Shown here: positions 1-64,000 of the stretch, piece after piece
How the letters are laid out: every line of letters starts with the position of its first letter
How positions within the stretch are numbered: the stretch's first letter is position 1
Virus record (IMG/VR): IMGVR_UViG_3300010885_031309
DNA from: a virus
Lineage: Duplodnaviria; Caudoviricetes
Strand: one strand, 5' to 3'
DNA length: 64,000 nt
Program-made: the position numbers and the translations under genes
Notes under the pieces: model-generated
Databases searched by the model: none
Told to the model about the DNA's origin: nothing
The model's input: only the letters and a program-made list of their open reading frames with translations

Positions 1-196
1 GTTTTGAGAAACTTATTTGGATTTCCTGTCTGTGCAGGTAAACTAACCGGAATATCTTCCCAACTAGCAGTAGTTCCATTTGTTTTGAGAAACTTATTTG
101 GATTTCCTGTCTGTGCAGGTAAACTAACAGGAATATCTTCCCAACTAGCAGTAGTTCCATTTGTTTTGAGAAACTTATTTGGATTTCCTGTCTGTG
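1..196 (-). repeat. 81-bp coding tandem repeat, about 2.4 copies visible (TNGTTASWEDIPVSLPAQTGNPNKFLK)
   Basis: Units start at 1, 82 and 163 and are nearly identical. Confidence 0.95.
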
Positions 197-3100
197 TAGG
201 TAGTGATATAGCAGGCGGTGATGAAATCCAATTATTTCCATTCCATTTAAGAATGTCGTCTATTTGCTTAGTCGTAGTGTTGACATTTAATAACTCATCA
301 AGTGTATCACGCTGACGAACTAAGTAATTAGTTTGAGATACTATCTTTGTTGCACTTGTAACTATTTTTGCCGCTACCACTCTATTGAATGACGACGGTA
401 ATTCAGCAGTACTCGCACTAACTGTTACCGAAGTTCTGTCTCCAGCATTTTTAGTGATGTAAACATAATTAGTGGCACTGGCAATTAAATTAACACTTTG
501 AGTTGGAACAGTAGTGTAGTAACCACCAATAAACAATGGGCATTCTGTAATATATGCCACCAATCCAGTTGAGCTTTCAGCAGAAATATAAACTTGATAT
601 CTAGTAGTAGTAGCATTAAACCATTGATCCTCTGTTAACTCTGAACCAACTCCTCTGACATCACGAGATGAGACCAACGCAATGTTATCATAATTAGAGG
701 ATGATATTGCGCGATAATATCCAAGCGCCGTACTAAATCCAAATGAACTTCCTGGGTAGCCGTTTGGTTGTGTAAAGCTTCCTGCTCCAGTTGATTGAGG
801 AGCAAATCTAGTTAGATCCCCGACTGTTTCTGCTAGATTGCTGTTTGTATTAAATGATGCCCAGTACCAAGCTGATCCCCCAGTTAGCGGAATACTAAAA
901 TTAATCAATAATCTTCCATTATTTGTTAATAGCGTTGTGCCATCAAACGAAATAATATTGTTTGCGTCTCCACGACCTGTTTTACCACTGTCTATTTGTG
1001 TCTGAAAAACATTTGATGTTGCTAATTGCCACGAAGAGCCAGAATATCGTGCTATGTAAGCTAAACCAGCCGCATCGCGAACTACTGCATAAACTATTGG
1101 ACTTGATGTACTACCGTTCCACGCAGAAACTCTGTCCCAAAATACTCCAGTTTTTCCACCAAGATTACTAGGTATCACTGGCAGTGTAATTGAGGTTGCA
1201 GTATAAGTTCTAGTGTTCTGATTAGCTGTTATCGTGTGTATAGTTTGTCCTGGCATTACCCAATAATATGTAGGAGTAGTGCCAACAACCACAGTTCCAA
1301 ACGCAGAAGAATAAAAATTGTTTTTTATGAAAGTCGGTGCTGCACTCGCAGGATCCAGACTTGCATTTGCAGCATCTAATATTAGTGTGTCGTTTGTTTG
1401 CCCCTGAGCAGTAGATGTGAAAGCAGTTTTACTAAATGTTGTTTGTATTGTTTTTGATCCATATTTTACAGACTGTCCAACAAAAATAATATTATTGTCA
1501 ATTACATGTACTAAATTACTGTACAGACTTTTTGACCATGCTGAACCATCGGGAATATACTCAGAGAATGTAGTGTATTTAGATGAGTTGTTACTTCCAA
1601 AAGTCTTATAGATGTACCCGTTGCTATAAGACAACAGAAACACAGTAGCGGTTATTGCACTGTCCCATGTTCCTCGCAACACTTGAAATATATTTCCACT
1701 GTACTCATCTGTGGTAAAGTTTACGGCAAAACCAGCACCTCCACCGTTTTGACTCATACCACCATCATCAGTTTCCCATGTACTGTCTGCCAATTGATTG
1801 TATCTGAATGTGCCAGATTTGACTGGAATTAAATTAGAAGGAGTTCCTGATCCAGTTTCTATCCATGATTTTGGAACAGACCAAGATATGTCCATTGATG
1901 TATTAACTCCAACAGATGCTCCATTTTGTGTGTATATATACCATACGGTGAATTTTTGATGGAAAGTTTGCGTAAACGGATTCCAAGTAAACCCATGAAC
2001 TCCATTTGGAGCATAGGTTAACAGCGGCATAGTACTCGGAGCTATTCTGCCAGAACCTAATGTGTCAGCAGTGTTAACCATTGTGGTTTTATCATAGAGT
2101 AACTGCGATCTTAGTAATCTTTTATTGATGTCATACACTCTAAGCGTTACTTGATTTTGATCGCTACTTACACTAGACGCTAATATTCTGTCACCCGAAT
2201 TAGTAGATACCAATGAAAAGTTTGTTCTTCCATCATACAAACTAGTTACATCAGCAGCAAGAGACCAATCAGTCCAGTTGGATGAGCCATTGGTTTTTGC
2301 AATAACTACTCTGGTGTTTGTTTCTGGTTTAACTGTAGTGGAGAGTACTAGTACTACGAAAAAAGTGCCTAAGTTTAATACGTCGCGAACTTTTTCATTG
2401 CTATTCAGAAATGACGCACTGATAAATTGATTATCATATACGAATTTATCGTTTGATGTGTATCTAAAAGCACGAGCAACATTAGCTGTATTAGTTGGCG
2501 ATGATGTTGGGAAATATATTACTTGTTTACCTTCACGGTCAACAAACATAAAACTTGATGCAGCAAACCTACCCAGAGAGAATGAGAAACTTCCGTATAC
2601 AGGAATGTAATTATCTTTTAAGTATCCAGCATAGGGTGAAAAATTCAAGTAATCAGTTCTATCTACATATGCAGTAGTTGATACAGTGTCGGTAATTCCG
2701 TATCCAGCAAGAGTAGTTGGCTTATCTACTAAATTAGCAAAACTTACAAATTTCCAACTTGCGTCTGCTCCATCTGTGTGTAATACTTTATTAATATTTC
2801 CAGCTTGTGTTGGTAAAAGATTATTTAGTGCAGTCTTTTTGTCATTTGCATTGGTACCTCCATTTTGAATTGGCAATATACCATTTAACGAAACAGTTAC
2901 TGCTCCAGCAGAACCTGATACAGAAATATTGGTTCCGCCAGTTAAAGATGTAACACCAGTATTATTAATTGTTTTACCGTCAATTGAAATTCCAGCGCCG
3001 GCTGAAAACATATTCGGTCCACCGAATTGTGTGAATACTATATTTGAAGTTCCAACAGTTATAACTCCACTGGTATTCATTACCCACTGAGTGGATTCTA

Positions 3101-3848
3101 ATTCCCCCTCACCAATAAAGAATGCATCACCAGCTTTGATATTGATGGAATCGTTATAATCGTCTGTTCTGGTCAGCACATAGGGACTAGTAGTAGTTGT
3201 TACTTCATACATGCCGTTTTGCTTGGCATCAGTTTGATTTTTAACTAATACACGATCACCAAAACGAAGTGTGACACCACTAATTACTGGCAGACTTGTT
3301 GTTCCTGTTAGAGTAGCTCCAACTCCATTTGTGCCGTTTGAATATGTTGCAGTCAATGGTCCGGTTGTTCCTGCTCTAGCAGATACTCCAATTGATAGTC
3401 CATTTGCCAAATTATCTACATATTGCTTTGTTGCGGCATGCAGTCCTTGAGTTGGATCAGCATTTAATTTTAGATAGCCAGTCATTGTATCACCGGCAAT
3501 ATTAACTGCACCCAGATTTGTTCTTGCAGTCGCTTCTGTAGTAGCTCCAGTTCCACCATTTTTTATTGAAAGTGGATACTCAGATACTATATTACTTAAA
3601 ACTCCAAATTCATCAATACTTAATCCTGTTCCTATTTTTACAGAGCCAAGAGCACTTGTACTAGCTATTGGAACTAATCCAGGAGATATTGAATTTGCTG
3701 TTACTATTTCTGTATTTCCAGAATCGGCATTTCCAATAAATAATCTTTTCTGATCCGTTGCCCATCCTAATTCACCCGAATCAAGCTGGGGAAGCTCAGA
3801 ATAGTTACCGGTTTTATTAATTATCTTGCTTATTTGAAGTATTGTCAT
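1..3848 (-). CDS. Long tail fibre / fibre-like structural protein, 3' end runs off the window (absent from ORF track)
   Basis: ATG at 3848 gives MTILQISKIINKTGNYSELPQLDSGELGWATDQKRLFIG. The same frame reads the terminal 27-aa repeats at 1-196. Gly/Thr-rich fibre motifs (GGTGATT, HAATKQYVD, LVKNQTDAKQNG). Not every codon was checked for stops. Confidence 0.8.
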   Translation of the reverse strand, partial: MTILQISKIINKTGNYSELPQLDSGELGWATDQKRLFIGNADSGNTEIVTANSISPGLVPIASTSALGSVKIGTGLSIDEFGVLSNIVSEYPLSIKNGGTGATTEATARTNLGAVNIAGDTMTGYLKLNADPTQGLHAATKQYVDNLANGLSIGVSARAGTTGPLTATYSNGTNGVGATLTGTTSLPVISGVTLRFGDRVLVKNQTDAKQNGMYEVTTTTSPYVLTRTDDYNDSINIKAGDAFFIGEGELESTQWVMNTSGVITVGTSNIVFTQFGGPNMFSAGAGISIDGKTINNTGVTSLTGGTNISVSGSAGAVTVSLNGILPIQNGGTNANDKKTALNNLLPTQAGNINKVLHTDGADASWKFVSFANLVDKPTTLAGYGITDTVSTTAYVDRTDYLNFSPYAGYLKDNYIPVYGSFSFSLGRFAASSFMFVDREGKQVIYFPTSSPTNTANVARAFRYTSNDKFVYDNQFISASFLNSNEKVRDVLNLGTFFVVLVLSTTVKPETNTRVVIAKTNGSSNWTDWSLAADVTSLYDGRTNFSLVSTNSGDRILASSVSSDQNQVTLRVYDINKRLLRSQLLYDKTTMVNTADTLGSGRIAPSTMPLLTYAPNGVHGFTWNPFTQTFHQKFTVWYIYTQNGASVGVNTSMDISWSVPKSWIETGSGTPSNLIPVKSGTFRYNQLADSTWETDDGGMSQNGGGAGFAVNFTTDEYSGNIFQVLRGTWDSAITATVFLLSYSNGYIYKTFGSNNSSKYTTFSEYIPDGSAWSKSLYSNLVHVIDNNIIFVGQSVKYGSKTIQTTFSKTAFTSTAQGQTNDTLILDAANASLDPASAAPTFIKNNFYSSAFGTVVVGTTPTYYWVMPGQTIHTITANQNTRTYTATSITLPVIPSNLGGKTGVFWDRVSAWNGSTSSPIVYAVVRDAAGLAYIARYSGSSWQLATSNVFQTQIDSGKTGRGDANNIISFDGTTLLTNNGRLLINFSIPLTGGSAWYWASFNTNSNLAETVGDLTRFAPQSTGAGSFTQPNGYPGSSFGFSTALGYYRAISSSNYDNIALVSSRDVRGVGSELTEDQWFNATTTRYQVYISAESSTGLVAYITECPLFIGGYYTTVPTQSVNLIASATNYVYITKNAGDRTSVTVSASTAELPSSFNRVVAAKIVTSATKIVSQTNYLVRQRDTLDELLNVNTTTKQIDDILKWNGNNWISSPPAISLPTQTGNPNKFLKTNGTTASWEDIPVSLPAQTGNPNKFLKTNGTTASWEDIPVSLPAQTGNPNKFLK

Positions 3849-3902
3849 AGTAATACTATTTATGCAAGTAGATTATTAATAATCCGATACTATTAGGACA
3901 TA

Positions 3903-4622
3903 TCAAGTAATGTTAGACAAGTAATACTGTTCTACTCTTTTCCACCACATATCAGTGTATCGTGTAAACTCAGAACCCTCTAGTATAAATTCCTGATATT
4001 CTGGGTCGCGTGTCATTACTCCGCGGTCGTTGACATCTGGACGAACACACATCATAATCACGCCGCGATTTATAGCAGTATCATAGACTTCATTGTGTGC
4101 TTGAGCATATGCACACAATTGCATAAAATAATCATCTATCCATTCACGCTTTTTTGGCTTGTTGGTTTGCTTAAAGTCAATGATACTTTGTTGAGAAGCA
4201 TGAACACCAACGCAATCAGTTGTGCCAGCATATACTTTTGGAAAATATAGCGAAACTTCTATGCCCCAGAATTCATCACAATTGCTTAAGCCACTGCTGA
4301 TGACTGTTTCAGCCATGTGCCAACTGGGATGATGAAATGGATTTTGAGGTTTATCTGCTAATTTACCGTCACGAATATAATGCTCTAAAAATGTGTGCAT
4401 TTTGGTTCCGCGATTTGCAGCCTCAGTGGTTATTTGCTGAGCCCGTTCAGTTCCAACTCGTTTCTTCCATTCGGTTAATTGCTTAATACGCTCCGCTGGT
4501 TTTGTAGCATCAAGTATAGTAGTTACACTTGGAAGATGTGTGTCGTCGGGAGTAACATATCGTCGTTTACCGTCTATTTCTTTACGGGTAAGAGTTTTGT
4601 AGTTAAATTTTGGATTGTACAT
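3903..4622 (-). CDS. PD-(D/E)XK exonuclease
   Basis: LPSVTTIL, AANRGTKMH, E..YAGTTD..IIDFKQ and QLCAYAQA motifs. Start refined to MYNPKF. Confidence 0.85.
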   Translation of the reverse strand: MYNPKFNYKTLTRKEIDGKRRYVTPDDTHLPSVTTILDATKPAERIKQLTEWKKRVGTERAQQITTEAANRGTKMHTFLEHYIRDGKLADKPQNPFHHPSWHMAETVISSGLSNCDEFWGIEVSLYFPKVYAGTTDCVGVHASQQSIIDFKQTNKPKKREWIDDYFMQLCAYAQAHNEVYDTAINRGVIMMCVRPDVNDRGVMTRDPEYQEFILEGSEFTRYTDMWWKRVEQYYLSNIT

Positions 4623-4627
4623 AGTAA

Positions 4628-4659
4628 AACAGCATAACATAATGTTATGCTGTTGTCAA
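4628..4659 (-). promoter_or_regulatory. sigma70-like promoter TTGACA-17-TATGCT overlapped by a perfect 13-bp inverted repeat
   Basis: AACAGCATAACAT-A-ATGTTATGCTGTT at 4628-4654; -35 at 4654-4659; -10 at 4631-4636. Confidence 0.65.
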
Positions 4660-4675
4660 TTCTATTTTTTTAGAA

Positions 4676-5029
4676 TTATCGTTTTTTAGTTGCTCGCTTG
4701 GCCATTTTTTCTAGAGTATTGGCTTGATGTTCTGCTTCGCTTTCTTTATCAGAAAAATTGTCAACCGAAAGATCACTGTCATTCTCATCTTTAAATATCA
4801 ATTCACCATCTTTTATACTGACCACTTTACTCAAAGGAGGATTTTCAATCATTTTAGCAAACAACTCTTCATCAACATCCATTCCTCGTTTATGAAGAGC
4901 ATCTAACACTGTTTTAACACTATAATGATTGTTGTACCCCGTGTCCTTAATACGATTCAACATCATCCCAATAACACCGAATAATATAGTCTCGTGACTG
5001 ACATCAGAGTCAAACTCATATAGTTTCAT
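4676..5029 (-). CDS. Hypothetical protein (MKLYEF leader)
   Basis: 117-aa ORF tightly packed in an operon. Confidence 0.75.
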   Translation of the reverse strand: MKLYEFDSDVSHETILFGVIGMMLNRIKDTGYNNHYSVKTVLDALHKRGMDVDEELFAKMIENPPLSKVVSIKDGELIFKDENDSDLSVDNFSDKESEAEHQANTLEKMAKRATKKR

Positions 5030-5030
5030 G

Positions 5031-5741
5031 TTATCTACGCTCGCGTCCTAGATTACTTGATATTTCTTCTGGTTCCTCTGGCTCTTCTGGAAGCTCTGGC
5101 AACTCAGGTAATTCTTCATCAGATGTTTCTTCATCTGGCATTTCACCTGACATTTCATCTGACATATCTGATGGCTGATTAGCATCTGGCATCATGCCGC
5201 CCTCTCCAGTAATACTACCAAGAGATCCTTCTAATGAGTCCTTTGCTGTTTTAAGAGCCTGTTGCAGTGCAGTTAACGCTTCGCTAGCAGAGCTATTGAA
5301 CTGAGAAACATCTGTTTCTTCAAATTCACTGCAACTCTTCATGCCACCAACAACAGCATTTAGTTCTTCAACATTCATTTTGCTAACTTGCTCAAGCATT
5401 TTTTGAACACTGTCAATCATGTCTTGTGCAGCTAATACAACTTGAGATTTTTGAACCTCTTCGTTTTCTACAACAATTCGTGTCTGAGCGCGCAAATCAC
5501 GCAAGTGCCCAGATAGAGCCTGCTCTATCATTAGTAATTTTAAGTAAGCAGGATCGCGATGACTTGAGTGTACGCGACTACTAATTTTGGACTCTTTGAT
5601 TAGCGTTCTAACTTTTGTTAACATTCCATGTGTTCTTCGTAAATCTAGTTTACTTAGTTTCATGTCATAGTTAAAACTTTCACGCAATACTTTGATAGCC
5701 AACTTGCTCTTTTTGCTTTCCTGAAGGTCTGTTAAGTTCAT
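5031..5741 (-). CDS. Hypothetical late protein with acidic C-terminus
   Basis: 236 aa; GAGGA SD and upstream TAAATA; coiled-coil middle. Confidence 0.8.
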   Translation of the reverse strand: MNLTDLQESKKSKLAIKVLRESFNYDMKLSKLDLRRTHGMLTKVRTLIKESKISSRVHSSHRDPAYLKLLMIEQALSGHLRDLRAQTRIVVENEEVQKSQVVLAAQDMIDSVQKMLEQVSKMNVEELNAVVGGMKSCSEFEETDVSQFNSSASEALTALQQALKTAKDSLEGSLGSITGEGGMMPDANQPSDMSDEMSGEMPDEETSDEELPELPELPEEPEEPEEISSNLGRERR

Positions 5742-6183
5742 TTTGAAATCCTCGTTCTTGGCATATTTTAGCCACTGTGATGTATTTATTCAATTCATGC
5801 TGAAATTTATTTTGCCTAATCAAATCTTGCTCATACTTGACGGAATACAGCAAATAATCTGATTTAAGATTTTTTTTAAGTCGTTGATGAATTGCTTTGT
5901 CAACATTAATACTTTCCAATAACAAATCTAATTCTAACACTCTATTTGCTTCGTAGAACTTATCGTGCTTGTCAAGTATCGCCCATACAGTGGCATTTTT
6001 TATTTTGTTAAAGGTAAACTCACGCTCATCGCGATGTCTGTACACAACAAAAACTCCTTTAGTTTTGAATATCTTGTATTTCTCAAAAAGCACATAAGAA
6101 TCGTCATCGTTATATATCAAGCAATTTAACAGTGTAGGTGTCACTAATTTACTAATTTTGTCAATGTGTTCAAGTTTATTCAT
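5680..6183 (-). CDS. Hypothetical protein
   Basis: 167-aa ORF whose start overlaps the upstream stop. Confidence 0.7.
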   Translation of the reverse strand: MNKLEHIDKISKLVTPTLLNCLIYNDDDSYVLFEKYKIFKTKGVFVVYRHRDEREFTFNKIKNATVWAILDKHDKFYEANRVLELDLLLESINVDKAIHQRLKKNLKSDYLLYSVKYEQDLIRQNKFQHELNKYITVAKICQERGFQNELNRPSGKQKEQVGYQSIA

Positions 6184-6625
6184 CGCGTTCTACTTCAAAG
6201 TGAATGTTTTTTAGGTTCAATGATATATTTATCTGCGACTGTTGATCAACAGTTTCGTCCAATCTTAACAGCATTGGAACTCCATCACAATCCGAGAATA
6301 AATTTCCAAGTTCATTGTTACCGTCATTAAACACCCCACTGTGATGAATGGTAAATGAGAATGACCAAATATAAACTTCGTTGTCTTGTTTTGTATATTG
6401 ACTACCCCATCTAGTGTCATTTCTAATAGAAACTAAAGTTTTTTTGGGTTCAGTGATATTTTCTGGCTGGCTTCGCATGCTTATTATTTGAAGCACTGTT
6501 TCAAAATTAGTTTGCTGATTTCTCTGCTTTACATAAAGAGTAGAATCTTGCACATTGTACGAAGTTCTTCTATTGCTTATATTTGTCTTAGTAATATCAA
6601 AAAGTGTGTAACATTTAATTTTCAT
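6176..6625 (-). CDS. Hypothetical protein
   Basis: Start refined to MKIKCYTLFDIT, 7 nt after GTAAATA. Confidence 0.75.
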   Translation of the reverse strand: MKIKCYTLFDITKTNISNRRTSYNVQDSTLYVKQRNQQTNFETVLQIISMRSQPENITEPKKTLVSIRNDTRWGSQYTKQDNEVYIWSFSFTIHHSGVFNDGNNELGNLFSDCDGVPMLLRLDETVDQQSQINISLNLKNIHFEVERDE

Positions 6626-6647
6626 AATATAGTATTTACGGACAAAT

Positions 6648-6676
6648 AAAAAACCCAGGAAATTCCTGGGCTTTTT
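6648..6676. terminator. Rho-independent terminator, probably bidirectional
   Basis: AAAAAA-CCCAGG-AAATT-CCTGGG-CTTTTT. Confidence 0.8.
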
Positions 6677-6695
6677 AATCATTTAAATTAAATGA

Positions 6696-7085
6696 TTAGG
6701 CTAGAGTGCCGGCGTTGACGAAAGCGCCACTTAGATCGTAGCCATTAACTGTACCTAGAGCACGAACTGCTATCTGTAATGCGGCCGCTGCGTCTCCACC
6801 TGTTGGGTACATAGCAACACGATATGCGCCGTCGTTGTTGAACTGATACATGTGAACTGTACTCATTTGAGCAAATACACGCAATACAGCTTCAACTGCG
6901 CCGCCTGTACCAAATTGACTACTAACGCCTGATGCACCTAGGTCACCAGTGTAGAACTCTAACTTTGGACCGGCTGGTTGAATTGGAACTCCGGCTGAAC
7001 CAGATGTTGTTCCGTTAACATATTGTGCTACATCATATACGGCTACGCCACTTGCGTCACCATTTGATCTTGAAAATCCTGCCAT
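6696..7085 (-). CDS. Small Gly/Ala-rich virion protein (possible head decoration)
   Basis: 129 aa; AAGGAG SD, late promoter, own terminator, codon usage like the capsid gene. Confidence 0.6.
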   Translation of the reverse strand: MAGFSRSNGDASGVAVYDVAQYVNGTTSGSAGVPIQPAGPKLEFYTGDLGASGVSSQFGTGGAVEAVLRVFAQMSTVHMYQFNNDGAYRVAMYPTGGDAAAALQIAVRALGTVNGYDLSGAFVNAGTLA

Positions 7086-7162
7086 GATAAATCTCCTTAA
7101 TAGTGTGAGGTCATGTACCTCTACATTTATTTATCAGTTTTATAAAAAAATATAGTCAGAGA

Positions 7163-7993
7163 TTATATTGTAAGATTGTCGTATGCTGCGTGATATTGTA
7201 TGTTTAACTTCTTTATAGAGTCAGCATGTTTCATTTCAGCACTTGCAATGCCGCTAGTCATATCAACCCAAGATTTTCTTGTAAAGTCAAACTCAAATTT
7301 TCTAGTTCCACCAATTTGCAGAGTAGGATTATCAGTTATTGGATTACCTTTCATTGGTCCACTAGGAATTGTTCCACCGTGACTTGAATTATTAGTATCT
7401 CTATATTTTTCCCATGCTGCTTGATCTGGAGGAGCATCATCGTCCAGTGAAGTAGCTCCGTCATCTGCATCTTGCTGTGTCTTAGCTGCACTCATAACAA
7501 TAGTCCAATGTCTATCAGCCAATGGCTTTGCTAGTCTGTTAAAATAACCAGGAATATTTACTTTTTTTGCTAACGCCGTTCTATATTCATTTGCAAATTT
7601 TGTAATATCAGCATCCAAATCAGTAATTTGATCTGGAGTCATAGATACTTTTTCTTTTTGGATCTGACTAACCATGTAATCTTTGACTACTTGCTCAATA
7701 GTTTTTGCAGTAGCTTCGGTTAGTATGATTGACTCTAGCAAATTATTAAATTTCTGATAGTCGCTCATACTTTCTGTTAGACCGCTAGCAGATTTTCTCT
7801 CTGCATCCAATACTTGCTTAAGTCCAATTAAAAACCCTTGAAGAAATTTTTGATATGCAAGCTGCTGATCTGCTTTGGCATATGCTAATGCTTGATTGGT
7901 TGATCCAAGAAAACCACTACGAGCAGGTGCTGACTTGATTGCATTCCAAATATTACCTAACATGCCCTCATCAACAAATTCATTGCTTTTCAT
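7163..7993 (-). CDS. Hypothetical protein, putative internal head protein (MKSNEFVDE leader)
   Basis: 276-aa ORF with internal LTE sites. Confidence 0.7.
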   Translation of the reverse strand: MKSNEFVDEGMLGNIWNAIKSAPARSGFLGSTNQALAYAKADQQLAYQKFLQGFLIGLKQVLDAERKSASGLTESMSDYQKFNNLLESIILTEATAKTIEQVVKDYMVSQIQKEKVSMTPDQITDLDADITKFANEYRTALAKKVNIPGYFNRLAKPLADRHWTIVMSAAKTQQDADDGATSLDDDAPPDQAAWEKYRDTNNSSHGGTIPSGPMKGNPITDNPTLQIGGTRKFEFDFTRKSWVDMTSGIASAEMKHADSIKKLNIQYHAAYDNLTI

Positions 7994-8237
7994 TTGAGTC
8001 CTCAGAACGCTTTAAGCTACGAACAAATTTTCCTTGATCGCGATTTTTAATAGCAATCAATAATTTTTTTTCTAGTATGGCAGCCTGTTCGGAATCATAA
8101 TTACGCTCAATTACTTCCAATAAATGAATTGCACTTGAAATAATATTAACAGCACGATTTTCAATGATATGTTTAGTATCATGGTTTCTACCAATGCTCT
8201 CAAGCTCTTCTAACAGACTTTTTGTATTGCGCTTCAT
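7980..8237 (-). CDS. Hypothetical protein
   Basis: 85 aa; ATAAATA 5 nt upstream of ATG. Confidence 0.75.
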   Translation of the reverse strand: MKRNTKSLLEELESIGRNHDTKHIIENRAVNIISSAIHLLEVIERNYDSEQAAILEKKLLIAIKNRDQGKFVRSLKRSEDSNEKQ

Positions 8238-8262
8238 AATTATATTTATCTCAGTGACACAA

Positions 8263-9689
8263 TTAAGTATTCTGCTTTAAGTTATTAAGCATTGCTTTTA
8301 ATTTTGCACTTTGAGTATCGGCAACAACTGGTTTTGCAGATGATAAAATCTCTCCAGTATTAGAGTCAATCTTTGGAGAAACAGCCGTTCCTACACTGCT
8401 GCTGGTTTTAATTTTATTCAACAGAGAACTTGCACTGTTACTGCTGGCAGTGTAACCAGTACTATCACCGTCATCAAAGATTTTTAGAGTGTCAACATTA
8501 AAAGACAAATCAATCTTTTGACCTACACCACTTGATGAACGAGTCTTCATCAATTGAATTTGATATTGTCCCTTTTCTCTCATATGACGACTGGTAAAAA
8601 TGCCGAACACATTATCAGCCGTGTTAATTTTTGAGATACCGCCGCTGATATGACTGTGATCAAATTCAATTTCTTCAACAGCCGAACGATTAAGCTGACT
8701 AGCCGTTACCAACAACACATTCAATTCTTTTGCCAAGTTACGAATTTCCTCACTGACATATTTGTCTTTAATAAACAGATCACTGGGGCTAACTTTTGTA
8801 CTTACTGGCATTAACAAATCCAAATAATCAATACACACAAAATCTATTGTAACTCCAGTTTCAATACTTAGAGTTTTAATGTAGGCGCGAATGTCATTAA
8901 CATTGCTTTGTGCCGGCATGTATTTAATCCAAAATCTACCTGCTTTTTTGGCAGTCATCTTAACTTTTAATTCAACATCGTCCAAATTCTTAAAAACATC
9001 TTTGGTTGATGTATCAGTCATCATACTATCAATACGCCATGCACATAGTTCCTCACTCAGTTCTAGTGTAACGTATACACCATTTAGACCAGCAAGTGCC
9101 CAATTTACACTGAGATTTTGCATGAACAATGATTTGCCGCTACCAGAACCACCAGCAAATATTTGCAACTCACCACGATTGAAACCTCCGTATAATTTGT
9201 TGTCTAGGCAGGGCCATCCAGTGCTTATTTGCCCGTTGTTATTTTTAATCTTATTCAATCTAGCTCGTGGGTCAGCAAAGTAATCAGTGCCCATGTCTTT
9301 TGTAAGAGAAATTTGCACTGCATCTTTGATTAGCTTTTCTACCGGGTCATAGTTACCCTTCTCAAGCAAATCAGCACTCTTAAAGATTGCTCGTTCTAAT
9401 TCTTTCTTGCGAGTAAACTTTTCAAATTCATCTAGAAACCATCAATATCACTTTTGCGTAAGTCATCAATGCACTTCAGACTGAGACCCGTAGTTGCATG
9501 AATTTGATCGCTGTCAGGAACACTAGTATACTTTTCAGCAAACTCTTTAATAAACTTTACTGTTGGTCTGAGACTTTTGTCAAAATTGTCACTGTTCAAA
9601 ATATTAGTAATTCGTGTATACAACTGCGAGTCGCTAATCATCATTCGCAAGAACAATTCTTGTAGCTCTACTCCATACTCTTGACTCAT
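8263..9689 (-). CDS. gp41: Replicative DNA helicase (T4 gp41/DnaB-like), split by a one-base frameshift near 9441
   Basis: Walker A AGGSGSGKS, TLELSE, IDYLDL and TASQLNR motifs in 8263-9369. That frame stays open upstream to 9441 (WFLDEFEKFTRKKELERAIFKSADLLEK). The N-terminal 85 aa lie in another frame (9432-9689). The joined product is ~475 aa. Confidence 0.85.
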
Positions 9690-10645
9690 TTTAATCTCTT
9701 TCTTGCCAACTCTACTTTTATTTTACTACTGGTAGCATGTTGAAATATGCTCATTAGAGTTATTATTTTACCATATTTTCTAACAGCATCATTTACATCT
9801 TTTACATCACTGTCCCACTGTGGAATACTGACTTTGTATCCAAGTTCCAAAGCACGGTCGCAAACTTGTAATCCACTACTGTCTTGATCGGGCACAACTA
9901 TTATAGTTCTATGTAATCTATTAATTAATAGTGCTTGTTCATCACTGATATTACTACCCATATACGCACACCCTCCTATACTAAGAGCATCAAGCTGACC
10001 TTCTACAAAAATACAACTGGTCCAATTGCTTTTTTGTGCGTCTATATTAAATACATATCCAGGTGCCTGATCAGAAATATACTTAGGCTTTTTGCCATCT
10101 ATAAATCTACAGGTATGTCCAACTATTTCATTGTTATAGAAATACGGAATAATAATTCCAGGTCTAGTGGCGTGTTCATCTACATGATACGGATAAGCAG
10201 TTGGATCTAGCCCGCGATTAATCAAATAATCAATATAGGGTTTGTGACTATACTCGCGACTGTCTATTCTGACACTAGTGTCATTTAAACTTTTTCTTGG
10301 AAAATTAGCAACTAGTGCCTTGATAGTCTTTTGTCTTATCTCCAACACATCACGCTTACTAAAGCTCTCAAAGCTTATTTTATTGATGTGATCTTCGTCC
10401 AATCCACACCAACTTAACAATAGTCGTGTGTGTTTTGTTAATTGTTTTCCGAGTTGAAACCCAGCTTTGAAATGACAATTAAAGCAATTGTAGCTCCAAT
10501 TTTGTTCATCATCAAAAATAATTCCGCCGCGACCGCGACGATCAGCGTTATGACCGCGATTTGTGCAGCACGGAGCATTGAAGCTATACCACCCACTGGG
10601 AGTATGCTTCTTTTTACCCGGAATAATAGACAATATATCTAACAT
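9686..10645 (-). CDS. gp61: DNA primase
   Basis: N-terminal Zn motif (CC..H..D....NCFNC), IIIPY, TOPRIM VEGQLDA and DQD, KDVND. Confidence 0.85.
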   Translation of the reverse strand: MLDILSIIPGKKKHTPSGWYSFNAPCCTNRGHNADRRGRGGIIFDDEQNWSYNCFNCHFKAGFQLGKQLTKHTRLLLSWCGLDEDHINKISFESFSKRDVLEIRQKTIKALVANFPRKSLNDTSVRIDSREYSHKPYIDYLINRGLDPTAYPYHVDEHATRPGIIIPYFYNNEIVGHTCRFIDGKKPKYISDQAPGYVFNIDAQKSNWTSCIFVEGQLDALSIGGCAYMGSNISDEQALLINRLHRTIIVVPDQDSSGLQVCDRALELGYKVSIPQWDSDVKDVNDAVRKYGKIITLMSIFQHATSSKIKVELARKRLK

Positions 10646-10691
10646 AATATGTCAGTATACACTGTTACAGTGTTAACAACAATAGTTATGG

Positions 10692-11486
10692 TTATCTTAC
10701 CAATAATTTAGTAATATCACCAAGTAGCACAGAACTTCCAATTGTCTGTGGCGTGCCAGTATTAACTATCTTCATTCTAATAAATGGATGGAAGCCCTCT
10801 ACATTGTAGTGTAGTGTTTCGCTACTGTCATCAAAATTGTAAGTATTAGTAATATTGTATGGATAAGAAAAGCTTGATAGTGTGCTGCCCTGAAAACAAA
10901 TGCTACCAGTAAATCTTTCAAGTTTCAACTGAAATGTGTAGAAATTCTGCTGTTTTGTATAGAATGAACTACTGTAGTAAGACACTGCATTTCCAATTGT
11001 TGATTTTGCATGTGCTGGTATTGTCAACTCATAAGATGGGACAAAAGTAGGTAATACACTGTTAACTATTCTAATAACTCCACGAGCACCACACTCTGCA
11101 TCAACAAACACTGGATAATCAAACTCATCTGCTGGAATTTCAATACTGTAATAGCATAGTTGACTATCAATATTGTCCAATTCTTCTGAGCTAACCCGTA
11201 ACCCTGCGATTCCAGTTAGCGGATATATATCCACTAGTGTTTTTTGTAGTAGTATTTTTTTACCATCTGAGTTGATCAGTCTAGCTGTGATTTCTTTATT
11301 AGAAATATTCACTGGTTTTTGCTCTTGGTTTATGAATTGAAACTCAATGAGATTGTCTACACCACGATTTAGTATTAGGTCTTTTGCATACACTTTGTTA
11401 TACCTTATCTTTCCTGATGAGGCCGCTTCCAATAAAACCACATAGCTTCTTTGATTGTATAAATAAACTTGAGTCTGAGCTGCCAC
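10692..11486 (-). CDS. Hypothetical late structural protein (beta-rich, possibly Ig/BppU-like)
   Basis: GTG start with AGAGG SD; late promoter at 11504-11510. Confidence 0.6.
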   Translation of the reverse strand: MAAQTQVYLYNQRSYVVLLEAASSGKIRYNKVYAKDLILNRGVDNLIEFQFINQEQKPVNISNKEITARLINSDGKKILLQKTLVDIYPLTGIAGLRVSSEELDNIDSQLCYYSIEIPADEFDYPVFVDAECGARGVIRIVNSVLPTFVPSYELTIPAHAKSTIGNAVSYYSSSFYTKQQNFYTFQLKLERFTGSICFQGSTLSSFSYPYNITNTYNFDDSSETLHYNVEGFHPFIRMKIVNTGTPQTIGSSVLLGDITKLLVR

Positions 11487-11508
11487 TTTTTTGTCCTCTT
11501 ACCTATTT

Positions 11509-11886
11509 ATGACCAATGATTTTTTTCAAAAATTGAGCGAGTCGCATCCGTTTATAACGGTGTGTAGTTATGCTGGACAAGAATATGTCGGTGTAATTCA
11601 AAATCGCGACGATTTTATAACTACTTTTTACAACTACGGTAGCATAATTGACCCAGAACTTAAACAATTATTTTTGACGCTTGGCGATCAATGGTGGTGG
11701 GAAAGTAATAGACTTATACCAATCAATATTTTCTTACGAGATGACTGGTCAATATTCAAACAATATTTGTTGACATTTAATAACAAGGGATTGGTTATTC
11801 TTCATGGACCAGCAACATGCATGAGTGATCTGGCACGAAAAAGAGTAAAAAGACGAAGCATTACATTAGTAAAACGAATGCACTGA
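11509..11886 (+). CDS. Hypothetical protein
   Basis: Lone plus-strand ORF; TATAAATA at 11458-11465; start refined to ATG 11509. Confidence 0.7.
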   Translation: MTNDFFQKLSESHPFITVCSYAGQEYVGVIQNRDDFITTFYNYGSIIDPELKQLFLTLGDQWWWESNRLIPINIFLRDDWSIFKQYLLTFNNKGLVILHGPATCMSDLARKRVKRRSITLVKRMH

Positions 11887-11889
11887 TAA

Positions 11890-12501
11890 TCATTGTGACA
11901 ACTGTCCTAAGTCATAGGATCCAGTTTTTCTATAACATTCATCTAATAAATTTAGATGAACTACTACTAAGTGTGCGTATGCCACACTGTGGCTACGCTT
12001 GAACACATACCCGTCAGTTTCCTTAGTCCAAACTGATTCTGATACTTCTTTCCACGACATGCCTATTAAGTGTTTTTTACCTGGTCTAATTATACTAAGA
12101 AACATGGCCATGCGAGATATACTATCAATCGGCTCAGGCATAGATAGCATAGTATCATAATGATTTGCTATATGAATGATCTTACTAAAATACTCGCGAT
12201 CCATTAATCGTGACCAGTCTGGTTCTTGCATTAATTTTTTAAGATGTTGTTCATCAGTTACATATTTGTATACCCAAACATTTAACAAGTCCAATTTAAT
12301 ATAACCACGATTTTCTGCACGAGTGTAGTCCAATGCTGACACTTGATGTATTGGATCATATGGAATATCGGTAGGATAAACCCCAGTGTTGTGCTTTCTA
12401 ACATCAGCATCCTTTCTAATAGACGCAGATGTTACATCTATTACTGAAAGTAATAGATTTCTATCAGCAACATCTAAATCAATATCACTACTAAATCTCA
12501 T
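11890..12501 (-). CDS. Minimal DNA polymerase III alpha (DnaE)-like protein
   Basis: SDIDLD, KHNTGVY, GYIKLDLL, LSIIRPG and YVFKRSHSVAYA match ordered DnaE motifs. Confidence 0.75.
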   Translation of the reverse strand: MRFSSDIDLDVADRNLLLSVIDVTSASIRKDADVRKHNTGVYPTDIPYDPIHQVSALDYTRAENRGYIKLDLLNVWVYKYVTDEQHLKKLMQEPDWSRLMDREYFSKIIHIANHYDTMLSMPEPIDSISRMAMFLSIIRPGKKHLIGMSWKEVSESVWTKETDGYVFKRSHSVAYAHLVVVHLNLLDECYRKTGSYDLGQLSQ

Positions 12502-13217
12502 GTTAGAGCCAGTTTAATCACATTTTTAATATCTTCAACTAATTGCGTGTCTCGCTTGAGCTTGATATTCCATCGTTCAGTGTCAATATATTCCCAAATA
12601 ACATTACGCTGATCTGTGTTTAACTCTGATAAAAATTCATTTCCAGATTGACTCAAATATAACATCCATGGGCTAATATGTCCAGTGCTAATCAGATGAC
12701 ACAGTTTGTTCTTGTTGTAGTACTTGAATACATCCTTTAGTTGAATTTGTTCCTGAATTGATATATCCAACATTGTTTTAACACTGCGTTTTACCGCATC
12801 ATATGCATCTTCTGTCTTAAGATAGTCAACCAAGTAGCGAGTGTACACGCGGTCGCTATTCCAGTTGTCAATTGATACATTATTATTAATCAAATATCTT
12901 ACATATTCAGCCACATTCACGGCTCTGATATCAACACAGTAATTGCCAAACTTAACAAATGCTGTGTAGTATGCATTAGAAATAAACGCTTTGTAGTCTT
13001 TTTTCTTTTTGCTTGGTTGTACTTTATTATAGAAAGTTAACCATGCATCATACGCTATTCTGTTTCCAGGCTTGTCTTTATCCTGCCAACGCAATTTTTG
13101 CTCACACAAATGCTTGAACAGTGTTGACTCGCGAACAAAAGTTCTAGCACAGTGTTCACAAGTATTCAACTCAGTGTTATTAACTTCCAGTGTCTTGCTC
13201 ATAATCTTTAATGTCAT
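12498..13217 (-). CDS. Hypothetical protein with N-terminal C2H2-like zinc finger
   Basis: CEHCARTFVRESTLFKHLC. Confidence 0.75.
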   Translation of the reverse strand: MTLKIMSKTLEVNNTELNTCEHCARTFVRESTLFKHLCEQKLRWQDKDKPGNRIAYDAWLTFYNKVQPSKKKKDYKAFISNAYYTAFVKFGNYCVDIRAVNVAEYVRYLINNNVSIDNWNSDRVYTRYLVDYLKTEDAYDAVKRSVKTMLDISIQEQIQLKDVFKYYNKNKLCHLISTGHISPWMLYLSQSGNEFLSELNTDQRNVIWEYIDTERWNIKLKRDTQLVEDIKNVIKLALT

Positions 13218-13773
13218 GTTTGCTTACGAAGTTAGACAACACTTCAATGTCATCTAGCTTTAGTTCAGTATACAAGCTGGCTAATTTTTGCTTGTGATTT
13301 AGCTTTTCAGACAGTACTGTGGAAATCTCATCAATATCAGCAGCACTGCTGTTCTTGTATATTTTTCCAAAATATTCCGTCAGTTCTTTCTTTTTTACAC
13401 TATCTTTCAATAGACTTATTCTAGGACTTAAGTGTGGAATCCACTGATGAAATTGTTTTCCAATTCCAGGACTTGCTGCACACAACATCAACCATTGAAG
13501 TTCCGGATGATTCTGAACATGTTCATTAAATAGATGCTTGTTTACAGTCAAGTTAGTACTAATAAGATAGTATGCTTCAAGTTCTTTCTTACCCTTGACT
13601 GCACTGATCCAATGAGTAATCATATACGGAACAAACTTTTTTCTTTGTTCCTCGGTAAGAGAACTGTAGTAGTCATAATTTTTACGATCTATGTTTTCAA
13701 TAGACTGAAACAAATCAAACTCTACGCGCTCAAATCGCTCTTCTGATGTCTTTTTACTTGTCATTAAACTCAA
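13180..13773 (-). CDS. Putative clamp-loader small subunit (gp62-like)
   Basis: FVPYMITHWIS...HPELQW...KQFHQWI resembles the gp62 pattern; lies in the replication cluster. Confidence 0.5.
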   Translation of the reverse strand: MSLMTSKKTSEERFERVEFDLFQSIENIDRKNYDYYSSLTEEQRKKFVPYMITHWISAVKGKKELEAYYLISTNLTVNKHLFNEHVQNHPELQWLMLCAASPGIGKQFHQWIPHLSPRISLLKDSVKKKELTEYFGKIYKNSSAADIDEISTVLSEKLNHKQKLASLYTELKLDDIEVLSNFVSKHDIKDYEQDTGS

Positions 13774-13921
13774 CTAATTTTATAACTGCTTCAGGAAAAG
13801 TATCAATCATTACATCCTTCATAATCTGCAATACTTCATCGCACCCTGTTTTACCATGTAGTGCTTCCCAGAACCGATCATAACCTTCAGTAAATGTAAT
13901 TTCAAATTTGTATGTTTTCAT
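13754..13921 (-). CDS. Small hypothetical protein
   Basis: MKTYKFEITF; fills the gap in the operon. Confidence 0.6.
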   Translation of the reverse strand: MKTYKFEITFTEGYDRFWEALHGKTGCDEVLQIMKDVMIDTFPEAVIKLVEFNDK

Positions 13922-13922
13922 G

Positions 13923-14423
13923 TTAAAAAGCCTGACTGTAATCCACAACTTCGCAATTCTTACTTACTTCTTTGACCATGTAAATACATCTTGGTTTTTC
14001 TTCAGCGTCTATTGGAACACATAGAAATTGCCCGTTTCTTAGTCTAGGTGCATACCATGTAACATCATGGTAGACATCCACTATTTCAATATCCAAGAAT
14101 GATGGACGAAAACCACTGAGTGGATTAAACTCAAATGACTTAAAACCACGATCATTGATACTGGTTAAAGGAACTATTTCCAAATCTCCAAAGTCTGGCT
14201 CGCCAATCAGTATCTGCCAATCCAGTGGCATTTTGATTGTTTGATTACCAACTCGTAATACCAGCGCCGGACTATTGAAGCTTTCCAAAAAAATAAGAGG
14301 AATGTAATGATAGTCAACTGACTGAGGATTTGAGTTATCCATGATGGCAAATCTTAGATCGTCTACCTCTTCAGGTAGATTTTCCAAATTGTATGCTGAA
14401 TTTTCCAGTGTTAATATTTTCAT
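13923..14423 (-). CDS. Hypothetical beta-rich protein, possibly Hint-fold-like
   Basis: 166 aa; segments resemble intein blocks B and F but the splicing termini are absent. Confidence 0.7.
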   Translation of the reverse strand: MKILTLENSAYNLENLPEEVDDLRFAIMDNSNPQSVDYHYIPLIFLESFNSPALVLRVGNQTIKMPLDWQILIGEPDFGDLEIVPLTSINDRGFKSFEFNPLSGFRPSFLDIEIVDVYHDVTWYAPRLRNGQFLCVPIDAEEKPRCIYMVKEVSKNCEVVDYSQAF

Positions 14424-14438
14424 ATGCTTAATATAACA

Positions 14439-17027
14439 TCAATACTCTAACTTTTCAAGAGTATACGGATAATTCTGCTCACGGTAAAACTCTTTACGCT
14501 TTGTTAAATGTCGTTTAGCAAATCTACATGTGCTAGTCACATCCCATATTTGAACGAAATCTTTATCTTCTGCTTTACGAATACCTCGTCCAATAGATTG
14601 AACAACTCTAACAAAGCTTTTTCCGGGCTCCAAAAGAACCAAATTGAATATTCTGGGTATGTTGATACCCACGGCAGCAACACCGTATGTCGCTACGATA
14701 ATCTTGTCATTACTGATCGCGACTTCATCATACTCTTCTTTGCGTTCTTTTAGCTTTGTCTTGCCGCGAATGAACACGCTATTTGGTAGTCTATTGACCA
14801 ACTCTTCTCCAGCAGCAACCCGATCAACCAGAATCAATGTATTTCCAGTTTCAACAATGTTGAGTACTAGCTTGGAAATAGTATCAAGGCGAGTTTTGTC
14901 TGACAACAAATGACTCAACTCACTCTGATAATCTCTGAACTCGGCGTGATCTTGCATTTGTACAATGTTGACATGACACTGAGATAGTACGCCAGCTTCC
15001 TGTAACTCACTTGCCTTTAGCTTATTGATTACTGGACCAATACAAGTAAACAATGCTTGGCTAGCAAACAAATCTTTTGGAATAGTGCCGGTAAGACCCC
15101 ACCGAATAGGAATGCTGGACATTATTCCACTTAATAGTGTCTTAAGTGCATCGGATTTTACGGAGTGTGCTTCGTCTACCATTACGCAAACTACTCCCTC
15201 TATGAACTCATAAATAGTAATGTCAGTCTCACCCTCTTTGGTATTCTTAAGTAAGTTGTTCAAGCTTTGCCAAGTACAAATAGTATGCTTGTGTCCGTGC
15301 TCTTTTCTGTCTCCAAAATAGACTCCAACATCTAGTCCTAGATTTCTGTAATCTGCCTCTGTCTGAGTTACCAGTGATTTGTTTGGAACAATAACTATGG
15401 TTCTTCCAACTGATTCGCAGCAGTAACTTAGTGCGGCAGTGATTATGGTGTTATGCGTGACAACGTAGTTATCAGTGACATAAAGATGTTCTGGATCATC
15501 TATGTATATACATCTAACTGGCTCTGTGGATATCTTGACAATATCAGTTATTTTCAACTTCAGCGAATCTTGATATTGATAATCAGAGGAAGCTTTATCG
15601 ATCTTTCGTTGAAGACTTGATAACTCTCTAGGACGAGGGAATCTAACACTAACAACAAAGCATTTCTTTCCGAGTCTTCTCTCTTCATTATACGTATAGT
15701 AGTTAGAAGTCTTCTCTTTTATTCTTGCTAGTCCACCAACACTCCAAATCATTTCTTGAAAGTCTTTGGCTAAAGATTCACTAGTGCTACAAAAAGTTAT
15801 GCAGCCATTTCGCCCAATATGACCGTCAGAGTCTATAAGTCCGCGAATAAGTTCCATTCTCTGATTCAGTGACCCCGAGAAAAACTCGCGAGGAATGAAC
15901 TTTTCGTGAGAAAGCTTATTGTTCAGCCCAAGATTGATAATTGTCTGAACATAATGGTGACTTGATGTTGATTGTTCATTCTTTATAAACCCACCATTAG
16001 AAGAACGACGCAAGGTCTTGAAATGTTCTCTGAGTGCATTCTTCTGAGTTATCATATTCGTGAAGACTATTGAGTATTCATATTCTGATAGACGCTTGAT
16101 CTTATAGCCAGGCATAAGCTTCGATTCAATCTTAGGTACTAGTTCCAAATCAGCCGTGGAAAAAGAAAGTCTACCGTGTCTAAATGAACCGTCTCCAAGC
16201 AAAAAACCAAGTAACCAGGGATCCATTGGCAACTCTCTGTCAATAGTATCTTGCTCCATCGTGATCAATGGTAATCCTATTGCTCGTTTAGTATTTTCTT
16301 TCAACTCAATGAGTTCTTTTGTTGTTATATGTCTCCAGGGACCTCCACGTTTAGAACCTGAACGCCAACCAATGTTATGAACTTTCCAAATATGATCTTC
16401 GCACGCTCTCGCAGTTCTTCCATCAGCAAACTTTAGTTCATAAACATCCTTTGTTCCTGGTTCATATATCTTCAAAATATTTGCAGATTTTCCGGATGGA
16501 GTTGTGACTCTATCACCAACATTCAGCGAGCCCATTTCTACCCATCCATTTGAAGTTAGAACTTTACTTGAATATGGCTGACACTTGCCCGCACCAGTAG
16601 CAACTTCTTGTATGCTTTGTGGGTTGACTAAGAAGTTGTTGATGATCTCAACTTGATAATCTCTGAGTACAATCGGCTGACCAGCAATTGGATGACCAGT
16701 GGGCCAAGTTTTGTGACTGAACGATTGATCAGTGATAGTGTTAAACTCAAAATGAGTACGATACTGTCTCGTATCTTCTAGTTCAATGTCATACCCAGAC
16801 TCTTCTAAAACAGGAATTATTTCGTCCAGCAGATTAATGTATGTGCTACCCCCTAACTGAAAGTATGAGATCTTTCCGTTCCATCTTCCTAGACGCACAC
16901 TGGGCAGATACTTTGCACCTGGAATTTCGTACTCAAATTTTTTGACCAATGCTCGTCTGGTGTCTAAGTCTAACCCTTCAAACTTTACATTTACTTCGTC
17001 TCGTATGATTAGTTTACAGTTTTTCAT
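14439..17027 (-). CDS. uvsW: UvsW-like SF2 helicase containing an intein
   Basis: LRDYQ, ATGAGK|T, VDEAH, GLTGT, ATYGVAAVGINIP and QSIGRGIR motifs. Confidence 0.92.
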   Translation of the reverse strand: MKNCKLIIRDEVNVKFEGLDLDTRRALVKKFEYEIPGAKYLPSVRLGRWNGKISYFQLGGSTYINLLDEIIPVLEESGYDIELEDTRQYRTHFEFNTITDQSFSHKTWPTGHPIAGQPIVLRDYQVEIINNFLVNPQSIQEVATGAGKCQPYSSKVLTSNGWVEMGSLNVGDRVTTPSGKSANILKIYEPGTKDVYELKFADGRTARACEDHIWKVHNIGWRSGSKRGGPWRHITTKELIELKENTKRAIGLPLITMEQDTIDRELPMDPWLLGFLLGDGSFRHGRLSFSTADLELVPKIESKLMPGYKIKRLSEYEYSIVFTNMITQKNALREHFKTLRRSSNGGFIKNEQSTSSHHYVQTIINLGLNNKLSHEKFIPREFFSGSLNQRMELIRGLIDSDGHIGRNGCITFCSTSESLAKDFQEMIWSVGGLARIKEKTSNYYTYNEERRLGKKCFVVSVRFPRPRELSSLQRKIDKASSDYQYQDSLKLKITDIVKISTEPVRCIYIDDPEHLYVTDNYVVTHNTIITAALSYCCESVGRTIVIVPNKSLVTQTEADYRNLGLDVGVYFGDRKEHGHKHTICTWQSLNNLLKNTKEGETDITIYEFIEGVVCVMVDEAHSVKSDALKTLLSGIMSSIPIRWGLTGTIPKDLFASQALFTCIGPVINKLKASELQEAGVLSQCHVNIVQMQDHAEFRDYQSELSHLLSDKTRLDTISKLVLNIVETGNTLILVDRVAAGEELVNRLPNSVFIRGKTKLKERKEEYDEVAISNDKIIVATYGVAAVGINIPRIFNLVLLEPGKSFVRVVQSIGRGIRKAEDKDFVQIWDVTSTCRFAKRHLTKRKEFYREQNYPYTLEKLEY
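15450..16583 (-). mobile_element. LAGLIDADG intein (378 aa) in the UvsW Walker A motif
   Basis: GAGK|CQPYSSKV...LGFLLGDG...RGLIDSDG...YVVTHN|T. Confidence 0.93.
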
Positions 17028-17034
17028 CAGTAGA

Positions 17035-17064
17035 ATTATACTTATCAACCGTGTAGTGTGTCAA
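17035..17064 (-). promoter_or_regulatory. sigma70 promoter TTGACA-18-TATAAT for uvsW
   Basis: The -10 box lies 7 nt from the ATG at 17027. Confidence 0.75.
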
Positions 17065-17078
17065 GTATTATTAGACCT

Positions 17079-17104
17079 AAAAAAAGGACCCCGAAGAGTC
17101 CTTT
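17079..17104 (-). terminator. Rho-independent terminator with C(UUCG)G loop
   Basis: GGACTC-TTCG-GGGTCC-TTTTTTT on the minus strand. Confidence 0.85.
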
Positions 17105-17123
17105 GTTGATTCTAGAACAGTGC

Positions 17124-18167
17124 TCAAGCCTTGATGCAAGTCTCACGAGCAAGCATTTTCCAGTCGTTGGAGTCAATGCGAAACAGATCGGCAATCTTGA
17201 GCGACATACGGAGACTAATTTCGCGCATCTTGGAACGGTTCTCCCACATGAAGTCCAGAATTTCCTCAGCTTCGTTACCCTGAAAATCGTAGCTAGAGAA
17301 CAGACCACCAACCGTATCTTTACTGGCATCCTCGTGAACCTGCTTGACGCGAAGCATCTTATCACGCTCAGTGTTGATGGTCAGATCCAGATAGTGACAA
17401 CGAGATTGAAGTGCTTCCAAATGAGCCGCGATCTTCTTAGAACGACGGTCGCTAAAATCCAAGTTGGTCACGAAGATACAAGAACCGTTGAACTCAAAGT
17501 CAGTGGGAATGCCTTCCTTACGCAGATAAGAACTGTCACTGTTCCACCAAATGCGACGACGCTTGCCACTGTCAAGTGCAGCCTTCAGAATGTTAAGTGC
17601 ATCCTGATCGTCCCACACATCGCAATCGTCAAAGACCAACACTGACTTGGAATCACTGTACTTATACAGCAGTGCATACAGACCGATAGCAGTGATCGCA
17701 CCCTTGACAATCTCAAAACGAGTGCGCTTGCCAGCCAGCTTATCAAACAAGCTTGCCTTTTCCAGTTGAGTTTCAATACCGAACGACTTGCCAACACCAG
17801 GAGGGCCAGTCACGATCATGGCACGGCACTCACCGTTGATCGTAGCCTTGGTCATGGTGTCCAGAATGCGAAAGCGACGACGAATCCGATCCATTGCCTG
17901 CTCGTCAGTCTCATTGGATTCAGCCGCGACCGCAGGAGAGAATGCTACCACTTGAGCGGGTGCGGCAGCGTTGACAACCATCTCTACATCAGACATACTG
18001 GCAATTTCAATATAAACCTGCTTGGAATCACCAGGCAGTTGACCGTCATTTTTGACTTGAATGCGACCAGTCATGGCATCCAGCGGACGAGCCAGCGTAA
18101 ACATCATATTCTCCACTGCAAAATTCATCTTACGATACACACCACGCTTAACAAGAATCTTAGCCAT
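17124..18167 (-). CDS. P-loop (AAA-like) ATPase, early gene
   Basis: GPPGVGKS, LVFDDCD, IFVTN and ALQSR motifs. Confidence 0.8.
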   Translation of the reverse strand: MAKILVKRGVYRKMNFAVENMMFTLARPLDAMTGRIQVKNDGQLPGDSKQVYIEIASMSDVEMVVNAAAPAQVVAFSPAVAAESNETDEQAMDRIRRRFRILDTMTKATINGECRAMIVTGPPGVGKSFGIETQLEKASLFDKLAGKRTRFEIVKGAITAIGLYALLYKYSDSKSVLVFDDCDVWDDQDALNILKAALDSGKRRRIWWNSDSSYLRKEGIPTDFEFNGSCIFVTNLDFSDRRSKKIAAHLEALQSRCHYLDLTINTERDKMLRVKQVHEDASKDTVGGLFSSYDFQGNEAEEILDFMWENRSKMREISLRMSLKIADLFRIDSNDWKMLARETCIKA

Positions 18168-18228
18168 TTGTGTTAACTCCAGTTGTTTACTGACTATGAA
18201 TACAGTATATCAAAGAACCGATTTATTG

Positions 18229-18468
18229 TCAAATCGCACGAAACTCACGCAAGCATTCCAGATCGTCTTCGGTCAGCGGGCTTTCGGTGAATTCCACATC
18301 CCAGCCTTCCATTTGAAGACGATCAATCTCGCTAAGAACACGAAGAGTAGCGGATTCAAACGAGGGTGCCACATCGCGACCAGGAATACGCCAGCCGTAG
18401 GGAGTCAGATTGCTTTCGCAGATGAAATCGCCGTTAGGCTTGGTGGCAGTGTAGGACAAATATTTCAT
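18229..18468 (-). CDS. Small early hypothetical protein
   Basis: Own promoter and AGGAG SD. Confidence 0.8.
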   Translation of the reverse strand: MKYLSYTATKPNGDFICESNLTPYGWRIPGRDVAPSFESATLRVLSEIDRLQMEGWDVEFTESPLTEDDLECLREFRAI

Positions 18469-18524
18469 TTCGTTCGCTCCTGTTTTCTAACTTGAATACA
18501 GTATAACAGAGTTCCGAATTACTG

Positions 18525-18968
18525 TCAAACTAGCCGTGACTTGATTTCCATGTAAAATTGATGATACTTTGCCATACGAGAAATATCTTTTTCTGACACA
18601 CCCTTAAGACGACGGATATCAGTGTTGTGTCTGAGATCAGACATCTTTACACGCATGGCATCCTCATTAGCAAAAACACCTTCCTTGTATTCTTCGTAGG
18701 TCTGACCAGGAACCTTTGTCAGAGCCTTGATGCCTGCAATAACCCGTTCACTGATACCAGCATCACGGAGATCCTTGTATGTTACTGAGGTGTCCTCCAC
18801 AACATCATGTCCGAGTGCCATGCACATCAACTCTTCATCCTCAGTCTTGAGGTAATGCATTACCTTTAGTGGGTGAAGAATATATGGATTGCCACCCTTG
18901 TCAAATTGACCAGCATGAGCATTGGTGACGATGACTAACATCTTACCAAGCATTTCACCCTTCTTCAT
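18525..18968 (-). CDS. HD-domain hydrolase, RelA/SpoT HD (Mesh1/SAH-like)
   Basis: AHAGQFDKGGNPYILHP, LGHDVVEDT and VKMSDLRHN; start refined to MKKGE after a GGGG SD. Confidence 0.85.
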   Translation of the reverse strand: MKKGEMLGKMLVIVTNAHAGQFDKGGNPYILHPLKVMHYLKTEDEELMCMALGHDVVEDTSVTYKDLRDAGISERVIAGIKALTKVPGQTYEEYKEGVFANEDAMRVKMSDLRHNTDIRRLKGVSEKDISRMAKYHQFYMEIKSRLV

Positions 18969-19026
18969 ATCTGACCCCTTCTTTACTGTATTTGTAGTAT
19001 ATAATAGGTCCGATTTATTGTCAAAT

Positions 19027-19779
19027 TCAGACAAAAATCTTAACACGATTAAGCTGAGTCTTACCATCAGCGTGATGCGCTTTGACAGTGCCCTGACCAG
19101 CAACTTTAGATCCGACCGCAGCCGAAGTTTTCTGACTGTAGAAGATTACTTGATCCTGATTCGTAATCAGAGTGGTAAAGTAGCAATTCCACTGCTGGCT
19201 GTAGACCTGACGAAGTACCTCGCCAGCAAAGCTAATCTTATCGTCAATCTGACCAATATGGCCACCGCGCGCATCACTTATACGATCATCCACGGACTGT
19301 TTTGCCGTTGCACGTTCATATCCAATTGGCAAGTAAGCCACTGTGCCAAGATCACGATCACTGATAGTATCGCCATTGGCCAGGGCCAGTGATTTAGTGT
19401 CAAATTCGTTCAGGACCTTGCCAGCAAGAATCTTAAACATCAAACCCTTGTAGTGAGTACGAATGTTAGATGCCAGAGCACGATCCTCTTCCGTGATCAT
19501 AGAAGAATCTCCAAGAGCGCGGACCATGAAATCACGGTTGCTGATCACGGGAAAAGTCTCACCCTGATCATTGACAGAAACAGTGCCTGCATTGATGTAC
19601 TGACCAGCACAAAGTCTGAATGCGGTCGCAGCAGCGGCAAAAACCGTGTCAGTGTCATACATCTTGGGTTGTGCGCGAACTGAGCGAGAGCGCCGAGCGG
19701 GCTGATCTGCTTCATCTTGCTGATTGAGACGCTTGACTTCCAGAGTAGACATATTGGATACATCAACGAAACCACTCAT
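19027..19779 (-). CDS. Early hypothetical protein, possible C-terminal OB-fold
   Basis: 250 aa; AGGAG SD. Confidence 0.75.
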   Translation of the reverse strand: MSGFVDVSNMSTLEVKRLNQQDEADQPARRSRSVRAQPKMYDTDTVFAAAATAFRLCAGQYINAGTVSVNDQGETFPVISNRDFMVRALGDSSMITEEDRALASNIRTHYKGLMFKILAGKVLNEFDTKSLALANGDTISDRDLGTVAYLPIGYERATAKQSVDDRISDARGGHIGQIDDKISFAGEVLRQVYSQQWNCYFTTLITNQDQVIFYSQKTSAAVGSKVAGQGTVKAHHADGKTQLNRVKIFV

Positions 19780-19809
19780 TTTTACTCTCCTTTAGATAGA
19801 CAAATATTA

Positions 19810-20220
19810 TCAATCGTGATAAATGACCATGTGATCAACGCCAGGCACAACACCAACTGGCCTATAAATTCGCTGCTCACCGTCCCAACCATCTTCATCA
19901 AACAGAACATCATGCTCACCGACAACAGTGAACCGAACTTCCTTGCCAGTGTGATGACTCACAACAAAGAACTCTCTGGGCATGCCGAAGTACTCAGATG
20001 TCAATTTGAGAACCCGACGGTTTTTGTCATACTCGCAATACTTGAGCGAGACGGTGGGAATCTTGGGCTGCTTGTCAGGAACATAACGACCTTGACCTGC
20101 GATCACATTACGAGCATAGGTACCAAACATTTCTGACTCCTCATTAAGACTGGGCAGTGGATAATGTTGCTGTTCCCACTCTGCTGAAACAGAACGAAAA
20201 TTACTCAACACGATCTGCAA
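19810..20220 (-). CDS. Early hypothetical protein
   Basis: Own promoter and AAGGAG SD; the true start may be GTG at 20211. Confidence 0.7.
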   Translation of the reverse strand: MQIVLSNFRSVSAEWEQQHYPLPSLNEESEMFGTYARNVIAGQGRYVPDKQPKIPTVSLKYCEYDKNRRVLKLTSEYFGMPREFFVVSHHTGKEVRFTVVGEHDVLFDEDGWDGEQRIYRPVGVVPGVDHMVIYHD

Positions 20221-20272
20221 CTCCTTTTGACTATGAATACAGTATATCAGGGTTTGGATTTATTGTCAACTG

Positions 20273-20593
20273 TTAGGCTTTTACCTTCTTCCAGCACTTG
20301 GCCACTTCTTCCCAGCAACCGTGGCTCAAACCAAAGCCCCAACTGTAGGGACCATATTGACAGATGGCTTCAACCTTGAGCACATCGCGGCCTTCGCCGT
20401 AGCAGAAGCAATGATCGCCGATCTTGAGACCGGGCAACTTTTCAACCTCAAAGGTCAACTTGCCGAATTCCTCTTCCAACTTGAGAAATTCAGTCTTGAG
20501 AAACTTGGTGATCTCTCGCTTGTTTTGAAACACAAAAGACGCTTGGAGATTGCCACGCACACGACCTACGAACTTGAACACTGGGTTTGTCAT
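20273..20593 (-). CDS. Early hypothetical protein
   Basis: Own promoter cassette. Confidence 0.75.
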   Translation of the reverse strand: MTNPVFKFVGRVRGNLQASFVFQNKREITKFLKTEFLKLEEEFGKLTFEVEKLPGLKIGDHCFCYGEGRDVLKVEAICQYGPYSWGFGLSHGCWEEVAKCWKKVKA

Positions 20594-20647
20594 TGCTTGC
20601 TACTGTTTTCTAACTTGAATACAGTATAACAAAGAACCGAATTACTG

Positions 20648-21103
20648 TCAAATCGCGGCATCTTCCATACCCGATACGCGAAGACGAACAATATGCCCTA
20701 GCATAAAGTTTTTAGACTCCAGTCCCTTCATAATTCCAAGATAACGATTTCGTAGCAGAGAAACCTCGCCGATTAACAACTCCATGTTGATTACCTCGGT
20801 CTCTCCGTCTACATACTTTTCTGCATCACGACTGGTTAACGCTCGTTGATACCCCTCTAGATACTTTTTGAAGAACTTGCTTTTGGTTTTCTTTAGCTCT
20901 AAATTAAGATAGTTCAACACAGCCTCAATAAGTTGAAGCTGTTGAAATCTGTAATCAGTGATACCTGGTAAAGCCGCAAGATTTTTTTCTATATTTCCCT
21001 TTACGCTAACTTCATGTCGCGCATCTTCTAACTCTTTTTCATAGTGTGAAATAAAATCTGGCAATATTGCCAGATTTTGCGTCAGTTTAGCGTACCAATT
21101 CAT
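20648..21103 (-). CDS. uvsY: Recombination mediator UvsY-like
   Basis: KKYLEGYQRALTSRDAEKYVDGE; adjacent to uvsX. Confidence 0.75.
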   Translation of the reverse strand: MNWYAKLTQNLAILPDFISHYEKELEDARHEVSVKGNIEKNLAALPGITDYRFQQLQLIEAVLNYLNLELKKTKSKFFKKYLEGYQRALTSRDAEKYVDGETEVINMELLIGEVSLLRNRYLGIMKGLESKNFMLGHIVRLRVSGMEDAAI

Positions 21104-21107
21104 TTAA

Positions 21108-21380
21108 TTATTCAGAATAATCATCTTGATCATCAAAATTCAATTCGTCATATTCTTCGTCTGTTTCATAATCATCAGTGGTATCCTCGCTATAAAACTT
21201 TACTGCTTCCATGATATCACTGTCTCCATCAAATTCGTGACGAATATCTTCTAAATCGTAATCGTGTTCCATAAGAATGATGATCAGATTATCTGCCAAT
21301 TGTGATCTGTCTTCTGGGTTGACATAATCACTCATTAAATTCCAAACATCAGAGATTGCTGTTAGTGTTGATTTATTCAT
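21108..21380 (-). CDS. Acidic hypothetical protein
   Basis: 90-aa ORF in the uvsX operon. Confidence 0.75.
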   Translation of the reverse strand: MNKSTLTAISDVWNLMSDYVNPEDRSQLADNLIIILMEHDYDLEDIRHEFDGDSDIMEAVKFYSEDTTDDYETDEEYDELNFDDQDDYSE

Positions 21381-22431
21381 TGATTGCTTCCTCTACAATT
21401 TCAGTATTAGTGACTTTAGTTTCAAATTCCTTCATTACCAAATCCATAATTCCATTTTCGTTTCTATTCCACTCTTTTCTGAAATACTTATGAATTTCTC
21501 CATTATTATCAGTATAAGCGTAGCGATTGCCTTCTTTTTTAATTAACTGTCTTTTTTCAATCAAGTCAAAAAATCCGCTATATGGATTCATCCCCGTTTC
21601 GTAGGGAATCTGAATTTGAATGTCTTCAAACGGTTTAGCGTATCTGGTTTTCATGATCTTGCATCCAGCACGAATACCCAATACATCAGTGACCTTGTTT
21701 CCTTCTTCATCTTCTTTTAATTTCAATTTCTTCATTGCGACCAAAATAGATGATGCATAAACAAATCCTTGTCCGCCGCTGACTACTGGGTCTGGATTAT
21801 ATGGGTCTTGGCTAGCATAAGAATGATTGGTAGCCACTAATCCGATGTTTAGTGAACCGAACATGTTGACACAGTTTCTGACCAAAGACATTAGAGCTTT
21901 TGGTTTTCTACCTAAATCCCCGCGCATGTCGCCACTTTCAAACTGATTCACATCGGTGGGAGTAAGCAACATGCCCAAACTATCAATTACAAACAAAACC
22001 TTTGGACGCTCGCTTTCCGCGAGTGCTTTATAGCTTTTTACGAATTCGGTAATTGTCTTGGCAACATCATCAATCATGCTCATTGATAGACGAAGTAGTT
22101 TGTTCTCGTTAGTGTCTACTCCTAGATTTTTCAACCAACTTTCGTCAAGTGCATTTTCGCTGTCAATCAAAATTACATAAATGCCCTGTTCTTGAGCATT
22201 CTTTACTATGTTACCAGAACAAATGTACGATTTGCCCGCCCCACTTTCTCCAGCAAATACCGTTACCTTTCCTAGCGGGATTCCTTTTTTGAAATCCCCA
22301 GATATCAAATAATTCAGTGCGTAATTTCCAGTGCTGATCCAGTCAGTTGGATCATTGAATCCAATGCTAAGTCCGTCAATAGACTTAGTTATTTCTTTTC
22401 TGAAACGACTAATATCAAATGGCTTTGTCAT
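21373..22431 (-). CDS. uvsX: RecA-like recombinase UvsX
   Basis: ISTGNYALN, AGESGAGKS, IDSENA, VIDSLG and SGGQG motifs. Confidence 0.93.
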   Translation of the reverse strand: MTKPFDISRFRKEITKSIDGLSIGFNDPTDWISTGNYALNYLISGDFKKGIPLGKVTVFAGESGAGKSYICSGNIVKNAQEQGIYVILIDSENALDESWLKNLGVDTNENKLLRLSMSMIDDVAKTITEFVKSYKALAESERPKVLFVIDSLGMLLTPTDVNQFESGDMRGDLGRKPKALMSLVRNCVNMFGSLNIGLVATNHSYASQDPYNPDPVVSGGQGFVYASSILVAMKKLKLKEDEEGNKVTDVLGIRAGCKIMKTRYAKPFEDIQIQIPYETGMNPYSGFFDLIEKRQLIKKEGNRYAYTDNNGEIHKYFRKEWNRNENGIMDLVMKEFETKVTNTEIVEEAINE

Positions 22432-22433
22432 AA

Positions 22434-22673
22434 TTATCTTCCGTTCACTATTTGCTTGTTAGTATAAATGCTGAACGATTGTTTGTCTAATAATTCTGGA
22501 CAACTATTTGCCATTTCTTCAAATTCATAATCGTTTGGATAATGGCGTAATACACCACGAGCACGATCACGCACAATACTTGGAACACGAGGTGTTTTTC
22601 CCGGGTCACATAATTCTTCTAATAGCTTCTTTCCCTGCTTTAGGGAACGAAACCTTTCATCTGGTAAAGTCAT
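22434..22673 (-). CDS. Small conserved-type hypothetical protein (BPSL0761-like)
   Basis: MTLPDERFR...TPRVPSIVRDRARGVLRHYP; GGAG SD. Confidence 0.65.
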   Translation of the reverse strand: MTLPDERFRSLKQGKKLLEELCDPGKTPRVPSIVRDRARGVLRHYPNDYEFEEMANSCPELLDKQSFSIYTNKQIVNGR

Positions 22674-22695
22674 TTTTATTCTCCAAATAATAGAA

Positions 22696-22720
22696 ACAAG
22701 CACTCAGTATGAGTGCTTGT
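22696..22720 (-). terminator. Hairpin/terminator after gp32
   Basis: ACAAGCACTCA-GTA-TGAGTGCTTGT, 11-bp stem. Confidence 0.65.
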
Positions 22721-22732
22721 GTGCTTACTGAT

Positions 22733-23785
22733 TTAAGCTGCCTTGTTTTGACGACTGCGAATTAGTGCCAAAATATCTTGTGCCTTTTCGCTGGTTTGTT
22801 TAGCTGGAACTTTTACTTCAGTTGTAGCAGTCTCTTCCCAAGGAGGAGTATCATCTGAAGTTGGCTTTACAACTGACTTTGAAGATACAGCAACAGAAAC
22901 TGGCTTAGACTTAGTTGTACTAACTGTTTCATCATAGTCTGCTGCTTCAGCATCTTCTGAAGAACCACTAGATTGTAGTCCCCATGGCTTGTAATACGCT
23001 GCCCACTTGTCTGGGTCATACATACGACCATCAACAGATGCTTCAAACATGTCCTTCATAATGCGAAGTTCGCTTTCGCTTGGCTTCTTAGGCAAGAAAT
23101 CCTTTAGATTATACAAACCATATGCCTCAACTGCTGCTTGTTCTGCTTCAGTAAGTGCAGTAGGACCCTTCATAAATGACCAATCACTGGTAGACCAATC
23201 TGCGTAACCACCGGGATTCTTTGAACGAATGACCTTAAAGTCTAGACCCTGATTGAAGTCACTTGGCATGACATTAAAGTCTGGATCCAGCAAACTCTTT
23301 TTGATGTTCTTAAAGATTTGTGGTGTGATGATCAAGCGACGAATTGGATTCTCCGGCGTCTCATCTTCTGATAGCCCATTCTGACGAACAAAACCCTGTA
23401 GTAGATAGCTACGCTTCTTCCAATACTTATTGGCCGTTTCTTTTAGACTTTCATCCTTATACCAAGTACGAACTTCTGCAAGAATTGGACACTTTTCGGT
23501 GTCACCGTACATTTCCACGCATGGAACCTGTACAACCACTTCCTTGTTTTCATTTTGACCCTTGATGCCAGCAAATGGCAACTTAATCATTTGACGCTCT
23601 ACCCAGAAATATACATTATCCGAATCGGCATCTGGAAGAAAACGAATAGTGGAACTTGCGCCCTCAGGTAAATTCCAATGAGCATAAATTGACCTATCCC
23701 CATTAACCTTTTGAGACTGTTGTTGATTTTGTTGTGAACGATTTTCTTGTGCCTGTAGTTTGGCACGCAATGCTGCTAGTGACAT
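22733..23785 (-). CDS. gp32: Single-stranded DNA-binding protein
   Basis: TIRFLPD, VPCVEMYG..CPIL, KYWKKRSY, GLDFKV and YADWSTS motifs; AAGGAG SD. Confidence 0.88.
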   Translation of the reverse strand: MSLAALRAKLQAQENRSQQNQQQSQKVNGDRSIYAHWNLPEGASSTIRFLPDADSDNVYFWVERQMIKLPFAGIKGQNENKEVVVQVPCVEMYGDTEKCPILAEVRTWYKDESLKETANKYWKKRSYLLQGFVRQNGLSEDETPENPIRRLIITPQIFKNIKKSLLDPDFNVMPSDFNQGLDFKVIRSKNPGGYADWSTSDWSFMKGPTALTEAEQAAVEAYGLYNLKDFLPKKPSESELRIMKDMFEASVDGRMYDPDKWAAYYKPWGLQSSGSSEDAEAADYDETVSTTKSKPVSVAVSSKSVVKPTSDDTPPWEETATTEVKVPAKQTSEKAQDILALIRSRQNKAA

Positions 23786-23944
23786 TTTTATCTCCTTTCA
23801 AATTGTAAAAAAGTGTACTATAAACCAAGATATAAAGTGTAGTTGTCGGAGACAACATGACTTATGAATAAAGTATAAGTTACTTTCTTCACTTGTCAAT
23901 ATATATTTATGCCGTTTTGGTAAAACTGAGGGTTTTATTGAAAT

Positions 23945-25933
23945 TTAACGATGGCCCATAAAACGACGCAGAGACATCATTTCTCGTTGATAATCGTGAT
24001 CCTGTTCTTCAGAAGATATAATTTCATTTGGTGCCGCTGATAGTGGACTCAAACTTCCGCCTCCAAAATAATTGGGATTATCGGCTTCAGCGAGTCCGCC
24101 CAACACTCGGTCCAAAATTTCTTTGGTCTTTTTCGGGGCTTTTCCTAATGGATACAGATCATGTATGATGCTAGTTTTATCTTCATCGTCAGCAGCAGTA
24201 TACATATTGCGTATCTTGCTAGCACTGTCTATTACTTGTCCATTTATCTCAAAATCTATTTTTGGAACTATATAGATGTAACCATGTTTGTTCATTGGCT
24301 GATCTGACGAATCGATATATCGCTGAAAGTAGCTGGGACTTCCATCTTTCTTTGGAGCAAAGTTAAAGCGATCACTGTCCTTTTCACTAACGGCAAACAC
24401 TAGCAGTGTGTTGCTGGAATCATATTGCTTTGTAATTTCTTCCGCTTTGTATGGGCTCTTTACTTGTACAAATCTGTCTTTTGGAACACCACTTTGATTG
24501 GCCAAAAATTTCTTGTCTTCAAAACCAAATGGACGCTCTGTTTTAGAATCAGTTGCAGCAACAAATACTTCCCCATCTGAAAACTTATGTGCTAAGTGAT
24601 CAAATACGCTTGCGTGTCCTAAATGAAATGGATGAAAACCGCCTGGGTAAATCACAAGAGTTTGTTTAGTACTATTATCTTCTCGTAGTTGCTGCGATTG
24701 CTGCTGTTTTTTCAATCTAGCTTGTGCATTTTGAGCACTAAACTTAAGACGATCCACTATTTTTATTCCTCCAATTACAAATCCCTCTTGACTTGAGATT
24801 GGCTTTTCATTTGGTCTTAGCGGTTTTAGATATCCCTGTAGTGGACTCTGCTGCACTGCCGTGTTTAAGTCCGGAAGCAAACTTAGTTTATATCTATATA
24901 CAGCAATCCAATTTTTCCAAATCTTGCTTATTATTTCTCTATTTTGTTCGTAGTAATTAATAAGAGCTTCGTATTTTTTTCTGGATATTTTACCACCCGT
25001 TAATTGATTATCTAAACGAAGTTTATATGACTTGTCAAAATTCGTGTCTAGTGTTTCTGCTTTCAGCACTCTTCTGTTAATCAGATCATTTACATAAACG
25101 GTAAATCTATTAGCAAACGCTGATGCAGATTCTGGGGCACTTAAAATAAATTGATTTATTGCTTGCTCATCATTTAATGTAGCGACGGCTGCTGCTTGCA
25201 ATTGTTTATTAACGCCAACGGTGGGAGTGATTGGCATGCGAACTGGTAGTAGAGCTACATTTCCTCTTCTGCGTAATTTTCCTAATCCGGATAGCCATGT
25301 AACACGATCTTCTGTATTTTTAGCATCTGGTGGTAATACTCTGTGAATTGCTATTCCAGCTACTTTGTTTCCTATGTAATCTCCCCAATCACTATTAACT
25401 GGTACTTCGTACATTAATCCTTCTGGGTTGGCTTGAAATTGATAAAAATCAGCGTCCCCTGATTTTGTTCTTTTTCTTACAGTATTCAATGGTTTACTTG
25501 GATAGTAAATCAAATCTCCCATATACCAGCCCTGAGCACCAGTATAACTAGCCTCTAATGATTTCCACAGTGTAGCAACAGTGTTGGATAAATCTGTTCT
25601 TTCTTTTTCGCCACGGGCTTTTTCTCGTTGAGCAAATTCTTGTGGACTATGTATTTGTCTTTTCTGTTGATCGGTACTATTAAACATGTGCTTGTCAAGT
25701 ATAGCAAAACGACCATCTGGTCCAGAACCAAATATTAGTGCTGGCCATCCGTCTATTTTTATAGTGACTTGTTCCGGATTAGTAGCTACACTATTTAATG
25801 CTGCAATTGCCTTTGAGAGTGAAGTATATTCTGGAGCTAATGCGCCCCAAATGACCATGTCCTCTGGGTGATCCATGTGCCCAGCGGCTTCTGTCAATAT
25901 TCTTGTCTCTGAAAGCAGTTCTTTTACAAGCAT
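23945..25933 (-). CDS. Two-domain protein: N-terminal KxDG ligase-like domain plus HxGH (cytidylyl/adenylyl-transferase) domain
   Basis: GHMDHPED...TIKIDGWPALIFG; YPGGFHPFHLGH; VKSPY; SASKIR. Confidence 0.7.
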   Translation of the reverse strand: MLVKELLSETRILTEAAGHMDHPEDMVIWGALAPEYTSLSKAIAALNSVATNPEQVTIKIDGWPALIFGSGPDGRFAILDKHMFNSTDQQKRQIHSPQEFAQREKARGEKERTDLSNTVATLWKSLEASYTGAQGWYMGDLIYYPSKPLNTVRKRTKSGDADFYQFQANPEGLMYEVPVNSDWGDYIGNKVAGIAIHRVLPPDAKNTEDRVTWLSGLGKLRRRGNVALLPVRMPITPTVGVNKQLQAAAVATLNDEQAINQFILSAPESASAFANRFTVYVNDLINRRVLKAETLDTNFDKSYKLRLDNQLTGGKISRKKYEALINYYEQNREIISKIWKNWIAVYRYKLSLLPDLNTAVQQSPLQGYLKPLRPNEKPISSQEGFVIGGIKIVDRLKFSAQNAQARLKKQQQSQQLREDNSTKQTLVIYPGGFHPFHLGHASVFDHLAHKFSDGEVFVAATDSKTERPFGFEDKKFLANQSGVPKDRFVQVKSPYKAEEITKQYDSSNTLLVFAVSEKDSDRFNFAPKKDGSPSYFQRYIDSSDQPMNKHGYIYIVPKIDFEINGQVIDSASKIRNMYTAADDEDKTSIIHDLYPLGKAPKKTKEILDRVLGGLAEADNPNYFGGGSLSPLSAAPNEIISSEEQDHDYQREMMSLRRFMGHR

Positions 25934-27451
25934 TTACTTTATCCAACGGACAACTTGTTCGCCAATAATATCGTCAAAAGCTTTTTCTATTGCTTCGTTA
26001 AAAGATTTTTGTTTAGCAGAAAAAAACAATTCCTTTGGTTCAAACCAATCTGCATTTCCATGCAGAGCAGATTTTATATTAACAGTTGATATTTCGTCGT
26101 CTGTTTTCGGTATTTTTTTAAGACTTGAGAAAGATACAGCAGTAATTAATTTTTTAACAATATATTTAATGAAATGTCGTTCAAATCCACTAAGTTTCTT
26201 TGACTGAGTAATGCCTTCAATTCTAGCTACTATTTTACTGTACACATCATATAATATTTTATTAAACATTTCATCTGACAGTGCTAGTTTCAACTCTGCT
26301 ATCTGTTTTTTAGTTTCAAAATCTGTTGTATTAATTGCGTTATTCATTTCCTTTTCAGCAAGCAATTGATTGTTTAAAAATGCATCGCGCTGTATTGAAG
26401 GAAGTGGGCCCAATTCTTCATTTGTTTGTGTATTCATTTCTTCTTTTAACTCCTCAAAGTCATCATAATCAGATCCTCCACTCAGTGAATTAATACTGTT
26501 ATATAATTTATTAATTGCATTAAATGTCTGAGTGATGTTTTGATCCTGTATGTCATCAACTAGTTCTATGTCGTCAATTTTGTCTTTAATTGTCGGAAGA
26601 TCTGTATTTAAAAAATTCTTAATAAGAGTATGAGCCTGTTTGCTTCTAGCTTGAACAGCTTGTCTATATTTTTTGGTTTTTTCTTTAATTTCTTTGTCTA
26701 CTGTATTTTTTATTTCGGCAGAAAGAGTTTTTTCTTTTTGTTCTAATTCTTGTTGTCTCTTTTCCAGTCCTGCAACTTTAGAAGCAATATCACCGCGCTG
26801 TGCTCTTATATCCTGTTGTTGTAATTCTAATCTGTTAGAAATAGTTGATATCTGTTGTAACTGTTGTTTTTCAATTTCTTGTTTAGTAGTTAATTTGTAT
26901 AGCTGATCTGTAAATGTCTTAAATTCTTCTGGATCAATCCTGGATTGATTTTGAGATACTGACTCTAATTTTTTCTTAAGTTCCTCGTACCTTTCTTGGC
27001 TCATTCCTGGTTTGTTTTTTAATTCTTCTACTTGAGCTAGTGCATTCTCAATATCACGAGTACTAATCTTTCGTTGTTCAATATTGGAAGATAGTTGTCC
27101 GCTCAGTGCTTTTAAGCGATTAATTTCAGAATCCGTTTTTTGCCCAGATGTTTCTACCTTTTCTATTTCTTGTTGCAGATTGCTTAAATTAGATTGTAGT
27201 TTTTCATTCTCTTTTCGTTGAGTGTTTATTATTTTGTTCTGTTGTAGATCGCGCTTGTCAAAATCTTCTAATTTATCAGCCAAAAATAAACCCAATGCTT
27301 GCTGTGCATTTCTGTCAGGATAATTTTTTGAAGCTTGATAAAAAATATCTCGCTCTCTGGAAATCTCCTTTGTCTTGGGATTTGATTTATCATCAACTGC
27401 GGCTTCACATATATTCTCGGCCCATGATTCAAATTCTTTCAGTTGCTTCAT
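25934..27451 (-). CDS. Coiled-coil hypothetical protein
   Basis: 505 aa, Q/E/K-rich heptads. Confidence 0.75.
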   Translation of the reverse strand: MKQLKEFESWAENICEAAVDDKSNPKTKEISRERDIFYQASKNYPDRNAQQALGLFLADKLEDFDKRDLQQNKIINTQRKENEKLQSNLSNLQQEIEKVETSGQKTDSEINRLKALSGQLSSNIEQRKISTRDIENALAQVEELKNKPGMSQERYEELKKKLESVSQNQSRIDPEEFKTFTDQLYKLTTKQEIEKQQLQQISTISNRLELQQQDIRAQRGDIASKVAGLEKRQQELEQKEKTLSAEIKNTVDKEIKEKTKKYRQAVQARSKQAHTLIKNFLNTDLPTIKDKIDDIELVDDIQDQNITQTFNAINKLYNSINSLSGGSDYDDFEELKEEMNTQTNEELGPLPSIQRDAFLNNQLLAEKEMNNAINTTDFETKKQIAELKLALSDEMFNKILYDVYSKIVARIEGITQSKKLSGFERHFIKYIVKKLITAVSFSSLKKIPKTDDEISTVNIKSALHGNADWFEPKELFFSAKQKSFNEAIEKAFDDIIGEQVVRWIK

Positions 27452-27460
27452 AATTAAACC

Positions 27461-28918
27461 TTATTTCTGAATGCCACTTAATTTACGAATTCTACTCAAT
27501 TCAATATTTTCCTCTAGTGGAGGAGCTTCTGGCAAATTACCACTCGCTGAAGCACCTGGTGTCAGTGATGATGTTTTAGTAGCGTTTGGCGGAATATCTT
27601 TAACCGCATTCTGTTTGTCTTTATTAGATTTTGGTGCTATCTTAGATGCGAGCTGAGATTTTTCATCCGCTGATGTTGAGTTAGTATCAGCTTTCTTTTC
27701 TTCTATTCCATCCAATACCTTGCGAAGATTTTCATTATCTGGTTGCTCTTTCATCCATGCAATAATTATTGTTTTTGCATCTGTGTCGGGATTTCCAGAT
27801 GCATTCTTCAATCTATTGAAAAGAACACTATCTTCAATATAGTCTTTAATTTGTCCTATAGCATTTGTGGCATCTGGACCCAAAAATAGCGGATCACTTT
27901 GATCTGACAACAGTTGTATTAATTCTTCTATATCACCAGGCTGTGTTGGAATTAAGTCCTCATCTAACAAATCAACATCACTGTCAACATCTTCAATGAT
28001 TGAATTATTCAACTTTAATCTATTAAGAACTGGAAGTGCAGATTCTATTCTTGGGTCCAATCTCTGCTGCGTAAATAACTCAGCAACCACGTTGTCTGAG
28101 TTCTCTTCCATCAATGTTGGAGTCCAGTTTTCAAAATAATCTCTATACCCTCTGCTACTACGCAATTTTTTCATTGTTTCCCGAAGATCTAGGTAACGGC
28201 CTGCGGCCTCATGAATGATGACATCAACACTTTCATTAAATTGATTGTTTCTAGTCGCTCTTAAAAACCCACCCAATTTTTTAATGTCTTCACACATCTG
28301 AGCTATGTGCTTGCCGCGCTCATCATATGGATTACCTCCATCTGCTATATGTCTTGCAAATACATATCCCTCGCTAGGCTTTTTAGTAGGCAAAACAAAT
28401 CGTTCACCCAATTGATTTTCAACAAATATTTGCTCTACATGTCTAAATCGTTGATCGTTTTCTTCAATAGTCTTGTTATGACGAATAAACATCTTTACAG
28501 TTGATGGCGTGGAATTACTGTAGCTTGTGTGTTTATTTCCGTAATAGCCTTCATTTAAGTTTTCATTAAATTCTCTTCTTGCCAAATACTCGTCGTATTT
28601 GTCTATTGCGTCCACTTTGAAATTTTTTATACCACTTTGTCCGATAAATTTATTTTTTATTTCCTCAAGAAATTTAGCCCATGATGACATTACTGGGTTA
28701 ACTGCCTGCTTGCTGAAAAAAATTATTAATGTTGAATTGTCAATAGAAGCAATAAAGGTTCCATATTCTTTATTATTGACCTTGAATGTAAAATTAAATG
28801 CTTTTGCTAGTTGAGTGTCAACAGATTTGCCAACACCACTGGTGCTAATTGGATTAAATCCCTTAGCATCCAAAAAGTCATACAATTCTAAATTTTTAGT
28901 TTCATTTGATGGTGGCAT
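27461..28918 (-). CDS. Hypothetical late/virion protein
   Basis: 485 aa; late promoter at 28939-28945; ends ELSRIRKLSGIQK. Confidence 0.75.
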   Translation of the reverse strand: MPPSNETKNLELYDFLDAKGFNPISTSGVGKSVDTQLAKAFNFTFKVNNKEYGTFIASIDNSTLIIFFSKQAVNPVMSSWAKFLEEIKNKFIGQSGIKNFKVDAIDKYDEYLARREFNENLNEGYYGNKHTSYSNSTPSTVKMFIRHNKTIEENDQRFRHVEQIFVENQLGERFVLPTKKPSEGYVFARHIADGGNPYDERGKHIAQMCEDIKKLGGFLRATRNNQFNESVDVIIHEAAGRYLDLRETMKKLRSSRGYRDYFENWTPTLMEENSDNVVAELFTQQRLDPRIESALPVLNRLKLNNSIIEDVDSDVDLLDEDLIPTQPGDIEELIQLLSDQSDPLFLGPDATNAIGQIKDYIEDSVLFNRLKNASGNPDTDAKTIIIAWMKEQPDNENLRKVLDGIEEKKADTNSTSADEKSQLASKIAPKSNKDKQNAVKDIPPNATKTSSLTPGASASGNLPEAPPLEENIELSRIRKLSGIQK

Positions 28919-28963
28919 TTTTTTATCCGATTATAGTGTATTTATCTGTTTTAAGATTAAATG

Positions 28964-29722
28964 TTATTGATTTGAAATGTCTGGGACACTTCTACTGTCA
29001 AACAACTGTCTTACATCACCCACTGTGTAGTAGTCTTTTCCTTTTTGTCTGAATACTGGGTTTTGCATCCACATGCGTGATCTGGTAATAGATACATCTT
29101 TTAATATACGAGAATTTGCTATTTTTCTTAGTCTAGCATCTTTAGTATGTGGGTTAATAGCTAAGATATGATCATCTGTTAACGATCTCTTGACTGCTGC
29201 TGGAAATAGTGTCATTAAATATATGTCACTTGCTTTACTGCCTGGAGGCAATTTTTTTACTTTATAGTATTTGTAAACAAAATCAAGCTGTTCAACTGCG
29301 CTCATGCTTCTTAGTAATTCGGTTGTTGTGCCTAAAAATTCCGCAGTTTTTGGCATAAATTGTATAAGACCAGTTGCTCCTATACTATTTGTTTTAGCTG
29401 GATCTAATGTACCTTTAGTTTCAAACCACATAACCTTTAATAAATCCTGAGGATGAACTTGCAACGACTGAGCAACCTGTCTTAATTTTTGTTTAAATTT
29501 GTCGCCTGTTGTCGCTGCTTGTTCAGGATAGCGATTTTGTAAATTCTGAACTTCTTGGCTAGTTGAATATTCTTGTTCGGGCGCAGTGTTATTTTGATAA
29601 TATTTGTAGGCTGCTCCGCCTAAACCAACGCCAGCGGCTAGCGCTGCTGCGCCAAGTTTGCTCTTCCAATCTTCATCTAATTGATTTGAATGATTGTCAA
29701 TCGTTATTTCTTTAATAAGCAT
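28964..29722 (-). CDS. Lytic transglycosylase (SLT-like) with an N-terminal hydrophobic segment
   Basis: VMWFETKG...GATGLIQFMPKTA...EQLDFV; LGAAALAAGVGLGGAAY. Confidence 0.8.
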   Translation of the reverse strand: MLIKEITIDNHSNQLDEDWKSKLGAAALAAGVGLGGAAYKYYQNNTAPEQEYSTSQEVQNLQNRYPEQAATTGDKFKQKLRQVAQSLQVHPQDLLKVMWFETKGTLDPAKTNSIGATGLIQFMPKTAEFLGTTTELLRSMSAVEQLDFVYKYYKVKKLPPGSKASDIYLMTLFPAAVKRSLTDDHILAINPHTKDARLRKIANSRILKDVSITRSRMWMQNPVFRQKGKDYYTVGDVRQLFDSRSVPDISNQ

Positions 29723-29729
29723 CTAGTAT

Positions 29730-31328
29730 TTATGACATTACCATTATAAATGGCATAGGCTCAAGCTCTTCACTATGATCTCTTATATGCGAGTCCAAAT
29801 TTACATGATAATTCTGCAAATGTTGAAACATTCTGACTGTTAATAACAGTGCCATTACCAAATCGTCAGTTTCTCCAATTTTTGCAGCATAGCTACCACC
29901 ACTTGCAACAAATGTCTTTAACTCACTAATGAGTGACTGACTCTTTATCTTTAACTTCTTGCTCTCGATAAGATTCTTTAACTTTGAACATGCACTGAGT
30001 TTTGTTTTTTGTGTGGTGTTAAATCCACGACGATATCTACGAGAGGATCCAACTGATTTTGGTTCACTTAGCATGATGCCCGGAATGTTTTCTTCACCGT
30101 ATTCAGCCAACGATATTAGAGCAGCCTCTCCAATGGTATTGTTCTCCAGACTATAATACAAATCATTGGGCTGTTTAGTATGTTCAACTATTTCTTTGTT
30201 AATAGCAGCTAACAATTTGATTTGCTCGGGTATAGTAGTGCGATTGTGTGTCCATTCAGCTACTTGTTCAGTGGTGTCTGCCTCAAACACCTGTATAGCC
30301 GCCGGGTCCCCACCAGTACCAAGACTAGGATCAAGTGACACTACATACACATGATCTCTACTGGGTTTTTTGAACCAACGAATTTGTCCAGTTTTGTAGA
30401 GAGGATCAGACGCTTCTAAGCTTGACAGAGTAATGCTGTCTATCAATGTTTCCTCGTCAATTATAAATTCACATTGATGTTCGCGACGAAATCTCTCTTC
30501 TCCAATCTTACTGCGTTCTTCATCCGCCCAAGTTTGATCGCGATCTGGATGTTCATTCCATAATGCCATGAAGGGACTGAATCCATTTTTTCCAACTGCG
30601 GTTTGATTACCATATGAGTCAACCTTCTTGTTTGCATCTTTCCATATCTGTGCAAACTGATCTTCATCGCTGTTTGGAGTAGAAGTGATAATACATTTAC
30701 CGCCAGTAGCTAGTGTTGGAGATATAGATGTCCAGAATTCTTTCGCTATAGTAGGTCTCAAAAATGCAAATTCGTCCAAATATAGTATCGAAAGTGCCAT
30801 TCCTCTGCCGGTCTTTTCTGTAGTTGCACGAGCTACTATACGACTTTTGTTTTCTAGATCCAAATTTCCTTTATTATAAGATTCTACCCCAGGTTTTAAC
30901 CATACGGGACACATTTCATATGCATACCGGATACGATCCATTATTTCTTGTGCACCGCTATATTGATGTGCCGCTATAAGTATGGTTTTATCAAAATTAA
31001 ACATTGCATACCATAACAAGTAACCAGCAGCACTTGTGGTTTTACCCAATTGTCTGCCGGTTAAATTGATGGAAAATCTATTTGAATGCATATTCTTTAT
31101 CAAATTGATCTGATAAGGAAAAGGTTTGTACAACATTTGCCCTTTTATAGGATGCTGAATATAAAAATAATTCATCATAAAATATTCATATCCTGTTACA
31201 GGATCAGCACATTTAATGACTTCCCTAATTTGATCTTCTGTTAGTGGAATATATTTACCGGGCGACCTAACTAATACATTATCACTCATAATATTCTCCA
31301 TCCATAATACGGTTTTCTTTTTTGCCAT
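29730..31328 (-). CDS. gp17: Terminase large subunit
   Basis: GRQLGKT, LYLDEFAF, TSTPN, SLDPSLGTGGD and DDLVMA motifs. Confidence 0.93.
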   Translation of the reverse strand: MAKKKTVLWMENIMSDNVLVRSPGKYIPLTEDQIREVIKCADPVTGYEYFMMNYFYIQHPIKGQMLYKPFPYQINLIKNMHSNRFSINLTGRQLGKTTSAAGYLLWYAMFNFDKTILIAAHQYSGAQEIMDRIRYAYEMCPVWLKPGVESYNKGNLDLENKSRIVARATTEKTGRGMALSILYLDEFAFLRPTIAKEFWTSISPTLATGGKCIITSTPNSDEDQFAQIWKDANKKVDSYGNQTAVGKNGFSPFMALWNEHPDRDQTWADEERSKIGEERFRREHQCEFIIDEETLIDSITLSSLEASDPLYKTGQIRWFKKPSRDHVYVVSLDPSLGTGGDPAAIQVFEADTTEQVAEWTHNRTTIPEQIKLLAAINKEIVEHTKQPNDLYYSLENNTIGEAALISLAEYGEENIPGIMLSEPKSVGSSRRYRRGFNTTQKTKLSACSKLKNLIESKKLKIKSQSLISELKTFVASGGSYAAKIGETDDLVMALLLTVRMFQHLQNYHVNLDSHIRDHSEELEPMPFIMVMS

Positions 31329-31394
31329 TTATTAGATCGGAGACACCAGATTGTTTCAATGAATACTTTTTAGTAAAGTTATTATCTTGCGAAC

Positions 31395-31592
31395 TCATAT
31401 CGGACGCTCACCTGTAAGATATGGCTTGCTAAACCATAACTTAAACCACTCGTCAGTTCCAGGTCTGATATTTTTCTCACGCATAATGCGAGATTTTTCA
31501 GCAGCAGTAATACTAATATTGCTACCTTCAGTTGATACTGTAGTTGACGGTTTAATTCCGGCTATTACTCGCCAGCGATCCAATTCGTCCAT
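31395..31592 (-). CDS. Small hypothetical protein
   Basis: 65 aa; ATAAGTA 7 nt upstream. Confidence 0.7.
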   Translation of the reverse strand: MDELDRWRVIAGIKPSTTVSTEGSNISITAAEKSRIMREKNIRPGTDEWFKLWFSKPYLTGERPI

Positions 31593-31598
31593 ATACTA

Positions 31599-31979
31599 TT
31601 ACTTATAACCCTTGAATGGCTGAACGGGACTTTTTTTGACTACATCCGGAGATTCTTCGCTCTTAGTAGTACTTATTCTCTTTTTACCAGACATGCCCAT
31701 TGTTTTTAAGGCGTCATCAATATATGTTTCTACATCCAGACCGTAGCTAACTACTATCTCATTTTCTCCCCAAGCACTTTCACGTTTGTAGAGTGGAACA
31801 TTGTCTTTTTCACGCTGCTTTGCACCCTTGGCACCAGCCATTGCAACTCCAAATCTATATTGAAGATAGGGATCTTGATTTTTTAACCCTGGAATAGTAT
31901 ATGTAGCAGGCAATGCTAGTGCAACATCTTGTTGTATGCTTCCTGTTCGGCCTTCATTGATAAATTCGCGGGCTCTCAT
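31599..31979 (-). CDS. Hypothetical protein (MRAREFINE leader)
   Basis: Start refined from the ORF track. Confidence 0.7.
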   Translation of the reverse strand: MRAREFINEGRTGSIQQDVALALPATYTIPGLKNQDPYLQYRFGVAMAGAKGAKQREKDNVPLYKRESAWGENEIVVSYGLDVETYIDDALKTMGMSGKKRISTTKSEESPDVVKKSPVQPFKGYK

Positions 31980-32000
31980 AATTTTATTATTCAAAAATCT

Positions 32001-34010
32001 TTATACAATGTTAATTACATTTCCCATTCCACTATGGAAAGAGCATTGATAATATAAAGTACTAGGAGCATTCATTGGTACTGTAAAAGTTTGCGTTCCT
32101 GTTTGTGATCCAGAAACTCCAGATGTGTAGGCAGCACCACCGTTACTAACTCTAATTACAAGAGGATGACTACCTCCGGTTGTATTAATAAATTTATAAG
32201 TAAATCCTCTATATAGATATAGTATAGGATTTTCAGTATTGTCTGTTTCTATGCCTGGTCCAGAAAACACATATGAACTGAAGCCGCTTGCAGAAATTGA
32301 CCAAGATAAATATCCCGGGTAAGCAGTAGTTTGAGTAGTTCCGTCAGCAAATTCTACGCCAGTAATGCCGTATACATAACTTGTAGCACTGCTGTCAAAT
32401 GTAATATCGCCGCCTGCGGGCAATGTTATATTGCCATCCGTGCCAAATTTGTATTGTTTAGTATCTGCTTCAATTACTAAATTAGTAGCTGTTGTAGATA
32501 TAGTTGTATTGCTGTTTTCAGCACCATACTCAACTGTAAACACAGTGCCAGAATTTGGTCTAGCTATATTCAAACCAAACCAACTGTTAAAGTTCCAATA
32601 TGTTGCATCTTCGCTGACTAAACTACTAGCACCTTGACCGCCCGGTGCTTGTGTGCCTGCTGCCACAGAACCCGCATCACTGCCAGTCCATTTCAATACG
32701 AAATTAGGATCCGCAAATGGAATTACCAACTGTGGGTTATCCGCTTTTAAAATTCTAAATGTAAATGGATTAGCAGTAGAGTCTGCCACGGTTCCTGTAA
32801 CTGTTTCTGTTGTAGTAGTAACTGGATTGTTTAATATAATATTTCCTGGAGCAGTTAAGTCACCATCTGTGCCAAAACGCCATACCTGTTGATCGCCGCC
32901 ATTGTTATCATTGGCACCAATCTCAACACCATATGCCGGAGCTCCGCCGTATGCGGTTGGGCGTTGAAGAACATAGTTGTAGTCGTCACCAAAGTACAAG
33001 TCTGTGCCATTATCACCAGCAGATCGCATGATATGTAAGTGAGTTGGGCCACCAGGTTCTGGTAGAGCGCCAAACTCTAATCCGCCACGAGCAGTGTTCA
33101 TAGTAACAACACCATCAGTGCCTACGCTAACTGAATATGTCGGTCCTTCTGAACTTGTGTTTGTTATTTCGTTTGTTGGTACTCCTTGACTATAACCTTG
33201 ACTTTGTACCCAGCTTTCTGTAGCATAACCTGTTAGAACTGGAATAGCTGGTTTGTTAGACAAATCATTGTAACTACCACTTGTTGCCACTGTGGCAAAA
33301 CTTGGCTTGTCAGTTACTGCGGTCCAACCAACAGTTGTTAAGAATCCACTGTCGTTGGATAATTGACTGGTCTGTGTTGGTATAGTTGGCTTGTTTATTA
33401 AATCATTATAATCGCCACTTACGCCTGCGGTTGACACTGTGGGAATAGTTGGCTTATTTGTTAAGTCAGTATAATTGCCACTGAATAATGCTGGCTTATC
33501 AGTTAAATCTGCATAAGCACCTGAAAATAATGCTGGTCTATCTATTAAGTCGTTATAACTACCACTTGTACCCGCTGTTGATACAGTTGGTATACTTGGC
33601 TTGTCAGTTAAATCATTATAAGAAGTAACTCCGGGCGGGGATTCCCAACTTAAAGTTGTGCCGCTATAGTATAAGTATCCAGGTAAATTTACTGATACTT
33701 CCGGAACATCTAAATCAAAGATACTAGTTGGTATACTTGGCTTGTCAGTTAAATCATTATAAGAAGTAACACCGCCGCCGAGTTCGCCAGTAGAACTTAT
33801 TACACCCTGACCATTGATAACAATAGTTGTTCCATCTACTTTTACTCCACCTAATATTGTAGTACTAGCAGTAGGTAATCTATATTGATTAGAGTCGCTT
33901 AGTGTGTATAATTCACTGAAATTGTTGTTGATCTTTTGAAAAGCAGTGCGTAACGGGTCACCCTGTCTGTCATTAGCCTGTGTTCCAATGTTTATCGTCT
34001 GCTGTGCCAT
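32001..34010 (-). CDS. Fibre-like virion protein with S(Y/G)NDLxDKP repeats and a C-terminal cupredoxin-like domain
   Basis: MAQQTINIGTQANDRQGDPLR N-terminus; about 9 YxDLxxKP repeats; HPL...YQCSFHSGM. Confidence 0.75.
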   Translation of the reverse strand: MAQQTINIGTQANDRQGDPLRTAFQKINNNFSELYTLSDSNQYRLPTASTTILGGVKVDGTTIVINGQGVISSTGELGGGVTSYNDLTDKPSIPTSIFDLDVPEVSVNLPGYLYYSGTTLSWESPPGVTSYNDLTDKPSIPTVSTAGTSGSYNDLIDRPALFSGAYADLTDKPALFSGNYTDLTNKPTIPTVSTAGVSGDYNDLINKPTIPTQTSQLSNDSGFLTTVGWTAVTDKPSFATVATSGSYNDLSNKPAIPVLTGYATESWVQSQGYSQGVPTNEITNTSSEGPTYSVSVGTDGVVTMNTARGGLEFGALPEPGGPTHLHIMRSAGDNGTDLYFGDDYNYVLQRPTAYGGAPAYGVEIGANDNNGGDQQVWRFGTDGDLTAPGNIILNNPVTTTTETVTGTVADSTANPFTFRILKADNPQLVIPFADPNFVLKWTGSDAGSVAAGTQAPGGQGASSLVSEDATYWNFNSWFGLNIARPNSGTVFTVEYGAENSNTTISTTATNLVIEADTKQYKFGTDGNITLPAGGDITFDSSATSYVYGITGVEFADGTTQTTAYPGYLSWSISASGFSSYVFSGPGIETDNTENPILYLYRGFTYKFINTTGGSHPLVIRVSNGGAAYTSGVSGSQTGTQTFTVPMNAPSTLYYQCSFHSGMGNVINIV

Positions 34011-34044
34011 AAATTATCCAATACATACTATTTATCACGCACAT

Positions 34045-34080
34045 AAAAAATAGGCTACTATATTTCTATAGCAACCTATT
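34045..34080 (-). terminator. Rho-independent terminator with GAAA loop
   Basis: ATAGGTTGCTATA-GAAA-TATAGTAGCCTAT-TTTTT; G.U pairs fit the minus strand. Confidence 0.75.
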
Positions 34081-34175
34081 AGTCTTCCCATCCCGATTGT
34101 GAAGATATTGTATTTAGTCCAAATTGCTTGATTTAGACGCTTACGCCCTATATATTATAGAAGGGCGATACATCA

Positions 34176-35645
34176 ATGCGAAACAAAATACTAGAATTAA
34201 TACAAGCTAATCCAAAACACTACAGTGTTTTAATTAAAAAAAATGTTGAAATGCACGACTGGGTTAACAAAAATAGCCGTGTAATTTCGGAGCATTTTCC
34301 TACCATGATTTACAGTGCTGTATATGATGTTAGCCCAATATGTGAACACGGACAAATCAAAAAACTATCTCGCTGGTCTTCTGGACTTTCTAATTGCGGG
34401 CCAGCCAAGAATTGTCAGTGTACCAAATCAAGTATTGCAACTAATGTAAGTATTTCCAAAAAAGAATATACAGCAGAAAAACGAGAAGAAATAGAAAAAA
34501 GAAGAACAGCAACTATGCTTGAACTATATGGTGTTCAATATAACAGTCAGCGAACAGAAGTTAAAACAGTATTAAGCAAATCAAAACTAAAGTTAGAACA
34601 AATTAATTTATTGGGTGATAGAGAGTGGGTTGAAAAACAATATGTAGAATTAAAAAGAAGTTCAGTTGACATAGCAAAAGAACTTGGATGCCATGACAGT
34701 TCTGTAAGACGATATGTATCTTTACATAATTTTGATGTAAGAAACTATAGTCAAAGAAGTCAATGGGAATTAAAGATATGTAAATGGTTAGATGAACAGA
34801 ACATATATTATATCCACTGTGATCGTTCAGTGCTTGATGGACAAGAAATAGACATTTATATACCAGATCATAAATTGGCAATAGAAGTAAATGGCTTACT
34901 ATATCATAGTTATAATCCATTTTCTTTTCACATAACTAGAATTCAAAGTGACGACAAGAAAAAAGAACAATCTTCGCGACACTTGAACAAAACAGTACTA
35001 GCAGAAAAAAAGAATGTTCAACTACTACAATTTACCGATAATCAATTAAGTGAGCAATCTGATATAGTGTTCAATATTATTGCCAGTAAATTAAGGCTGC
35101 ATAAAAAAATTGGCGCAAGAAAATGCGAATTGCGAGTAGTTAGCTCAGACGAACAAAAACAATTTTTCAATAGAACGCATGTTCAAGGATATATACCCGG
35201 TAGCATTGCCTACGGTTTATACTACGAAAATAATCTAATACAGTGCGTAAGTGTTGGGAAAAATAGATATAGAAAAAATGAATTGGAAATATTAAGATTT
35301 TCATCTGAGTTAAGCTTAACAGTAGTCGGCGGGTTGAGCAAAATAATGAATCGTATATCAAACGATTTTCCCAACGAAATTATCACATCCTATTGTGACA
35401 GAAATATAAGCGTTGGCTCTGGTTATGTATCTGCTGGATTTGAAATCGTAGGATACACTAAACCAGGTTACTTTTGGACTGACGGGCGAACTCCAATTAG
35501 CAGATATAAAACACAAAAAAATAAACTAAAACAGTGGCTCAATGGATTTAATCCATCAGATAGCGAGACAGTAAATATGTTTCGTGCAGGATATCTTAGA
35601 TACTGGAATACTGGGAATATAATTCTAAAATATAAAAAGAAATAA
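34176..35645 (+). mobile_element. Hef-like free-standing endonuclease gene (Zn/HTH + PD-(D/E)XK + GNAT/Mom-like C-terminus), antisense to its neighbours
   Basis: EIDIYIPDHKLAIEVNGLLYHS; EILRF...GGLSK...SYCD...GY...GF; paralogue of 54394-56127. Confidence 0.75.
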
Positions 35646-35668
35646 AAAAGGACACCGAAGTGTCCTTT
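35644..35668. terminator. Terminator between the convergent capsid and endonuclease genes
   Basis: GGACAC-TTCG-GTGTCC-TTTTTT on the minus strand. Confidence 0.85.
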
Positions 35669-35689
35669 GTGTGTGACGGTCCAAAAAAT

Positions 35690-36886
35690 TTATTGGAAAG
35701 TTACATTCTGGATGTTTATTTCCCCAACGTAGTCCGCGGCATTGCCGAAACTACTTGCAGTATTTGTCAATTCGACGTAGCCGTAACGAGTCATGAAGCT
35801 GACTACTGGCTCAAATGTTGCTGGATCTAGAACAACACCACTGCTCATCAATGGGATGTATGGGCAGTAGAACGCGGCGGCATCAGTTTCGCTAGAACCC
35901 TTATAGCCAACTAGAACTGGAGTTCCTGTTGGAGCGTAGGAGTCAACGAATACACGCATAGCGTTGTTTAGTGTACCAACTAGCTTGGTGTTTGTTGGAG
36001 CTTCAAATGTTCCTTCTGTTGTACGAGCGAATGCTGAAGTTGTAGCACTCTGTAGAACAGTTAGAGCCTCGGAAGAAACAACAGTCCAGTTACCTGCGCC
36101 ACGGCGTGTACGCTGAGCGATTAGGTTAGCAACACGATTGATTAGAACAGCTAGAGCAGCGTGTTCGTCACCAACGAATGTGGCTGTACCGGAAACAGTA
36201 GCCTGGTTGTATGTGAACTCAGTAGCGGCAAGACTGCGTAGTGATAGGAGGATTTCCTGATCAATTTCAGCAGTGATTTCTTGTGCTAGAGCGGCCATGA
36301 TTTCAGCCTCAACGTCAATGCCGTGCTGGCTTTGAGCGTCTTGAGCGGCTTCAAATGTCCAACGAGCCTGGAGCTTGCGACTCTTGGCTTCTACGGCCTG
36401 ACGTAGAATTTGAACACTGATTTGCTTACCACCATTGCCTTCGAGACTTGCTGTATCAGCAGCAGTGTAGGCATTTGTAGATGATGCACCACTGGCTGTA
36501 CGAGAGTAAGCCTGAGCAATCTTAAATGGTGATAGTGCTTCTTCACCGGCTGTTACACTAGTAGCAGCACCACTGTTGTCTGTTAGACTGTTAGCATAAC
36601 GGACACGTAGTGTGTGAATTTGACCAACTGGACCGGTCATTGGCTGAACGCCTACCAATTCGTTAGCGATAACGGTTGGCATAACACGACGAATAACTGG
36701 TAGAATAACGCGATTTAGGGTAGCGATATTACCAGCTACAGTTGTACCAGCAGAACTTTCTGCTAGTAGCTGCTTGCGAGTGTTTTCAAGAATAACACCC
36801 ATCATTGAACGACGAGTCCCTTGGAGACCTTCTAGGAGGGCTTCCTTTGTTTCGCCCCAACGGCTCTCTAATAGTACTTTTGACAT
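35690..36886 (-). CDS. gp23: Major capsid protein
   Basis: VGVQPMTGPVGQI, VEAKSRKLQARWTFEAAQD, EIDQEI, FYCPYIPL and MTRYG motifs. Confidence 0.97.
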   Translation of the reverse strand: MSKVLLESRWGETKEALLEGLQGTRRSMMGVILENTRKQLLAESSAGTTVAGNIATLNRVILPVIRRVMPTVIANELVGVQPMTGPVGQIHTLRVRYANSLTDNSGAATSVTAGEEALSPFKIAQAYSRTASGASSTNAYTAADTASLEGNGGKQISVQILRQAVEAKSRKLQARWTFEAAQDAQSQHGIDVEAEIMAALAQEITAEIDQEILLSLRSLAATEFTYNQATVSGTATFVGDEHAALAVLINRVANLIAQRTRRGAGNWTVVSSEALTVLQSATTSAFARTTEGTFEAPTNTKLVGTLNNAMRVFVDSYAPTGTPVLVGYKGSSETDAAAFYCPYIPLMSSGVVLDPATFEPVVSFMTRYGYVELTNTASSFGNAADYVGEINIQNVTFQ

Positions 36887-36914
36887 TTATTTTATCTCCT
36901 TTTTAATGTCTAAA

Positions 36915-38018
36915 TTAAAGCCCTGCCAGACGTTTAATCGCGATAACGTTATCACGTTCCTCGGCGTCAACCTCAATTTTCTTGGCAGTTTTATCACCAG
37001 TCACAACGCTTTCGGCAATAACTTGTTTCTTTTCAGATACAGTTAACTTGCTTGTTCCGTTGTTTAATACGGCTGGTAGATACTTATCGAAAGCGACTTT
37101 TAGCTTTGGTGTTTGTACGCTTTCTAGTAAATTACGCATTACTTCAGCCTTTTCTTCGTTTAATGTACCCAACAATTCTGTTAGAGTCTTTTCACGGAGA
37201 TTGGATTCCTTGATAATACGAACTTCACGTTCTTTGCTCTCAACCAATAACTTGGCTGATTTAACTTGCTTGGCAGATTCGGCCAATTGTTGTTCTTTGT
37301 TTGTCAATTGTGCTTGTAATTTTCGTACTTCAACCTTCTCATTGAGATGAGTAGCACTAAACTCAGCAGCAAATGCTTCAAATAGACGACGACCAAATGC
37401 ACTCTCACGAGCTACCTTGATGTCTTCCTTCAACTGTCCGATTTCACCCTTTAACTGTTTGGTGACACTTGCGTTTAACTTTTTAGCACTTTCAGCTATG
37501 AATTTCTGCTTTAGTGCTTCAAGTTGTGTCTTGGCTTCGGCAACTAATTTTACCTTTGCTTCAACAACAGCGCGTTTGTCCTGATCAAACTCTTTGATTT
37601 CACGAGCTAGAGCATTTACTACGAATTGTTCTAGCTTTCCACGGCCTTCCATTTGTACCTTGCGATCAGCACGCAATTCACGAATTTCTTCCGCGAGTTT
37701 TGTAACCATGAATTCATTGAATTTTTTAGCAGCTTCCTGAAGACGATTTTGTGCGCGAACACGATCTTCATTCATTGCCTTGCGTTCTTCACGGAACTCG
37801 GCAATTTCTGCTTCTAGACCTGATGTTACCATCTTGTCAAGGGCCTCTACCATAACATTCTTATCGTGCTCGTACTTGTTGGCGAATTCTTCACGCAACT
37901 CAGCACGAACATGTTCGCGAGCTTCGTTCAACTTAACTTCCCAAGCTTCATTGATGGCCTGAGCAGTTTCAGTGTTGACGATTCCGCTTTCTAACAATGG
38001 TTTGATGGCATCTAGCAT
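36915..38018 (-). CDS. gp22: Prohead core scaffolding protein
   Basis: Coiled coil between protease and capsid genes; FEAF; ends IKRLAGL. Confidence 0.8.
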   Translation of the reverse strand: MLDAIKPLLESGIVNTETAQAINEAWEVKLNEAREHVRAELREEFANKYEHDKNVMVEALDKMVTSGLEAEIAEFREERKAMNEDRVRAQNRLQEAAKKFNEFMVTKLAEEIRELRADRKVQMEGRGKLEQFVVNALAREIKEFDQDKRAVVEAKVKLVAEAKTQLEALKQKFIAESAKKLNASVTKQLKGEIGQLKEDIKVARESAFGRRLFEAFAAEFSATHLNEKVEVRKLQAQLTNKEQQLAESAKQVKSAKLLVESKEREVRIIKESNLREKTLTELLGTLNEEKAEVMRNLLESVQTPKLKVAFDKYLPAVLNNGTSKLTVSEKKQVIAESVVTGDKTAKKIEVDAEERDNVIAIKRLAGL

Positions 38019-38019
38019 T

Positions 38020-38202
38020 TTATGCTTTCCCTTCTTGTACTTGCACGTTTAACTCCGTGGCTACGAGTTTTCTTTTAGTAATAATCCTGCCTGAAACGAA
38101 TCCATCTGGTTCAGTTCCTGGTATAAATTTTTTACTAATTGATCCGTTATACCATTTCATGGTGGGTAAATGTGTCCACTTGTAAACATAAGCCGTTGTC
38201 AT
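38020..38202 (-). pseudogene. Internally deleted GIY-YIG (seg-like) homing endonuclease remnant
   Basis: AYVYKWTHLPTMKWY is joined directly to NGSISKKFIPGTEPDGFVSGR. Confidence 0.55.
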
Positions 38203-38846
38203 TTCAGTTTTAAATCCTTGATGAGTTTAAGAACTGATTCCTGAAGATATTTTTGAACTGCGATATCTTTAGATAAGTTAGTACCTTTAAGATTATCAAG
38301 TACGCGATGACCATGCTTCATTCCAATTAGCCCTTCGTATATGGCTTTTGGATATGCGTTTGGTGCGCTAGGTTGAGCTACGATGTCCACTGTAACGATC
38401 TCAAAATCACTGACTTTGCCCGTAGTATCATCTACATTACCGCTTCCTCTACTACTAACGCCTAGTTTAACTCCACTTTCCAACATGGTACTGACTAACT
38501 GTCCCATTGGAGTTGGAAGTATCTTCAATTTACCGAAACCATTTGGTCCGTCCATCCCGATATCGACAATGGTGTGACTTACGCGATCGAGGTTGATCTT
38601 TAAATCGTCAGGATGATCAACTTCACCGAGTATTCCCCCGTGTTCTTGAATCATCTGACTCATTGTTTTTACTGCGTTTCTAATTTCATTCACTGGATAC
38701 ACACGCTCATTAGCATTTCGAACGTCTCCTTGGATGAATATCCCACGCATATATAGATTCTTTTTACCGTGACCGTCATCAGTAGATTCAACTATAGTTT
38801 TTGCCATAGTTGGTGCTAAGTATTCCTGCAGTACGCGCTTGTTCAT
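38199..38846 (-). CDS. gp21: Prohead core protease
   Basis: GIFIQGDVRNANERVYP, GEVDHP, LGVSSRGSG and DIVAQPSAPNA motifs. Confidence 0.95.
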   Translation of the reverse strand: MNKRVLQEYLAPTMAKTIVESTDDGHGKKNLYMRGIFIQGDVRNANERVYPVNEIRNAVKTMSQMIQEHGGILGEVDHPDDLKINLDRVSHTIVDIGMDGPNGFGKLKILPTPMGQLVSTMLESGVKLGVSSRGSGNVDDTTGKVSDFEIVTVDIVAQPSAPNAYPKAIYEGLIGMKHGHRVLDNLKGTNLSKDIAVQKYLQESVLKLIKDLKLK

Positions 38847-38885
38847 AGTTTTGACTTTGAGTAAGAAGCCATTTTATCTAAATTC

Positions 38886-39749
38886 TTACTTAACTATTTT
38901 CTTTACTGGCTTTTTAGACTCAGCAACTGGACTCTTGGCTTTGTGGTCTTCGTGCTTTGCTTTTGGAGCAGCATCGCCCTTACCAGCACCAAGTTTACCA
39001 GCGCCGTCTACTGTGTTCTTAAATTGACCAGCGTGCTTTACTTGACCCATGCCCTTTGTGTAAGGATTGCTTGGTGTCTTTGGACCAGTTGGAACAGATT
39101 CTGCTCCACTTGATAGTGCTGGCTTAGCTACGCCGCCAGTTGGACCTTTTTTGCCACTGTCAGCAGCAACTGGGCTCTTGGCTTTGTGATCCTCATGCTT
39201 AGCTTTTGGTGCTGGAATTAAGCTTTCCATTACTTCTTCACCTTCTGGCTCTTCAGATGGCTCTTCATTCTTACCACCGTGCATCATGGCTTCAAATTCG
39301 GCCATCAATTCGTCTAGCTTGTCTTCTAGATTCATAATGTCGTCTTTTGTAGCAGCTTCGCCTTCTTCGGCGTCCATGTCGGCGTCCATTTCATCGCCTT
39401 CTTCGTCGCCCATATCAGCGTCCATTTCGTCGCTTTCTTCGTCGCTCATGTCGGCGTCCATATCAGCGTCCATGTCATCCATGTCAGCGTCCATGTCAGC
39501 GTCCATGTCGGCATCCATATCAGCGTCCATGTCAGCGTCCATGTCATCGTCGGCTTCCATCATATCGCCACCACCGATGCTCTCGTCTGTGAGTTCATCG
39601 TGAAGTGTTCCAATATCATCTTCTTCCATTAAACTTTCATAAATTGCACGACTTTGTTCAACTACAATCTCGTGAAATAATTGTTCTGCTCGTTCTTGAT
39701 CTTCGTTAAGAATTAGATCAATTAACTTTTCATATTTTGCTGTAGACAT
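38886..39749 (-). CDS. Acidic prohead-core-like protein (positional analogue of gp67/68)
   Basis: Lies between portal and protease; MDAD repeats; AAGGAG SD. Confidence 0.6.
   Translation of the reverse strand: MSTAKYEKLIDLILNEDQERAEQLFHEIVVEQSRAIYESLMEEDDIGTLHDELTDESIGGGDMMEADDDMDADMDADMDADMDADMDADMDDMDADMDADMSDEESDEMDADMGDEEGDEMDADMDAEEGEAATKDDIMNLEDKLDELMAEFEAMMHGGKNEEPSEEPEGEEVMESLIPAPKAKHEDHKAKSPVAADSGKKGPTGGVAKPALSSGAESVPTGPKTPSNPYTKGMGQVKHAGQFKNTVDGAGKLGAGKGDAAPKAKHEDHKAKSPVAESKKPVKKIVK
39370..39560 (-). repeat. 12-bp coding microsatellite (ATGGACGCTGAC-like, MDAD units)
   Basis: About 10 degenerate copies. Confidence 0.85.
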
Positions 39750-39798
39750 TTTTTCTCCTTTAGGTAAATGGCTTTGCTTAGAGTATTTAACACATACG

Positions 39799-39830
39799 AA
39801 AAAAAACAGCGTAAAATGTGCTGTTTTTTT
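39799..39830. terminator. Bidirectional terminator
   Basis: AAAAAAAACAGC-N9-GCTGTTTTTTT. Confidence 0.75.
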
Positions 39831-39864
39831 GCATTTTCAAACTTAATAACTGCTAATCTAAAGT

Positions 39865-40086
39865 TTAGAGGCCGGGACCAGCTACCGGGGGACTATATTG
39901 CTGTCTAATCTTTTTTAAATTTTTTGCTCTCTCGTATGCTTGAACCTCGTTCATGCGACGAATTTTATTTATTGCGGCTAATGTTAATCTGGTTTTACGA
40001 GTTTCCAACCAACGAGGCTGACTATTGTCATTCTCAATATCTTGAAAATTCGTCGGCACTGAGTTATAAAATTCCATTAACAGCAT
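39865..40086 (-). CDS. Small head-cluster protein
   Basis: 73 aa; ATAAATA 5 nt upstream. Confidence 0.75.
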   Translation of the reverse strand: MLLMEFYNSVPTNFQDIENDNSQPRWLETRKTRLTLAAINKIRRMNEVQAYERAKNLKKIRQQYSPPVAGPGL

Positions 40087-40100
40087 ATTACTATTTATCT

Positions 40101-43100
40101 TTATATTGCGGGAGGAGCAGTCTCTGGGCCAACTGCTGGCGGTGCACCCACTGGAGCAGTAACTTCTGGAGAGATACCTGGCATCTGCTCTTGACCCTCT
40201 GGAGGAATATTTTCTGCCGTTTCGGTGTCACTTTCAATGTCACTAGTGCTTAGTCCAATACTACGCAAATCTGTGCCCTTTGCTGTTTTTTCTTCGTCTT
40301 CTGGTTTACTATGCTCTTCATGCCATAACTTCTCGTTCTTCTTTATTTCTTCTTGACTTAGGCCCAAAAATCTTTCCATTGCAAATCTAGTAGATATGTA
40401 TGGTAGCTGTGCCACTGAATTAAACACATTTACTCTGACTTGATCAATTTCACTTTGACGATACGCTGCGAAATTTTGAGGGGGGTTAAATTTTAAATCA
40501 AATAAACCAGCGTCTATATTGAATCCACGCCAGCGTAAGAATAACTTGAACTCTTCATTCAATTTGCGAGCAATGTAACCCTGCAAACGCTCACAATATT
40601 GATTGAAACGATACTCTTGTATTAGTGCAGTTCCTACTTTTCCGTCTACTAATGGTCGCTCACTATCTTCTGGACCAGTTGGTAGATAACTACTTGGTAC
40701 ACGCAATCCTCGTGCAAGTCTGTTGTTGAAGTATCTAAGATCATCTATTTCCCCTAGATTGCTATTTTTCGTAAATACGCCAACGCTCAGGGCAAAAGTA
40801 TGATAATCATGATATATTTCATCGCCGTCAATTGTCAACGTGCCAACTGAGATCTCTTCTTCTAACCACTCAAGGGCAGCTACTCGGTGATTGTGCACGC
40901 TTTCTTTCACACGAAAGTCTTTCCATGACTTATATCCAAATTGTTGCACTAGTGAACGTCTGATGTTTCCTGGAGTGAACCCTTCTTCAACCTTCCAGTT
41001 ACGAACTTGTTTATCTTTGTTCAGTTCAACTAACTTATCTCGTAGAGATGACTTGTTCAATTCAGCAGCGATATTGTCAGCAGTTACTTCATGCGTAGTT
41101 TTTCCCTTGACCATATCAATAACAAACTTCAGCATGTCATGTGTATACTCAACTCGCTGTCTATCACTGTGCTTCTTCTTGCGCTCTTTGCCGCGCTCGT
41201 CGCTCCAATTGATGTAGTTCCATTCTCTGGTTTGATATGCACGTTGTTCACGAAGTTTCTCGGTCCACCCTGCACTCTGCTGCTGACAAACCCATGCATG
41301 GTATTCTTCATCAGTGCGCATTTTTTCTAGTTTTCGTGATGAGGCAATTTTGAATGCATCACGCGAATTTTGTGCTCTAGATTCACGATCATCTTCAGAT
41401 AGAGATTCAATATATTTTTTTATCGAGGCGCTCATCTTGTCCGTTATGAGCTGGCGTTCTTCATCAGTAAGATTGCTCCAGAACTGTCTAAGACCATCGA
41501 CAAAGTTTTCTTTTTGTTCAGGTGTTGTGTTTTCCCATCGTTTTTTTTGCGCTATTGAATTATTCTTGCAAATTTTCCTATATTCATTTATATTATTTTC
41601 TTTGATAATTTGAATTCGCTGTGTGTTGTGGTCAGCGTGATACTTGATATGGTCACTGAATGACATCCAGCATAGATTTTGCGGATCATTGTTGAATCTA
41701 TTGAAGTCTTTATGATGTCTGACTTCATACAATCCATTACTGGTGGACGAATCATGAACATGATAACACACGAGGGTATCTTTTAGATAGTCAGCGACTG
41801 TTCGGTGAGTAAACTTCCACTCTTTTGCCTCATTGTCGTAATACTGTTCATATTCATTTTTGCTTTTTCCAAGATATTCTTTCTTTCTATATAGAGGAAT
41901 CATACTGTCGCCCACAACAAATTCGTCGGCGCGCTTGAATTCTTGTTCATATACTGGAAATTTATGTTCCGGTGTACAGATAATATGCTCACCGTTATCA
42001 AGAGTAATCTTTAGCACTTTCGCACGAGGCTTAGTTACGCCGGCCCATGTAATTAGTCCAGGGACTACTTTTCCAGTAAGTGGCTCACAACTGTATGTCC
42101 ATAGCTGTTTGCCAGTTTTCATTTCACTTTCAATTTCAGCAATAGATAGTTCTCTGCCATCCAATAACGAAACTCTAGTATCCATGCTAAAACATCCGCC
42201 CGGCAGTGTAGTAACATCACTACCACGACCGTCTGCTGTTACTGGAAAGAAGTAGTCCTCATTGATTGAGTTTTTAATGAAGATTCCAGAATCAATCGCA
42301 AAAGTATGATAGTTGTGCCATCTTTCGGTTCCATCAATAGTTATAGTGCCGGTATCACGATTGCTAACTCGCTCAATACTTACTACGCGATGGTTAAACT
42401 GTTCAATTGAGCTAACGAAATGTTTCCAATTTTTATATCCGAATTGTGTAATTAGACGATTAATTTTCTTTTCGCCAAATTGATTCAAATTAATTTTATT
42501 TTGCGTAGCACTATCACTCATCTCAGAGTTGTGCTGTCTTACAAGTTCAAGTAGCTTTTCATCGCTTGAACACAAATCAATAATTTTCTTTTTGTTTTTA
42601 CCGTGAGCTTTGACTTTTTCTACTACTAACTGAAGCATGTCAAATGTCATCGTGAGCTTTTGGTTATTAAACTTTACTCTGTTTTCTAAATTTTTATTAA
42701 GTTGCTGGGCAAAAGCTGGATTATTTTTAATATATTCTTTTCTGGACTTACTTGCATTTATTGAATATTTTGCTGCATGTTCTGAGTCATTATTGCGAAG
42801 CCACACTGCTTTAGTCTGCGCTGCACGAATGCGGTACAGAGCAATATGACGCTCATGCTCGGTCATTATATTCCAGTTCTGTTTTACAGTTTCTGAAATT
42901 TTACCAGTAAGCTCAGCACGATATTCTTCTGTCATGGTTTTCCAAAAATCAGATTCCTGTGCAGCGTGATACAGTATATGATCCTTCTTGTTCATGTATG
43001 TTAGATTGCGCGGATCATTATTGAATCTGTTATAATCACGGTGATGTATTACTGTTTTTTCTGCGCCAATATTTTCTGAAAGATATGTATACTCTTGATG

Positions 43101-44555
43101 TTTTTCAATCTTTCTAAAAAACTCGCCTACCATGCGATGAGTCCACACCCACTCGCGAGTTTCATGATCCCATACTTGTTGATATTCGCTTGATTTTTCA
43201 CCACTGATTTTTTCGTTTCTCACATTGAACGCTATCAGACTATCTTCTGCTGTCAAATTTTGTGCTTCAACAAATCCTTTGCCGAATACTGGAATTTTGT
43301 GATCAGGTGTGCATGTTAAAGTTTTTCCATTATCTAGTGTTACTTTGATAACTTCGGTGTTCTTGCGTGTAATACCTGCCCAGTTAATTACACCTGGTAC
43401 TACTTTACCAGTGACTGGATCACAACTATAGGTCCAGTTTTCTTTACCAGATTCAAACTCACGAATTAACTCCTGTAATTCCAGAGTTCGTCCATCCAAT
43501 AGTGGAATTCGTGTACTTAAATCCAAGCAAAGTGGATTATATGTAGCATCCATTACACTCTGTCCGCCATGAACACTTGGTATTCTTCGCTGATGAATTT
43601 CGTCTTTAATTCTATTAACGAATGCCATAGCCAAGTGACTTGGCATATTTCCAACATCTATTTTGAATATTCTGCGCTCTGGTGCCCGTTGAACACGATA
43701 TATTAGAATAGCGTCTTCTAATAATTCTTTCTGCTTATAAACTTTGAATATATTTTCAAGTATACTTTGTCCAAATGGCCAATAACGGTCAAGTCCTTCA
43801 GTCAAGCTAAGATGCACTACATGCTTAGCATCTATAGCAGCTTCGTTAATACCCAAGCTAAATCTACTGCCCGTGGTTCCATAAGGTTCGTTTGGAACAG
43901 TATAGCTGTATGGAGCACTGTACCCAGCGGTAGGTGGCTGTGCTTGAAAGTCAGTAGTAGTCTTTTCAGCAATACTTAAATTTTGTAAATTTGGATTAAT
44001 ATCTTTGATTACATACTGCTCAGGCTTCTTGCCCTCACTCTCGTTGACAATAACTTTGACGACCTTTGTCATGTCAGTCCAATACAGTTTGAAATTTTCT
44101 GGGTCACGAACAAAAACCTGATCACCGTACTTTACTGTGTTGCGAAATATCTTAAATATTCTGGTGTCCAACTCATTCAATTTACACCACTGCTGTAATT
44201 GCTTTACTACTAGTTCAACTTCAGTAGTAGTGGGATCATCATTAAACTGTATCTCAAACGGCGTATTGTTGTGTTCATTCATCTGTGTACTAAATTCAGA
44301 AAGAATGTCCAAACATGCGTTTATTTCAGGATCCACATCCATCATTTCATACTGATTGTATCGCTCTATGCGATTTGGATGTCCTGTATAGACTTCTGGC
44401 AGTCTGCTTTGATAGTTTCTAAAAGCAAAATCATTGTTCCAGCCGCCAGTTGGTTCTTTATTCATACCAGCGTTCCATGAGCCGGTATTACTGTTCATAC
44501 CGCTTATTGGACTTAGTGAACCGTGTTGATTTGTGAATTTTCGTTTATATGACAT
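40101..44555 (-). CDS. gp20: Portal vertex protein with two inteins (mature ~587 aa)
   Basis: LEDAILIYRVQRAPERRIFKIDVGNMP, EDYFFP, NLGEIDD and LRVPSSYL motifs. Confidence 0.95.
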   Translation of the reverse strand: MSYKRKFTNQHGSLSPISGMNSNTGSWNAGMNKEPTGGWNNDFAFRNYQSRLPEVYTGHPNRIERYNQYEMMDVDPEINACLDILSEFSTQMNEHNNTPFEIQFNDDPTTTEVELVVKQLQQWCKLNELDTRIFKIFRNTVKYGDQVFVRDPENFKLYWTDMTKVVKVIVNESEGKKPEQYVIKDINPNLQNLSIAEKTTTDFQAQPPTAGYSAPYSYTVPNEPYGTTGSRFSLGINEAAIDAKHVVHLSLTEGLDRYWPFGQSILENIFKVYKQKELLEDAILIYRVQRAPERRIFKIDVGNMPSHLAMAFVNRIKDEIHQRRIPSVHGGQSVMDATYNPLCLDLSTRIPLLDGRTLELQELIREFESGKENWTYSCDPVTGKVVPGVINWAGITRKNTEVIKVTLDNGKTLTCTPDHKIPVFGKGFVEAQNLTAEDSLIAFNVRNEKISGEKSSEYQQVWDHETREWVWTHRMVGEFFRKIEKHQEYTYLSENIGAEKTVIHHRDYNRFNNDPRNLTYMNKKDHILYHAAQESDFWKTMTEEYRAELTGKISETVKQNWNIMTEHERHIALYRIRAAQTKAVWLRNNDSEHAAKYSINASKSRKEYIKNNPAFAQQLNKNLENRVKFNNQKLTMTFDMLQLVVEKVKAHGKNKKKIIDLCSSDEKLLELVRQHNSEMSDSATQNKINLNQFGEKKINRLITQFGYKNWKHFVSSIEQFNHRVVSIERVSNRDTGTITIDGTERWHNYHTFAIDSGIFIKNSINEDYFFPVTADGRGSDVTTLPGGCFSMDTRVSLLDGRELSIAEIESEMKTGKQLWTYSCEPLTGKVVPGLITWAGVTKPRAKVLKITLDNGEHIICTPEHKFPVYEQEFKRADEFVVGDSMIPLYRKKEYLGKSKNEYEQYYDNEAKEWKFTHRTVADYLKDTLVCYHVHDSSTSNGLYEVRHHKDFNRFNNDPQNLCWMSFSDHIKYHADHNTQRIQIIKENNINEYRKICKNNSIAQKKRWENTTPEQKENFVDGLRQFWSNLTDEERQLITDKMSASIKKYIESLSEDDRESRAQNSRDAFKIASSRKLEKMRTDEEYHAWVCQQQSAGWTEKLREQRAYQTREWNYINWSDERGKERKKKHSDRQRVEYTHDMLKFVIDMVKGKTTHEVTADNIAAELNKSSLRDKLVELNKDKQVRNWKVEEGFTPGNIRRSLVQQFGYKSWKDFRVKESVHNHRVAALEWLEEEISVGTLTIDGDEIYHDYHTFALSVGVFTKNSNLGEIDDLRYFNNRLARGLRVPSSYLPTGPEDSERPLVDGKVGTALIQEYRFNQYCERLQGYIARKLNEEFKLFLRWRGFNIDAGLFDLKFNPPQNFAAYRQSEIDQVRVNVFNSVAQLPYISTRFAMERFLGLSQEEIKKNEKLWHEEHSKPEDEEKTAKGTDLRSIGLSTSDIESDTETAENIPPEGQEQMPGISPEVTAPVGAPPAVGPETAPPAI
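40764..42194 (-). mobile_element. Portal intein 2 (477 aa) with HNH-type endonuclease
   Basis: LPGG|CFSMDTRVSLLDG...CTPEHKF...HHKDFNRFNN...VFTKN|SNLGE. Confidence 0.92.
42270..43529 (-). mobile_element. Portal intein 1 (420 aa) with HNH-type endonuclease
   Basis: YNPL|CLDLSTRIPLLDG...CTPDHKI...HHRDYNRFNN...IFIKN|SINED. Confidence 0.92.
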
Positions 44556-44625
44556 GAGAGAACTGCTTTTAGTTATTTATCAAATTTTTTAATGAGTAAA
44601 TTTGTTAGTAACCAATACACGGTGT

Positions 44626-47499
44626 TTAAGCCATGTTACTTAACATATTTCGCTGAATGTTTTTAGTAGAATTTAATATATCACTCATAGCTCTTGCATG
44701 ATCATTGTTTATTTTTGATTGAGCAATCAGTTCCAACAATTTGTTGTTAGCAGCTTCTTGTGATTGTTTGAGTTCAGATATAGAATTTTTAAATATCTCA
44801 GCTAGATTTGCTATTTCAAAATTGTCTAAATTTTTTACTGAAGACATGTACTGTTGATTACGAATCTCAACTGGCATAGAGTCGGCGAATGCTGGAAGAT
44901 AATTATTTTTAATTTCAACTGGAATTGTTTTGTCATCCAATGTCACTCGTTGCTGCTGTGATTGATTGCGTATTTCAACTGGAATTGTTTTGTCATCCAA
45001 TGTCACTCGTTGCTGCTGTGATTGATTGCGTATTTCAACTGGAATAACTTCTGTTGAAAATTTCTGAATTAATTCGCTAATGTCAGATGATATTGACTTA
45101 ATATCAGCAAAATTGTTGTAATCATTGATTACATTAACTCTCATAGGATCAGAGAATTGTGGTAACGATTTATTCTGTATTTCAACTGGAATTGTTTTTC
45201 CATCCAATGTTAAAGTTCTAGCTTGATTACGAATTTCAACTGGTATTGTTCTACCATCTGGTAGCGGAACAACTGCTTCTGGTCCTGCTTCGCCGGCTAT
45301 TGATATACCGCGTGTAACTCCGCCGGCGGCCATTAACTCAGCGTGAAAATGCGGGCCGGTACCATGTTTCTGTCTATGATAAGCATCTTTTACGTCATTA
45401 AATCCAATACTTTTTAAGTATGCAACTATTCTATCGGAGTCCTCTGCCGTTGCTGGTCCTGGGTCCATAGTAAAGTCAACTGCTTTTCCAAGTTTGTGTT
45501 TACTAGTTTCAGTCTTGTTTTCTGGGTCCCAATGATATAGATCATTAAAAGCAGCAATAGTAGTACCAGGGAACTCCTTGGAGAATTTTTTCATCAATTC
45601 AATAACTTTGTCTTCGTTTGCAATTGCTTCTTTTTGTTGTTCTGCTGGGACTTTCTTAATTCCACCAACAGATTCCGCACTTTTAATTCTTAATCCACTG
45701 TATTTTTTGTCTAGTCCGGTTGTCCCAGATCCTAAATTCTGGTTTTGTCCAACTCCTGTTTTTTTCGTGTCTTCAAGTCTTATTTTTGCTGTTTCCTCGT
45801 CTGCTGTTTTTCTAGCTTCTGCGACTTTATCTTTTTTTCCTTCATGTTGTTTTCGCAATTCTACTAAAGATTTTTCACTTGAAATTATTTGATTTTGAAG
45901 ATCTTGAATTCTTCTTTCTCGTATATTTTTATCTGTTTTTGTCTCATCTGCTGGGGGGACATAAGTGTCCAGTTTGTGTTTTTCTTTTTTAAGTTTGTCT
46001 ACTTCTTTTTCTTGATCTATCAACGTTGACCTTGCCTTACGCTCATCATCAAGTACTTCATTTAATTTCAATCTTGCTTTAACATCAGCCGGAATTTCTT
46101 TGCCAGCGAGTTCATATAATTTTTCGGTAAGAAAATCAACTCCACTTGCCATCTTACTAATAGCCCAAGTAGCAGTATCGCTAGCTGTCCATAATTTTTC
46201 TAAAGTCACTCCAGTATTGTATAGTGACTGTTTTGCTTTTGCCAACTCTGCATTTTGGCCCTCAGTTTCCTTTAAGTTTTTTCGTTGCTCATCAGATAAT
46301 TTTTTAACTTCTTCTGGAGTTAATTCAGCACGATTAGCATAATTTCTGTTTTGTGCGAATGATTTAGTGTAAAGTGCTGCATCACCGATATATTGACCCA
46401 ATTGTCCCATTGGTCCAATAGTTTGTTTTAACGAAGCTCGTAATCGTCTATCAGCTTCAAATTGATCTATCGCTCCCGCTCTAAATTGAGCGATAATATC
46501 ACCAGCTACTCCCCCTGTTTGTTGAACTAATTGTTTGGCGGCATCAGTAGTAACCGATCCACTCATCATGTCTCTAAAACCCTGAGCTAAGTCTGGAGCA
46601 CTCTTTTGAATAATGATATTCAAATCATTAGCTGATTTTTGAACTGATTCTGGTAATTGTGCTAGCGCAGCAGCAAATCGCGTCTCACTCATAGCAGCAT
46701 CACGCTGAGCTTGAATATCTTTTCTATTCAAACCTGTTATCTTACTTAATTGATCCAACTCTTGGATATAAATTTTTGTACCATCTGCCAAGTCTTTTGT
46801 TTGTTTACCCTGTCTTAATCCCCAATTAGTTTGTTGAGAGATATAAGTCAACTGCATATCATTAAAATCTGCAACACCGATTCCCAATTTCTGGAAATCT
46901 TGTCTCATTAATCTACTCTCTGACGAGATTTGTTCAAATTCTTTTCTACCGGCTACGGCAGATCCGCCAAAATTACTTAATTCTTTACTGAATTTTGTTA
47001 GTGTCTTGGCACTATCACCATAATTCATTCCAGTTCGTTCTAAGATTTCATTTAAATCTAAAAACGACTGTACTGTTCCAACTTCAGATAGTTGCTCAAA
47101 AATCGTGTAAGCGCGGTCAAAATTCTTGGTTAATTCTTTTGCAACTTCCCCGCCAGCTTCTAGAAATCCCTTGGCAATGCCAGAAAAAGGCCCAAGTATT
47201 CCGGCAAGCGATGATAATCCCTTTACAGTAAGATCTATGACACCGTTTAGTGCAGTAAATGATCCTCCTCCCTGCTGAAACTGATTACTCAGTGACAGTA
47301 AATTATTCGCAACACGTTGAATAGCTGCGGCTTGTTTTTCGTATGACTCTTTTCTCTTCTTATCTAGCTTCTCTGATTCACCAACAGAAGACTCAACTGC
47401 ATTTTGAACCAAACCGCCAGTAGTGCGAGCAGCCGCACCTAGAGCTTGTAAACCGCGTATCGCTTCTTCAATAGAGTCTGGATCAAAATTAGTAGTCAT
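44626..47499 (-). CDS. Tape-measure-like protein with an M15-type peptidase domain
   Basis: Long helical Ala/Gly-rich body; SKHKLGKAVDF and GPHFHAE motifs; AGEAGPEAVVPL. Confidence 0.7.
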   Translation of the reverse strand: MTTNFDPDSIEEAIRGLQALGAAARTTGGLVQNAVESSVGESEKLDKKRKESYEKQAAAIQRVANNLLSLSNQFQQGGGSFTALNGVIDLTVKGLSSLAGILGPFSGIAKGFLEAGGEVAKELTKNFDRAYTIFEQLSEVGTVQSFLDLNEILERTGMNYGDSAKTLTKFSKELSNFGGSAVAGRKEFEQISSESRLMRQDFQKLGIGVADFNDMQLTYISQQTNWGLRQGKQTKDLADGTKIYIQELDQLSKITGLNRKDIQAQRDAAMSETRFAAALAQLPESVQKSANDLNIIIQKSAPDLAQGFRDMMSGSVTTDAAKQLVQQTGGVAGDIIAQFRAGAIDQFEADRRLRASLKQTIGPMGQLGQYIGDAALYTKSFAQNRNYANRAELTPEEVKKLSDEQRKNLKETEGQNAELAKAKQSLYNTGVTLEKLWTASDTATWAISKMASGVDFLTEKLYELAGKEIPADVKARLKLNEVLDDERKARSTLIDQEKEVDKLKKEKHKLDTYVPPADETKTDKNIRERRIQDLQNQIISSEKSLVELRKQHEGKKDKVAEARKTADEETAKIRLEDTKKTGVGQNQNLGSGTTGLDKKYSGLRIKSAESVGGIKKVPAEQQKEAIANEDKVIELMKKFSKEFPGTTIAAFNDLYHWDPENKTETSKHKLGKAVDFTMDPGPATAEDSDRIVAYLKSIGFNDVKDAYHRQKHGTGPHFHAELMAAGGVTRGISIAGEAGPEAVVPLPDGRTIPVEIRNQARTLTLDGKTIPVEIQNKSLPQFSDPMRVNVINDYNNFADIKSISSDISELIQKFSTEVIPVEIRNQSQQQRVTLDDKTIPVEIRNQSQQQRVTLDDKTIPVEIKNNYLPAFADSMPVEIRNQQYMSSVKNLDNFEIANLAEIFKNSISELKQSQEAANNKLLELIAQSKINNDHARAMSDILNSTKNIQRNMLSNMA
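44912..45045 (-). repeat. Exact 60-bp tandem duplication within a PVEI repeat region
   Basis: Units start at 44912, 44972 and 45032 (partial). Confidence 0.95.
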
Positions 47500-47560
47500 A
47501 TTTTACCAAATAAATAATATAAGTATTTATCAATATTAAAATTAGCAAACAGGACACAAC

Positions 47561-48385
47561 ATGACCAACAATCCACTACAGCAATATTTTCGCAGACCAG
47601 CAATTTATATTAAGCTTCCGAGTCAAAACAAATATTATGATCAAAGCGTCATTGAACCAACTCAAACAGGAGAATTACCAGTCTATCCAATGACTGCACT
47701 GGATGAAATAACCAGTAAGACTCCAGACGCAGTGTTTAACGGACACGCAGTAGTAGATATTATTCATAGCTGCATGCCAAATATTAAAAACGCATGGGAG
47801 ATCAACAGTGTTGATCTGGACGCTATTCTTATTGCAATCAAAGTAGCCAGCACTGGTGAAAAAATGGAGATTGGAACGGTCTGTCCAAATTGCAGCACTG
47901 ATGCAACATACGATATCAGTCTAATTCAAGTGTTAAGTCAACAGCAGAATGTTGACTATGAAAAAACATTAAAAATCAGAGAATTGGAAATTAAGTTCAA
48001 ACCACTTTCATTTGCAGAAGCAAACAAAAACAATCTGGCACAGTTTGAATTACAAAAATTCCTACGAGACAGTCAATCTTATGAAGATAGTCCTGAAAAG
48101 GAACAAACAATACGCGATACTATCACCAAGTTGAATTCTCTTTTTTCAGAGATTATTAGTGGAACTGTAGAGTACATTAAAACTCCAGAATCTACTGTAC
48201 ACGAGAGAGAATTTATTAATGAGTTTATGAATAACTGTGATAGAAATACCAACTTAGCGATTCGCGAATTCAGTGTTCAATTGCGAAACGAAAATCAATT
48301 GAAACCACTGAATATAAAATGCATGCATTGCTCACATGAGTACACACAGCAATTAATATTGAATATCACTGATTTTTTCGCTTAA
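47561..48385 (+). CDS. gp26: gp26-like baseplate hub assembly protein / tail assembly chaperone
   Basis: NPLQQYFRRPAIYIKLPS, VYPMTALDEI, C..C and CMHC motifs; ends DFFA*. Confidence 0.7.
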   Translation: MTNNPLQQYFRRPAIYIKLPSQNKYYDQSVIEPTQTGELPVYPMTALDEITSKTPDAVFNGHAVVDIIHSCMPNIKNAWEINSVDLDAILIAIKVASTGEKMEIGTVCPNCSTDATYDISLIQVLSQQQNVDYEKTLKIRELEIKFKPLSFAEANKNNLAQFELQKFLRDSQSYEDSPEKEQTIRDTITKLNSLFSEIISGTVEYIKTPESTVHEREFINEFMNNCDRNTNLAIREFSVQLRNENQLKPLNIKCMHCSHEYTQQLILNITDFFA

Positions 48386-48422
48386 AGCTTCTATCATTGG
48401 ATCATGCCGAAATGAAGAAGCT
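48373..48422 (+). promoter_or_regulatory. Putative programmed -1 ribosomal frameshift signal
   Basis: Slippery T TTT TTC at 48373-48379, 6-nt spacer, hairpin AGCTTCT-A-TCATT / AATGA-AGAAGCT at 48386-48422. Confidence 0.7.
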
Positions 48423-48609
48423 GGGCGAAGTCATGTGGCATGAAGCACTTGGCATCAAGGCTCAAGCAATTAAAATGGCTTGGTATACCCGAGGTAGCAT
48501 GCAATATGTAGATGTACTTAATTTGAGCAAAGACGAATTGGATCAGCTAAGTAAATTAGTTGATTCCAATATGGAAACTACTAAGAAGACCAAATTACCA
48601 TTCTTCTAA
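48373..48609 (+). CDS. -1-frame ORF (gp51-like), probably made as a frameshift fusion to the gp26-like protein
   Basis: The frame opens exactly at the T_TTT_TTC site; no clear SD before its own starts. Confidence 0.65.
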   Translation, partial: FFRLKLLSLDHAEMKKLGEVMWHEALGIKAQAIKMAWYTRGSMQYVDVLNLSKDELDQLSKLVDSNMETTKKTKLPFF

Positions 48610-48633
48610 TTTAGAATGGGCTGCAGCCCATTC

Positions 48634-48670
48634 GCCAGCAGCCTATCGGCGTGCTGGCTTTTTTCTTTTT
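48634..48670 (+). terminator. Rho-independent terminator
   Basis: GCCAGCA-GCC-TATC-GGC-G-TGCTGGC-TTTTTT. Confidence 0.8.
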
Positions 48671-48698
48671 GTAATCTCTCTCTGTTATATATTAATTA

Positions 48699-48886
48699 GA
48701 TGTATTTCCGTGATTTATGACAGCCATATATGTGATGCGTATTTCAGTGAGATATCTTAGTGACATATTAGTGATGTCTTAGTTATATCTCTCAATAATG
48801 CGTGTGTGATGTATTTCAGTTATGTCTTAGTGATTCATATGAATTAGTAGTCTGATATCTGTACAGATGTATTTCAGTGATATCAG
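48699..48886. repeat. Iteron-like repeats GATGTATTTCAGTGA (4 copies) with TCTTAGT(G/T)A units
   Basis: Copies at 48699, 48734, 48808 and 48866 in non-coding AT-rich DNA. Confidence 0.75.
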
Positions 48887-49009
48887 TAAAAACTAAATTA
48901 GTTGAAAAGAAGTCTGTTTGTGTCAGTCGGAGAGCGCAGCGAGAAGAACTGACACAAACATGGCTGTTGAGCAAAGCGAGACAGCCAACTGACTGTAATT
49001 ATTTGATAA

Positions 49010-49345
49010 AATATCAGGGTCCTCCCCCTTGTTCTTTGAAGACAGCTATTTTTCGCTGTGGGAAGAACGTTCGTTGAACCACCAAAACCCTTTAATTTTT
49101 TGCCCGTTGATCTGTCAGGCGCAGTAGAGCCTTGCCTAAGGGCGGGAGCATCGGTTCCGAATCTATTGAGTACATCCATACTCTATTCGGCACTCCCCAC
49201 TAGTTTACCCACTGTGATCTTAGTATTGTCCGATCTTCAACAGTGCTTCGCCGTGAGCAGTAAAGGCTGTACTCACAATGTTACTAGTTATTTTAGACAG
49301 GTCTGTTGTTTGACCTGTGTTAGTCTATCTTTTTCATAGACCCAT
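49010..49345 (-). ncRNA. Candidate structured non-coding RNA of unknown class
   Basis: GC-richer, no credible CDS, several nested stems with G.U pairs on the minus strand. Confidence 0.45.
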
Positions 49346-49363
49346 TATTTCACAGTAACAATC

Positions 49364-49558
49364 TTACAGTGAAAGTTTTTTTTCTATTATTATTACTGTT
49401 CCGTCCTTTTTTATAACTCTGATAAATGATTTGTCTTGTGGGCTAATTTTTTTAGCTTTAATCTTACTCTTTGGTTTTCCAGAGTAGGCATTTTCTGATT
49501 GCTTTTTTAGTTTTTTTGCTCGTCTCCAACGCAGAATATCTCTTCTATCACAGTGCAT
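49364..49558 (-). CDS. Small, highly basic protein
   Basis: ATG 1 nt after the upstream TGA; K/R-rich, 64 aa. Confidence 0.6.
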   Translation of the reverse strand: MHCDRRDILRWRRAKKLKKQSENAYSGKPKSKIKAKKISPQDKSFIRVIKKDGTVIIIEKKLSL

Positions 49559-49559
49559 A

Positions 49560-50075
49560 TCATTCTTTCTTTTCTGAAATGTATTTAAGTCTGTTTTTAT
49601 TGCTGGCAAAAAAAATATCCATGTCGCTTATTATCCATGCGTTGTAGTTTGGGCTAGTATAAACAGTATGATTTTTTAGATCCCAATCGTATTTTTTTTC
49701 TACTGCAATGAATTTTCCAACACGAGTTATTTTCATAAACAAACAATTGACACTGTTATCATCACCACTAGTTACTAGTTGATTTAGCCAGATCTCAAGT
49801 TGTTTGCACTCATTACTTAAAAGTAAATTAAAAGGAAACTTGGAATAAGACTTGCATTCACAATTAAGAAGATTGAAGCTTTCTGGTACAATAATGTCGC
49901 CTCTTGTATGACGAATTTGTTCCGCTGTCAGTGAAGATTTGCGACTAATATTTTTACCTCCAACATAAGAGCCACTACCACTTAAATTTCTTATAAATGA
50001 TTCATTGTATGTATTGGAAAGATACTTTGCTACTTCTCTTTCCCAACTTGACCCTTTTGTTTTTTGCTTGCTCAT
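49560..50075 (-). CDS. Hjc-like PD-(D/E)XK nuclease (putative Holliday junction resolvase)
   Basis: KGSSWEREVAKYL...GDII...CECKSY. Confidence 0.7.
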   Translation of the reverse strand: MSKQKTKGSSWEREVAKYLSNTYNESFIRNLSGSGSYVGGKNISRKSSLTAEQIRHTRGDIIVPESFNLLNCECKSYSKFPFNLLLSNECKQLEIWLNQLVTSGDDNSVNCLFMKITRVGKFIAVEKKYDWDLKNHTVYTSPNYNAWIISDMDIFFASNKNRLKYISEKKE

Positions 50076-50114
50076 TGTGTTTACTTATTCCAGTAATGTG
50101 TGCTGGAAAAAAAA

Positions 50115-53100
50115 CTATTCTTCCAATTCCTTCAAACTTGTAAACCCATTTTCCTTTACTACTTTTACTGTGTTATTAACTCTGTTGGTCAACTCATCGC
50201 GATGACTTACTAGCCATACCGATTTGTTTCTATTTCTGCTAAAGTCTTTCAGTAGTGCAAGACCGTTCTCAATGCCCACGGTGTCCATGCCCGAGTCCAT
50301 TAGTTCATCAATAAACATTACATTAACTGATTGATAAAGATTTTCCCACACATCGCGAAATGCAAATGACAGTCCTAAAATAACTCTAGTGCGTTCACCT
50401 CTGCTAAGTGAGTCAAAATCTAGCTCTCGTCCAAGTTCTGTAATTTCAACACTTAAATCATTTTGAAATACCACGCGATGTGGTAATCCTATGCGATCCA
50501 AGTAATGCGACAGTCTGTTATTCAAATATGACAAATTCTGTTCAATGATTTTTTTGCGAACAAATGACTTTTTGTTAGTTAATAGATCCAACAAATAGTC
50601 TTGGTGTTGTAGTAATCGGGTCAGTCTGTTGATCTCACTAAAGTCAACTGTTTGTATAGCATTAGTTTGCATTTCTGCGATTTGTTCAGCATACGGATCT
50701 TCTTCACTGTGTTTCTTTTGTATTTGATCCAATAGTGTTTGTACGCGACTGCTGTGCTTAAATGCCGCCTCTTCAGTGTCATAGTGTGTTTTTGGCTGCG
50801 GACCCAATACTAGAGTGCTGTTCTCTAACAGTTGCTCAGCATATGGGTCAGTTTCGCTTAGCTTGTCTTCTATTTGCTTGCTGATACGATCTACTTCACT
50901 ACTGTGCTTAATAGCTTCAGCGTGTGTGTTGTAGTGTGTAGTGGGCTTATTGCCAACAATCACTTCGCTATTTACTAGCTTGTTCCATAATTCATGTGCT
51001 GCGGCATAGCCTTCATTTGTCTCTACTAGAAGTTTTCGTTTCTTCTCTAATACCTCGGTGTGCTTACTATCGTGAAACTCTTGTCCACACGCATAGCAAC
51101 GATGCTGTTCTAGCTCATGTACTTCTTCTTGTAGCTTTTGTGCTGACTTAGCTAGCTTTTCGCCGTCGCTCTTTGCTCGTTGTAATTCTTTAGCCCAGAT
51201 TTCACGCTCAGATACTTTTGTATTGTGAATTGCTAGTTCAGAGTGTGCTGATAATTCGGCAGCAATATCAATTTTGGTAAGCTTAGTCAAGCTACTCTGT
51301 AGAGCGGCCACTTCTTTGTCTAGCTTTTGTCTCCATGCAGTCTGTCTAGCCAAAACGGCATCATAGCGATCAAGCTTTTCTTTGTTAGAGTTCCATACGG
51401 CCAAATCTTTGTGTGCCGCTAATTCGGCGCCAATATCCACAAGTTGCAATTGGTCGTATTCTGTTACTAACTTAAGCAAGTCTTCGTCTCGCTTGGCAAT
51501 CCATAGACGCTGACGCTTCTTTAGACTGTCAATCTGTTCAGTAATACGCTTGTTTGCCGCCTCAACTCCATTTACACGAAACTCTTCTCGCTGAATGTCT
51601 TCTTTTGTAGTCTTGTTTAGTTCTTTGATAGCATCTGCTTTTTCGCTTAGCAGAGTGATTCCAAGTAGTTGTTCAATGATCGTGCGTTGATCACTGACAC
51701 GCATACTTAGAAACGGTGTAGTGTAGCTATTGAGACCAACAATATGTTGAAACATATCACTGGACATACCCAGAATACGCTCAATTGCTTGTTGAGTTTC
51801 TTTGTTTTCACCCTGTGCGTCATTGTCATCACTTGATTGTTGTTTGTTATTGACATAGAACTTTAGCACATTTGGTTTACGACCACGAACAATCTGATAA
51901 TCATTATCATTAACAGTGAATTCAACAACGGCATGCATTTGTTTGCCATTTGTTCTATTAATCAAATTGTCTTTCTTAATTTGATTAATAGGGCTACCGA
52001 ATAGTGCATAGCTTAGACCCTGCAATATAGTGGTATTGTGAGTTACTACATAATTATCAGTGACATATAAATGATCTTTGTGATCTATAGCAATACATTG
52101 ACATTCGGAGTTGTCAATTTTTTGAATATCAGATATTTGTAGACGAAGTTGATCAGCATATTGATAATCTGCGCTTATCCTGTCAAGTTTTCTTGACAAC
52201 GAAAATAATTTTTTTGGATTATGATAGCGAATTAAAACTATATATGCTTTTTTACCTTCTTTTTTCTCATTCAAATAAGTAAAGCGTGGTATTTTTTCTC
52301 TTATTCTGGCAATTCCACCGATACTACGAATTAAGTCGGTTACATCCATGGCAAGTTGCTTGCTACTAGAAGAAAAAGATATAGATCCGGTTCTGTCAAC
52401 GGTGCCGTCTGTATCTAATAATCCACGAAGCAATTCTAATTTTTGAGAAACGCTAATATTTTTGTAAATTTCTGGTATAAATTTTTCTTCGCTGTTTACA
52501 TTTAATTTTAAATCAATAAGACGCGACCTTAATGGGTGAGTAATTTTTTTGGGATTATTTTTTCTGTGATTCATCACAACTCTATATGAAATTTTAGGAC
52601 GAGTTGTTGACTGTGATTGTCTCAATGAGCAATCAATTAATTGTAGTTCATCGTTTACTCGTGTGAGTATTTCTTGATCCACAGATGTTATACCAACAGA
52701 TGATTTTAAATGTCCGTCTCCGAGTAACGCTCCCAAAGTATAACAAGAAATAGGAACAGATACATTCTCTGTATCTCTAGGAGTATACAGAGGGACATAC
52801 AAAAAGTTAAACGCCTTTTTCTTTTGAGAATTTACATTTAGTAGTTCAATCAGTTCAAGTGTTGTCAGAATTCTTGTATGATTGATATCTGTTTTATTGC
52901 GAAACAGATGACTGTATACATTCCATAAATGATCTTCGCTTGCCTCACATGTACGACCGTCTCTGAATGTAAATTTGTAAACGGATTTAATTCCTTGTGG
53001 ATATACTCCAATCACTTTGGCTAATGAGCCATCATGAGCAATAACGCTATCTCCAACACTGATATCTCGCATAAGAGTCCATCCGTGAGGAGTTAATATA

Positions 53101-53273
53101 TTACTAGTTAGTGGTTGTGCTTTGCCAGTACCATTCCTTGAGCCATCACCGCCCAAATCTAAGTTTTCGCCTAGAATCAGTGTAAGATCCTTGCGATCAA
53201 AATTTATTTCCTGTTCTACATTTCCAATGCTTAGAAAATTTTTAAGTCGCAGTGTTTTTAGTTTTATACTCAT
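50115..53273 (-). CDS. gp46: Recombination endonuclease ATPase subunit (SbcC/Rad50-like) with an intein
   Basis: NFLSIGN, NGTGK|TT, LSRGE, FIDELMD and VSHR motifs. Confidence 0.93.
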   Translation of the reverse strand: MSIKLKTLRLKNFLSIGNVEQEINFDRKDLTLILGENLDLGGDGSRNGTGKAQPLTSNILTPHGWTLMRDISVGDSVIAHDGSLAKVIGVYPQGIKSVYKFTFRDGRTCEASEDHLWNVYSHLFRNKTDINHTRILTTLELIELLNVNSQKKKAFNFLYVPLYTPRDTENVSVPISCYTLGALLGDGHLKSSVGITSVDQEILTRVNDELQLIDCSLRQSQSTTRPKISYRVVMNHRKNNPKKITHPLRSRLIDLKLNVNSEEKFIPEIYKNISVSQKLELLRGLLDTDGTVDRTGSISFSSSSKQLAMDVTDLIRSIGGIARIREKIPRFTYLNEKKEGKKAYIVLIRYHNPKKLFSLSRKLDRISADYQYADQLRLQISDIQKIDNSECQCIAIDHKDHLYVTDNYVVTHNTTILQGLSYALFGSPINQIKKDNLINRTNGKQMHAVVEFTVNDNDYQIVRGRKPNVLKFYVNNKQQSSDDNDAQGENKETQQAIERILGMSSDMFQHIVGLNSYTTPFLSMRVSDQRTIIEQLLGITLLSEKADAIKELNKTTKEDIQREEFRVNGVEAANKRITEQIDSLKKRQRLWIAKRDEDLLKLVTEYDQLQLVDIGAELAAHKDLAVWNSNKEKLDRYDAVLARQTAWRQKLDKEVAALQSSLTKLTKIDIAAELSAHSELAIHNTKVSEREIWAKELQRAKSDGEKLAKSAQKLQEEVHELEQHRCYACGQEFHDSKHTEVLEKKRKLLVETNEGYAAAHELWNKLVNSEVIVGNKPTTHYNTHAEAIKHSSEVDRISKQIEDKLSETDPYAEQLLENSTLVLGPQPKTHYDTEEAAFKHSSRVQTLLDQIQKKHSEEDPYAEQIAEMQTNAIQTVDFSEINRLTRLLQHQDYLLDLLTNKKSFVRKKIIEQNLSYLNNRLSHYLDRIGLPHRVVFQNDLSVEITELGRELDFDSLSRGERTRVILGLSFAFRDVWENLYQSVNVMFIDELMDSGMDTVGIENGLALLKDFSRNRNKSVWLVSHRDELTNRVNNTVKVVKENGFTSLKELEE
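52035..53120 (-). mobile_element. Ala1 class-3 (WCT) LAGLIDADG intein (362 aa) in the gp46 Walker A motif
   Basis: GTGK|AQPLTS...EDHLW...LGALLGDG...RGLLDTDG...CQCIAID...VTHN|T. Confidence 0.92.
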
Positions 53274-54283
53274 AAATTTTTATAGATTTCTAGGAGAAGT
53301 CGTTTGTCAAATGCACCTTCAGATAATTGTTGTATTTGCTCTTGAATTATACTATCTACGGACTCAAACTTCATGTTTGAGTAGTCCGTATCATCTTGCT
53401 CAAGATCCACTTTAGACGGAATTAGTGACATTTCTCGTAGTTGATATTTTGGAAGTAATTGTTCGCGAATGAAATTACTTTCCTCATAGGTAATATCAAC
53501 ATCTAAATTAATTCGCACATGCATGTCTTTTTGTAGTAGAGTTTCATCAGTAAGAATTTCACTTAGCTTGTAGATGCGAAATCTTGGTTGATCGGGCCAA
53601 CTTAGAAATACGGGTTCAGACCCCCACTTTAATATCATCATACCGCGATCATCGTCATTTACATCGCTGTAGTTATGTGGAAATGTGTTTCCAATATAAG
53701 TTATATTTTTCCGAAACTGTCGCTTGTGAAAATGCCCACTAAAAACTTTCTCAAAGCCGGAAAGATGTTCCGATTGTAGTTCACCGTGATCTGGCATTTC
53801 AACCTGTGCGTTCATGTAAAAATGTGGAAGTTCAAAATGACCGAAAAGATACTTGCCTTCATATTTGCTGATCTGTTTCCAATCATCTTGTACTAACCAC
53901 GGAGCAATTACTACATCATCATAGTGTGCAAAATCATTAATGATTTTAACTCTAGACAGGTGTTTTGCCCATTCTACACTATGAACATCTCTGCGATCAC
54001 GATAGTAGAGATCGTGGTTTCCTGGTATAAAGTATACCTGAGAGAATGACTCGTTCAATCGTTCCAATGCTCTTAATCCAAACTGTAGAGTTTGTATATT
54101 AATGCTGGCACGATGATGATTCCAATCTCCCAAAAAGAAACAAACATCACAGTCGTGTTTTTTGGCCGTATCTATAAACCAATTAATATAATTGGTACAA
54201 TCCAAATTGTGTACTACACTGTTGCTCTTGAGGCCCCAGTGAATGTCCGTGCATACGGCCGCTTTATTAAATAATTTGCTCAT
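53270..54283 (-). CDS. gp47: Recombination endonuclease nuclease subunit (SbcD/Mre11-like)
   Basis: TDIHWG, FLGDW, GNHD, GHFE and SGHFH motifs. Confidence 0.93.
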   Translation of the reverse strand: MSKLFNKAAVCTDIHWGLKSNSVVHNLDCTNYINWFIDTAKKHDCDVCFFLGDWNHHRASINIQTLQFGLRALERLNESFSQVYFIPGNHDLYYRDRRDVHSVEWAKHLSRVKIINDFAHYDDVVIAPWLVQDDWKQISKYEGKYLFGHFELPHFYMNAQVEMPDHGELQSEHLSGFEKVFSGHFHKRQFRKNITYIGNTFPHNYSDVNDDDRGMMILKWGSEPVFLSWPDQPRFRIYKLSEILTDETLLQKDMHVRINLDVDITYEESNFIREQLLPKYQLREMSLIPSKVDLEQDDTDYSNMKFESVDSIIQEQIQQLSEGAFDKRLLLEIYKNL

Positions 54284-54393
54284 CGCGTCAATCATACACG
54301 ATTGTAACATCTGAACACAATTTTTTTGGTTAGATACAATTATTTGCAGCGCCGCTACCGCTAATATATACTATTAGTATGAAAGGGCTTTGC

Positions 54394-56127
54394 ATGAATT
54401 TACTTGAGCTAAAAATTGCATATCTTGCTGGTGAGATATCTGCGGCAAAGATCACGCGAACAGTAGACAAATACGAGAGTGAACTAACTGCGTTGTATCC
54501 ACAGAATATTCCATTAGCTGGAAAGATGCATCTGTACTTGCATGATCTGGATATCAATCATGGCTGGTGCTCACTGTCACAGTCAGCTAAATCATTTAAG
54601 AGTCTAAATTTGGGATTTAGACAATTTTGCGGCAATGCAAATGTATGCAAGTGTAATGCAAATCAGATCAATGATTTTTGGAACACGCTCAGTAGCGAAA
54701 AAAAGGATAGCATAAACAGCACTAGAAAGCACACTGTATTGGCCAAGTATGGCGTTGATTCGGTCAGTCAACTGCAGGAGTCAAAGGACAAGGCAGAAAA
54801 AACATGTCTTCAGCGATATGGAGCAAAATCGCCAACTCAAAATAAAAATATTCTGAAAAAATCATCTTTGACCTGTCATAAAAATCATGGTGTAAACTGG
54901 CCTCAGCAAAACAAACAGATAGCAGAAAAAACAACAACAGCTTTCAACACAAAATACGGAATTGACAGACCAGCACAACATCCGCTGTTTAGAGAACGGA
55001 TGAATGTAACGACTATGCAGCGATTTGGTGTAGATAATATAATGAAATTGCCAGAATACACTCAGATGCACACTGAGCGCTTCAAACATTCTCATTTTGA
55101 TCAACTAGCAAGTTATCGTGGAAAAATACTGCCAGTGTTCAGTGTGTCTGAGTATGTTAGTAGCAATCCAGAAGATTTGTTACTGTGGCGCTGTACTACA
55201 TGTGAAACACAATTTTATGACACAGTGAAAAATACATGGCACGAAAAATGCCCACACTGTGATCCCAAACATCTAACTTGGGGTGAAGTAGTAATAAGTG
55301 ATTGGCTAACTCAGTCTGGTGTTTCTTTTGAAACTCATTGTAATAGTGTGATACGACCACTGCAACTTGATTTCTATATACCATCACATAATTTGGCCAT
55401 AGAGTTCAACGGTACCTACTGGCACAGTGAACTGGCCGGCAGAGATAAGCAATATCATATTAGCAAGCATAAAAAATGCCTAGAAGCAGGAGTAAAACTA
55501 ATACAAATTTTTGAACACGAATTGTTGGCCAATGAGCAAATAATTAAAAATAGACTAATGAATGCACTGGGAAAATTGTCAATCAAAATGCATGCTAGAA
55601 AGTTTAAAGTTGCTTCTATAACATTTTCTCAGGCTAAAGAATTTCTTGCTGCTAATCACATTCAAGGCAGCGTTGCTTCAAAATACAACTATGCTCTAGT
55701 TCAAAATGATGAAATATATAGTGTAATGACTTTCGGTAAATCCAGATTTAGTAAAAATGTAGCCGAGTGGGAATTATTGCGTTTTGCCACGCGACAACAT
55801 CACTCTATCGCAGGTGCAGCAAGTAAGCTGTTCAATCATTTTGTCAAAGAAAACTCACCACTAAGCGTAGTGTCCTATGCTGATCTCAAGTGGGGACAGG
55901 GACAAGTGTATGAAAATATGGGTTTTAGCTGGTCTCACAATAGTCAGCCAAATTACTGGTATTTTAAAAATATACACGAAATACATCATAGAACTAAATT
56001 TCAAAAACATAAATTACCCGCTGATTTGCATCATTTAGGTAGTGAATGGGACATTATGAAAAGTCAAGGATGGAACAGATTCTGGGACTGCGGCAATGCA
56101 GTGTGGATATGGAAAAAGGAAGCATAA
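54394..56127 (+). mobile_element. Second Hef-like endonuclease gene (KYG repeats + Zn ribbon + PD-(D/E)XK + GNAT/Mom-like), antisense insertion
   Basis: QLDFYIPSHNLAIEFNGTYWHS; WELLRF..GAASKLF..SYAD; own promoter TTGCAG-17-TATACT. Confidence 0.75.
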
Positions 56128-56138
56128 GCTTCCTTTTT
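56113..56138. terminator. Bidirectional terminator overlapping the endonuclease stop codon
   Basis: AAAAAGGAAGC-ATAA-GCTTCCTTTTT. Confidence 0.8.
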
Positions 56139-56169
56139 GATGGGTGATAGAGTACAAAAATTTATCGGA

Positions 56170-57051
56170 TTATTCTTCTGATGATCCGCTGTCACCAGAG
56201 AACTGTCTGCTCCAGCTAGGATTCAGTCCGTTCATTTCCAATATATCATCGCGAATATTTTGATTTCGTTTTTCTGAATTTAATACTCGTCTAAAACTGT
56301 TATTTATTGCGGCTGTATAATAAGCAAAGGGATTACTACTTTTTGATTCGTTGAACCGTAGCCCAACATATGTCAATTGTAGTATTGCACTGCCGCGCAT
56401 TTCGTCTACATAGGTGTACCCTCGCCAATTAAAACGCATAGCGTATTTTTCGCACAGCATTAGATACATCTTGGCTAACTTGTTGGTGATTTGTCCATGA
56501 TCTTTAGAGAATGATCCACTGACAAGATCTCCAGACCAATGTGATTTGCCAACGCAAATTAAATTGTCATTGTCGTCAAATTTGAAATGTTGAAATGGAG
56601 GGAAATTAACGCGAATATGAACCATGTCATTCATGCCCATTTCTTTTGCTAGATCTGGGTCTTCGAGATCGTCAAATATAACCGACTCGTCTTCTTCAAA
56701 TTCAAAAATCTCTTTGGCGCTTTTTGGTTTGACTGTTTTTCGTGGTTGTTTTGGAGCCACTGGAATATGGTCCCATGTCATAACTCTGAATATCAGATCG
56801 GTCTTTTTAATACTATTGATGTCTATTTTTTCTTTGTCTGCTCTTGCTTCAAGTGCTTGTTGAACAGTACTTGGGCGTGAAGTGTACTCAAGATTTTTTT
56901 TTAGACTGCTATTGTCTTCGTAATCAATGATGAAATCATAACGATCATAGTCAGACTCTTCGTATACACAAAAGGTATTTTTACTCAAGTGTATCTCTTT
57001 CAGAATATCTTTATTGTTTAAGTAATTTACTGGTTTTTTTATTGTGCTCAT
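56170..57051 (-). CDS. gp55: Late-transcription sigma factor
   Basis: NYLNNKDIL; NWRGYTYVDEM; FNESKSSNPFAYYT; lies next to gp47 as in T4. Confidence 0.8.
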   Translation of the reverse strand: MSTIKKPVNYLNNKDILKEIHLSKNTFCVYEESDYDRYDFIIDYEDNSSLKKNLEYTSRPSTVQQALEARADKEKIDINSIKKTDLIFRVMTWDHIPVAPKQPRKTVKPKSAKEIFEFEEDESVIFDDLEDPDLAKEMGMNDMVHIRVNFPPFQHFKFDDNDNLICVGKSHWSGDLVSGSFSKDHGQITNKLAKMYLMLCEKYAMRFNWRGYTYVDEMRGSAILQLTYVGLRFNESKSSNPFAYYTAAINNSFRRVLNSEKRNQNIRDDILEMNGLNPSWSRQFSGDSGSSEE

Positions 57052-57168
57052 TTTTTAAGTTATTAGTAGAGATAGTGTATCACAAAAATAACGCTTGTCA
57101 ATATGCACTTATCTGAAAAAGTATCATATTATTTATCGCATAAATATATGCAAGGGTAAATCAATATC

Positions 57169-59175
57169 ATGGCCGATAAAAAAACAGCGGAACAATGGAA
57201 GCAGACTGCTACAGAATTGAAGAAAAAGTTAGATACACTAACCAAAGAGTTTTCTGACATAAATTCAAACATACAAGAATCTTCCGATATAGTAGCTGAC
57301 GCTGAAAATTCATATCAGCGTGCTAGTAATAATTTGGTTAATTTATTAGCTAGCGGTGCAAACACAGAAGATTTACAAAAGGCAAGAGCACAGGTAGCAG
57401 AAACTAGGTCATATCTTAATAGTAGTAAAGATAATCTAGCTGCGTATAACAACTTAAAATCTCAATACAATCAACAAGTAAATCAGTTAAATTCAAACAT
57501 TCTAGCGGCAGAGCAACAGATACAAAAAGCCGAGTCTAGTCCAACAGGTACAACATCAAACACTTCACCAGCTAATTCTAATCCTGGTAATAATACAGAT
57601 GCCTCTACTACAGATACTAGTCAATTGCCAACACAATCTGCAACTCCCGTAACAGATACTGGTGTTGCACAAACTTTTGCCGTAGATCCCAGACCAGTTC
57701 CGCAATCGCGAGCTAATGAGGATCAGAATACTACAGACGCAGACACAACAACTAGATCTATTTCCACTGCGACTCCCGTAACAGATACTGGTGTTGCACA
57801 AACTTTTGCCGTAGATCCCAGACCAGTTCCGCAATCGCGAGCTATTGATGATCAGAATACAACAGACACAGACGCACCAACTAGATCCTTAAGTACTCCT
57901 CCCGTAACAGATACTGGTGTTGCACAAACTTTTGCCGTAGATCCCAGACCAGTTCCGCAATCGCGAGCTATTGATGATCAGAATACTACAGCCGCAGGCG
58001 CAACAACTAGATCCTTAAGTACTCCTCCCGTAACAGACACTGGTGTTGCACAAACTCTTGCTGTAGAACCCAGACCAGCTCCGCAATCGCGAGCTAATGA
58101 GGATCAGAATACTACAGCCGCAGGCGCAACAACTAGATCCTTAAGTGCTCCGCCAGCGACAGTCACAGACACTGAGTTTGGTGATTTAGAGGGTGCAATA
58201 AAATTACAGCAGACTATAAATCAAAACACCAGCGGCCTACCAATAATATCAAGTGATGGAAGTCAATTACCTAATTTACTAAGAAATCCAGAAACTGGTG
58301 AAGCATATACTCCTGTAAGCTCACTTGACGCTCTCAAGGTAAACTCAAACGCTTCCTCAAATAAGTCTCAGACATCTACAACTGTTGCTACTCCAAAAGA
58401 ATCAGTTGATGATTGGAGATTCAGAATTAGTTTAGCAGACAGTGCAAATTACTTCTACAAGATTGCAGAGGATGCCGATCTGCTACATCCACTAAAGGCT
58501 ACCAATGGAGTTATATATCCATACACGCCAACAATTCAAGTTTCATATGTTGCAAACTATGACAGTGTTGATTTAACTCATTCAAATTATAGATCTTATA
58601 ACTATAAAAACAGTGCTGTAGACAACATCAGTATTACTGGTGACTTTACTGCACAGGATTCAACTGAAGCTGCATATTTACTTGCAGTAATGCATTTCTT
58701 CAAATGTGCTACAAAAATGTTTTATGGAAAAGACACAAACCCAAAAGCTGGAACTCCACCGCCACTGTGTTATCTTACTGGACATGGAGCCTACACATTT
58801 GACAAACATCCAGTTGTGATTACTGGGTTTACAATTAATTATCCTAATGATGTAGATTACATAAGTACAAGGAACGATGTCAATTATTCTTTGCCAACAT
58901 ATAACAAACCAGTAATATCAAAGCCATCTAGGTTAGATAGACTCTTAAAATCAGGGCTAGACAAGGGCGGAACTGCTGCGCCGGAAGAAGTAGCTAGCAA
59001 TAAAACACAAACTAGCAACAGGCCACTGACTAGAGTTCCGTCTAAAATTCAATTATCAATAACTGCGCTTCCAATTGTGACAAGAAATAATATCAGTAAC
59101 AATTTCAGTCTTAAAGATTATGCCACTGGTTCTCTGCTAAGAGGATCTATCAACAAGATAGGAGGAATTTGGTAA
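57169..59175 (+). CDS. Baseplate/tail-tube initiator-like protein with coiled-coil and repeat N-terminus
   Basis: C-terminal GVIYPYTPTI...ISITGDFTAQ...PPPLCYL...VVITGFTINYP tube-like domain. Confidence 0.55.
   Translation: MADKKTAEQWKQTATELKKKLDTLTKEFSDINSNIQESSDIVADAENSYQRASNNLVNLLASGANTEDLQKARAQVAETRSYLNSSKDNLAAYNNLKSQYNQQVNQLNSNILAAEQQIQKAESSPTGTTSNTSPANSNPGNNTDASTTDTSQLPTQSATPVTDTGVAQTFAVDPRPVPQSRANEDQNTTDADTTTRSISTATPVTDTGVAQTFAVDPRPVPQSRAIDDQNTTDTDAPTRSLSTPPVTDTGVAQTFAVDPRPVPQSRAIDDQNTTAAGATTRSLSTPPVTDTGVAQTLAVEPRPAPQSRANEDQNTTAAGATTRSLSAPPATVTDTEFGDLEGAIKLQQTINQNTSGLPIISSDGSQLPNLLRNPETGEAYTPVSSLDALKVNSNASSNKSQTSTTVATPKESVDDWRFRISLADSANYFYKIAEDADLLHPLKATNGVIYPYTPTIQVSYVANYDSVDLTHSNYRSYNYKNSAVDNISITGDFTAQDSTEAAYLLAVMHFFKCATKMFYGKDTNPKAGTPPPLCYLTGHGAYTFDKHPVVITGFTINYPNDVDYISTRNDVNYSLPTYNKPVISKPSRLDRLLKSGLDKGGTAAPEEVASNKTQTSNRPLTRVPSKIQLSITALPIVTRNNISNNFSLKDYATGSLLRGSINKIGGIW
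57646..58173 (+). repeat. Four 126-129-bp coding repeats plus a partial fifth
   Basis: Units start at 57646, 57775, 57901 and 58027 (PVTDTGVAQTFAVDPRPVPQSRA...). Confidence 0.95.
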
Positions 59176-59474
59176 TGTCTTATCCTTTGAATAGTCCTTA
59201 TTACGATAGTTACATTATTAATAATCAATACTTGGATGTAATGATTAATCGGCCAATAATTGGAGATCCATCTGATGTATATTGGACTATAACACCGACA
59301 TATCATTTGCGACCTGATTTGTTAGCATATGATTTATATAATGACAGTAGGCTGTGGTGGGTATTTTCTCAGAGAAATCCCAACACATTAAAAGATCCGC
59401 TGTTTGACTTTGTGCATGGTATTAATATTTACATACCAAAACAAACACAACTTTCCAGATTATTGGGAACTTAA
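59175..59474 (+). CDS. gp53: Baseplate wedge protein, gp53/LysM-like
   Basis: RPDLLAYDLYNDSRLWWVF; TAATG overlap with the upstream gene. Confidence 0.7.
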   Translation: MSYPLNSPYYDSYIINNQYLDVMINRPIIGDPSDVYWTITPTYHLRPDLLAYDLYNDSRLWWVFSQRNPNTLKDPLFDFVHGINIYIPKQTQLSRLLGT

Positions 59475-62030
59475 ATGGCTACTGTAGTAGATGACGAAAA
59501 CAAAAACAAAGCTGAAACAGCTAACCCGTCTTCATCTGAAGATGTAATTACTACCAATTTGCGTAGAAGAAATCCTCTTAGTAATTACAGTAGTTACACA
59601 TACAATATAACATTGTACATGGTTACTCCTGAGGCAATCTCTGAATTTATAAGTTCTGGCAAATTTAAGCGAGGTAGCTCAGGATACTATATACTTGCTC
59701 AAAGCGGTGGTATACATCCATCTGAGCCTAGATTACTTACTAAAAACGACAAGCTTGGACCAGGAGCTGGATTAGATTATTATATAGAAGATTTGGATTT
59801 TGAAATACTCATGCCAGGTGGAGATAAAACTCCATCGGTGGGTACCACTATGAATTTCAAAATAGTTGAGCCTACTGGATTTACACTGTTTACTAAATGG
59901 GCCAAAGCATGTAACGCTATAAACTTAGAGAGTGAAATATTAAAACAGGGAGTAAAGCCTAATTTATTTCAACAGCATTATGTTGTTGGAATAAGATTTT
60001 ATGGATATGATGAAGCTGGAAACATTATCAGTGGGAAAGAATTTAGTCAGAAAGAAAAATCGGGATATGTAGACGCTGAAACCGCACTGACTGATGATTT
60101 TGCGTCATTTGAAAGATTTTTCCCAATTTTAATTGGAAAAGCAACATACAAGCTTGATGGAAGAGCAGTTACTTATAATATTGAAGCATTATCGCTTAAT
60201 TTACAGGCTGCATTTGGCGCTAAGCGTGGATTGATTAGAAAACAAACTAATATAGTTGCCAACACTGTTGGAGAAGCACTGCAAGCAGACGAAAAATCTA
60301 CAAACTCTAGTCGTGGTCTTATGCAAATATTAAATGAGCAAGAGCTTGAAGAACGAGATGGTAAATTAATTTCAGAGCCTACAAAGTACAGTATTGAATG
60401 GAATTTAAAAGAAACAATAAAAACTGAAAAATTAAACAATGATAAAGAATTTTTAAATCAATTGGCAGCTATGCCGGGTGTTAACCGCACTGGCGACTCA
60501 AATGCAAAAACATCAGAGAATGCACAAACAATTCCGACTGGAAAACAAGTTATTCCTATAGCGGCTGGAACTTCTATACTCAGCGTAATTGATAATATCA
60601 TTACAAAAAGTGAATACATCAGCAAAGCCATGATTGCTGAAAATGATGCAGCGATTGAAACTGCTACTAAGAAAAATCAATCTGTTCTGGAATTAAATTG
60701 GTTCACTGTTAATCCAATAGTAACGCCGATAAAGTTTGACTCAAAAACCAATGACTGGGCGTATGACATTAAGTATCAAATACAAGAGTATAAAATTCCA
60801 TATCTTAGATTTTTATATAAAGCAAGTAGTCCCAGATACTATGGACCGCATAAAGAATATAATTTCTTTTTAACTGGACAGAACACAGAAGTAATTAGTT
60901 ACGAACAAAACTACGATAATCAGTTTTATATCATTGCAGCAATGAGTACATCAAATGAAATTGATGTTACAAAAAGCGTTGGAACTGTGCCAATAAAACC
61001 TCAAGCTACTAGCGGCAAATCTCCAACACTTGGCAAACAAAACAAGGGCAGTGAAATCAACAATAATTATAGGGCAACTGTAGCAAGCGTTGCTGATCAG
61101 GCTATTGCAACAGTTAAAATTATTGGAGACCCAGACTATCTAATGCAAAATGTCAGTGCTGCTCCAAAATTTACTAGCTCTAATTTTCAAAAAATGTACG
61201 GCGGAGATGGATACAGTATAAATCCATATGGCGGTCAAATATTCTTTGAGATAATATTTAGATTAGCAGAAGATTATGCTGATGATGGACTGTTGGATGT
61301 CAACGATCAGATAAAGTTTTATTCTACATTTGATGCATCTCAGAGTAAGATAAAGGGAGTAGTGTATAGACTTATTAAGGTAAAAAATACATTTAGCAAG
61401 GGCACATTTACACAAGAGATTGAGGGTATCTTAGTACAAGAAAATCAGCTTAACTTGGATAATAAGGAATCTACTGCACAGGCTCAACGATCAGAAACCG
61501 CAGTTGAACAGGCATCTCGTCCTGAAAAACCAATAAGTAATACAACACCTACTAGAGTTACTAAAGCGCAAAGTGATAGTGTTCCAAACTCATCGGCTTC
61601 TAACTCACCGGCAGCCGAAATAAGACCAGATTTGAGAAAACCACAGAGTTCATTGGCTAAGGGAGTTCAACAGCGATTGAACAGACAATTTGGACCCGAC
61701 TCATCTGCATCAGTGCTAGCAGAAAGTCCAGCGTATATAGAGTCAAAAAATCGTGACCGGTCCTCAAGAAATGCTTTATATCGGGCAGAAGTAACTTATG
61801 GAAATCAAAAAACAATAGATACGCTTATTGGTCCAGTTGTTGATGATGAGAGTAGTACCGCTAGAACAACTAGAGCGTTAAAACAAATAAATGAAAACAT
61901 CGCAGAGAATAAAAAATTAGAAAGTAGATACAACACACAATTGATAGAAAAAATGACAAAACGGCCAGTTATTTCAATTGAAGGACTGGATCCAAAAAGT
62001 TTAATACCAAAAACTAGAGATGGTGGTTAA
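59475..62030 (+). CDS. Large baseplate hub-like structural protein
   Basis: Lies between gp53-like and gp5-like genes; IIGDPDYL and GTFTQEIEG. Confidence 0.5.
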   Translation: MATVVDDENKNKAETANPSSSEDVITTNLRRRNPLSNYSSYTYNITLYMVTPEAISEFISSGKFKRGSSGYYILAQSGGIHPSEPRLLTKNDKLGPGAGLDYYIEDLDFEILMPGGDKTPSVGTTMNFKIVEPTGFTLFTKWAKACNAINLESEILKQGVKPNLFQQHYVVGIRFYGYDEAGNIISGKEFSQKEKSGYVDAETALTDDFASFERFFPILIGKATYKLDGRAVTYNIEALSLNLQAAFGAKRGLIRKQTNIVANTVGEALQADEKSTNSSRGLMQILNEQELEERDGKLISEPTKYSIEWNLKETIKTEKLNNDKEFLNQLAAMPGVNRTGDSNAKTSENAQTIPTGKQVIPIAAGTSILSVIDNIITKSEYISKAMIAENDAAIETATKKNQSVLELNWFTVNPIVTPIKFDSKTNDWAYDIKYQIQEYKIPYLRFLYKASSPRYYGPHKEYNFFLTGQNTEVISYEQNYDNQFYIIAAMSTSNEIDVTKSVGTVPIKPQATSGKSPTLGKQNKGSEINNNYRATVASVADQAIATVKIIGDPDYLMQNVSAAPKFTSSNFQKMYGGDGYSINPYGGQIFFEIIFRLAEDYADDGLLDVNDQIKFYSTFDASQSKIKGVVYRLIKVKNTFSKGTFTQEIEGILVQENQLNLDNKESTAQAQRSETAVEQASRPEKPISNTTPTRVTKAQSDSVPNSSASNSPAAEIRPDLRKPQSSLAKGVQQRLNRQFGPDSSASVLAESPAYIESKNRDRSSRNALYRAEVTYGNQKTIDTLIGPVVDDESSTARTTRALKQINENIAENKKLESRYNTQLIEKMTKRPVISIEGLDPKSLIPKTRDGG

Positions 62031-62032
62031 TT

Positions 62033-64000
62033 ATGGCAATTGACAGTCAGAAAAAATTAGGAACTATTGCATCGTATAAAGATGACAGAGACGGCGCTGT
62101 ACTTATTTCGCATCCAGTAATTGCAATTGTGAAAAGCAATGTAGACCCAACTCGTAATGGACAGGTATGGGTCTATATAGAAAATTATGGCGGAATTGAT
62201 CCGAACGACGCTAAGAATTGGCTTCCTGTTCGCTATATGAGTCCATATTATGGTACATCATCGGACATGGATTCCAAGAAAAACATTGACAGAACAGGCG
62301 AGGGATCATTCACTAACAATCCTCACAGTTACGGTATGTGGACTGGATCACCAAGTGTTGGCTCGCGTGTCATCTGTATATTCATTAATGGTCGCTCAGA
62401 CATGGGATACTACATTGGATATGCTCCGTCAATTGGATCTCACTCTATGGTTCCAGCGATTGCTTCTTCTAGTAATGTAGTTCCAAACGACACAGAAGCT
62501 GAAAATTATGCTGGAGCGACCAGATTACCAACAGCAGAGGTAAATCTAGGAAATCCTGGCAAGCGAAACAGCAGAACTATAAACAGCGATCCCAAGCCAA
62601 TTCACAGCTATCAAGCATCTATATTGAGTAATCAGGGCTTGGTTCGCGACAATATCAGAGGTACGATAGGTAGTAGTAGTTCTCGCGAAACACCCAGTAA
62701 TGTTGTTGGAATCAGCACGCCCGGTCGCCCGATATACGAGGGTGGATATAACAGTAAAACTATACAAGACGCGATCAAAACGGGCGACACGAGCAAATTA
62801 AAGCAAATAGGTAGTCTTGGTGGTCACTCAATAGTTATGGATGACGGTCAATTGACTGGTGAAGATCAGCTTGTGCGAATTAGAACTGGTGCGGGTCATC
62901 AAATCATGCTGAGTGATAGTGGACAGAGCGTATTTATTATACACAGTAACGGACACAGTTGGATAGAACTCGGAAAAGAGGGAACAGTTGATATATATGC
63001 CGCTAATAGTTTTAATGTAAGAACAGTTGGAGATATTAACTTTCATGCAGACAGAGACATCAATATGCATGCTAAAAGAAATCTCAATTTATTTGGAGAT
63101 TCTGTAAAAATAGATAGCGATCAAAGTATTGGAGTATATGCAGAGAAAGATATTCTCTCTCAATCAGGCGGAAAATACAGTGTAAAGTCTGGCTCTACAC
63201 TTAGTATTGAAAGTCAGGGTAATAGTAACTATAAAAGTGGGGGTATTAATTATATTCGCGGCAAAAAGATACATCTTAACACTGGAGATGGTCCTGCCGC
63301 GGACACTGTTCCAAAAGCATCTTTTAAAAATCACAAGGATACTAGCTACAGTGAAAAAGTAGGCTGGATACAACCTAGCCCAAATCCACTGTTAAGTATT
63401 GTTACACGGGCTCCAACACATCAGCCCTGGGATGGAGCAAACAAGGGCGTTGATGTAGAAATAAAAACAGTGGCTGCACCCGGGCAAGAACCTAGTGAAG
63501 ATGTAAAAGCAACAAACAATACTGCGCCAGAAGCTCCAAGCACACCTACTACTCCAGAAGCGGTTCAAACTGTTCCTGCCGCAGCAGCAGTAAAGGCAGG
63601 CTCAGAAACTCTAATTGATGGTTCAACTATGAAGGCTGCCGTATCACAGCAGGCTGCTATTAATACAACTTTAAGTGAAGCAGACAAAGCAGCACAAGGA
63701 ATCGCGCCCGGACCTGGTGGAGTCAGCATAAGACAACTAGAAGGAAATATTACTAAAGTTGGTACATCGGAATTTATTGCAGACAAAATGAAAGCAGGTA
63801 TGTCTTTTGCCGAGTCTGCTGGTAAAACATTAATGATTGGCGCAGAAGGGGCAAAAACAGCAGAACAATTTGCAACAAATGCAAAATCACAAGTTACCAC
63901 AATTGCGTCTAGTATGCAAAAATCAGCTACTGAATTAATCACCAAAGGTGTAATTTCTGGAAAAGAAGCGACAACTCAAGTAACAGGAATAGTCATGGCT
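62033..64000 (+). CDS. gp5: gp5/VgrG-like baseplate spike protein, runs off the right edge (absent from ORF track)
   Basis: OB-fold motifs DPTRNGQVWV and PSVGSRVICIFING; RIRTGAGHQIMLSD; IYAANSFNVRTVGDINFHA beta-helix repeats. Confidence 0.7.
   Translation, partial: MAIDSQKKLGTIASYKDDRDGAVLISHPVIAIVKSNVDPTRNGQVWVYIENYGGIDPNDAKNWLPVRYMSPYYGTSSDMDSKKNIDRTGEGSFTNNPHSYGMWTGSPSVGSRVICIFINGRSDMGYYIGYAPSIGSHSMVPAIASSSNVVPNDTEAENYAGATRLPTAEVNLGNPGKRNSRTINSDPKPIHSYQASILSNQGLVRDNIRGTIGSSSSRETPSNVVGISTPGRPIYEGGYNSKTIQDAIKTGDTSKLKQIGSLGGHSIVMDDGQLTGEDQLVRIRTGAGHQIMLSDSGQSVFIIHSNGHSWIELGKEGTVDIYAANSFNVRTVGDINFHADRDINMHAKRNLNLFGDSVKIDSDQSIGVYAEKDILSQSGGKYSVKSGSTLSIESQGNSNYKSGGINYIRGKKIHLNTGDGPAADTVPKASFKNHKDTSYSEKVGWIQPSPNPLLSIVTRAPTHQPWDGANKGVDVEIKTVAAPGQEPSEDVKATNNTAPEAPSTPTTPEAVQTVPAAAAVKAGSETLIDGSTMKAAVSQQAAINTTLSEADKAAQGIAPGPGGVSIRQLEGNITKVGTSEFIADKMKAGMSFAESAGKTLMIGAEGAKTAEQFATNAKSQVTTIASSMQKSATELITKGVISGKEATTQVTGIVMA

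Follow-up and report, generated by a model that had tools for sequence, protein, structure and literature searches.

Can a chain of 203 residues serve as a DNA polymerase on its own, or is it part of something larger? The question is raised by a short gene in the window analysed here (the whole stretch of DNA studied, 64,000 nucleotides in length, from an uncultured jumbo phage). A sequence-only reading had described the product as a compressed DnaE catalytic core and had taken it for a self-sufficient minimal polymerase. We asked what the protein is related to, whether it is complete, where any missing part might be encoded and what the enzyme would do in a phage with a T4-type replication machinery.

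The 203-residue protein and its relation to Pol III alpha

The gene (termed the C-unit gene in Table 1 and below) is an open reading frame of 203 codons on the minus strand, with an ATG at position 12501 and a TGA at 11892–11890. The five DnaE-like motifs named in the sequence-only reading were all found on this strand in the order stated there, and each can be placed on the Escherichia coli sequence (Table 1). The distances between them are strongly reduced: the first aspartate and the fingers histidine lie 166 residues apart in the C-unit as against 360 in E. coli DnaE; the spacer between D10 and H37, the site of the thumb, is 26 residues long compared with 105 (D405 to H511) in E. coli; and approximately 90 fingers residues that separate RPG from FNKSH in E. 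coli DnaE are missing. As the C-unit spans the equivalent of DnaE residues 397–790, some 394 residues of DnaE have been shrunk to 203.

Table 1. Features of the window, with the motifs of the C-unit and their E. coli DnaE equivalents.
Feature	Position	Strand	Remarks
Exonuclease	3903–4640		
gp41/DnaB-like helicase	8263–9689	minus	Just downstream of the C-unit
Primase	9686–10645		Just downstream of the C-unit
131-aa gene	11491–11886	plus	PHROG 11637; convergent on the C-unit 3' end
C-unit gene (P0001, 203 aa)	11890–12501	minus	ORF; PHROG 11778 (E 8e-54); AlphaFold2 model
YVFKRSHSVAY	11977–12009	minus	Fingers; E. coli YGFNKSHSAAY (F756-H760-Y764); F167..H171 = F756..H760
LSIIRPG	12079–12099	minus	Fingers; E. 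coli ALFRPG; R139-P140-G141 = R639-P640-G641
GYIKLDLL	12283–12306	minus	E. coli GLVKFDFL (equivalence from hmmsearch and hhalign alignments); K69 = K553, D71 = D555 (third catalytic aspartate)
KHNTGVY	12376–12396	minus	Palm picks up again beyond the site of the lost thumb; E. coli K510-H511-A-G-G514-V-V; K36-H37..G40 = K510-H511..G514
DIDLD	12472–12486	minus	First two catalytic aspartates; D6, D8, D10 = E. coli D401/D403/D405
ATGA overlap	12498–12501	minus	Stop of the upstream gene and start of the C-unit; read from the sequence
239-aa gene	12498–13217	minus	Upstream of the C-unit; PHROG 11058; N-terminal C2H2-like zinc-finger motif
UvsW	14439–17048		With LAGLIDADG intein
AAA-type protein (347 aa)	17124–18167	minus	NrdC.10-like
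T4-like portal	40101–44555		With intein splicing domain and HNH
SMC/gp46-like ATPase	50115–53273		With Hint and LAGLIDADG intein

Pfam, NCBIfam and single-sequence PDB searches with the 203-aa protein returned nothing meaningful, the C-unit falling below every Pfam DnaE model, and its homology was seen solely through a PHROG model (PHROG 11778, ‘DNA polymerase’, 197 positions, of which 7–193 match residues 5–188 of the protein) and through a profile of its own family. The latter was built from an alignment (A1) of 79 diverse homologues sharing 27–54% identity with the query. Run against 177,635 PDB sequences, this profile retrieved Pol III alpha only (nine distinct chains, E 2e-5 to 3e-4), matching the segments that carry the K-x-D strand, RPG and F-K-x-S-H to E. 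coli DnaE residues 538–641 and 740–769, and an hhalign comparison of A1 with E. coli DnaE agreed with this alignment.

The AlphaFold2 model computed from the same alignment (pLDDT 95.9, pTM 0.89) points to the same relationship. The top 14 Foldseek matches were all Pol III alpha, with a best E-value of 1.5e-3 and poor global superposition, and the top 15 chains found by VIA-align were all C-family polymerases (Z 6.2–9.6, 182–198 of the 203 residues aligned), the best unrelated chain reaching Z 3.7 over 43 residues. Residues 1–203 of the model correspond in this comparison to E. coli DnaE 397–790 (Z 7.3–7.8), and the PolC and Thermus aquaticus enzymes scored Z 9.3–9.6. The comparisons with DnaE proposed in the sequence-only reading, by profile and by predicted structure, thus both led to C-family polymerases. 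Four beta-strands of the palm are present in the model, along with K69, the metal-binding aspartate triad and a fingers region of reduced size; the model is devoid of the hG[GS] nucleotide-binding loop, the first strand and the helices of the Pol-beta-like catalytic fold. No Pfam match to a PHP domain was found in the C-unit, the chain beginning five residues before the DxD motif, and no Pfam domain for the beta-clamp-binding, OB or tau-binding parts, the chain stopping at the equivalent of E. coli residue ~790. That PHP, clamp-binding and OB domains are missing had been noted from the sequence, and the blank Pfam result and a model confined to DnaE 397–790 bear this out. The resemblance goes well past anything that chance would produce. 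As judged from profile and predicted fold together, the C-unit is a genuine and conserved module of the C-family (Pol III alpha) that has been cut down drastically in length but has retained the catalytic triad.

Homologues of the C-unit were found by tblastn in 96 jumbo-phage records (36–44% identical, with more than 90% of the length covered), including those of RaK2 (YP_007007279.1), Paride (WPK40247.1), K64-1, GAP32, 121Q/PBECO4, PA5oct, Atu_ph07, Phosso (XYS97594.1) and SCTP-2. The names given to these proteins vary, among the phage records listed, between ‘hypothetical protein’, ‘putative membrane protein’ and ‘DNA polymerase’. In metagenomes the family falls into 3,861 clusters when grouped at 90% identity and has 357 representatives at 50%, and among the matches listed the full-length proteins measure about 180–220 aa, shorter entries covering the query in part. 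The nearest homologues among the matches listed share 73% (Logan) and 67% (NCBI) identity with the window protein, and the C-unit of the nearest viral contig, G001, is 68–69% identical. Six positions (D6, D8, K69, D71, R139 and P140) are occupied by the same residue in 79 of the 79 homologues of A1; a lack of conservation of the aspartates (D6, D8 and D71), which the sequence-only reading had named as grounds for refutation, is thus not seen. Near-invariance was seen at D10 and H37 (78/79 each), G40 and H171 (77/79 each), A176 (74/79) and K168 (73/79).

The complementary N-unit and a natural fusion

A minimal DNA polymerase III alpha split between two genes was described in group 2.2 jumbo phages by Iyer, Anantharaman, Krishnan, Burroughs and Aravind (2021, Viruses 13:63; PMC7824862), in whose account an N-terminal NTP-binding unit (N-unit) and a C-terminal Mg2+- and template-binding unit (C-unit) are encoded by distant genes, in phages that also have a B-family polymerase. 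Literature searches turned up no paper in which either half had been assayed biochemically. In the relatives of the window phage we found the complementary half as a separate frame of about 170–186 aa, one per genome, matching Pfam family PF07733 above cut-off over profile positions ~19–97 (RaK2, Paride, Phosso and the viral contigs G001, G002 and G003). This N-unit gene occurs in six of the 10 relatives’ records, among them each of the four whose completeness is 90% or higher, while the remaining four, without a PF07733 match, are fragments 10–52% complete and thus uninformative either way. The N-unit family is itself large (at least 8,000 clusters, with PF07733 in 120 of the 120 listed), and many of those listed have been named ‘DNA polymerase III alpha subunit’ by JGI.

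The five N-units that were read end in ...GVGRGSS...EFL[KRN]-stop, the counterpart of E. coli DnaE ...GPGRGSGAGS...ERFLNPE (residues 348–395). With the N-unit ending at ~395 and the C-unit starting at ~397, the break falls between the two and nothing is missing. Trans-splicing by a split intein was considered and rejected, since the stop codon in the five N-units follows directly on DnaE-homologous sequence and only five residues precede DIDLD in the C-unit, leaving no space for intein fragments. The division into N- and C-units is ancient and family-wide and is not the result of a recent homing-endonuclease event.

One protein joins the two halves in a single chain. P0176 (375 aa) consists of an N-unit at residues 1–180 (31–41% identity to N-units, E 1e-22) followed by a C-unit at residues 190–371, and is the sole fused form among the best 150 of the 357 C-unit representatives. 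It is known from one metagenomic contig of 2.4 kb in ENA (2,415 bases); a word-index search for fused forms among longer proteins gave no hit, and we found no mention of a fused form in the 2021 description of the split enzyme. The P0176 model has a pLDDT of 70.5, with low values at residues 1–79 and 168–188. Its input alignment (A3) held 30 N-units and five C-units, with the last ~20 N-unit residues misplaced, which is probably the reason for the low confidence at 168–188. Residues 76–375 of the model superpose on residues 291–830 of Taq Pol III alpha (Z 17.3, 282 residues, rmsd 3.4 Å), and the model also matches E. coli DnaE 270–773 (Z 11–12). Generic members of the Pol-beta fold, namely ANT(2'')-Ia and the palm of Pol beta, align to P0176 residues 123–276 (Z 3.3–5.3), that is, across the junction, which argues that the catalytic fold is built from both halves.

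Taken together, the gene in the window is very probably the C-unit of a two-piece minimal Pol III alpha of the RaK2/PA5oct/Atu_ph07 type (group 2.2), the two pieces together presumably forming an auxiliary polymerase. The description of the protein as a compressed DnaE core is therefore correct in that it is a shortened C-family module with its triad, but it is incomplete, being the C-terminal half of a two-gene enzyme. The sequence-only reading had also named a piece of a split full-length DnaE as the outcome that would count against it. The gene does turn out to be the C-terminal half of a split enzyme; its complement, however, does not restore a full-length DnaE, because neither half contributes any PHP, thumb, clamp-binding or OB part.

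Genomic setting and predicted position of the partner gene

The window carries a T4-type module (gp41-like helicase, primase, UvsW, UvsX, UvsY, gp32-like SSB and a T4-like portal), and the replication and recombination block around the C-unit also contains an HD phosphohydrolase together with UvsY, UvsX and the gp32-like SSB. Primase and DnaB-like helicase do lie beside the C-unit, as had been read from the sequence (Table 1), and the order UvsW or helicase, C-unit, primase and helicase is kept in RaK2, Paride and Phosso. Both the length of the C-unit and its synteny are preserved from Pseudomonas to Sinorhizobium phages. A B-family polymerase (PolB) was found in four of five relatives, in agreement with the earlier view that the lineage uses such an enzyme.

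The putative clamp-loader subunit that the sequence-only reading placed beside the C-unit was not confirmed, no clamp loader being found near the gene. The sole candidate found is the 347-aa AAA-type gene, which has a marginal match to a clamp-loader PHROG (E 9e-4) but encodes a homologue of T4 NrdC.10, and its reading as a clamp loader was rejected on that account. The protein matches 1,305 phage records at 35–48% identity over its C-terminal three quarters; many of the NrdC.10-like records are labelled ‘thioredoxin’, apparently by mistake.

The stop codon of the 239-aa gene upstream overlaps the start of the C-unit, and from this arrangement the two genes are likely to be translationally coupled. 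By tblastn the 239-aa protein was found in 93 phage records and, among the matches listed, the C-unit is present in all of them; its gene always lies upstream of the C-unit on the same strand, at distances from 17 bases (PA5oct) to 3.6 kb (SCTP-2). An atlas search with this protein yielded phage hypothetical proteins and a C2H2 hint only. The 239-aa C2H2-like protein could be a functional partner of the C-unit, or the two could merely belong to a conserved syntenic core. On the other side of the C-unit, the 131-aa gene keeps its position next to the C-unit in RaK2, Paride and Phosso, and its product is 90% identical to that of G001 compared with 68–70% for the neighbouring proteins.

Other features of the window deserve mention. 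Three essential genes (UvsW, the T4-like portal and the SMC/gp46-like ATPase) contain inteins. The helicase gene is split into ORFs of 85 and 368 aa by a one-base difference at 9430–9445 (minus strand), where the window reads GATGGTTTC and G001, with one continuous frame, reads GATTGGTTTC; the conservation of the protein continues right across the break. A programmed –1 frameshift was ruled out because G001 has one more T and an unbroken frame, and the break reflects either a mistake in sequencing or assembly or a frameshift of recent origin.

The N-unit itself was absent from the 64-kb window (tblastn). Gene by gene, the window follows the order seen in G001. There both halves are on one strand, with the N-unit about 15 kb (~14.6 kb) downstream of the C-unit (200490–215643), and the collinearity predicts that the N-unit of the window phage would be found approximately 3 kb beyond the left end of the window. 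The two genes are about 34 kb apart in RaK2, 44 kb in Paride and 220–224 kb in Phosso. The left end itself (positions 1–180) consists of a 78-base tandem repeat inside an ORF on the minus strand (3–3848) that encodes more than 1,282 aa and runs off the window, and this repeat may be the site of an assembly break. The window may thus start at one end of its contig, for which the protein collection gives a length of 224,978 bases; with such a break, the N-unit gene would be expected at the opposite end of that contig.

Proposed role, alternatives and known systems

We infer that the N-unit, encoded in this phage by a gene that would lie off the window, and the C-unit come together without a covalent link and restore a single active site where they meet. 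In this arrangement the incoming nucleotide would be gripped by its triphosphate in the N-unit, and both Mg2+ ions would be bound by the C-unit, which would also touch the template. Such a heterodimer would act as an auxiliary template-directed DNA polymerase beside the B-family replicase of the phage. Given that the N- and C-unit genes lie in a replication and recombination block, gap filling, primer extension and repair are plausible roles, and processive DNA synthesis is doubtful for an enzyme that has no thumb, proofreading domain or clamp-binding part. More tentatively, and we regard this as possible rather than expected, the pair could be the smallest known C-family polymerase, a thumbless, PHP-less and clamp-independent heterodimer of about 370 residues dedicated to one step beside PolB. 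Conserved neighbours, mainly the 239-aa C2H2-type protein, might conceivably act as extra subunits that replace the missing DNA-holding parts.

An alternative that we consider improbable is that the N- and C-units form something other than a template-directed polymerase, such as a terminal transferase or a modifying or signal-making nucleotidyltransferase of the Pol-beta fold. This would suit an enzyme lacking all of the thumb, proofreading and clamp-binding parts in a phage lineage that already has PolB, and the Pol-beta fold is common to many non-polymerase enzymes, some of which are among the weaker structural matches obtained here. However, what has been kept outside the palm is the DnaE fingers segment, in which RPG and F-K-x-S-H-x-x-Y-A are nearly invariant throughout A1; in DnaE structures this part of the fingers is turned towards the template and the nascent base pair. 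Every relative inspected, moreover, has its C-unit gene among genes for replication and recombination. The auxiliary two-piece polymerase is the preferred reading.

Less probable still is the proposal with which this locus was first described, that the 203-aa C-unit is by itself an active C-family nucleotidyltransferase. It is true that the aspartate triad, K69 and the motifs of the fingers are all present and invariant, and the C-unit alone models as a compact and confident fold, but that fold has four palm strands only, without the hG[GS] nucleotide-binding loop. The GRGS loop, the first strand and the helices that a self-sufficient polymerase would need are absent from the chain and, in all four of the complete or near-complete relatives tested, the GRGS unit is encoded by a separate gene. 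That the natural fusion P0176 joins both halves, and that Pol-beta-fold enzymes align across its junction, argues likewise that the core fold needs the two units, as in the two-piece enzyme preferred here. Finally, a non-catalytic remnant of an acquired dnaE, or a decoy interfering with host Pol III, is scarcely credible despite the very small size of the C-unit and the loss of most DnaE domains, since no catalytic residue varies across 79 homologues at identities down to 27%, the family is large (357 representatives at 50% identity), length and synteny are kept between phages of Pseudomonas and Sinorhizobium, and a decoy would have no need of a metal-binding triad.

The split minimal Pol III alpha has been known since 2021, and the gene described here adds one member, from an uncultured jumbo phage, to a family that proves to be very large (thousands of metagenome clusters) and strictly conserved. 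There is no Pfam model for the C-unit, and annotations should present its members as one of two separately encoded halves of an enzyme instead of as polymerases in their own right. A two-piece C-family core of ~370 residues would be a tractable model of palm and fingers in isolation from the thumb, PHP and clamp-binding parts, and would be informative about how the bacterial replicase arose.

Among known systems, the window protein most resembles the C-unit of the split Pol III alpha (Iyer et al., 2021), with which it shares family, length and Mg2+- and template-binding content, and its synteny with UvsW, primase and helicase is that of RaK2, Paride and Phosso; unlike the published members, it comes from an uncultured phage. 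With the bacterial replicative polymerases of the C-family (E. coli DnaE, 2HNH and 5FKU; Thermus aquaticus Pol III alpha, 2HPI and 3E0D; Mycobacterium tuberculosis DnaE1, 5LEW; and Geobacillus PolC, 3F2B) the C-unit has in common the homologous palm strands and fingers segment, the aspartate triad and the K-x-D, RPG and F-x-K-S-H motifs. It differs from them in having no PHP, thumb, distal fingers, beta-clamp-binding, OB or tau-binding parts, and whereas DnaE and PolC are single chains, the GRGS part of the palm is carried by another polypeptide in the relatives of the C-unit. The combined core of the N- and C-units (P0176 residues 123–276) also recalls the fold of the Pol-beta superfamily (ANT(2'')-Ia, MenT toxins and the palm of Pol beta), whose minimal enzymes bear the hG[GS] loop and the carboxylate triad on one chain and have no DnaE-type fingers, but these enzymes are far less similar to the mini Pol III alpha (Z 3.3–5.3) than are the C-family polymerases (Z 9–17).

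Follow-up and report, generated by a model that had tools for sequence, protein, structure and literature searches.

A conserved, probable -1 frameshift cassette at the end of a gp26/gp51-family hub assembly gene in jumbo myophages

The stretch of DNA analysed here, referred to as the window, comprises 64,000 nucleotides of a virus of the Caudoviricetes (IMG/VR record IMGVR_UViG_3300010885_031309), and no near-identical DNA was found in the phage collection searched. An open reading frame on its plus strand (47561..48385) encodes a protein of 274 aa with Cys pairs at residues 108/111 and 254/257. This protein matched the Pfam family PF12322, T4_baseplate, with an E-value of 9.6e-17 and 61.8 bits compared to a cut-off of 24.5, and it also matched phrog_150 (baseplate hub). 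When predicted folds were searched, the top matches in BFVD were T4-like baseplate hub assembly proteins (E 5e-23, TM 0.71/0.86), and the best Atlas cluster was the T4 family baseplate hub assembly chaperone (TM 0.71/0.93), in a structure search that did not cover the C-terminal extension described below. Thus, by both HMM and predicted fold, the gene encodes a hub assembly protein of the T4 gp26/gp51 family. Its isolate relatives, at 28-34% identity, are jumbo myophages including Phosso, Atu_ph07, PA5oct, RaK2/K64-1, GAP32, XacN1, XaC1, Asteriusvirus, Eneladusvirus and others. The phages with the frameshift-type gene end described below are likewise jumbo myophages with T4-like core genes, and the gene order is kept among them, running from the portal gene through a large virion structural protein to the divergent hub assembly gene.

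Outside the cassette that is our subject, the minus strand at 44626..47499 carries the gene for a tape-measure-like protein of 957 aa with an embedded M15-type peptidase region. Its start codon and that of the hub assembly gene are 61 nt apart and the two genes are divergent, while the other flank of the hub assembly gene is occupied by a terminator and unrelated genes. The 957-aa protein had no Pfam or PHROG match; an Atlas feature search placed it at 0.91 with TP901-family tape measure clusters, and structural matches to M15 peptidases covered roughly residues 594-756. The RaK2 orthologue is annotated as tape-measure-similar, and mass spectrometry has shown the PA5oct orthologue to be present in virions. 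The initial annotation of this DNA had named a tape-measure-like gene as the immediate divergent neighbour, which the Atlas score and the RaK2 annotation bear out. As a weak hint, the PA5oct record carries an ESI-MS/MS note on the neighbouring structural protein and none on the hub assembly gene.

The 3' end of the hub assembly gene reads GAT TTT TTC GCT TAA and contains the slippery heptamer T_TTT_TTC at 48373..48379 (plus strand), with one codon between it and the zero-frame stop. The heptamer lies at an offset of 812 from the ATG and is thus in the X_XXY_YYZ phase. It is followed by a 6-nt spacer consisting of the zero-frame GCT TAA (48380..48385, plus strand) and then by a putative stimulatory hairpin (48386..48422, plus strand), with a 68-nt fold of -22.5 kcal/mol and z = -2.55. 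In the -1 frame, a TGA at 48370-72 immediately precedes the slip site, at which the frame opens exactly; from there it reads FFRLKLLSLDHAEMKK... and stays open to a TAA at 48607-09. This -1 frame extension (48379..48609, plus strand) comprises 76 codons and the TAA, with a predicted junction of ITDFF|RLK, and the predicted slip product consists of 273 zero-frame codons and 76 codons in the -1 frame, 349 aa in total. The window has no Shine-Dalgarno motif ahead of TTG 48397 or ATG 48412, the two candidate starts for a separate downstream gene. These observations agree with the initial annotation, which had described the heptamer in the gp26-like gene end, the hairpin 6 nt past it, the -1 frame opening after the TGA, products of 274 and about 349 aa, and a downstream ORF (48397-48609) with no clear Shine-Dalgarno sequence. 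However, TTTTTTC occurs 49 times in the window, which has a G+C content of 38%, and the observation in a single sequence therefore needed comparative support. The heptamer alone is unremarkable, and its conservation is what exceeds chance.

Scanning IMG/VR yielded 80 loci with 35-47% identity. In all of those with the gene end on the contig, TTTTTTC was found in phase, 9, 15 or 18 nt ahead of the zero-frame stop, and in this metagenomic set the -1 ORF remained open for 70-75 codons beyond that stop; loci found later than the first 80 were also of the frameshifting type. The same TTTTTTC cassette was observed in PA5oct, RaK2, GAP32, XaC1, ph0011 and Serratia phage BF, and the slip site of XacN1 is T_TTT_TTT. 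The overall length of the -1 ORF in isolates is 73-86 aa. Sequencing error or a pseudogene could be ruled out, as more than 80 independent contigs and 9 isolate genomes share this arrangement.

For a quantitative comparison, we used 55 representative relatives with less than 70% amino acid identity, including RaK2, PA5oct, GAP32, Atu_ph07, XacN1 and an Asteriusvirus. All 55 had NNT TTT TT(C/T) in phase (54 TTTTTTC and 1 TTTTTTT). Codon usage in the same genes, where only 21% of the Phe codons outside this site are TTC, predicts this triplet pattern at a frequency of 0.059 per lineage. The residue ahead of the two phenylalanines varies among the representatives (N, D, T, S, H, V, R or A), and its codon ends in T every time. 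Likewise, the zero-frame tail past the heptamer differs in length (1, 3, 4, 6 or 10 codons), in contrast to the constant -1 reading FFRxRLL. Comparing homologous gene ends in this way upheld the cassette proposed initially, with heptamer and open -1 frame kept in 55 of 55 representatives.

The same Phe-Phe pair is also conserved as protein in short forms that do not frameshift, namely T4 gp26 and the tandem paralogues described below, and conservation of TTT/TTC could therefore partly reflect an amino acid constraint. Genes that are not followed by a -1 ORF use other codons at this position: TTC TTT in T4 gp26 and in the paralogue at locus L095, and TTT ATG at L097. Searching for T4 gp26 orthologues as further controls returned only near-identical T4 relatives. 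T4 gp26 itself ends KEFFELL and its gene lacks the heptamer, which indicates that no such frameshift occurs in T4 proper. The cassette had initially been ascribed to T4-like phages, and this scope has to be narrowed accordingly.

Beyond the slip site, a peptide of about 75 aa is conserved across relatives in the -1 frame, with the pattern FFRxRLL..EI..W(Y/F)MRG..ETTKK.G.PFF. The consensus is FFRxRLLxLxxxEI...CWYMRG...DREII..IIKENLETTKKTGLPFF, with a mean column identity of 60%. There is no conserved start codon, the position of the first ATG ranging between codons 3 and 38 in most representatives. At loci L006, L007 and L009, an ATG lies in frame 15-18 codons upstream, only by way of overlap with the 3' end of the gene, and in PA5oct the -1 ORF lacks any ATG, GTG or TTG. 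When 1.84 billion proteins were searched with a profile of this peptide, 512 cluster representatives matched, most of them short ORF predictions whose N-termini were placed inconsistently. Neither the extension nor the fused protein, scanned with HMMs from PHROGs and from a Pfam set lacking the gp51 C-terminal family PF28602, revealed a family for the extension. An AF2 model of the fused window protein, for which one X was added to the reference at the break, was confident throughout (pLDDT 94.9, pTM 0.91) and placed the helices of the extension at residues 283-312, 317-321 and 325-345. Judged by its conservation, the -1 peptide is real coding sequence that has no start of its own.

These data bear on whether the downstream ORF could be an independent small gene starting at TTG 48397 or ATG 48412, the heptamer being a mere by-product of a C-terminal Phe-Phe. 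Such a gene would fit the separate hypothetical protein that GenBank lists in Phosso, Atu_ph07, XacN1, GAP32, XaC1, ph0011 and BF, as well as the retention of FF in non-frameshifting short forms. It is, however, difficult to reconcile with a motif, FFRxRLL..EI, that is conserved ahead of any start codon in most relatives, with the scattered start positions and their complete absence in PA5oct, or with the window's lack of a Shine-Dalgarno motif. Nor would it account for the T that always ends the codon ahead of FF, whatever the residue, or for the natural in-frame fusions presented below. We regard an independent gene as extremely unlikely.

The RNA downstream of the slip site was also distinctive. 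Among the 55 relatives, 46 had a first stem of at least 5 bp beginning 4-8 nt past the heptamer. For the 80 nt past the heptamer, the mean minimum free energy was -22.3 kcal/mol, compared to -9.4 in control windows from the same genes (Wilcoxon p = 1.9e-10), and the mean z was -3.5, compared to 0.0 (Wilcoxon p = 2.5e-10). The majority of relatives form a 13-bp stem between the 5' arm and a distal 3' arm that lies about 60 nt from it, and covariation was apparent in this stem: 57 double-change cells were counted compared to 27.5 in shuffles, and none of 500 shuffles reached as high. The window and a few others have the 5' arm in the same position and a nearer 3' partner than in the majority stem.

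This structure and the phase of the heptamer help to distinguish ribosomal frameshifting from slippage of RNA polymerase on the run of six T, which would add one U in a fraction of mRNAs and thereby yield the long form. The homopolymeric T run is invariant and reaches seven T in one relative, and the protein outcome of the two mechanisms would be nearly identical. Six T is nevertheless a short run for efficient slippage by bacterial RNA polymerase, the strict X_XXY_YYZ phase suits slippage by the ribosome, and a conserved stem 4-8 nt downstream has the spacing expected of a ribosomal stimulator. Transcriptional slippage thus seems very unlikely to us, and -1 frameshifting by the ribosome is the reading that we prefer.

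Just past the -1 ORF, two abutting hairpins occur at 48614..48672 (plus strand; -31.9 kcal/mol, z -5.17), the second of which is followed by a T-run, and these likely form an intrinsic terminator. The built-in terminator scan missed this bulged structure, which was revealed by RNA folding. In PA5oct, RaK2 and GAP32, whose sequences were judged by eye, the -1 ORF is likewise followed by a hairpin with a T-run. The transcription unit is therefore likely to end at an intrinsic terminator just past the -1 ORF.

Proteins that carry both parts in a single reading frame were found as well. Among the best 150 of the 512 matches of the -1 peptide profile, 20 were proteins of 319-351 aa in which the extension is C-terminal and the N-terminal part is gp26-like. 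Their junction, xFRxK(I/L)(L/I), aligns without gaps to the predicted slip product DFF|RLKLL, and related phages thus encode the fused architecture as an ordinary protein. These single-ORF long forms (P0118, P0121 and P0129; loci L094, L095, L097, L105 and L113) have the same N-domain and extension as the window, and their loci present a similar order, in which a portal gene with an intein and a large structural protein are followed by the divergent hub genes. Unlike the window, they involve no frameshift, the junction lying in one frame, and the short protein comes from a separate Cys-less paralogue that ends in NFF plus 2-4 residues. This short paralogue adjoined the long form in 5 of 5 cases in which the context was seen. 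At loci L106 and L107, a Cys-less tandem paralogue also stands beside a frameshifting gene. Searches with a single tandem paralogue as query gave no matches, and the search worked with an alignment of three as query.

An N-domain tree, built with redundant loci and gp51 homologues beyond five representatives omitted, placed the in-frame long forms as a basal grade of the jumbo clade when rooted at its midpoint, where long branches meet. With the same root, the frameshifting genes were nested within the grade of long forms, and the tandem paralogue was monophyletic.

The T4 genome has gene 25 following gene 26, with gene 51 in divergent orientation. The PF12322 model scored 215.6 bits with T4 gp26 and 177.5 bits with gp51, spanning the whole N-terminal 200 residues of each (E 9e-64 and 4e-52, respectively), which makes gp26 and gp51 paralogues within a single family. 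T4 thus has two PF12322 genes, whereas Phosso, Atu_ph07, PA5oct and RaK2 have one each. On the N-domain tree, the root of which is uncertain, T4 gp26 and gp51 are sisters, and the pair resembles a duplication of its own. About 48 extra residues at the C-terminus of T4 gp51 constitute Gp51_C, PF28602 in newer Pfam. Both T4 proteins are listed as hub assembly chaperones, gp51 being absent from virions and described as essential with unknown function (Leiman et al. 2010, PMC3004832).

T4 and the jumbo phages are alike in that one short protein ends in FF and a few residues and one long protein continues past that point. According to predicted models, T4 gp51 and the extension also share the same order of elements: a long helix, a 5-residue helix and a terminal helix. 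They differ in that T4 uses two separate divergent genes with no heptamer, and in that the extension has about 76 aa in the window compared to about 48 aa in T4 gp51. The initial annotation had taken the next ORF for a gp51-like gene. This does not hold, as the position of genes 26, 25 and 51 in T4 shows; the downstream ORF is not a gene for gp51.

Profile comparison of the extension with Gp51_C gave a mixed picture. With full-length profiles of the jumbo long form and gp51, hhalign returned a probability of 58% (E 1e-4; 20% in an earlier run), collinear to both C-termini, while the extension alone against Gp51_C gave a weak score of 20.8, where the highest of 30 shuffles reached 19.6. Aligning the fused protein directly with T4 gp51 by BLASTP gave no significant match, and no match of PF28602 to the natural long forms was recorded. 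Homology between the extension and Gp51_C is only suggested by these results. At the level of architecture, the frameshift very probably gives, from one gene, a short form like gp26 and a long form organized like gp51. Whether the two forms are also equivalent to T4 gp26 and gp51 is a separate matter, for which we see a chance slightly better than even.

Lambda-, P2- and Mu-type phages are textbook cases of frameshifting in tail chaperone genes, and the initial annotation had proposed that the pair described here is a hidden G/GT chaperone system. In lambda G/GT, P2 E/E+E' and Mu gp41/42, as in the window, a -1 slip occurs on X_XXY_YYZ when only a few codons of the short ORF are left. As with lambda G/GT, there would be two N-coterminal products, predicted in the window from sequence and conservation, and the gene adjoins a tape-measure gene. 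These shared features, together with the listing of T4 gp26 and gp51 as hub assembly chaperones (PMC3004832), would be expected if the window gene were a true homologue of the lambda G/GT family, masked by divergence. Sequence and fold are unrelated, however. Pfam and PHROGs showed no similarity to tail assembly chaperones and matched the gp26/gp51 family only; Foldseek against PDB gave no match at E 0.001 or better, and VIA-align against PDB gave no chaperone, only generic helical hairpins at Z of about 7. The structural comparison with tail assembly chaperones that had been suggested initially therefore turned up no such chaperone in PDB. G-type chaperones are helical proteins of about 100-140 aa, and the window protein, with 274 aa and two Cys pairs, is far larger. 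The lambda pair lies between the tube and tape-measure genes on the same strand, whereas the window gene is divergent from its tape-measure-like neighbour. Members of the gp26/gp51 family are known in T4 as assembly factors, and the target of the family, taken from the T4 literature, is hub assembly, unlike that of lambda G/GT. Homology to the lambda family is barely credible on this evidence. With no tie in sequence or fold, the resemblance is one of logic: what stands of the initial proposal is the layout of a short and a C-terminally extended product, and what falls is the kinship. As judged from its sequence, the hub assembly gene works like G/GT in expression logic and is placed outside the G/GT family.

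The anatomy and conservation of the cassette, the conservation of the -1 peptide as coding sequence and the natural in-frame long forms were all observed directly, and together with the T4 paralogue pair they support a conserved -1 programmed ribosomal frameshift in a gp26/gp51-family gene of giant phages, which we consider highly probable. Most ribosomes would read T_TTT_TTC normally and stop two codons further on, releasing the short form of 274 aa. Some would pause at the stem 6 nt downstream, and the two tRNA-Phe would slip back by one base, from UUU to UUU and from UUC to UUU. The slipped ribosomes would then read 76 codons in the -1 frame to produce the long form of 349 aa with its three-helix C-terminal extension. 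One mRNA, ending at the terminator past the -1 ORF, would in this way give two N-coterminal isoforms in a fixed ratio. The short and long forms may match T4 gp26 and gp51 functionally, and both may act on the hub and on the neighbouring tape-measure-like protein.

To our knowledge, frameshifting has been considered absent from T4-type tails. The initial annotation did not recall any earlier description, and in the full-text literature we likewise found no report of frameshifting in the gp26/gp51 gene family or in these phages; the PA5oct omics paper makes no mention of a frameshift. The arrangement offers a testable reason for the two paralogous hub assembly genes of T4, and frameshifting, gene duplication and in-frame fusion appear to be interchangeable means of making a pair of short and long proteins. 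We tentatively propose that T4-type contractile tails as a rule require one hub chaperone in two isoforms, one short and one extended at the C-terminus, although we hold this general rule to be somewhat less likely than its opposite. T4 gp26/gp51 would then be a two-gene solution, the tandem paralogues another, and the -1 frameshift a one-gene solution. The pair would be the functional counterpart of lambda G/GT in the T4 lineage: its common domain would hold the tape measure or the hub, and the extension would bring in a second partner. If true, this would give a concrete role to the long-unexplained 'catalytic' gp51.

By our reading of the sequence records, the cassette has so far gone unannotated in a large group of jumbo myophages that includes well-studied isolates. 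In nine isolate records, none of which has a joined CDS, the downstream part is given as a separate hypothetical protein or left unannotated, and many genome annotations therefore need correcting.

The conserved -1 ORF found 3′ of the hub gene (the gp26/gp51-family gene) in PA5oct spans 78 codons (L083 3822-4058), and it is not annotated in the PA5oct RefSeq record. ATG, GTG and TTG are all absent from the whole of this ORF. At locus L094 of a related metagenomic phage, where a Cys-less tandem short paralogue lies beside a single-ORF long form, the paralogue retains AAT TTT TTC in phase (L094 1270-1295), with the -1 frame shut two codons on; this sequence is possibly the relic of a former slip site.

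T4 annotates 26′, an internal in-frame product corresponding to the C-terminal 95 aa of gp26 (L087 2803-3090), and therefore nested isoforms of the gp26/gp51 family are made in T4 too, but by internal initiation. The last base of the T4 gene 26 stop codon is the start of gene 25.

Downstream of the hub gene and its predicted -1 extension, RNA folding of window positions 48614-48672 (+) gave two abutting hairpins, the first of which is a 20-bp palindrome and the second of which is followed by a T-run, and this arrangement reads as the likely terminator of the hub-gene transcript. A GTATTTCAGTGA-like unit recurs several times in the AT-rich intergenic stretch at 48700-48890. Farther downstream lie a PDDEXK/RusA-like resolvase gene (49560-50075) and, adjoining it, an SbcC/gp46-like recombination nuclease gene (50115-53273, minus strand), which is split by a Hint + LAGLIDADG intein-like insert.

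On the other side of the hub gene, the divergently transcribed tape-measure-like protein (44626-47499, minus strand) has an M15-type peptidase region with an H..D...HxH-like motif at about residues 680-730. C-terminal to this region, several near-identical TIPVEIRNQ-type repeats were observed at residues ~760-880. The T4-type portal gene (gp20 family; 40101-44555, minus strand) carries domains for intein splicing and for an HNH endonuclease, which account for its length of 1484 aa. An intein-bearing portal was also found on a related contig.

What the first reader, a model, noticed from the sequence alone, without database searches (positions are those of the whole stretch)
49010..49345. ~330-nt structured RNA candidate in the non-coding gap
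Seen on the minus strand: nested stems GGGAGTG/TGCTCCC, CCGAAT/ATTCGG and GAGTA/TACTC; ACAGGTC/GACCTGT; GTGAG/CTCAC; ACAGC/GCTGT; TCTTCCC/GGGGAGG; GTCTAT/ATAGAC. G.U pairs occur on the minus strand, which suggests RNA polarity. The region is GC-richer than its flanks. I could not match it to tRNA, tmRNA, RNase P, or group I/II intron hallmarks. It lies just downstream of a small, very basic protein gene and next to the origin candidate. Inference: a novel phage ncRNA, possibly an R-loop primer RNA or an RNP partner of the 64-aa basic protein.
Basis: partly seen in the sequence, partly recalled or inferred. Interest (0 to 1): 0.72.

Follow-up and report, generated by a model that had tools for sequence, protein, structure and literature searches.

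The report
New structured RNA of giant phages
An uncultured freshwater giant phage and at least 16 relatives carry a roughly 300-base gene for a folded RNA that matches no described RNA family and is kept more strictly than the protein genes beside it, so it very likely has a function, which is still unknown.

Summary
Window 49020-49322, minus strand, encodes a conserved, highly structured non-coding RNA.

I found 16 further distinct versions in metagenomic relatives, always at the same place: after the gp47-gp46-PDDEXK nuclease genes, on the same strand, facing the baseplate-hub genes.

- **Conservation:** the RNA core is 78-93% identical where flanking genes are 59-80%.
- **Structure:** In the 5' half, 91% of cells pair against 27-51% in slid controls.
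- **Strand:** G.U pairs outnumber A.C pairs 33:7 and 73:9, which fixes the minus strand as RNA sense.
- **Coding:** no reading frame is conserved.
- **Known families:** Rfam gives only noise, and ARAGORN finds no tRNA or tmRNA.

The centre of the RNA is modular; closely related phages carry swapped versions. Five lineages have the RNA without the 64-aa basic protein gene beside it, so that protein is not an obligatory neighbour.

Function is unknown. My best guess is a discrete, tertiary-folded, trans-acting RNA. An origin primer or R-loop role is the main rival. No RNA-seq run was available.

The scan noted the same stretch once more on this genome (overlapping window), not on other DNA.

The parts
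49020..49322 (-). Conserved core of the structured RNA, about 303 nt. The RNA 5' end is near 49322 and the 3' end is at the G-rich run GGGGGAGGA ending at 49020.
   Evidence: 93% identical to L004/L087 while flanking genes are 69-80%. Homologous in 16 other loci. Relatives' contigs match only 49020 to about 49320.
49297..49318 (-). Hairpin H1: ACAGGUC / GACCUGU with the conserved loop AAACAACA.
   Evidence: In all 17 RNAs. The stem varies as ACAGGUC, AUAGGUC or AGUC with matching partners.
49251..49278 (-). Hairpin H3: UUGUGAG / CUCACGG, with a 14-16-nt loop holding the conserved ACAGCC.
   Evidence: 5 of 7 pairs show changes on both sides. Two invariant U.G pairs mark the strand.
49210..49245 (-). 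Helix H4 (CACUG/CAGUG) enclosing hairpin H5 (GAUC/GAUC). The 12-nt H5 loop GGACAAUACUAA lies at 49220-49231.
   Evidence: H4 occurs as CACUG/CAGUG, CUCUG/CAGAG and GUCUG/CAGAC. H5 has 4 of 4 pairs covarying and 100% of cells paired. This replaces RNAalifold helices 4-7, which never vary.
49144..49197 (-). This is the variable, exchangeable part of the RNA.
   Evidence: Covariation in all three helices. In lineages L115, L119, L122 and L134 it is replaced by a short GGAA-capped hairpin, and in L106/L108 by other sequence.
49129..49143 (-). Hairpin H9: a 3-bp stem (GCC/GGC) with the conserved 9-nt loop CUUAGGCAA.
   Evidence: The stem occurs as GCC/GGC, GUC/GAC, GCA/UGC and GCU/AGC. The loop may kiss the H3 loop: GCCU/AGGC becomes GCCG/CGGC in L104. 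That is one event only.
49102..49120 (-). Hairpin H11: GCCUG / CGGGC with the conserved loop ACAGAUCAA.
   Evidence: GCCUG/CGGGC, GUCCA/UGGGC and CCCG/CGGG variants.
49068..49085 (-). Small hairpin region UUGGUGG-UUCA-ACGAACG (P-k).
   Evidence: The core pairs U.G, G:C and C:G are conserved. The loop is UUCA, UUCG, CUCA or 5 nt in different lineages. Support is weak.
49042..49059 (-). Hairpin H13: ACAGC / GCUGU with the conserved loop GAAAAAUA.
   Evidence: 5 of 5 pairs covary: ACGGU/GCCGU, GGUUG/CAACC, CCAGU/ACUGG and CUCAC/GUGAG.
49020..49066 (-). Possible closing helix N of the 3' domain: UCUUCCC (49060-49066) with GGGAGGA (49020-49026). A rival pairing is GUUCUU with AAGAAC.
   Evidence: 79.5% of cells pair and there is little covariation. 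The alternative pairing is read. Unresolved.
49323..49341 (-). Hairpin H0: GUCUAU-GAAAAAG-AUAGAC, between the small gene's stop codon and H1. It is lineage-specific.
   Evidence: Present with covarying stems in the window clade, L089 and L098. Absent where the stop codon lies within 20 nt of H1.
49344..49373 (-). Promoter-like site TTCACT-18-(TG)aAATAAT, overlapping the last codons of the small gene.
   Evidence: Consensus scan only, 9 of 12 matches. In L091/L092 a TAAAAT box 7 nt before H1 lies inside the block they share at 99%. Not shown to act.
48987..49019 (-). Variable spacer between the RNA core and the twin hairpins.
   Evidence: About 30-110 nt long and unalignable between lineages.
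48962..48986 (-). Downstream hairpin A: covarying stem, conserved loop (C/U)UCGCU(U/G)(U/C)GCUCAA.
   Evidence: Present in nearly all loci that reach this far; L104 has other repeats there. The motif occurs only here in the 64-kb window.
48916..48959 (-). Downstream hairpin B: a 12-bp stem with the loop UCGCUGCGCUC, followed by a U-rich stretch. It is the likely 3' end of the transcript.
   Evidence: Stems differ and loops are conserved across lineages. U-rich tails follow in most. It is not a canonical terminator by the scan.
49364..49558 (-). Gene of the 64-aa basic protein (MHCDRRDI..W ... IRVIKKDGTV), directly upstream of the RNA.
   Evidence: 14 relatives of 57-67 aa are known. The AF2 model is one helix plus a beta hairpin. 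No Pfam, PHROG or phage match.

Best explanation
Window 49020-49322 (minus strand) is the gene of a previously undescribed family of structured non-coding RNA, about 300 nt long, in one clade of aquatic T4-related giant phages.

**Shown**
- The RNA is conserved more strongly than its neighbouring genes.
- It folds into at least nine helices kept by compensatory changes.
- It carries invariant loops and joining segments: AAACAACA, AACUAG.AACGUU, CAAUACUAA, CUUAGGCAA, ACAGAUUAA, GAAAAAUA, and a 3' G run followed by AGG.
- Its central arm is exchangeable.
- It can occur without the adjacent small basic protein gene.

**Inferred**
- It is transcribed leftward, either from a -10-like box just upstream or as the tail of the gp47-gp46-PDDEXK operon transcript.
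- Transcription runs through a variable spacer into two hairpins with conserved loops. The second hairpin ends the transcript.
- The core acts in trans as a compact, tertiary-folded RNA. It would be a protein-binding scaffold or a catalytic or ligand-binding RNA, not a mere primer or terminator.
For: - **Conservation:** the core is 93.4%, 81.5% and 78.1% identical where flanking genes are 75-80%, 62-67% and 59-68%.
- **5' half (15 RNAs):** 91.2% of cells pair against 27-51% for slid partners. 12 of 23 pairs have changes on both sides, and 0 of 500 shuffles reach this.
- **3' half (17 RNAs, aligned to the model):** 84.3% against 41-54%. Hairpin H13 covaries at 5 of 5 pairs.
- **First six sequences:** 19 pairs with double changes.
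- **Strand:** G.U against A.C is 33:7 and 73:9.
- **Not coding:** no frame is open in all lineages. L089, L103 and L122 have no stop-free stretch above 47 codons. Substitutions show no period of three, and a 1-nt indel breaks both long ORFs.
- **No known family:** Rfam gives nothing at gathering score and noise only at E up to 10. No tRNA or tmRNA.
- **A discrete module:** L091 and L092 share the RNA at 99% but differ on both sides of it. L092 and L115/L134 share their flanks but carry different central domains.
- **Invariant unpaired segments plus an exchangeable arm** are the pattern of RNAs with a tertiary fold. In one form the arm is capped by a GGAA tetraloop.
- **Synteny** holds in all loci.
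Against: - No transcript evidence: no RNA run holds the stretch, so ends, abundance and even transcription are inferred.
- The promoter is only a consensus match, and hairpin B is not a canonical terminator.
- 'Trans-acting folded RNA' is a generic class, not a demonstrated activity. No partner, ligand or substrate is known.
- The helices of the 3' domain (N, P-k) and the proposed loop-loop contact rest on little covariation.
- The locus abuts AT-rich DNA with iteron-like repeats, which fits a cis role at an origin equally well.
- The sequences come from about ten lineages of one clade, so some counts reflect shared descent.
Confidence: 0.55

Rival explanations
1. Origin transcript. The RNA is made in cis at a replication origin and primes or licenses leading-strand synthesis. 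Its fold and G-rich 3' end would control a persistent RNA-DNA hybrid next to the AT-rich iteron region, as with ColE1 RNA II, mitochondrial CSB II or the T4 oriF/oriG/oriE transcripts.
For: - The RNA is transcribed towards an AT-rich stretch (29-31% GC, 48690-48900) with iteron-like repeats, lying between convergent operons.
- It sits at the end of the recombination/replication operon.
- The core always ends in a run of 5-7 G followed by AGG.
- T4 origins lie at strand-switch regions and use transcripts as primers, and oriE has iterons and an early promoter (PMC3016281).
- The twin hairpins with conserved loops are unique to this locus.
Against: - In T4, R-loop formation needs no specific sequence (PMC3016281). 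Here loops and junctions are invariant across lineages whose proteins are 35-50% identical.
- A variable spacer and a terminator-like hairpin separate the core from the AT-rich DNA.
- The iteron sequences are not conserved in L004.
- No origin has been mapped.
Confidence: 0.2
2. RNP with the neighbouring 64-aa basic protein. The helix-plus-hairpin protein would bind the RNA, for example H0 or the A-rich loops, and the pair would act together.
For: - The gene is directly upstream on the same strand in 12 lineages.
- Every contig that carries the protein gene and has enough downstream DNA also has the RNA.
- The protein is very basic and non-globular, with a helix at 5-26 and a beta hairpin at 45-59.
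- It has an arginine/lysine-rich N-terminus. A hairpin with a GAAAAAG loop follows its stop codon.
Against: - Five lineages keep the RNA, one of them at 99% identity, with no such gene between PDDEXK and the RNA.
- No copy was found in the 184-kb and 104-kb partial genomes.
- H0 is not part of the shared core.
- Adjacency within a syntenic block is weak evidence.
Confidence: 0.12
3. Cis-acting 3' element of the operon mRNA. It could be a nuclease-resistant 3' UTR or terminator complex. Alternatively it could be a switch that hides or frees the Shine-Dalgarno-like GGAGG tail for a small downstream ORF.
For: - There is no terminator between the upstream ORF and the RNA.
- The tail GGGGGAGGA can pair either with UCUUCCC or be freed by GUUCUU/AAGAAC.
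- NUG codons often follow within 0-3 nt, and in L104 the tail is complementary to the 16S 3' end. Both points are read.
Against: - Downstream ORFs are 2-17 codons in most lineages and unrelated to one another (read).
- Nine conserved helices and invariant loops are far more than a 3' stabiliser needs.
- The module moves independently of its flanks.
Confidence: 0.08
4. A very divergent member of a known large RNA class (RNase P RNA, group I intron, tmRNA, GOLLD/ROOL-like) that sequence and structure models miss.
For: - Size and architecture resemble ribozymes: a modular periphery, a GNRA cap, and a possible kissing loop.
- Short look-alike strings were noticed by eye, for example GGAGAAAGUCU in L103 against RNase P CR-I.
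- The phage carries tRNA genes elsewhere (note e1-5319002).
Against: - cmscan of three members at E up to 10 gives no hit to any of these families. ARAGORN is negative.
- The CR-I-like string lies in a covarying local helix, not a long-range P4.
- There are no exons. Downstream sequence is unrelated between lineages, so it is not an intron.
- There is no acceptor-like 5'/3' pairing.
Confidence: 0.04
5. Not an RNA at all: a protein-coding gene, or a DNA-level element such as a binding array or single-strand DNA structure.
For: - ORFs of 93 aa exist on both strands in the window.
- Single-stranded DNA of the same polarity would also tolerate G.T pairs.
Against: - No conserved frame, frame-breaking indels, and no period-three pattern.
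- The translated ORF finds no protein in 5.8 billion sequences and no Pfam family.
- Compensatory changes preserve pairing, not sequence.
- The strand asymmetry excludes a duplex DNA site.
Confidence: 0.01

Closest known systems
Large orphan structured RNAs of bacteria and phages (GOLLD, ROOL, OLE, raiA, HEARO)
   Same: These are RNAs of hundreds of nucleotides with many covarying helices and invariant loops. They were found by comparative analysis, several in phage or prophage DNA, and had no known function when found.
   Different: There is no sequence or structure match to any of their Rfam models. This RNA is smaller than GOLLD and ROOL. It is not next to tRNA genes. It has a fixed place after recombination genes, and so far a narrow host range of one phage clade.
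Origin transcripts: ColE1 RNA II; T4 oriF/oriG R-loop RNAs and the oriE early transcript with iterons (PMC3016281)
   Same: The RNA gene points into AT-rich DNA with repeats, at a strand-switch region and beside replication/recombination genes. The RNA has a G-rich 3' part.
   Different: T4 R-loops need no specific RNA sequence or fold. ColE1 RNA II is controlled by an antisense RNA, for which there is no sign here. No origin activity is shown. A spacer and a terminator-like hairpin intervene.
Group I introns and RNase P RNA (architecture only)
   Same: A conserved core with exchangeable peripheral arms. One form has a GNRA-capped hairpin, and a loop-loop contact is possible.
   Different: The covariance models do not match. 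There are no splice-site helix or exons, no P4-type long-range helix and no pre-tRNA context.
Lambda N protein with its boxB hairpin; phi29 pRNA
   Same: A small arginine/lysine-rich phage protein encoded next to an A-rich-loop hairpin (H0). Both are phage RNAs that work with proteins.
   Different: H0 has a 7-nt loop and is absent from many lineages. The RNA persists without the protein gene. It is not near packaging genes. No homology to either.

Membership tests
Any Rfam 15 family (4227 models, including RNase P, tmRNA, group I/II introns, 6S, SRP, GOLLD, ROOL, HEARO, riboswitches) | Covariance-model score at or above the family's gathering threshold | tested here: not met
   0 hits in the whole window. 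With permissive filters on 341-2171 nt of three members, only unrelated hits of 14-20 bits at E 0.4-9.
tRNA / tmRNA | Acceptor and T-arm geometry; tag reading frame | tested here: not met
   ARAGORN finds 0 genes in the window. There is no 5'/3' terminal pairing in the consensus.
Group I intron | Lies within a gene, with exons that join to a conserved product | tested here: not met
   The upstream ORF ends before the core. Sequence after the core cannot be aligned between lineages and holds only 2-17-codon ORFs in most.
RNase P RNA | Long-range P4 helix between CR-I (GAGGAAAGUCC) and CR-V (ACAGAA..) | tested here: not met
   The CR-I-like string of L103 is the 5' strand of the local, covarying helix H4. 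The ACAGA string is the loop of hairpin H11.
Protein-coding gene | A reading frame kept open across relatives, with period-three substitution | tested here: not met
   No protein homologue and no Pfam family.
Structured non-coding RNA (general) | Base pairs kept by compensatory changes beyond controls; strand-specific G.U pairs | tested here: met
   
Origin primer RNA (ColE1 RNA II / T4 R-loop type) | Persistent RNA-DNA hybrid at a mapped origin, with the RNA 3' end used as primer | not testable with these tools
   Only the context is known: AT-rich iteron DNA downstream and the T4 precedent.
RNP with the 64-aa basic protein | Strict co-occurrence of protein and RNA | tested here: not met
   The RNA occurs without the gene in L092, L115, L119, L122 and L134. 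Nothing was found in two partial genomes. Those records are 29-52% complete, so absence from the genome is not proven.

The most novel reading that the evidence does not exclude
The RNA is a new class of functional phage RNA with an activity of its own. It could be a ribozyme or ligand-binding RNA. It could also be the specificity-bearing initiator RNA of a giant-phage replication origin, with the exchangeable central arm acting as a specificity module that related phages swap.
Probability: 0.25. Interest if true: 0.9.

Novelty: categorically new. Interest (0 to 1): 0.72.

Why it matters
Very few large, complex-folded RNAs are known from phages, and each one found so far (pRNA, GOLLD, ROOL) has opened a line of structural or mechanistic work.

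This one has three useful properties:
- clean boundaries and strong covariation
- natural domain-swap variants
- a fixed place beside recombination/replication genes and a candidate origin

It is therefore an attractive target for structure determination and for asking how giant T4-related phages start replication or use RNA beyond tRNAs.

It also shows that the largest non-coding gap of this genome is occupied by a gene that annotation pipelines miss. They may even call spurious 93-aa ORFs across it.

Tried and rejected
**Searches that found nothing**
1. Rfam at gathering and permissive thresholds: nothing.
2. blastn of the gap against 50,697 phage records: no match. tblastn of the small protein: no match.
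3. Using the spurious 93-aa ORF as a protein query to fish for relatives: nothing.
4. Covariance models R1 (centre) and R2 (3' half), plus HMMs of both ends, over 80 IMG/VR loci with a related hub gene and over PA5oct, Phosso and SCTP-2: no credible hit. The best hit, in L007, lies inside a 409-aa ORF.
5. Pattern scan of 185,579 prokaryote genomes: 98 hits, all failing the HMM filter, so they are chance. L093 from the metagenome scan was also chance.
6. Sequencing runs: no RNA holder was listed, so expression could not be examined. Laying DNA contigs of four runs gave only boundaries.
7. Matches of the spacer, core or hairpins elsewhere in the window: only 11-12-mers, as expected by chance.

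**Structural readings I dropped or could not settle**
8. RNAalifold helices 4-7 (long-range UCG/CGA, UACUAAGAUC/GGGUUUUGGUG, CAGUGGGU/GCUCUACUG, CUAG/UUAG) never vary. New sequences contradict them, and I replaced them with H4, H5 and H9.
9. A loop-loop contact between the H3 and H9 loops rests on one compensatory event. In the short-arm lineages the partner is a GGAA tetraloop instead. I kept it only as a suggestion.
10. Pairing of the twin-hairpin loops with the GGAGAAGC junction: inconsistent between lineages (read).
11. Pseudoknot against nested helix in the 3' domain: not resolvable.

**Small protein**
12. Pfam, PHROGs, the ESM Atlas and an AF2 model gave no family and no compact fold. 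I did not run a fold search on a non-globular model.

**Own genome**
13. No whole genome is held for this window.

Full report
**Setting.** The window belongs to an uncultured giant myophage, distantly related to RaK2, PA5oct, SCTP-2, Atu_ph07 and Phosso. The DNA occurs in freshwater and aquaculture metagenomes.

The finding lies in the gap between two convergent gene sets:
- On the plus strand: the baseplate-hub gene (47561-48385) and a gp51-like gene (48397-48609), followed by a canonical terminator.
- On the minus strand: a gp46-like gene with an intein (50115-53273), a PDDEXK_15 nuclease (49560-50075) and a 64-aa basic protein gene (49364-49558).

The segment is GC-richer than its flanks, 0.44-0.54 against about 0.30. 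The single-sequence fold is only modestly better than shuffles (z = -2.35). The plus strand does nearly as well (z = -2.17). Thermodynamics alone would therefore not carry the claim.

**Relatives.**
- An exact 20-mer scan of IMG/VR found L004. Its gap is about 93% identical to the window over 49018-49420, while the hub gene is 69.5% identical.
- The adjacent small protein served as a handle to fetch more loci (then a profile search).
- Pattern scans filtered by HMMs added others.
- In all there are 17 distinct RNAs from Logan, ENA, JGI and IMG/VR assemblies.
- All sit directly after the PDDEXK gene, with or without the small gene, on the same strand and facing the gp51-like and hub genes.
- DNA contigs of further relatives in four metagenomes match only 49020 to about 49320. 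L091 and L092 are 99% identical in exactly this block and unrelated on both sides.
- The conserved unit is therefore 49020-49322.
- It is always better conserved than the genes around it: 93.4% against 75-80%, 81.5% against 62-67%, and 78.1% against 59-68%.

**Not a protein gene.**
- A 1-nt indel between the window and L004 breaks both 93-aa ORFs.
- No frame is open in all lineages, and three lineages have no stop-free stretch above 47 codons.
- Substitutions show no period of three.
- The ORF product has no relative among 5.8 billion proteins and no Pfam family.

**Structure.**
- Six sequences already gave 84 predicted pairs, 18-19 of them with compensatory double changes.
- With more diverse sequences, four long-range helices of that first model proved wrong. 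They never varied, and new sequences broke them.
- A column-pair scan and direct reading gave a better model.
- 5' half: H1 with loop AAACAACA; the invariant junction AACUAG.AACGUU; H3 with a large loop holding ACAGCC; helix H4 enclosing hairpin H5 with the invariant loop GG(A/U)CAAUACUAA.
- 3' half: H11 with loop ACAGAUUAA; a small hairpin region; H13 with loop GAAAAAUA; and a G-rich 3' end that may pair with UCUUCCC.
- In the 5' half (15 RNAs), 91.2% of cells form standard pairs against 27-51% when partners are slid. 12 of 23 pairs have changes on both sides, and no shuffle of 500 reaches the observed values.
- In the 3' half (17 RNAs, aligned to model R2, which favours the model somewhat), 84.3% pair against 41-54%. 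H13 covaries at all five pairs. Helix N and the small hairpin are weakly supported.
- G.U pairs outnumber A.C pairs 33:7 and 73:9. The window's minus strand is therefore the RNA sense.

**Modularity.** The central arm comes in at least three forms:
- a long three-helix arm plus H9 (window, L004, L085-L104);
- a short hairpin capped by GGAA (L115, L119, L122, L134);
- an unrelated, longer insert (L106, L108).

The 5' and 3' parts stay recognisable throughout. L092 and L115/L134 have the same flanks but different central forms. Related phages therefore exchange this domain.

The H3 loop (GCCU) is complementary to the H9 loop (AGGC). In L104 both change, to GCCG and CGGC. This hints at a loop-loop contact, but it is a single event.

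**Downstream elements.** After a variable spacer of 30-110 nt come two hairpins. Their stems differ between lineages and between each other, but their loops keep UCGCU..GCUC. The motif occurs nowhere else in the window. The second hairpin is usually followed by a U-rich stretch, so I take it as the probable transcript end (inference). Beyond it in the window lies AT-rich DNA with iteron-like repeats, the subject of note e1-5318948, which I did not analyse in depth.

**The small protein.** It is 57-67 aa long, with conserved ends (MHC.R.DI..W and IRVIKKDGTV), no known family, and a model of one long helix plus a beta hairpin. Every contig with this gene and enough downstream DNA has the RNA. 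Five lineages have the RNA without the gene. Two 34-nt direct repeats stand in its place in L092/L115/L134, and the profile finds nothing in two partial genomes. An obligatory RNP is therefore unlikely; an accessory role is possible.

**Known families.**
- Rfam 15 gives no hit at gathering score in the window. Only unrelated low scores appear when 341-2171 nt of three members are scanned with lax filters.
- ARAGORN finds nothing.
- Short strings that recall RNase P or group I cores lie in local covarying helices or hairpin loops.
- There are no exons.
- Models R1 and R2 and HMMs find no member in 80 loci of more distant hub-gene relatives, nor in PA5oct, Phosso or SCTP-2.
- The family therefore seems confined to one clade.

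**How it may work.**
- Shown: a discrete, strongly constrained, structured RNA gene.
- Inferred: transcription from the operon or from a -10-like box just upstream, and termination at hairpin B.
- Invariant single-stranded segments, many A-rich loops, a swappable periphery and a GNRA cap are typical of RNAs that fold into a compact tertiary shape and act as scaffolds, ribozymes or ligand binders. I rate this general reading at about 0.55.
- The main rival, at about 0.2, is an origin transcript. The gene points into AT-rich repeat DNA at a strand-switch region, and the core ends in a G run. T4 origins use transcripts as primers, and oriE combines iterons with an early promoter (PMC3016281). However, T4 R-loops need no particular RNA sequence, and a spacer plus a terminator-like hairpin separate the core from that DNA.
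- A cis 3'-UTR or Shine-Dalgarno switch, an obligatory RNP with the small protein, and a divergent known family are less likely.

**Limits.**
- There is no expression data; no RNA run was listed.
- The sample covers about ten lineages of one clade.
- The 3' domain is not fully resolved.
- One alignment used for counting was fitted to the model.

**Verdict.** The reading 'novel phage ncRNA' is supported, and its proposed functions remain unproven. This is a new RNA family of unknown function and is worth experimental follow-up.

Noticed in passing
window 48916-48986; also L085, L087, L091, L092, L098, L100, L101, L103, L106, L119, L122: Twin hairpins downstream of the RNA keep the loop motif UCGCU..GCUC while their stems change completely between lineages and between the two copies. 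The motif is unique to this locus in the window. They could be protein-binding sites or part of the RNA's 3' end.
   Followed up: partly
L092:2985-3075; L115 and L134, same place: Where the 64-aa protein gene is missing, two 34-nt direct repeats stand between the PDDEXK gene and the RNA. Each starts with GTTCGAAC and ends with GGTCGATCTAC.
   Followed up: no
L092 versus L115/L134; L091 versus L122: Phages with near-identical flanks carry different central domains of the RNA, and phages with the same RNA carry different flanks. The locus is a recombination mosaic.
   Followed up: partly
window 48690-48900 and L106, downstream of its hairpin B: The AT-rich DNA after the hairpins shares a TGATATCA-type repeat unit between the window and the distant L106 lineage. 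It is not shared with L004. This bears on the origin candidate of note e1-5318948.
   Followed up: no
3' tail of the RNA, e.g. L104 about 3020-3035; window 49010-49026: The G-rich tail resembles a strong Shine-Dalgarno sequence. In L104 (GGGGGGUGAUCC) it is complementary to 11 nt of the 16S rRNA 3' end as I recall that sequence. A NUG codon often follows within 0-3 nt, but the ORFs behind it are tiny and unrelated.
   Followed up: partly
L103:341-982; L104:1073-1624; the contig of P0008: GIY-YIG or HNH homing-endonuclease genes are inserted near the PDDEXK gene in some relatives.
   Followed up: no
L096 (Sinorhizobium phage Phosso) 3480-4495: The equivalent region of Phosso has a 1-kb gap without annotated genes between an RNase HI gene and the resolvase-like gene. 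Models R1 and R2 find nothing there, so it may hold a different element.
   Followed up: partly
window 50115-53273: The gp46-like recombination nuclease subunit is interrupted by an intein-like insert: the ORF is 1052 aa, against about 690 aa in relatives such as L087.
   Followed up: no
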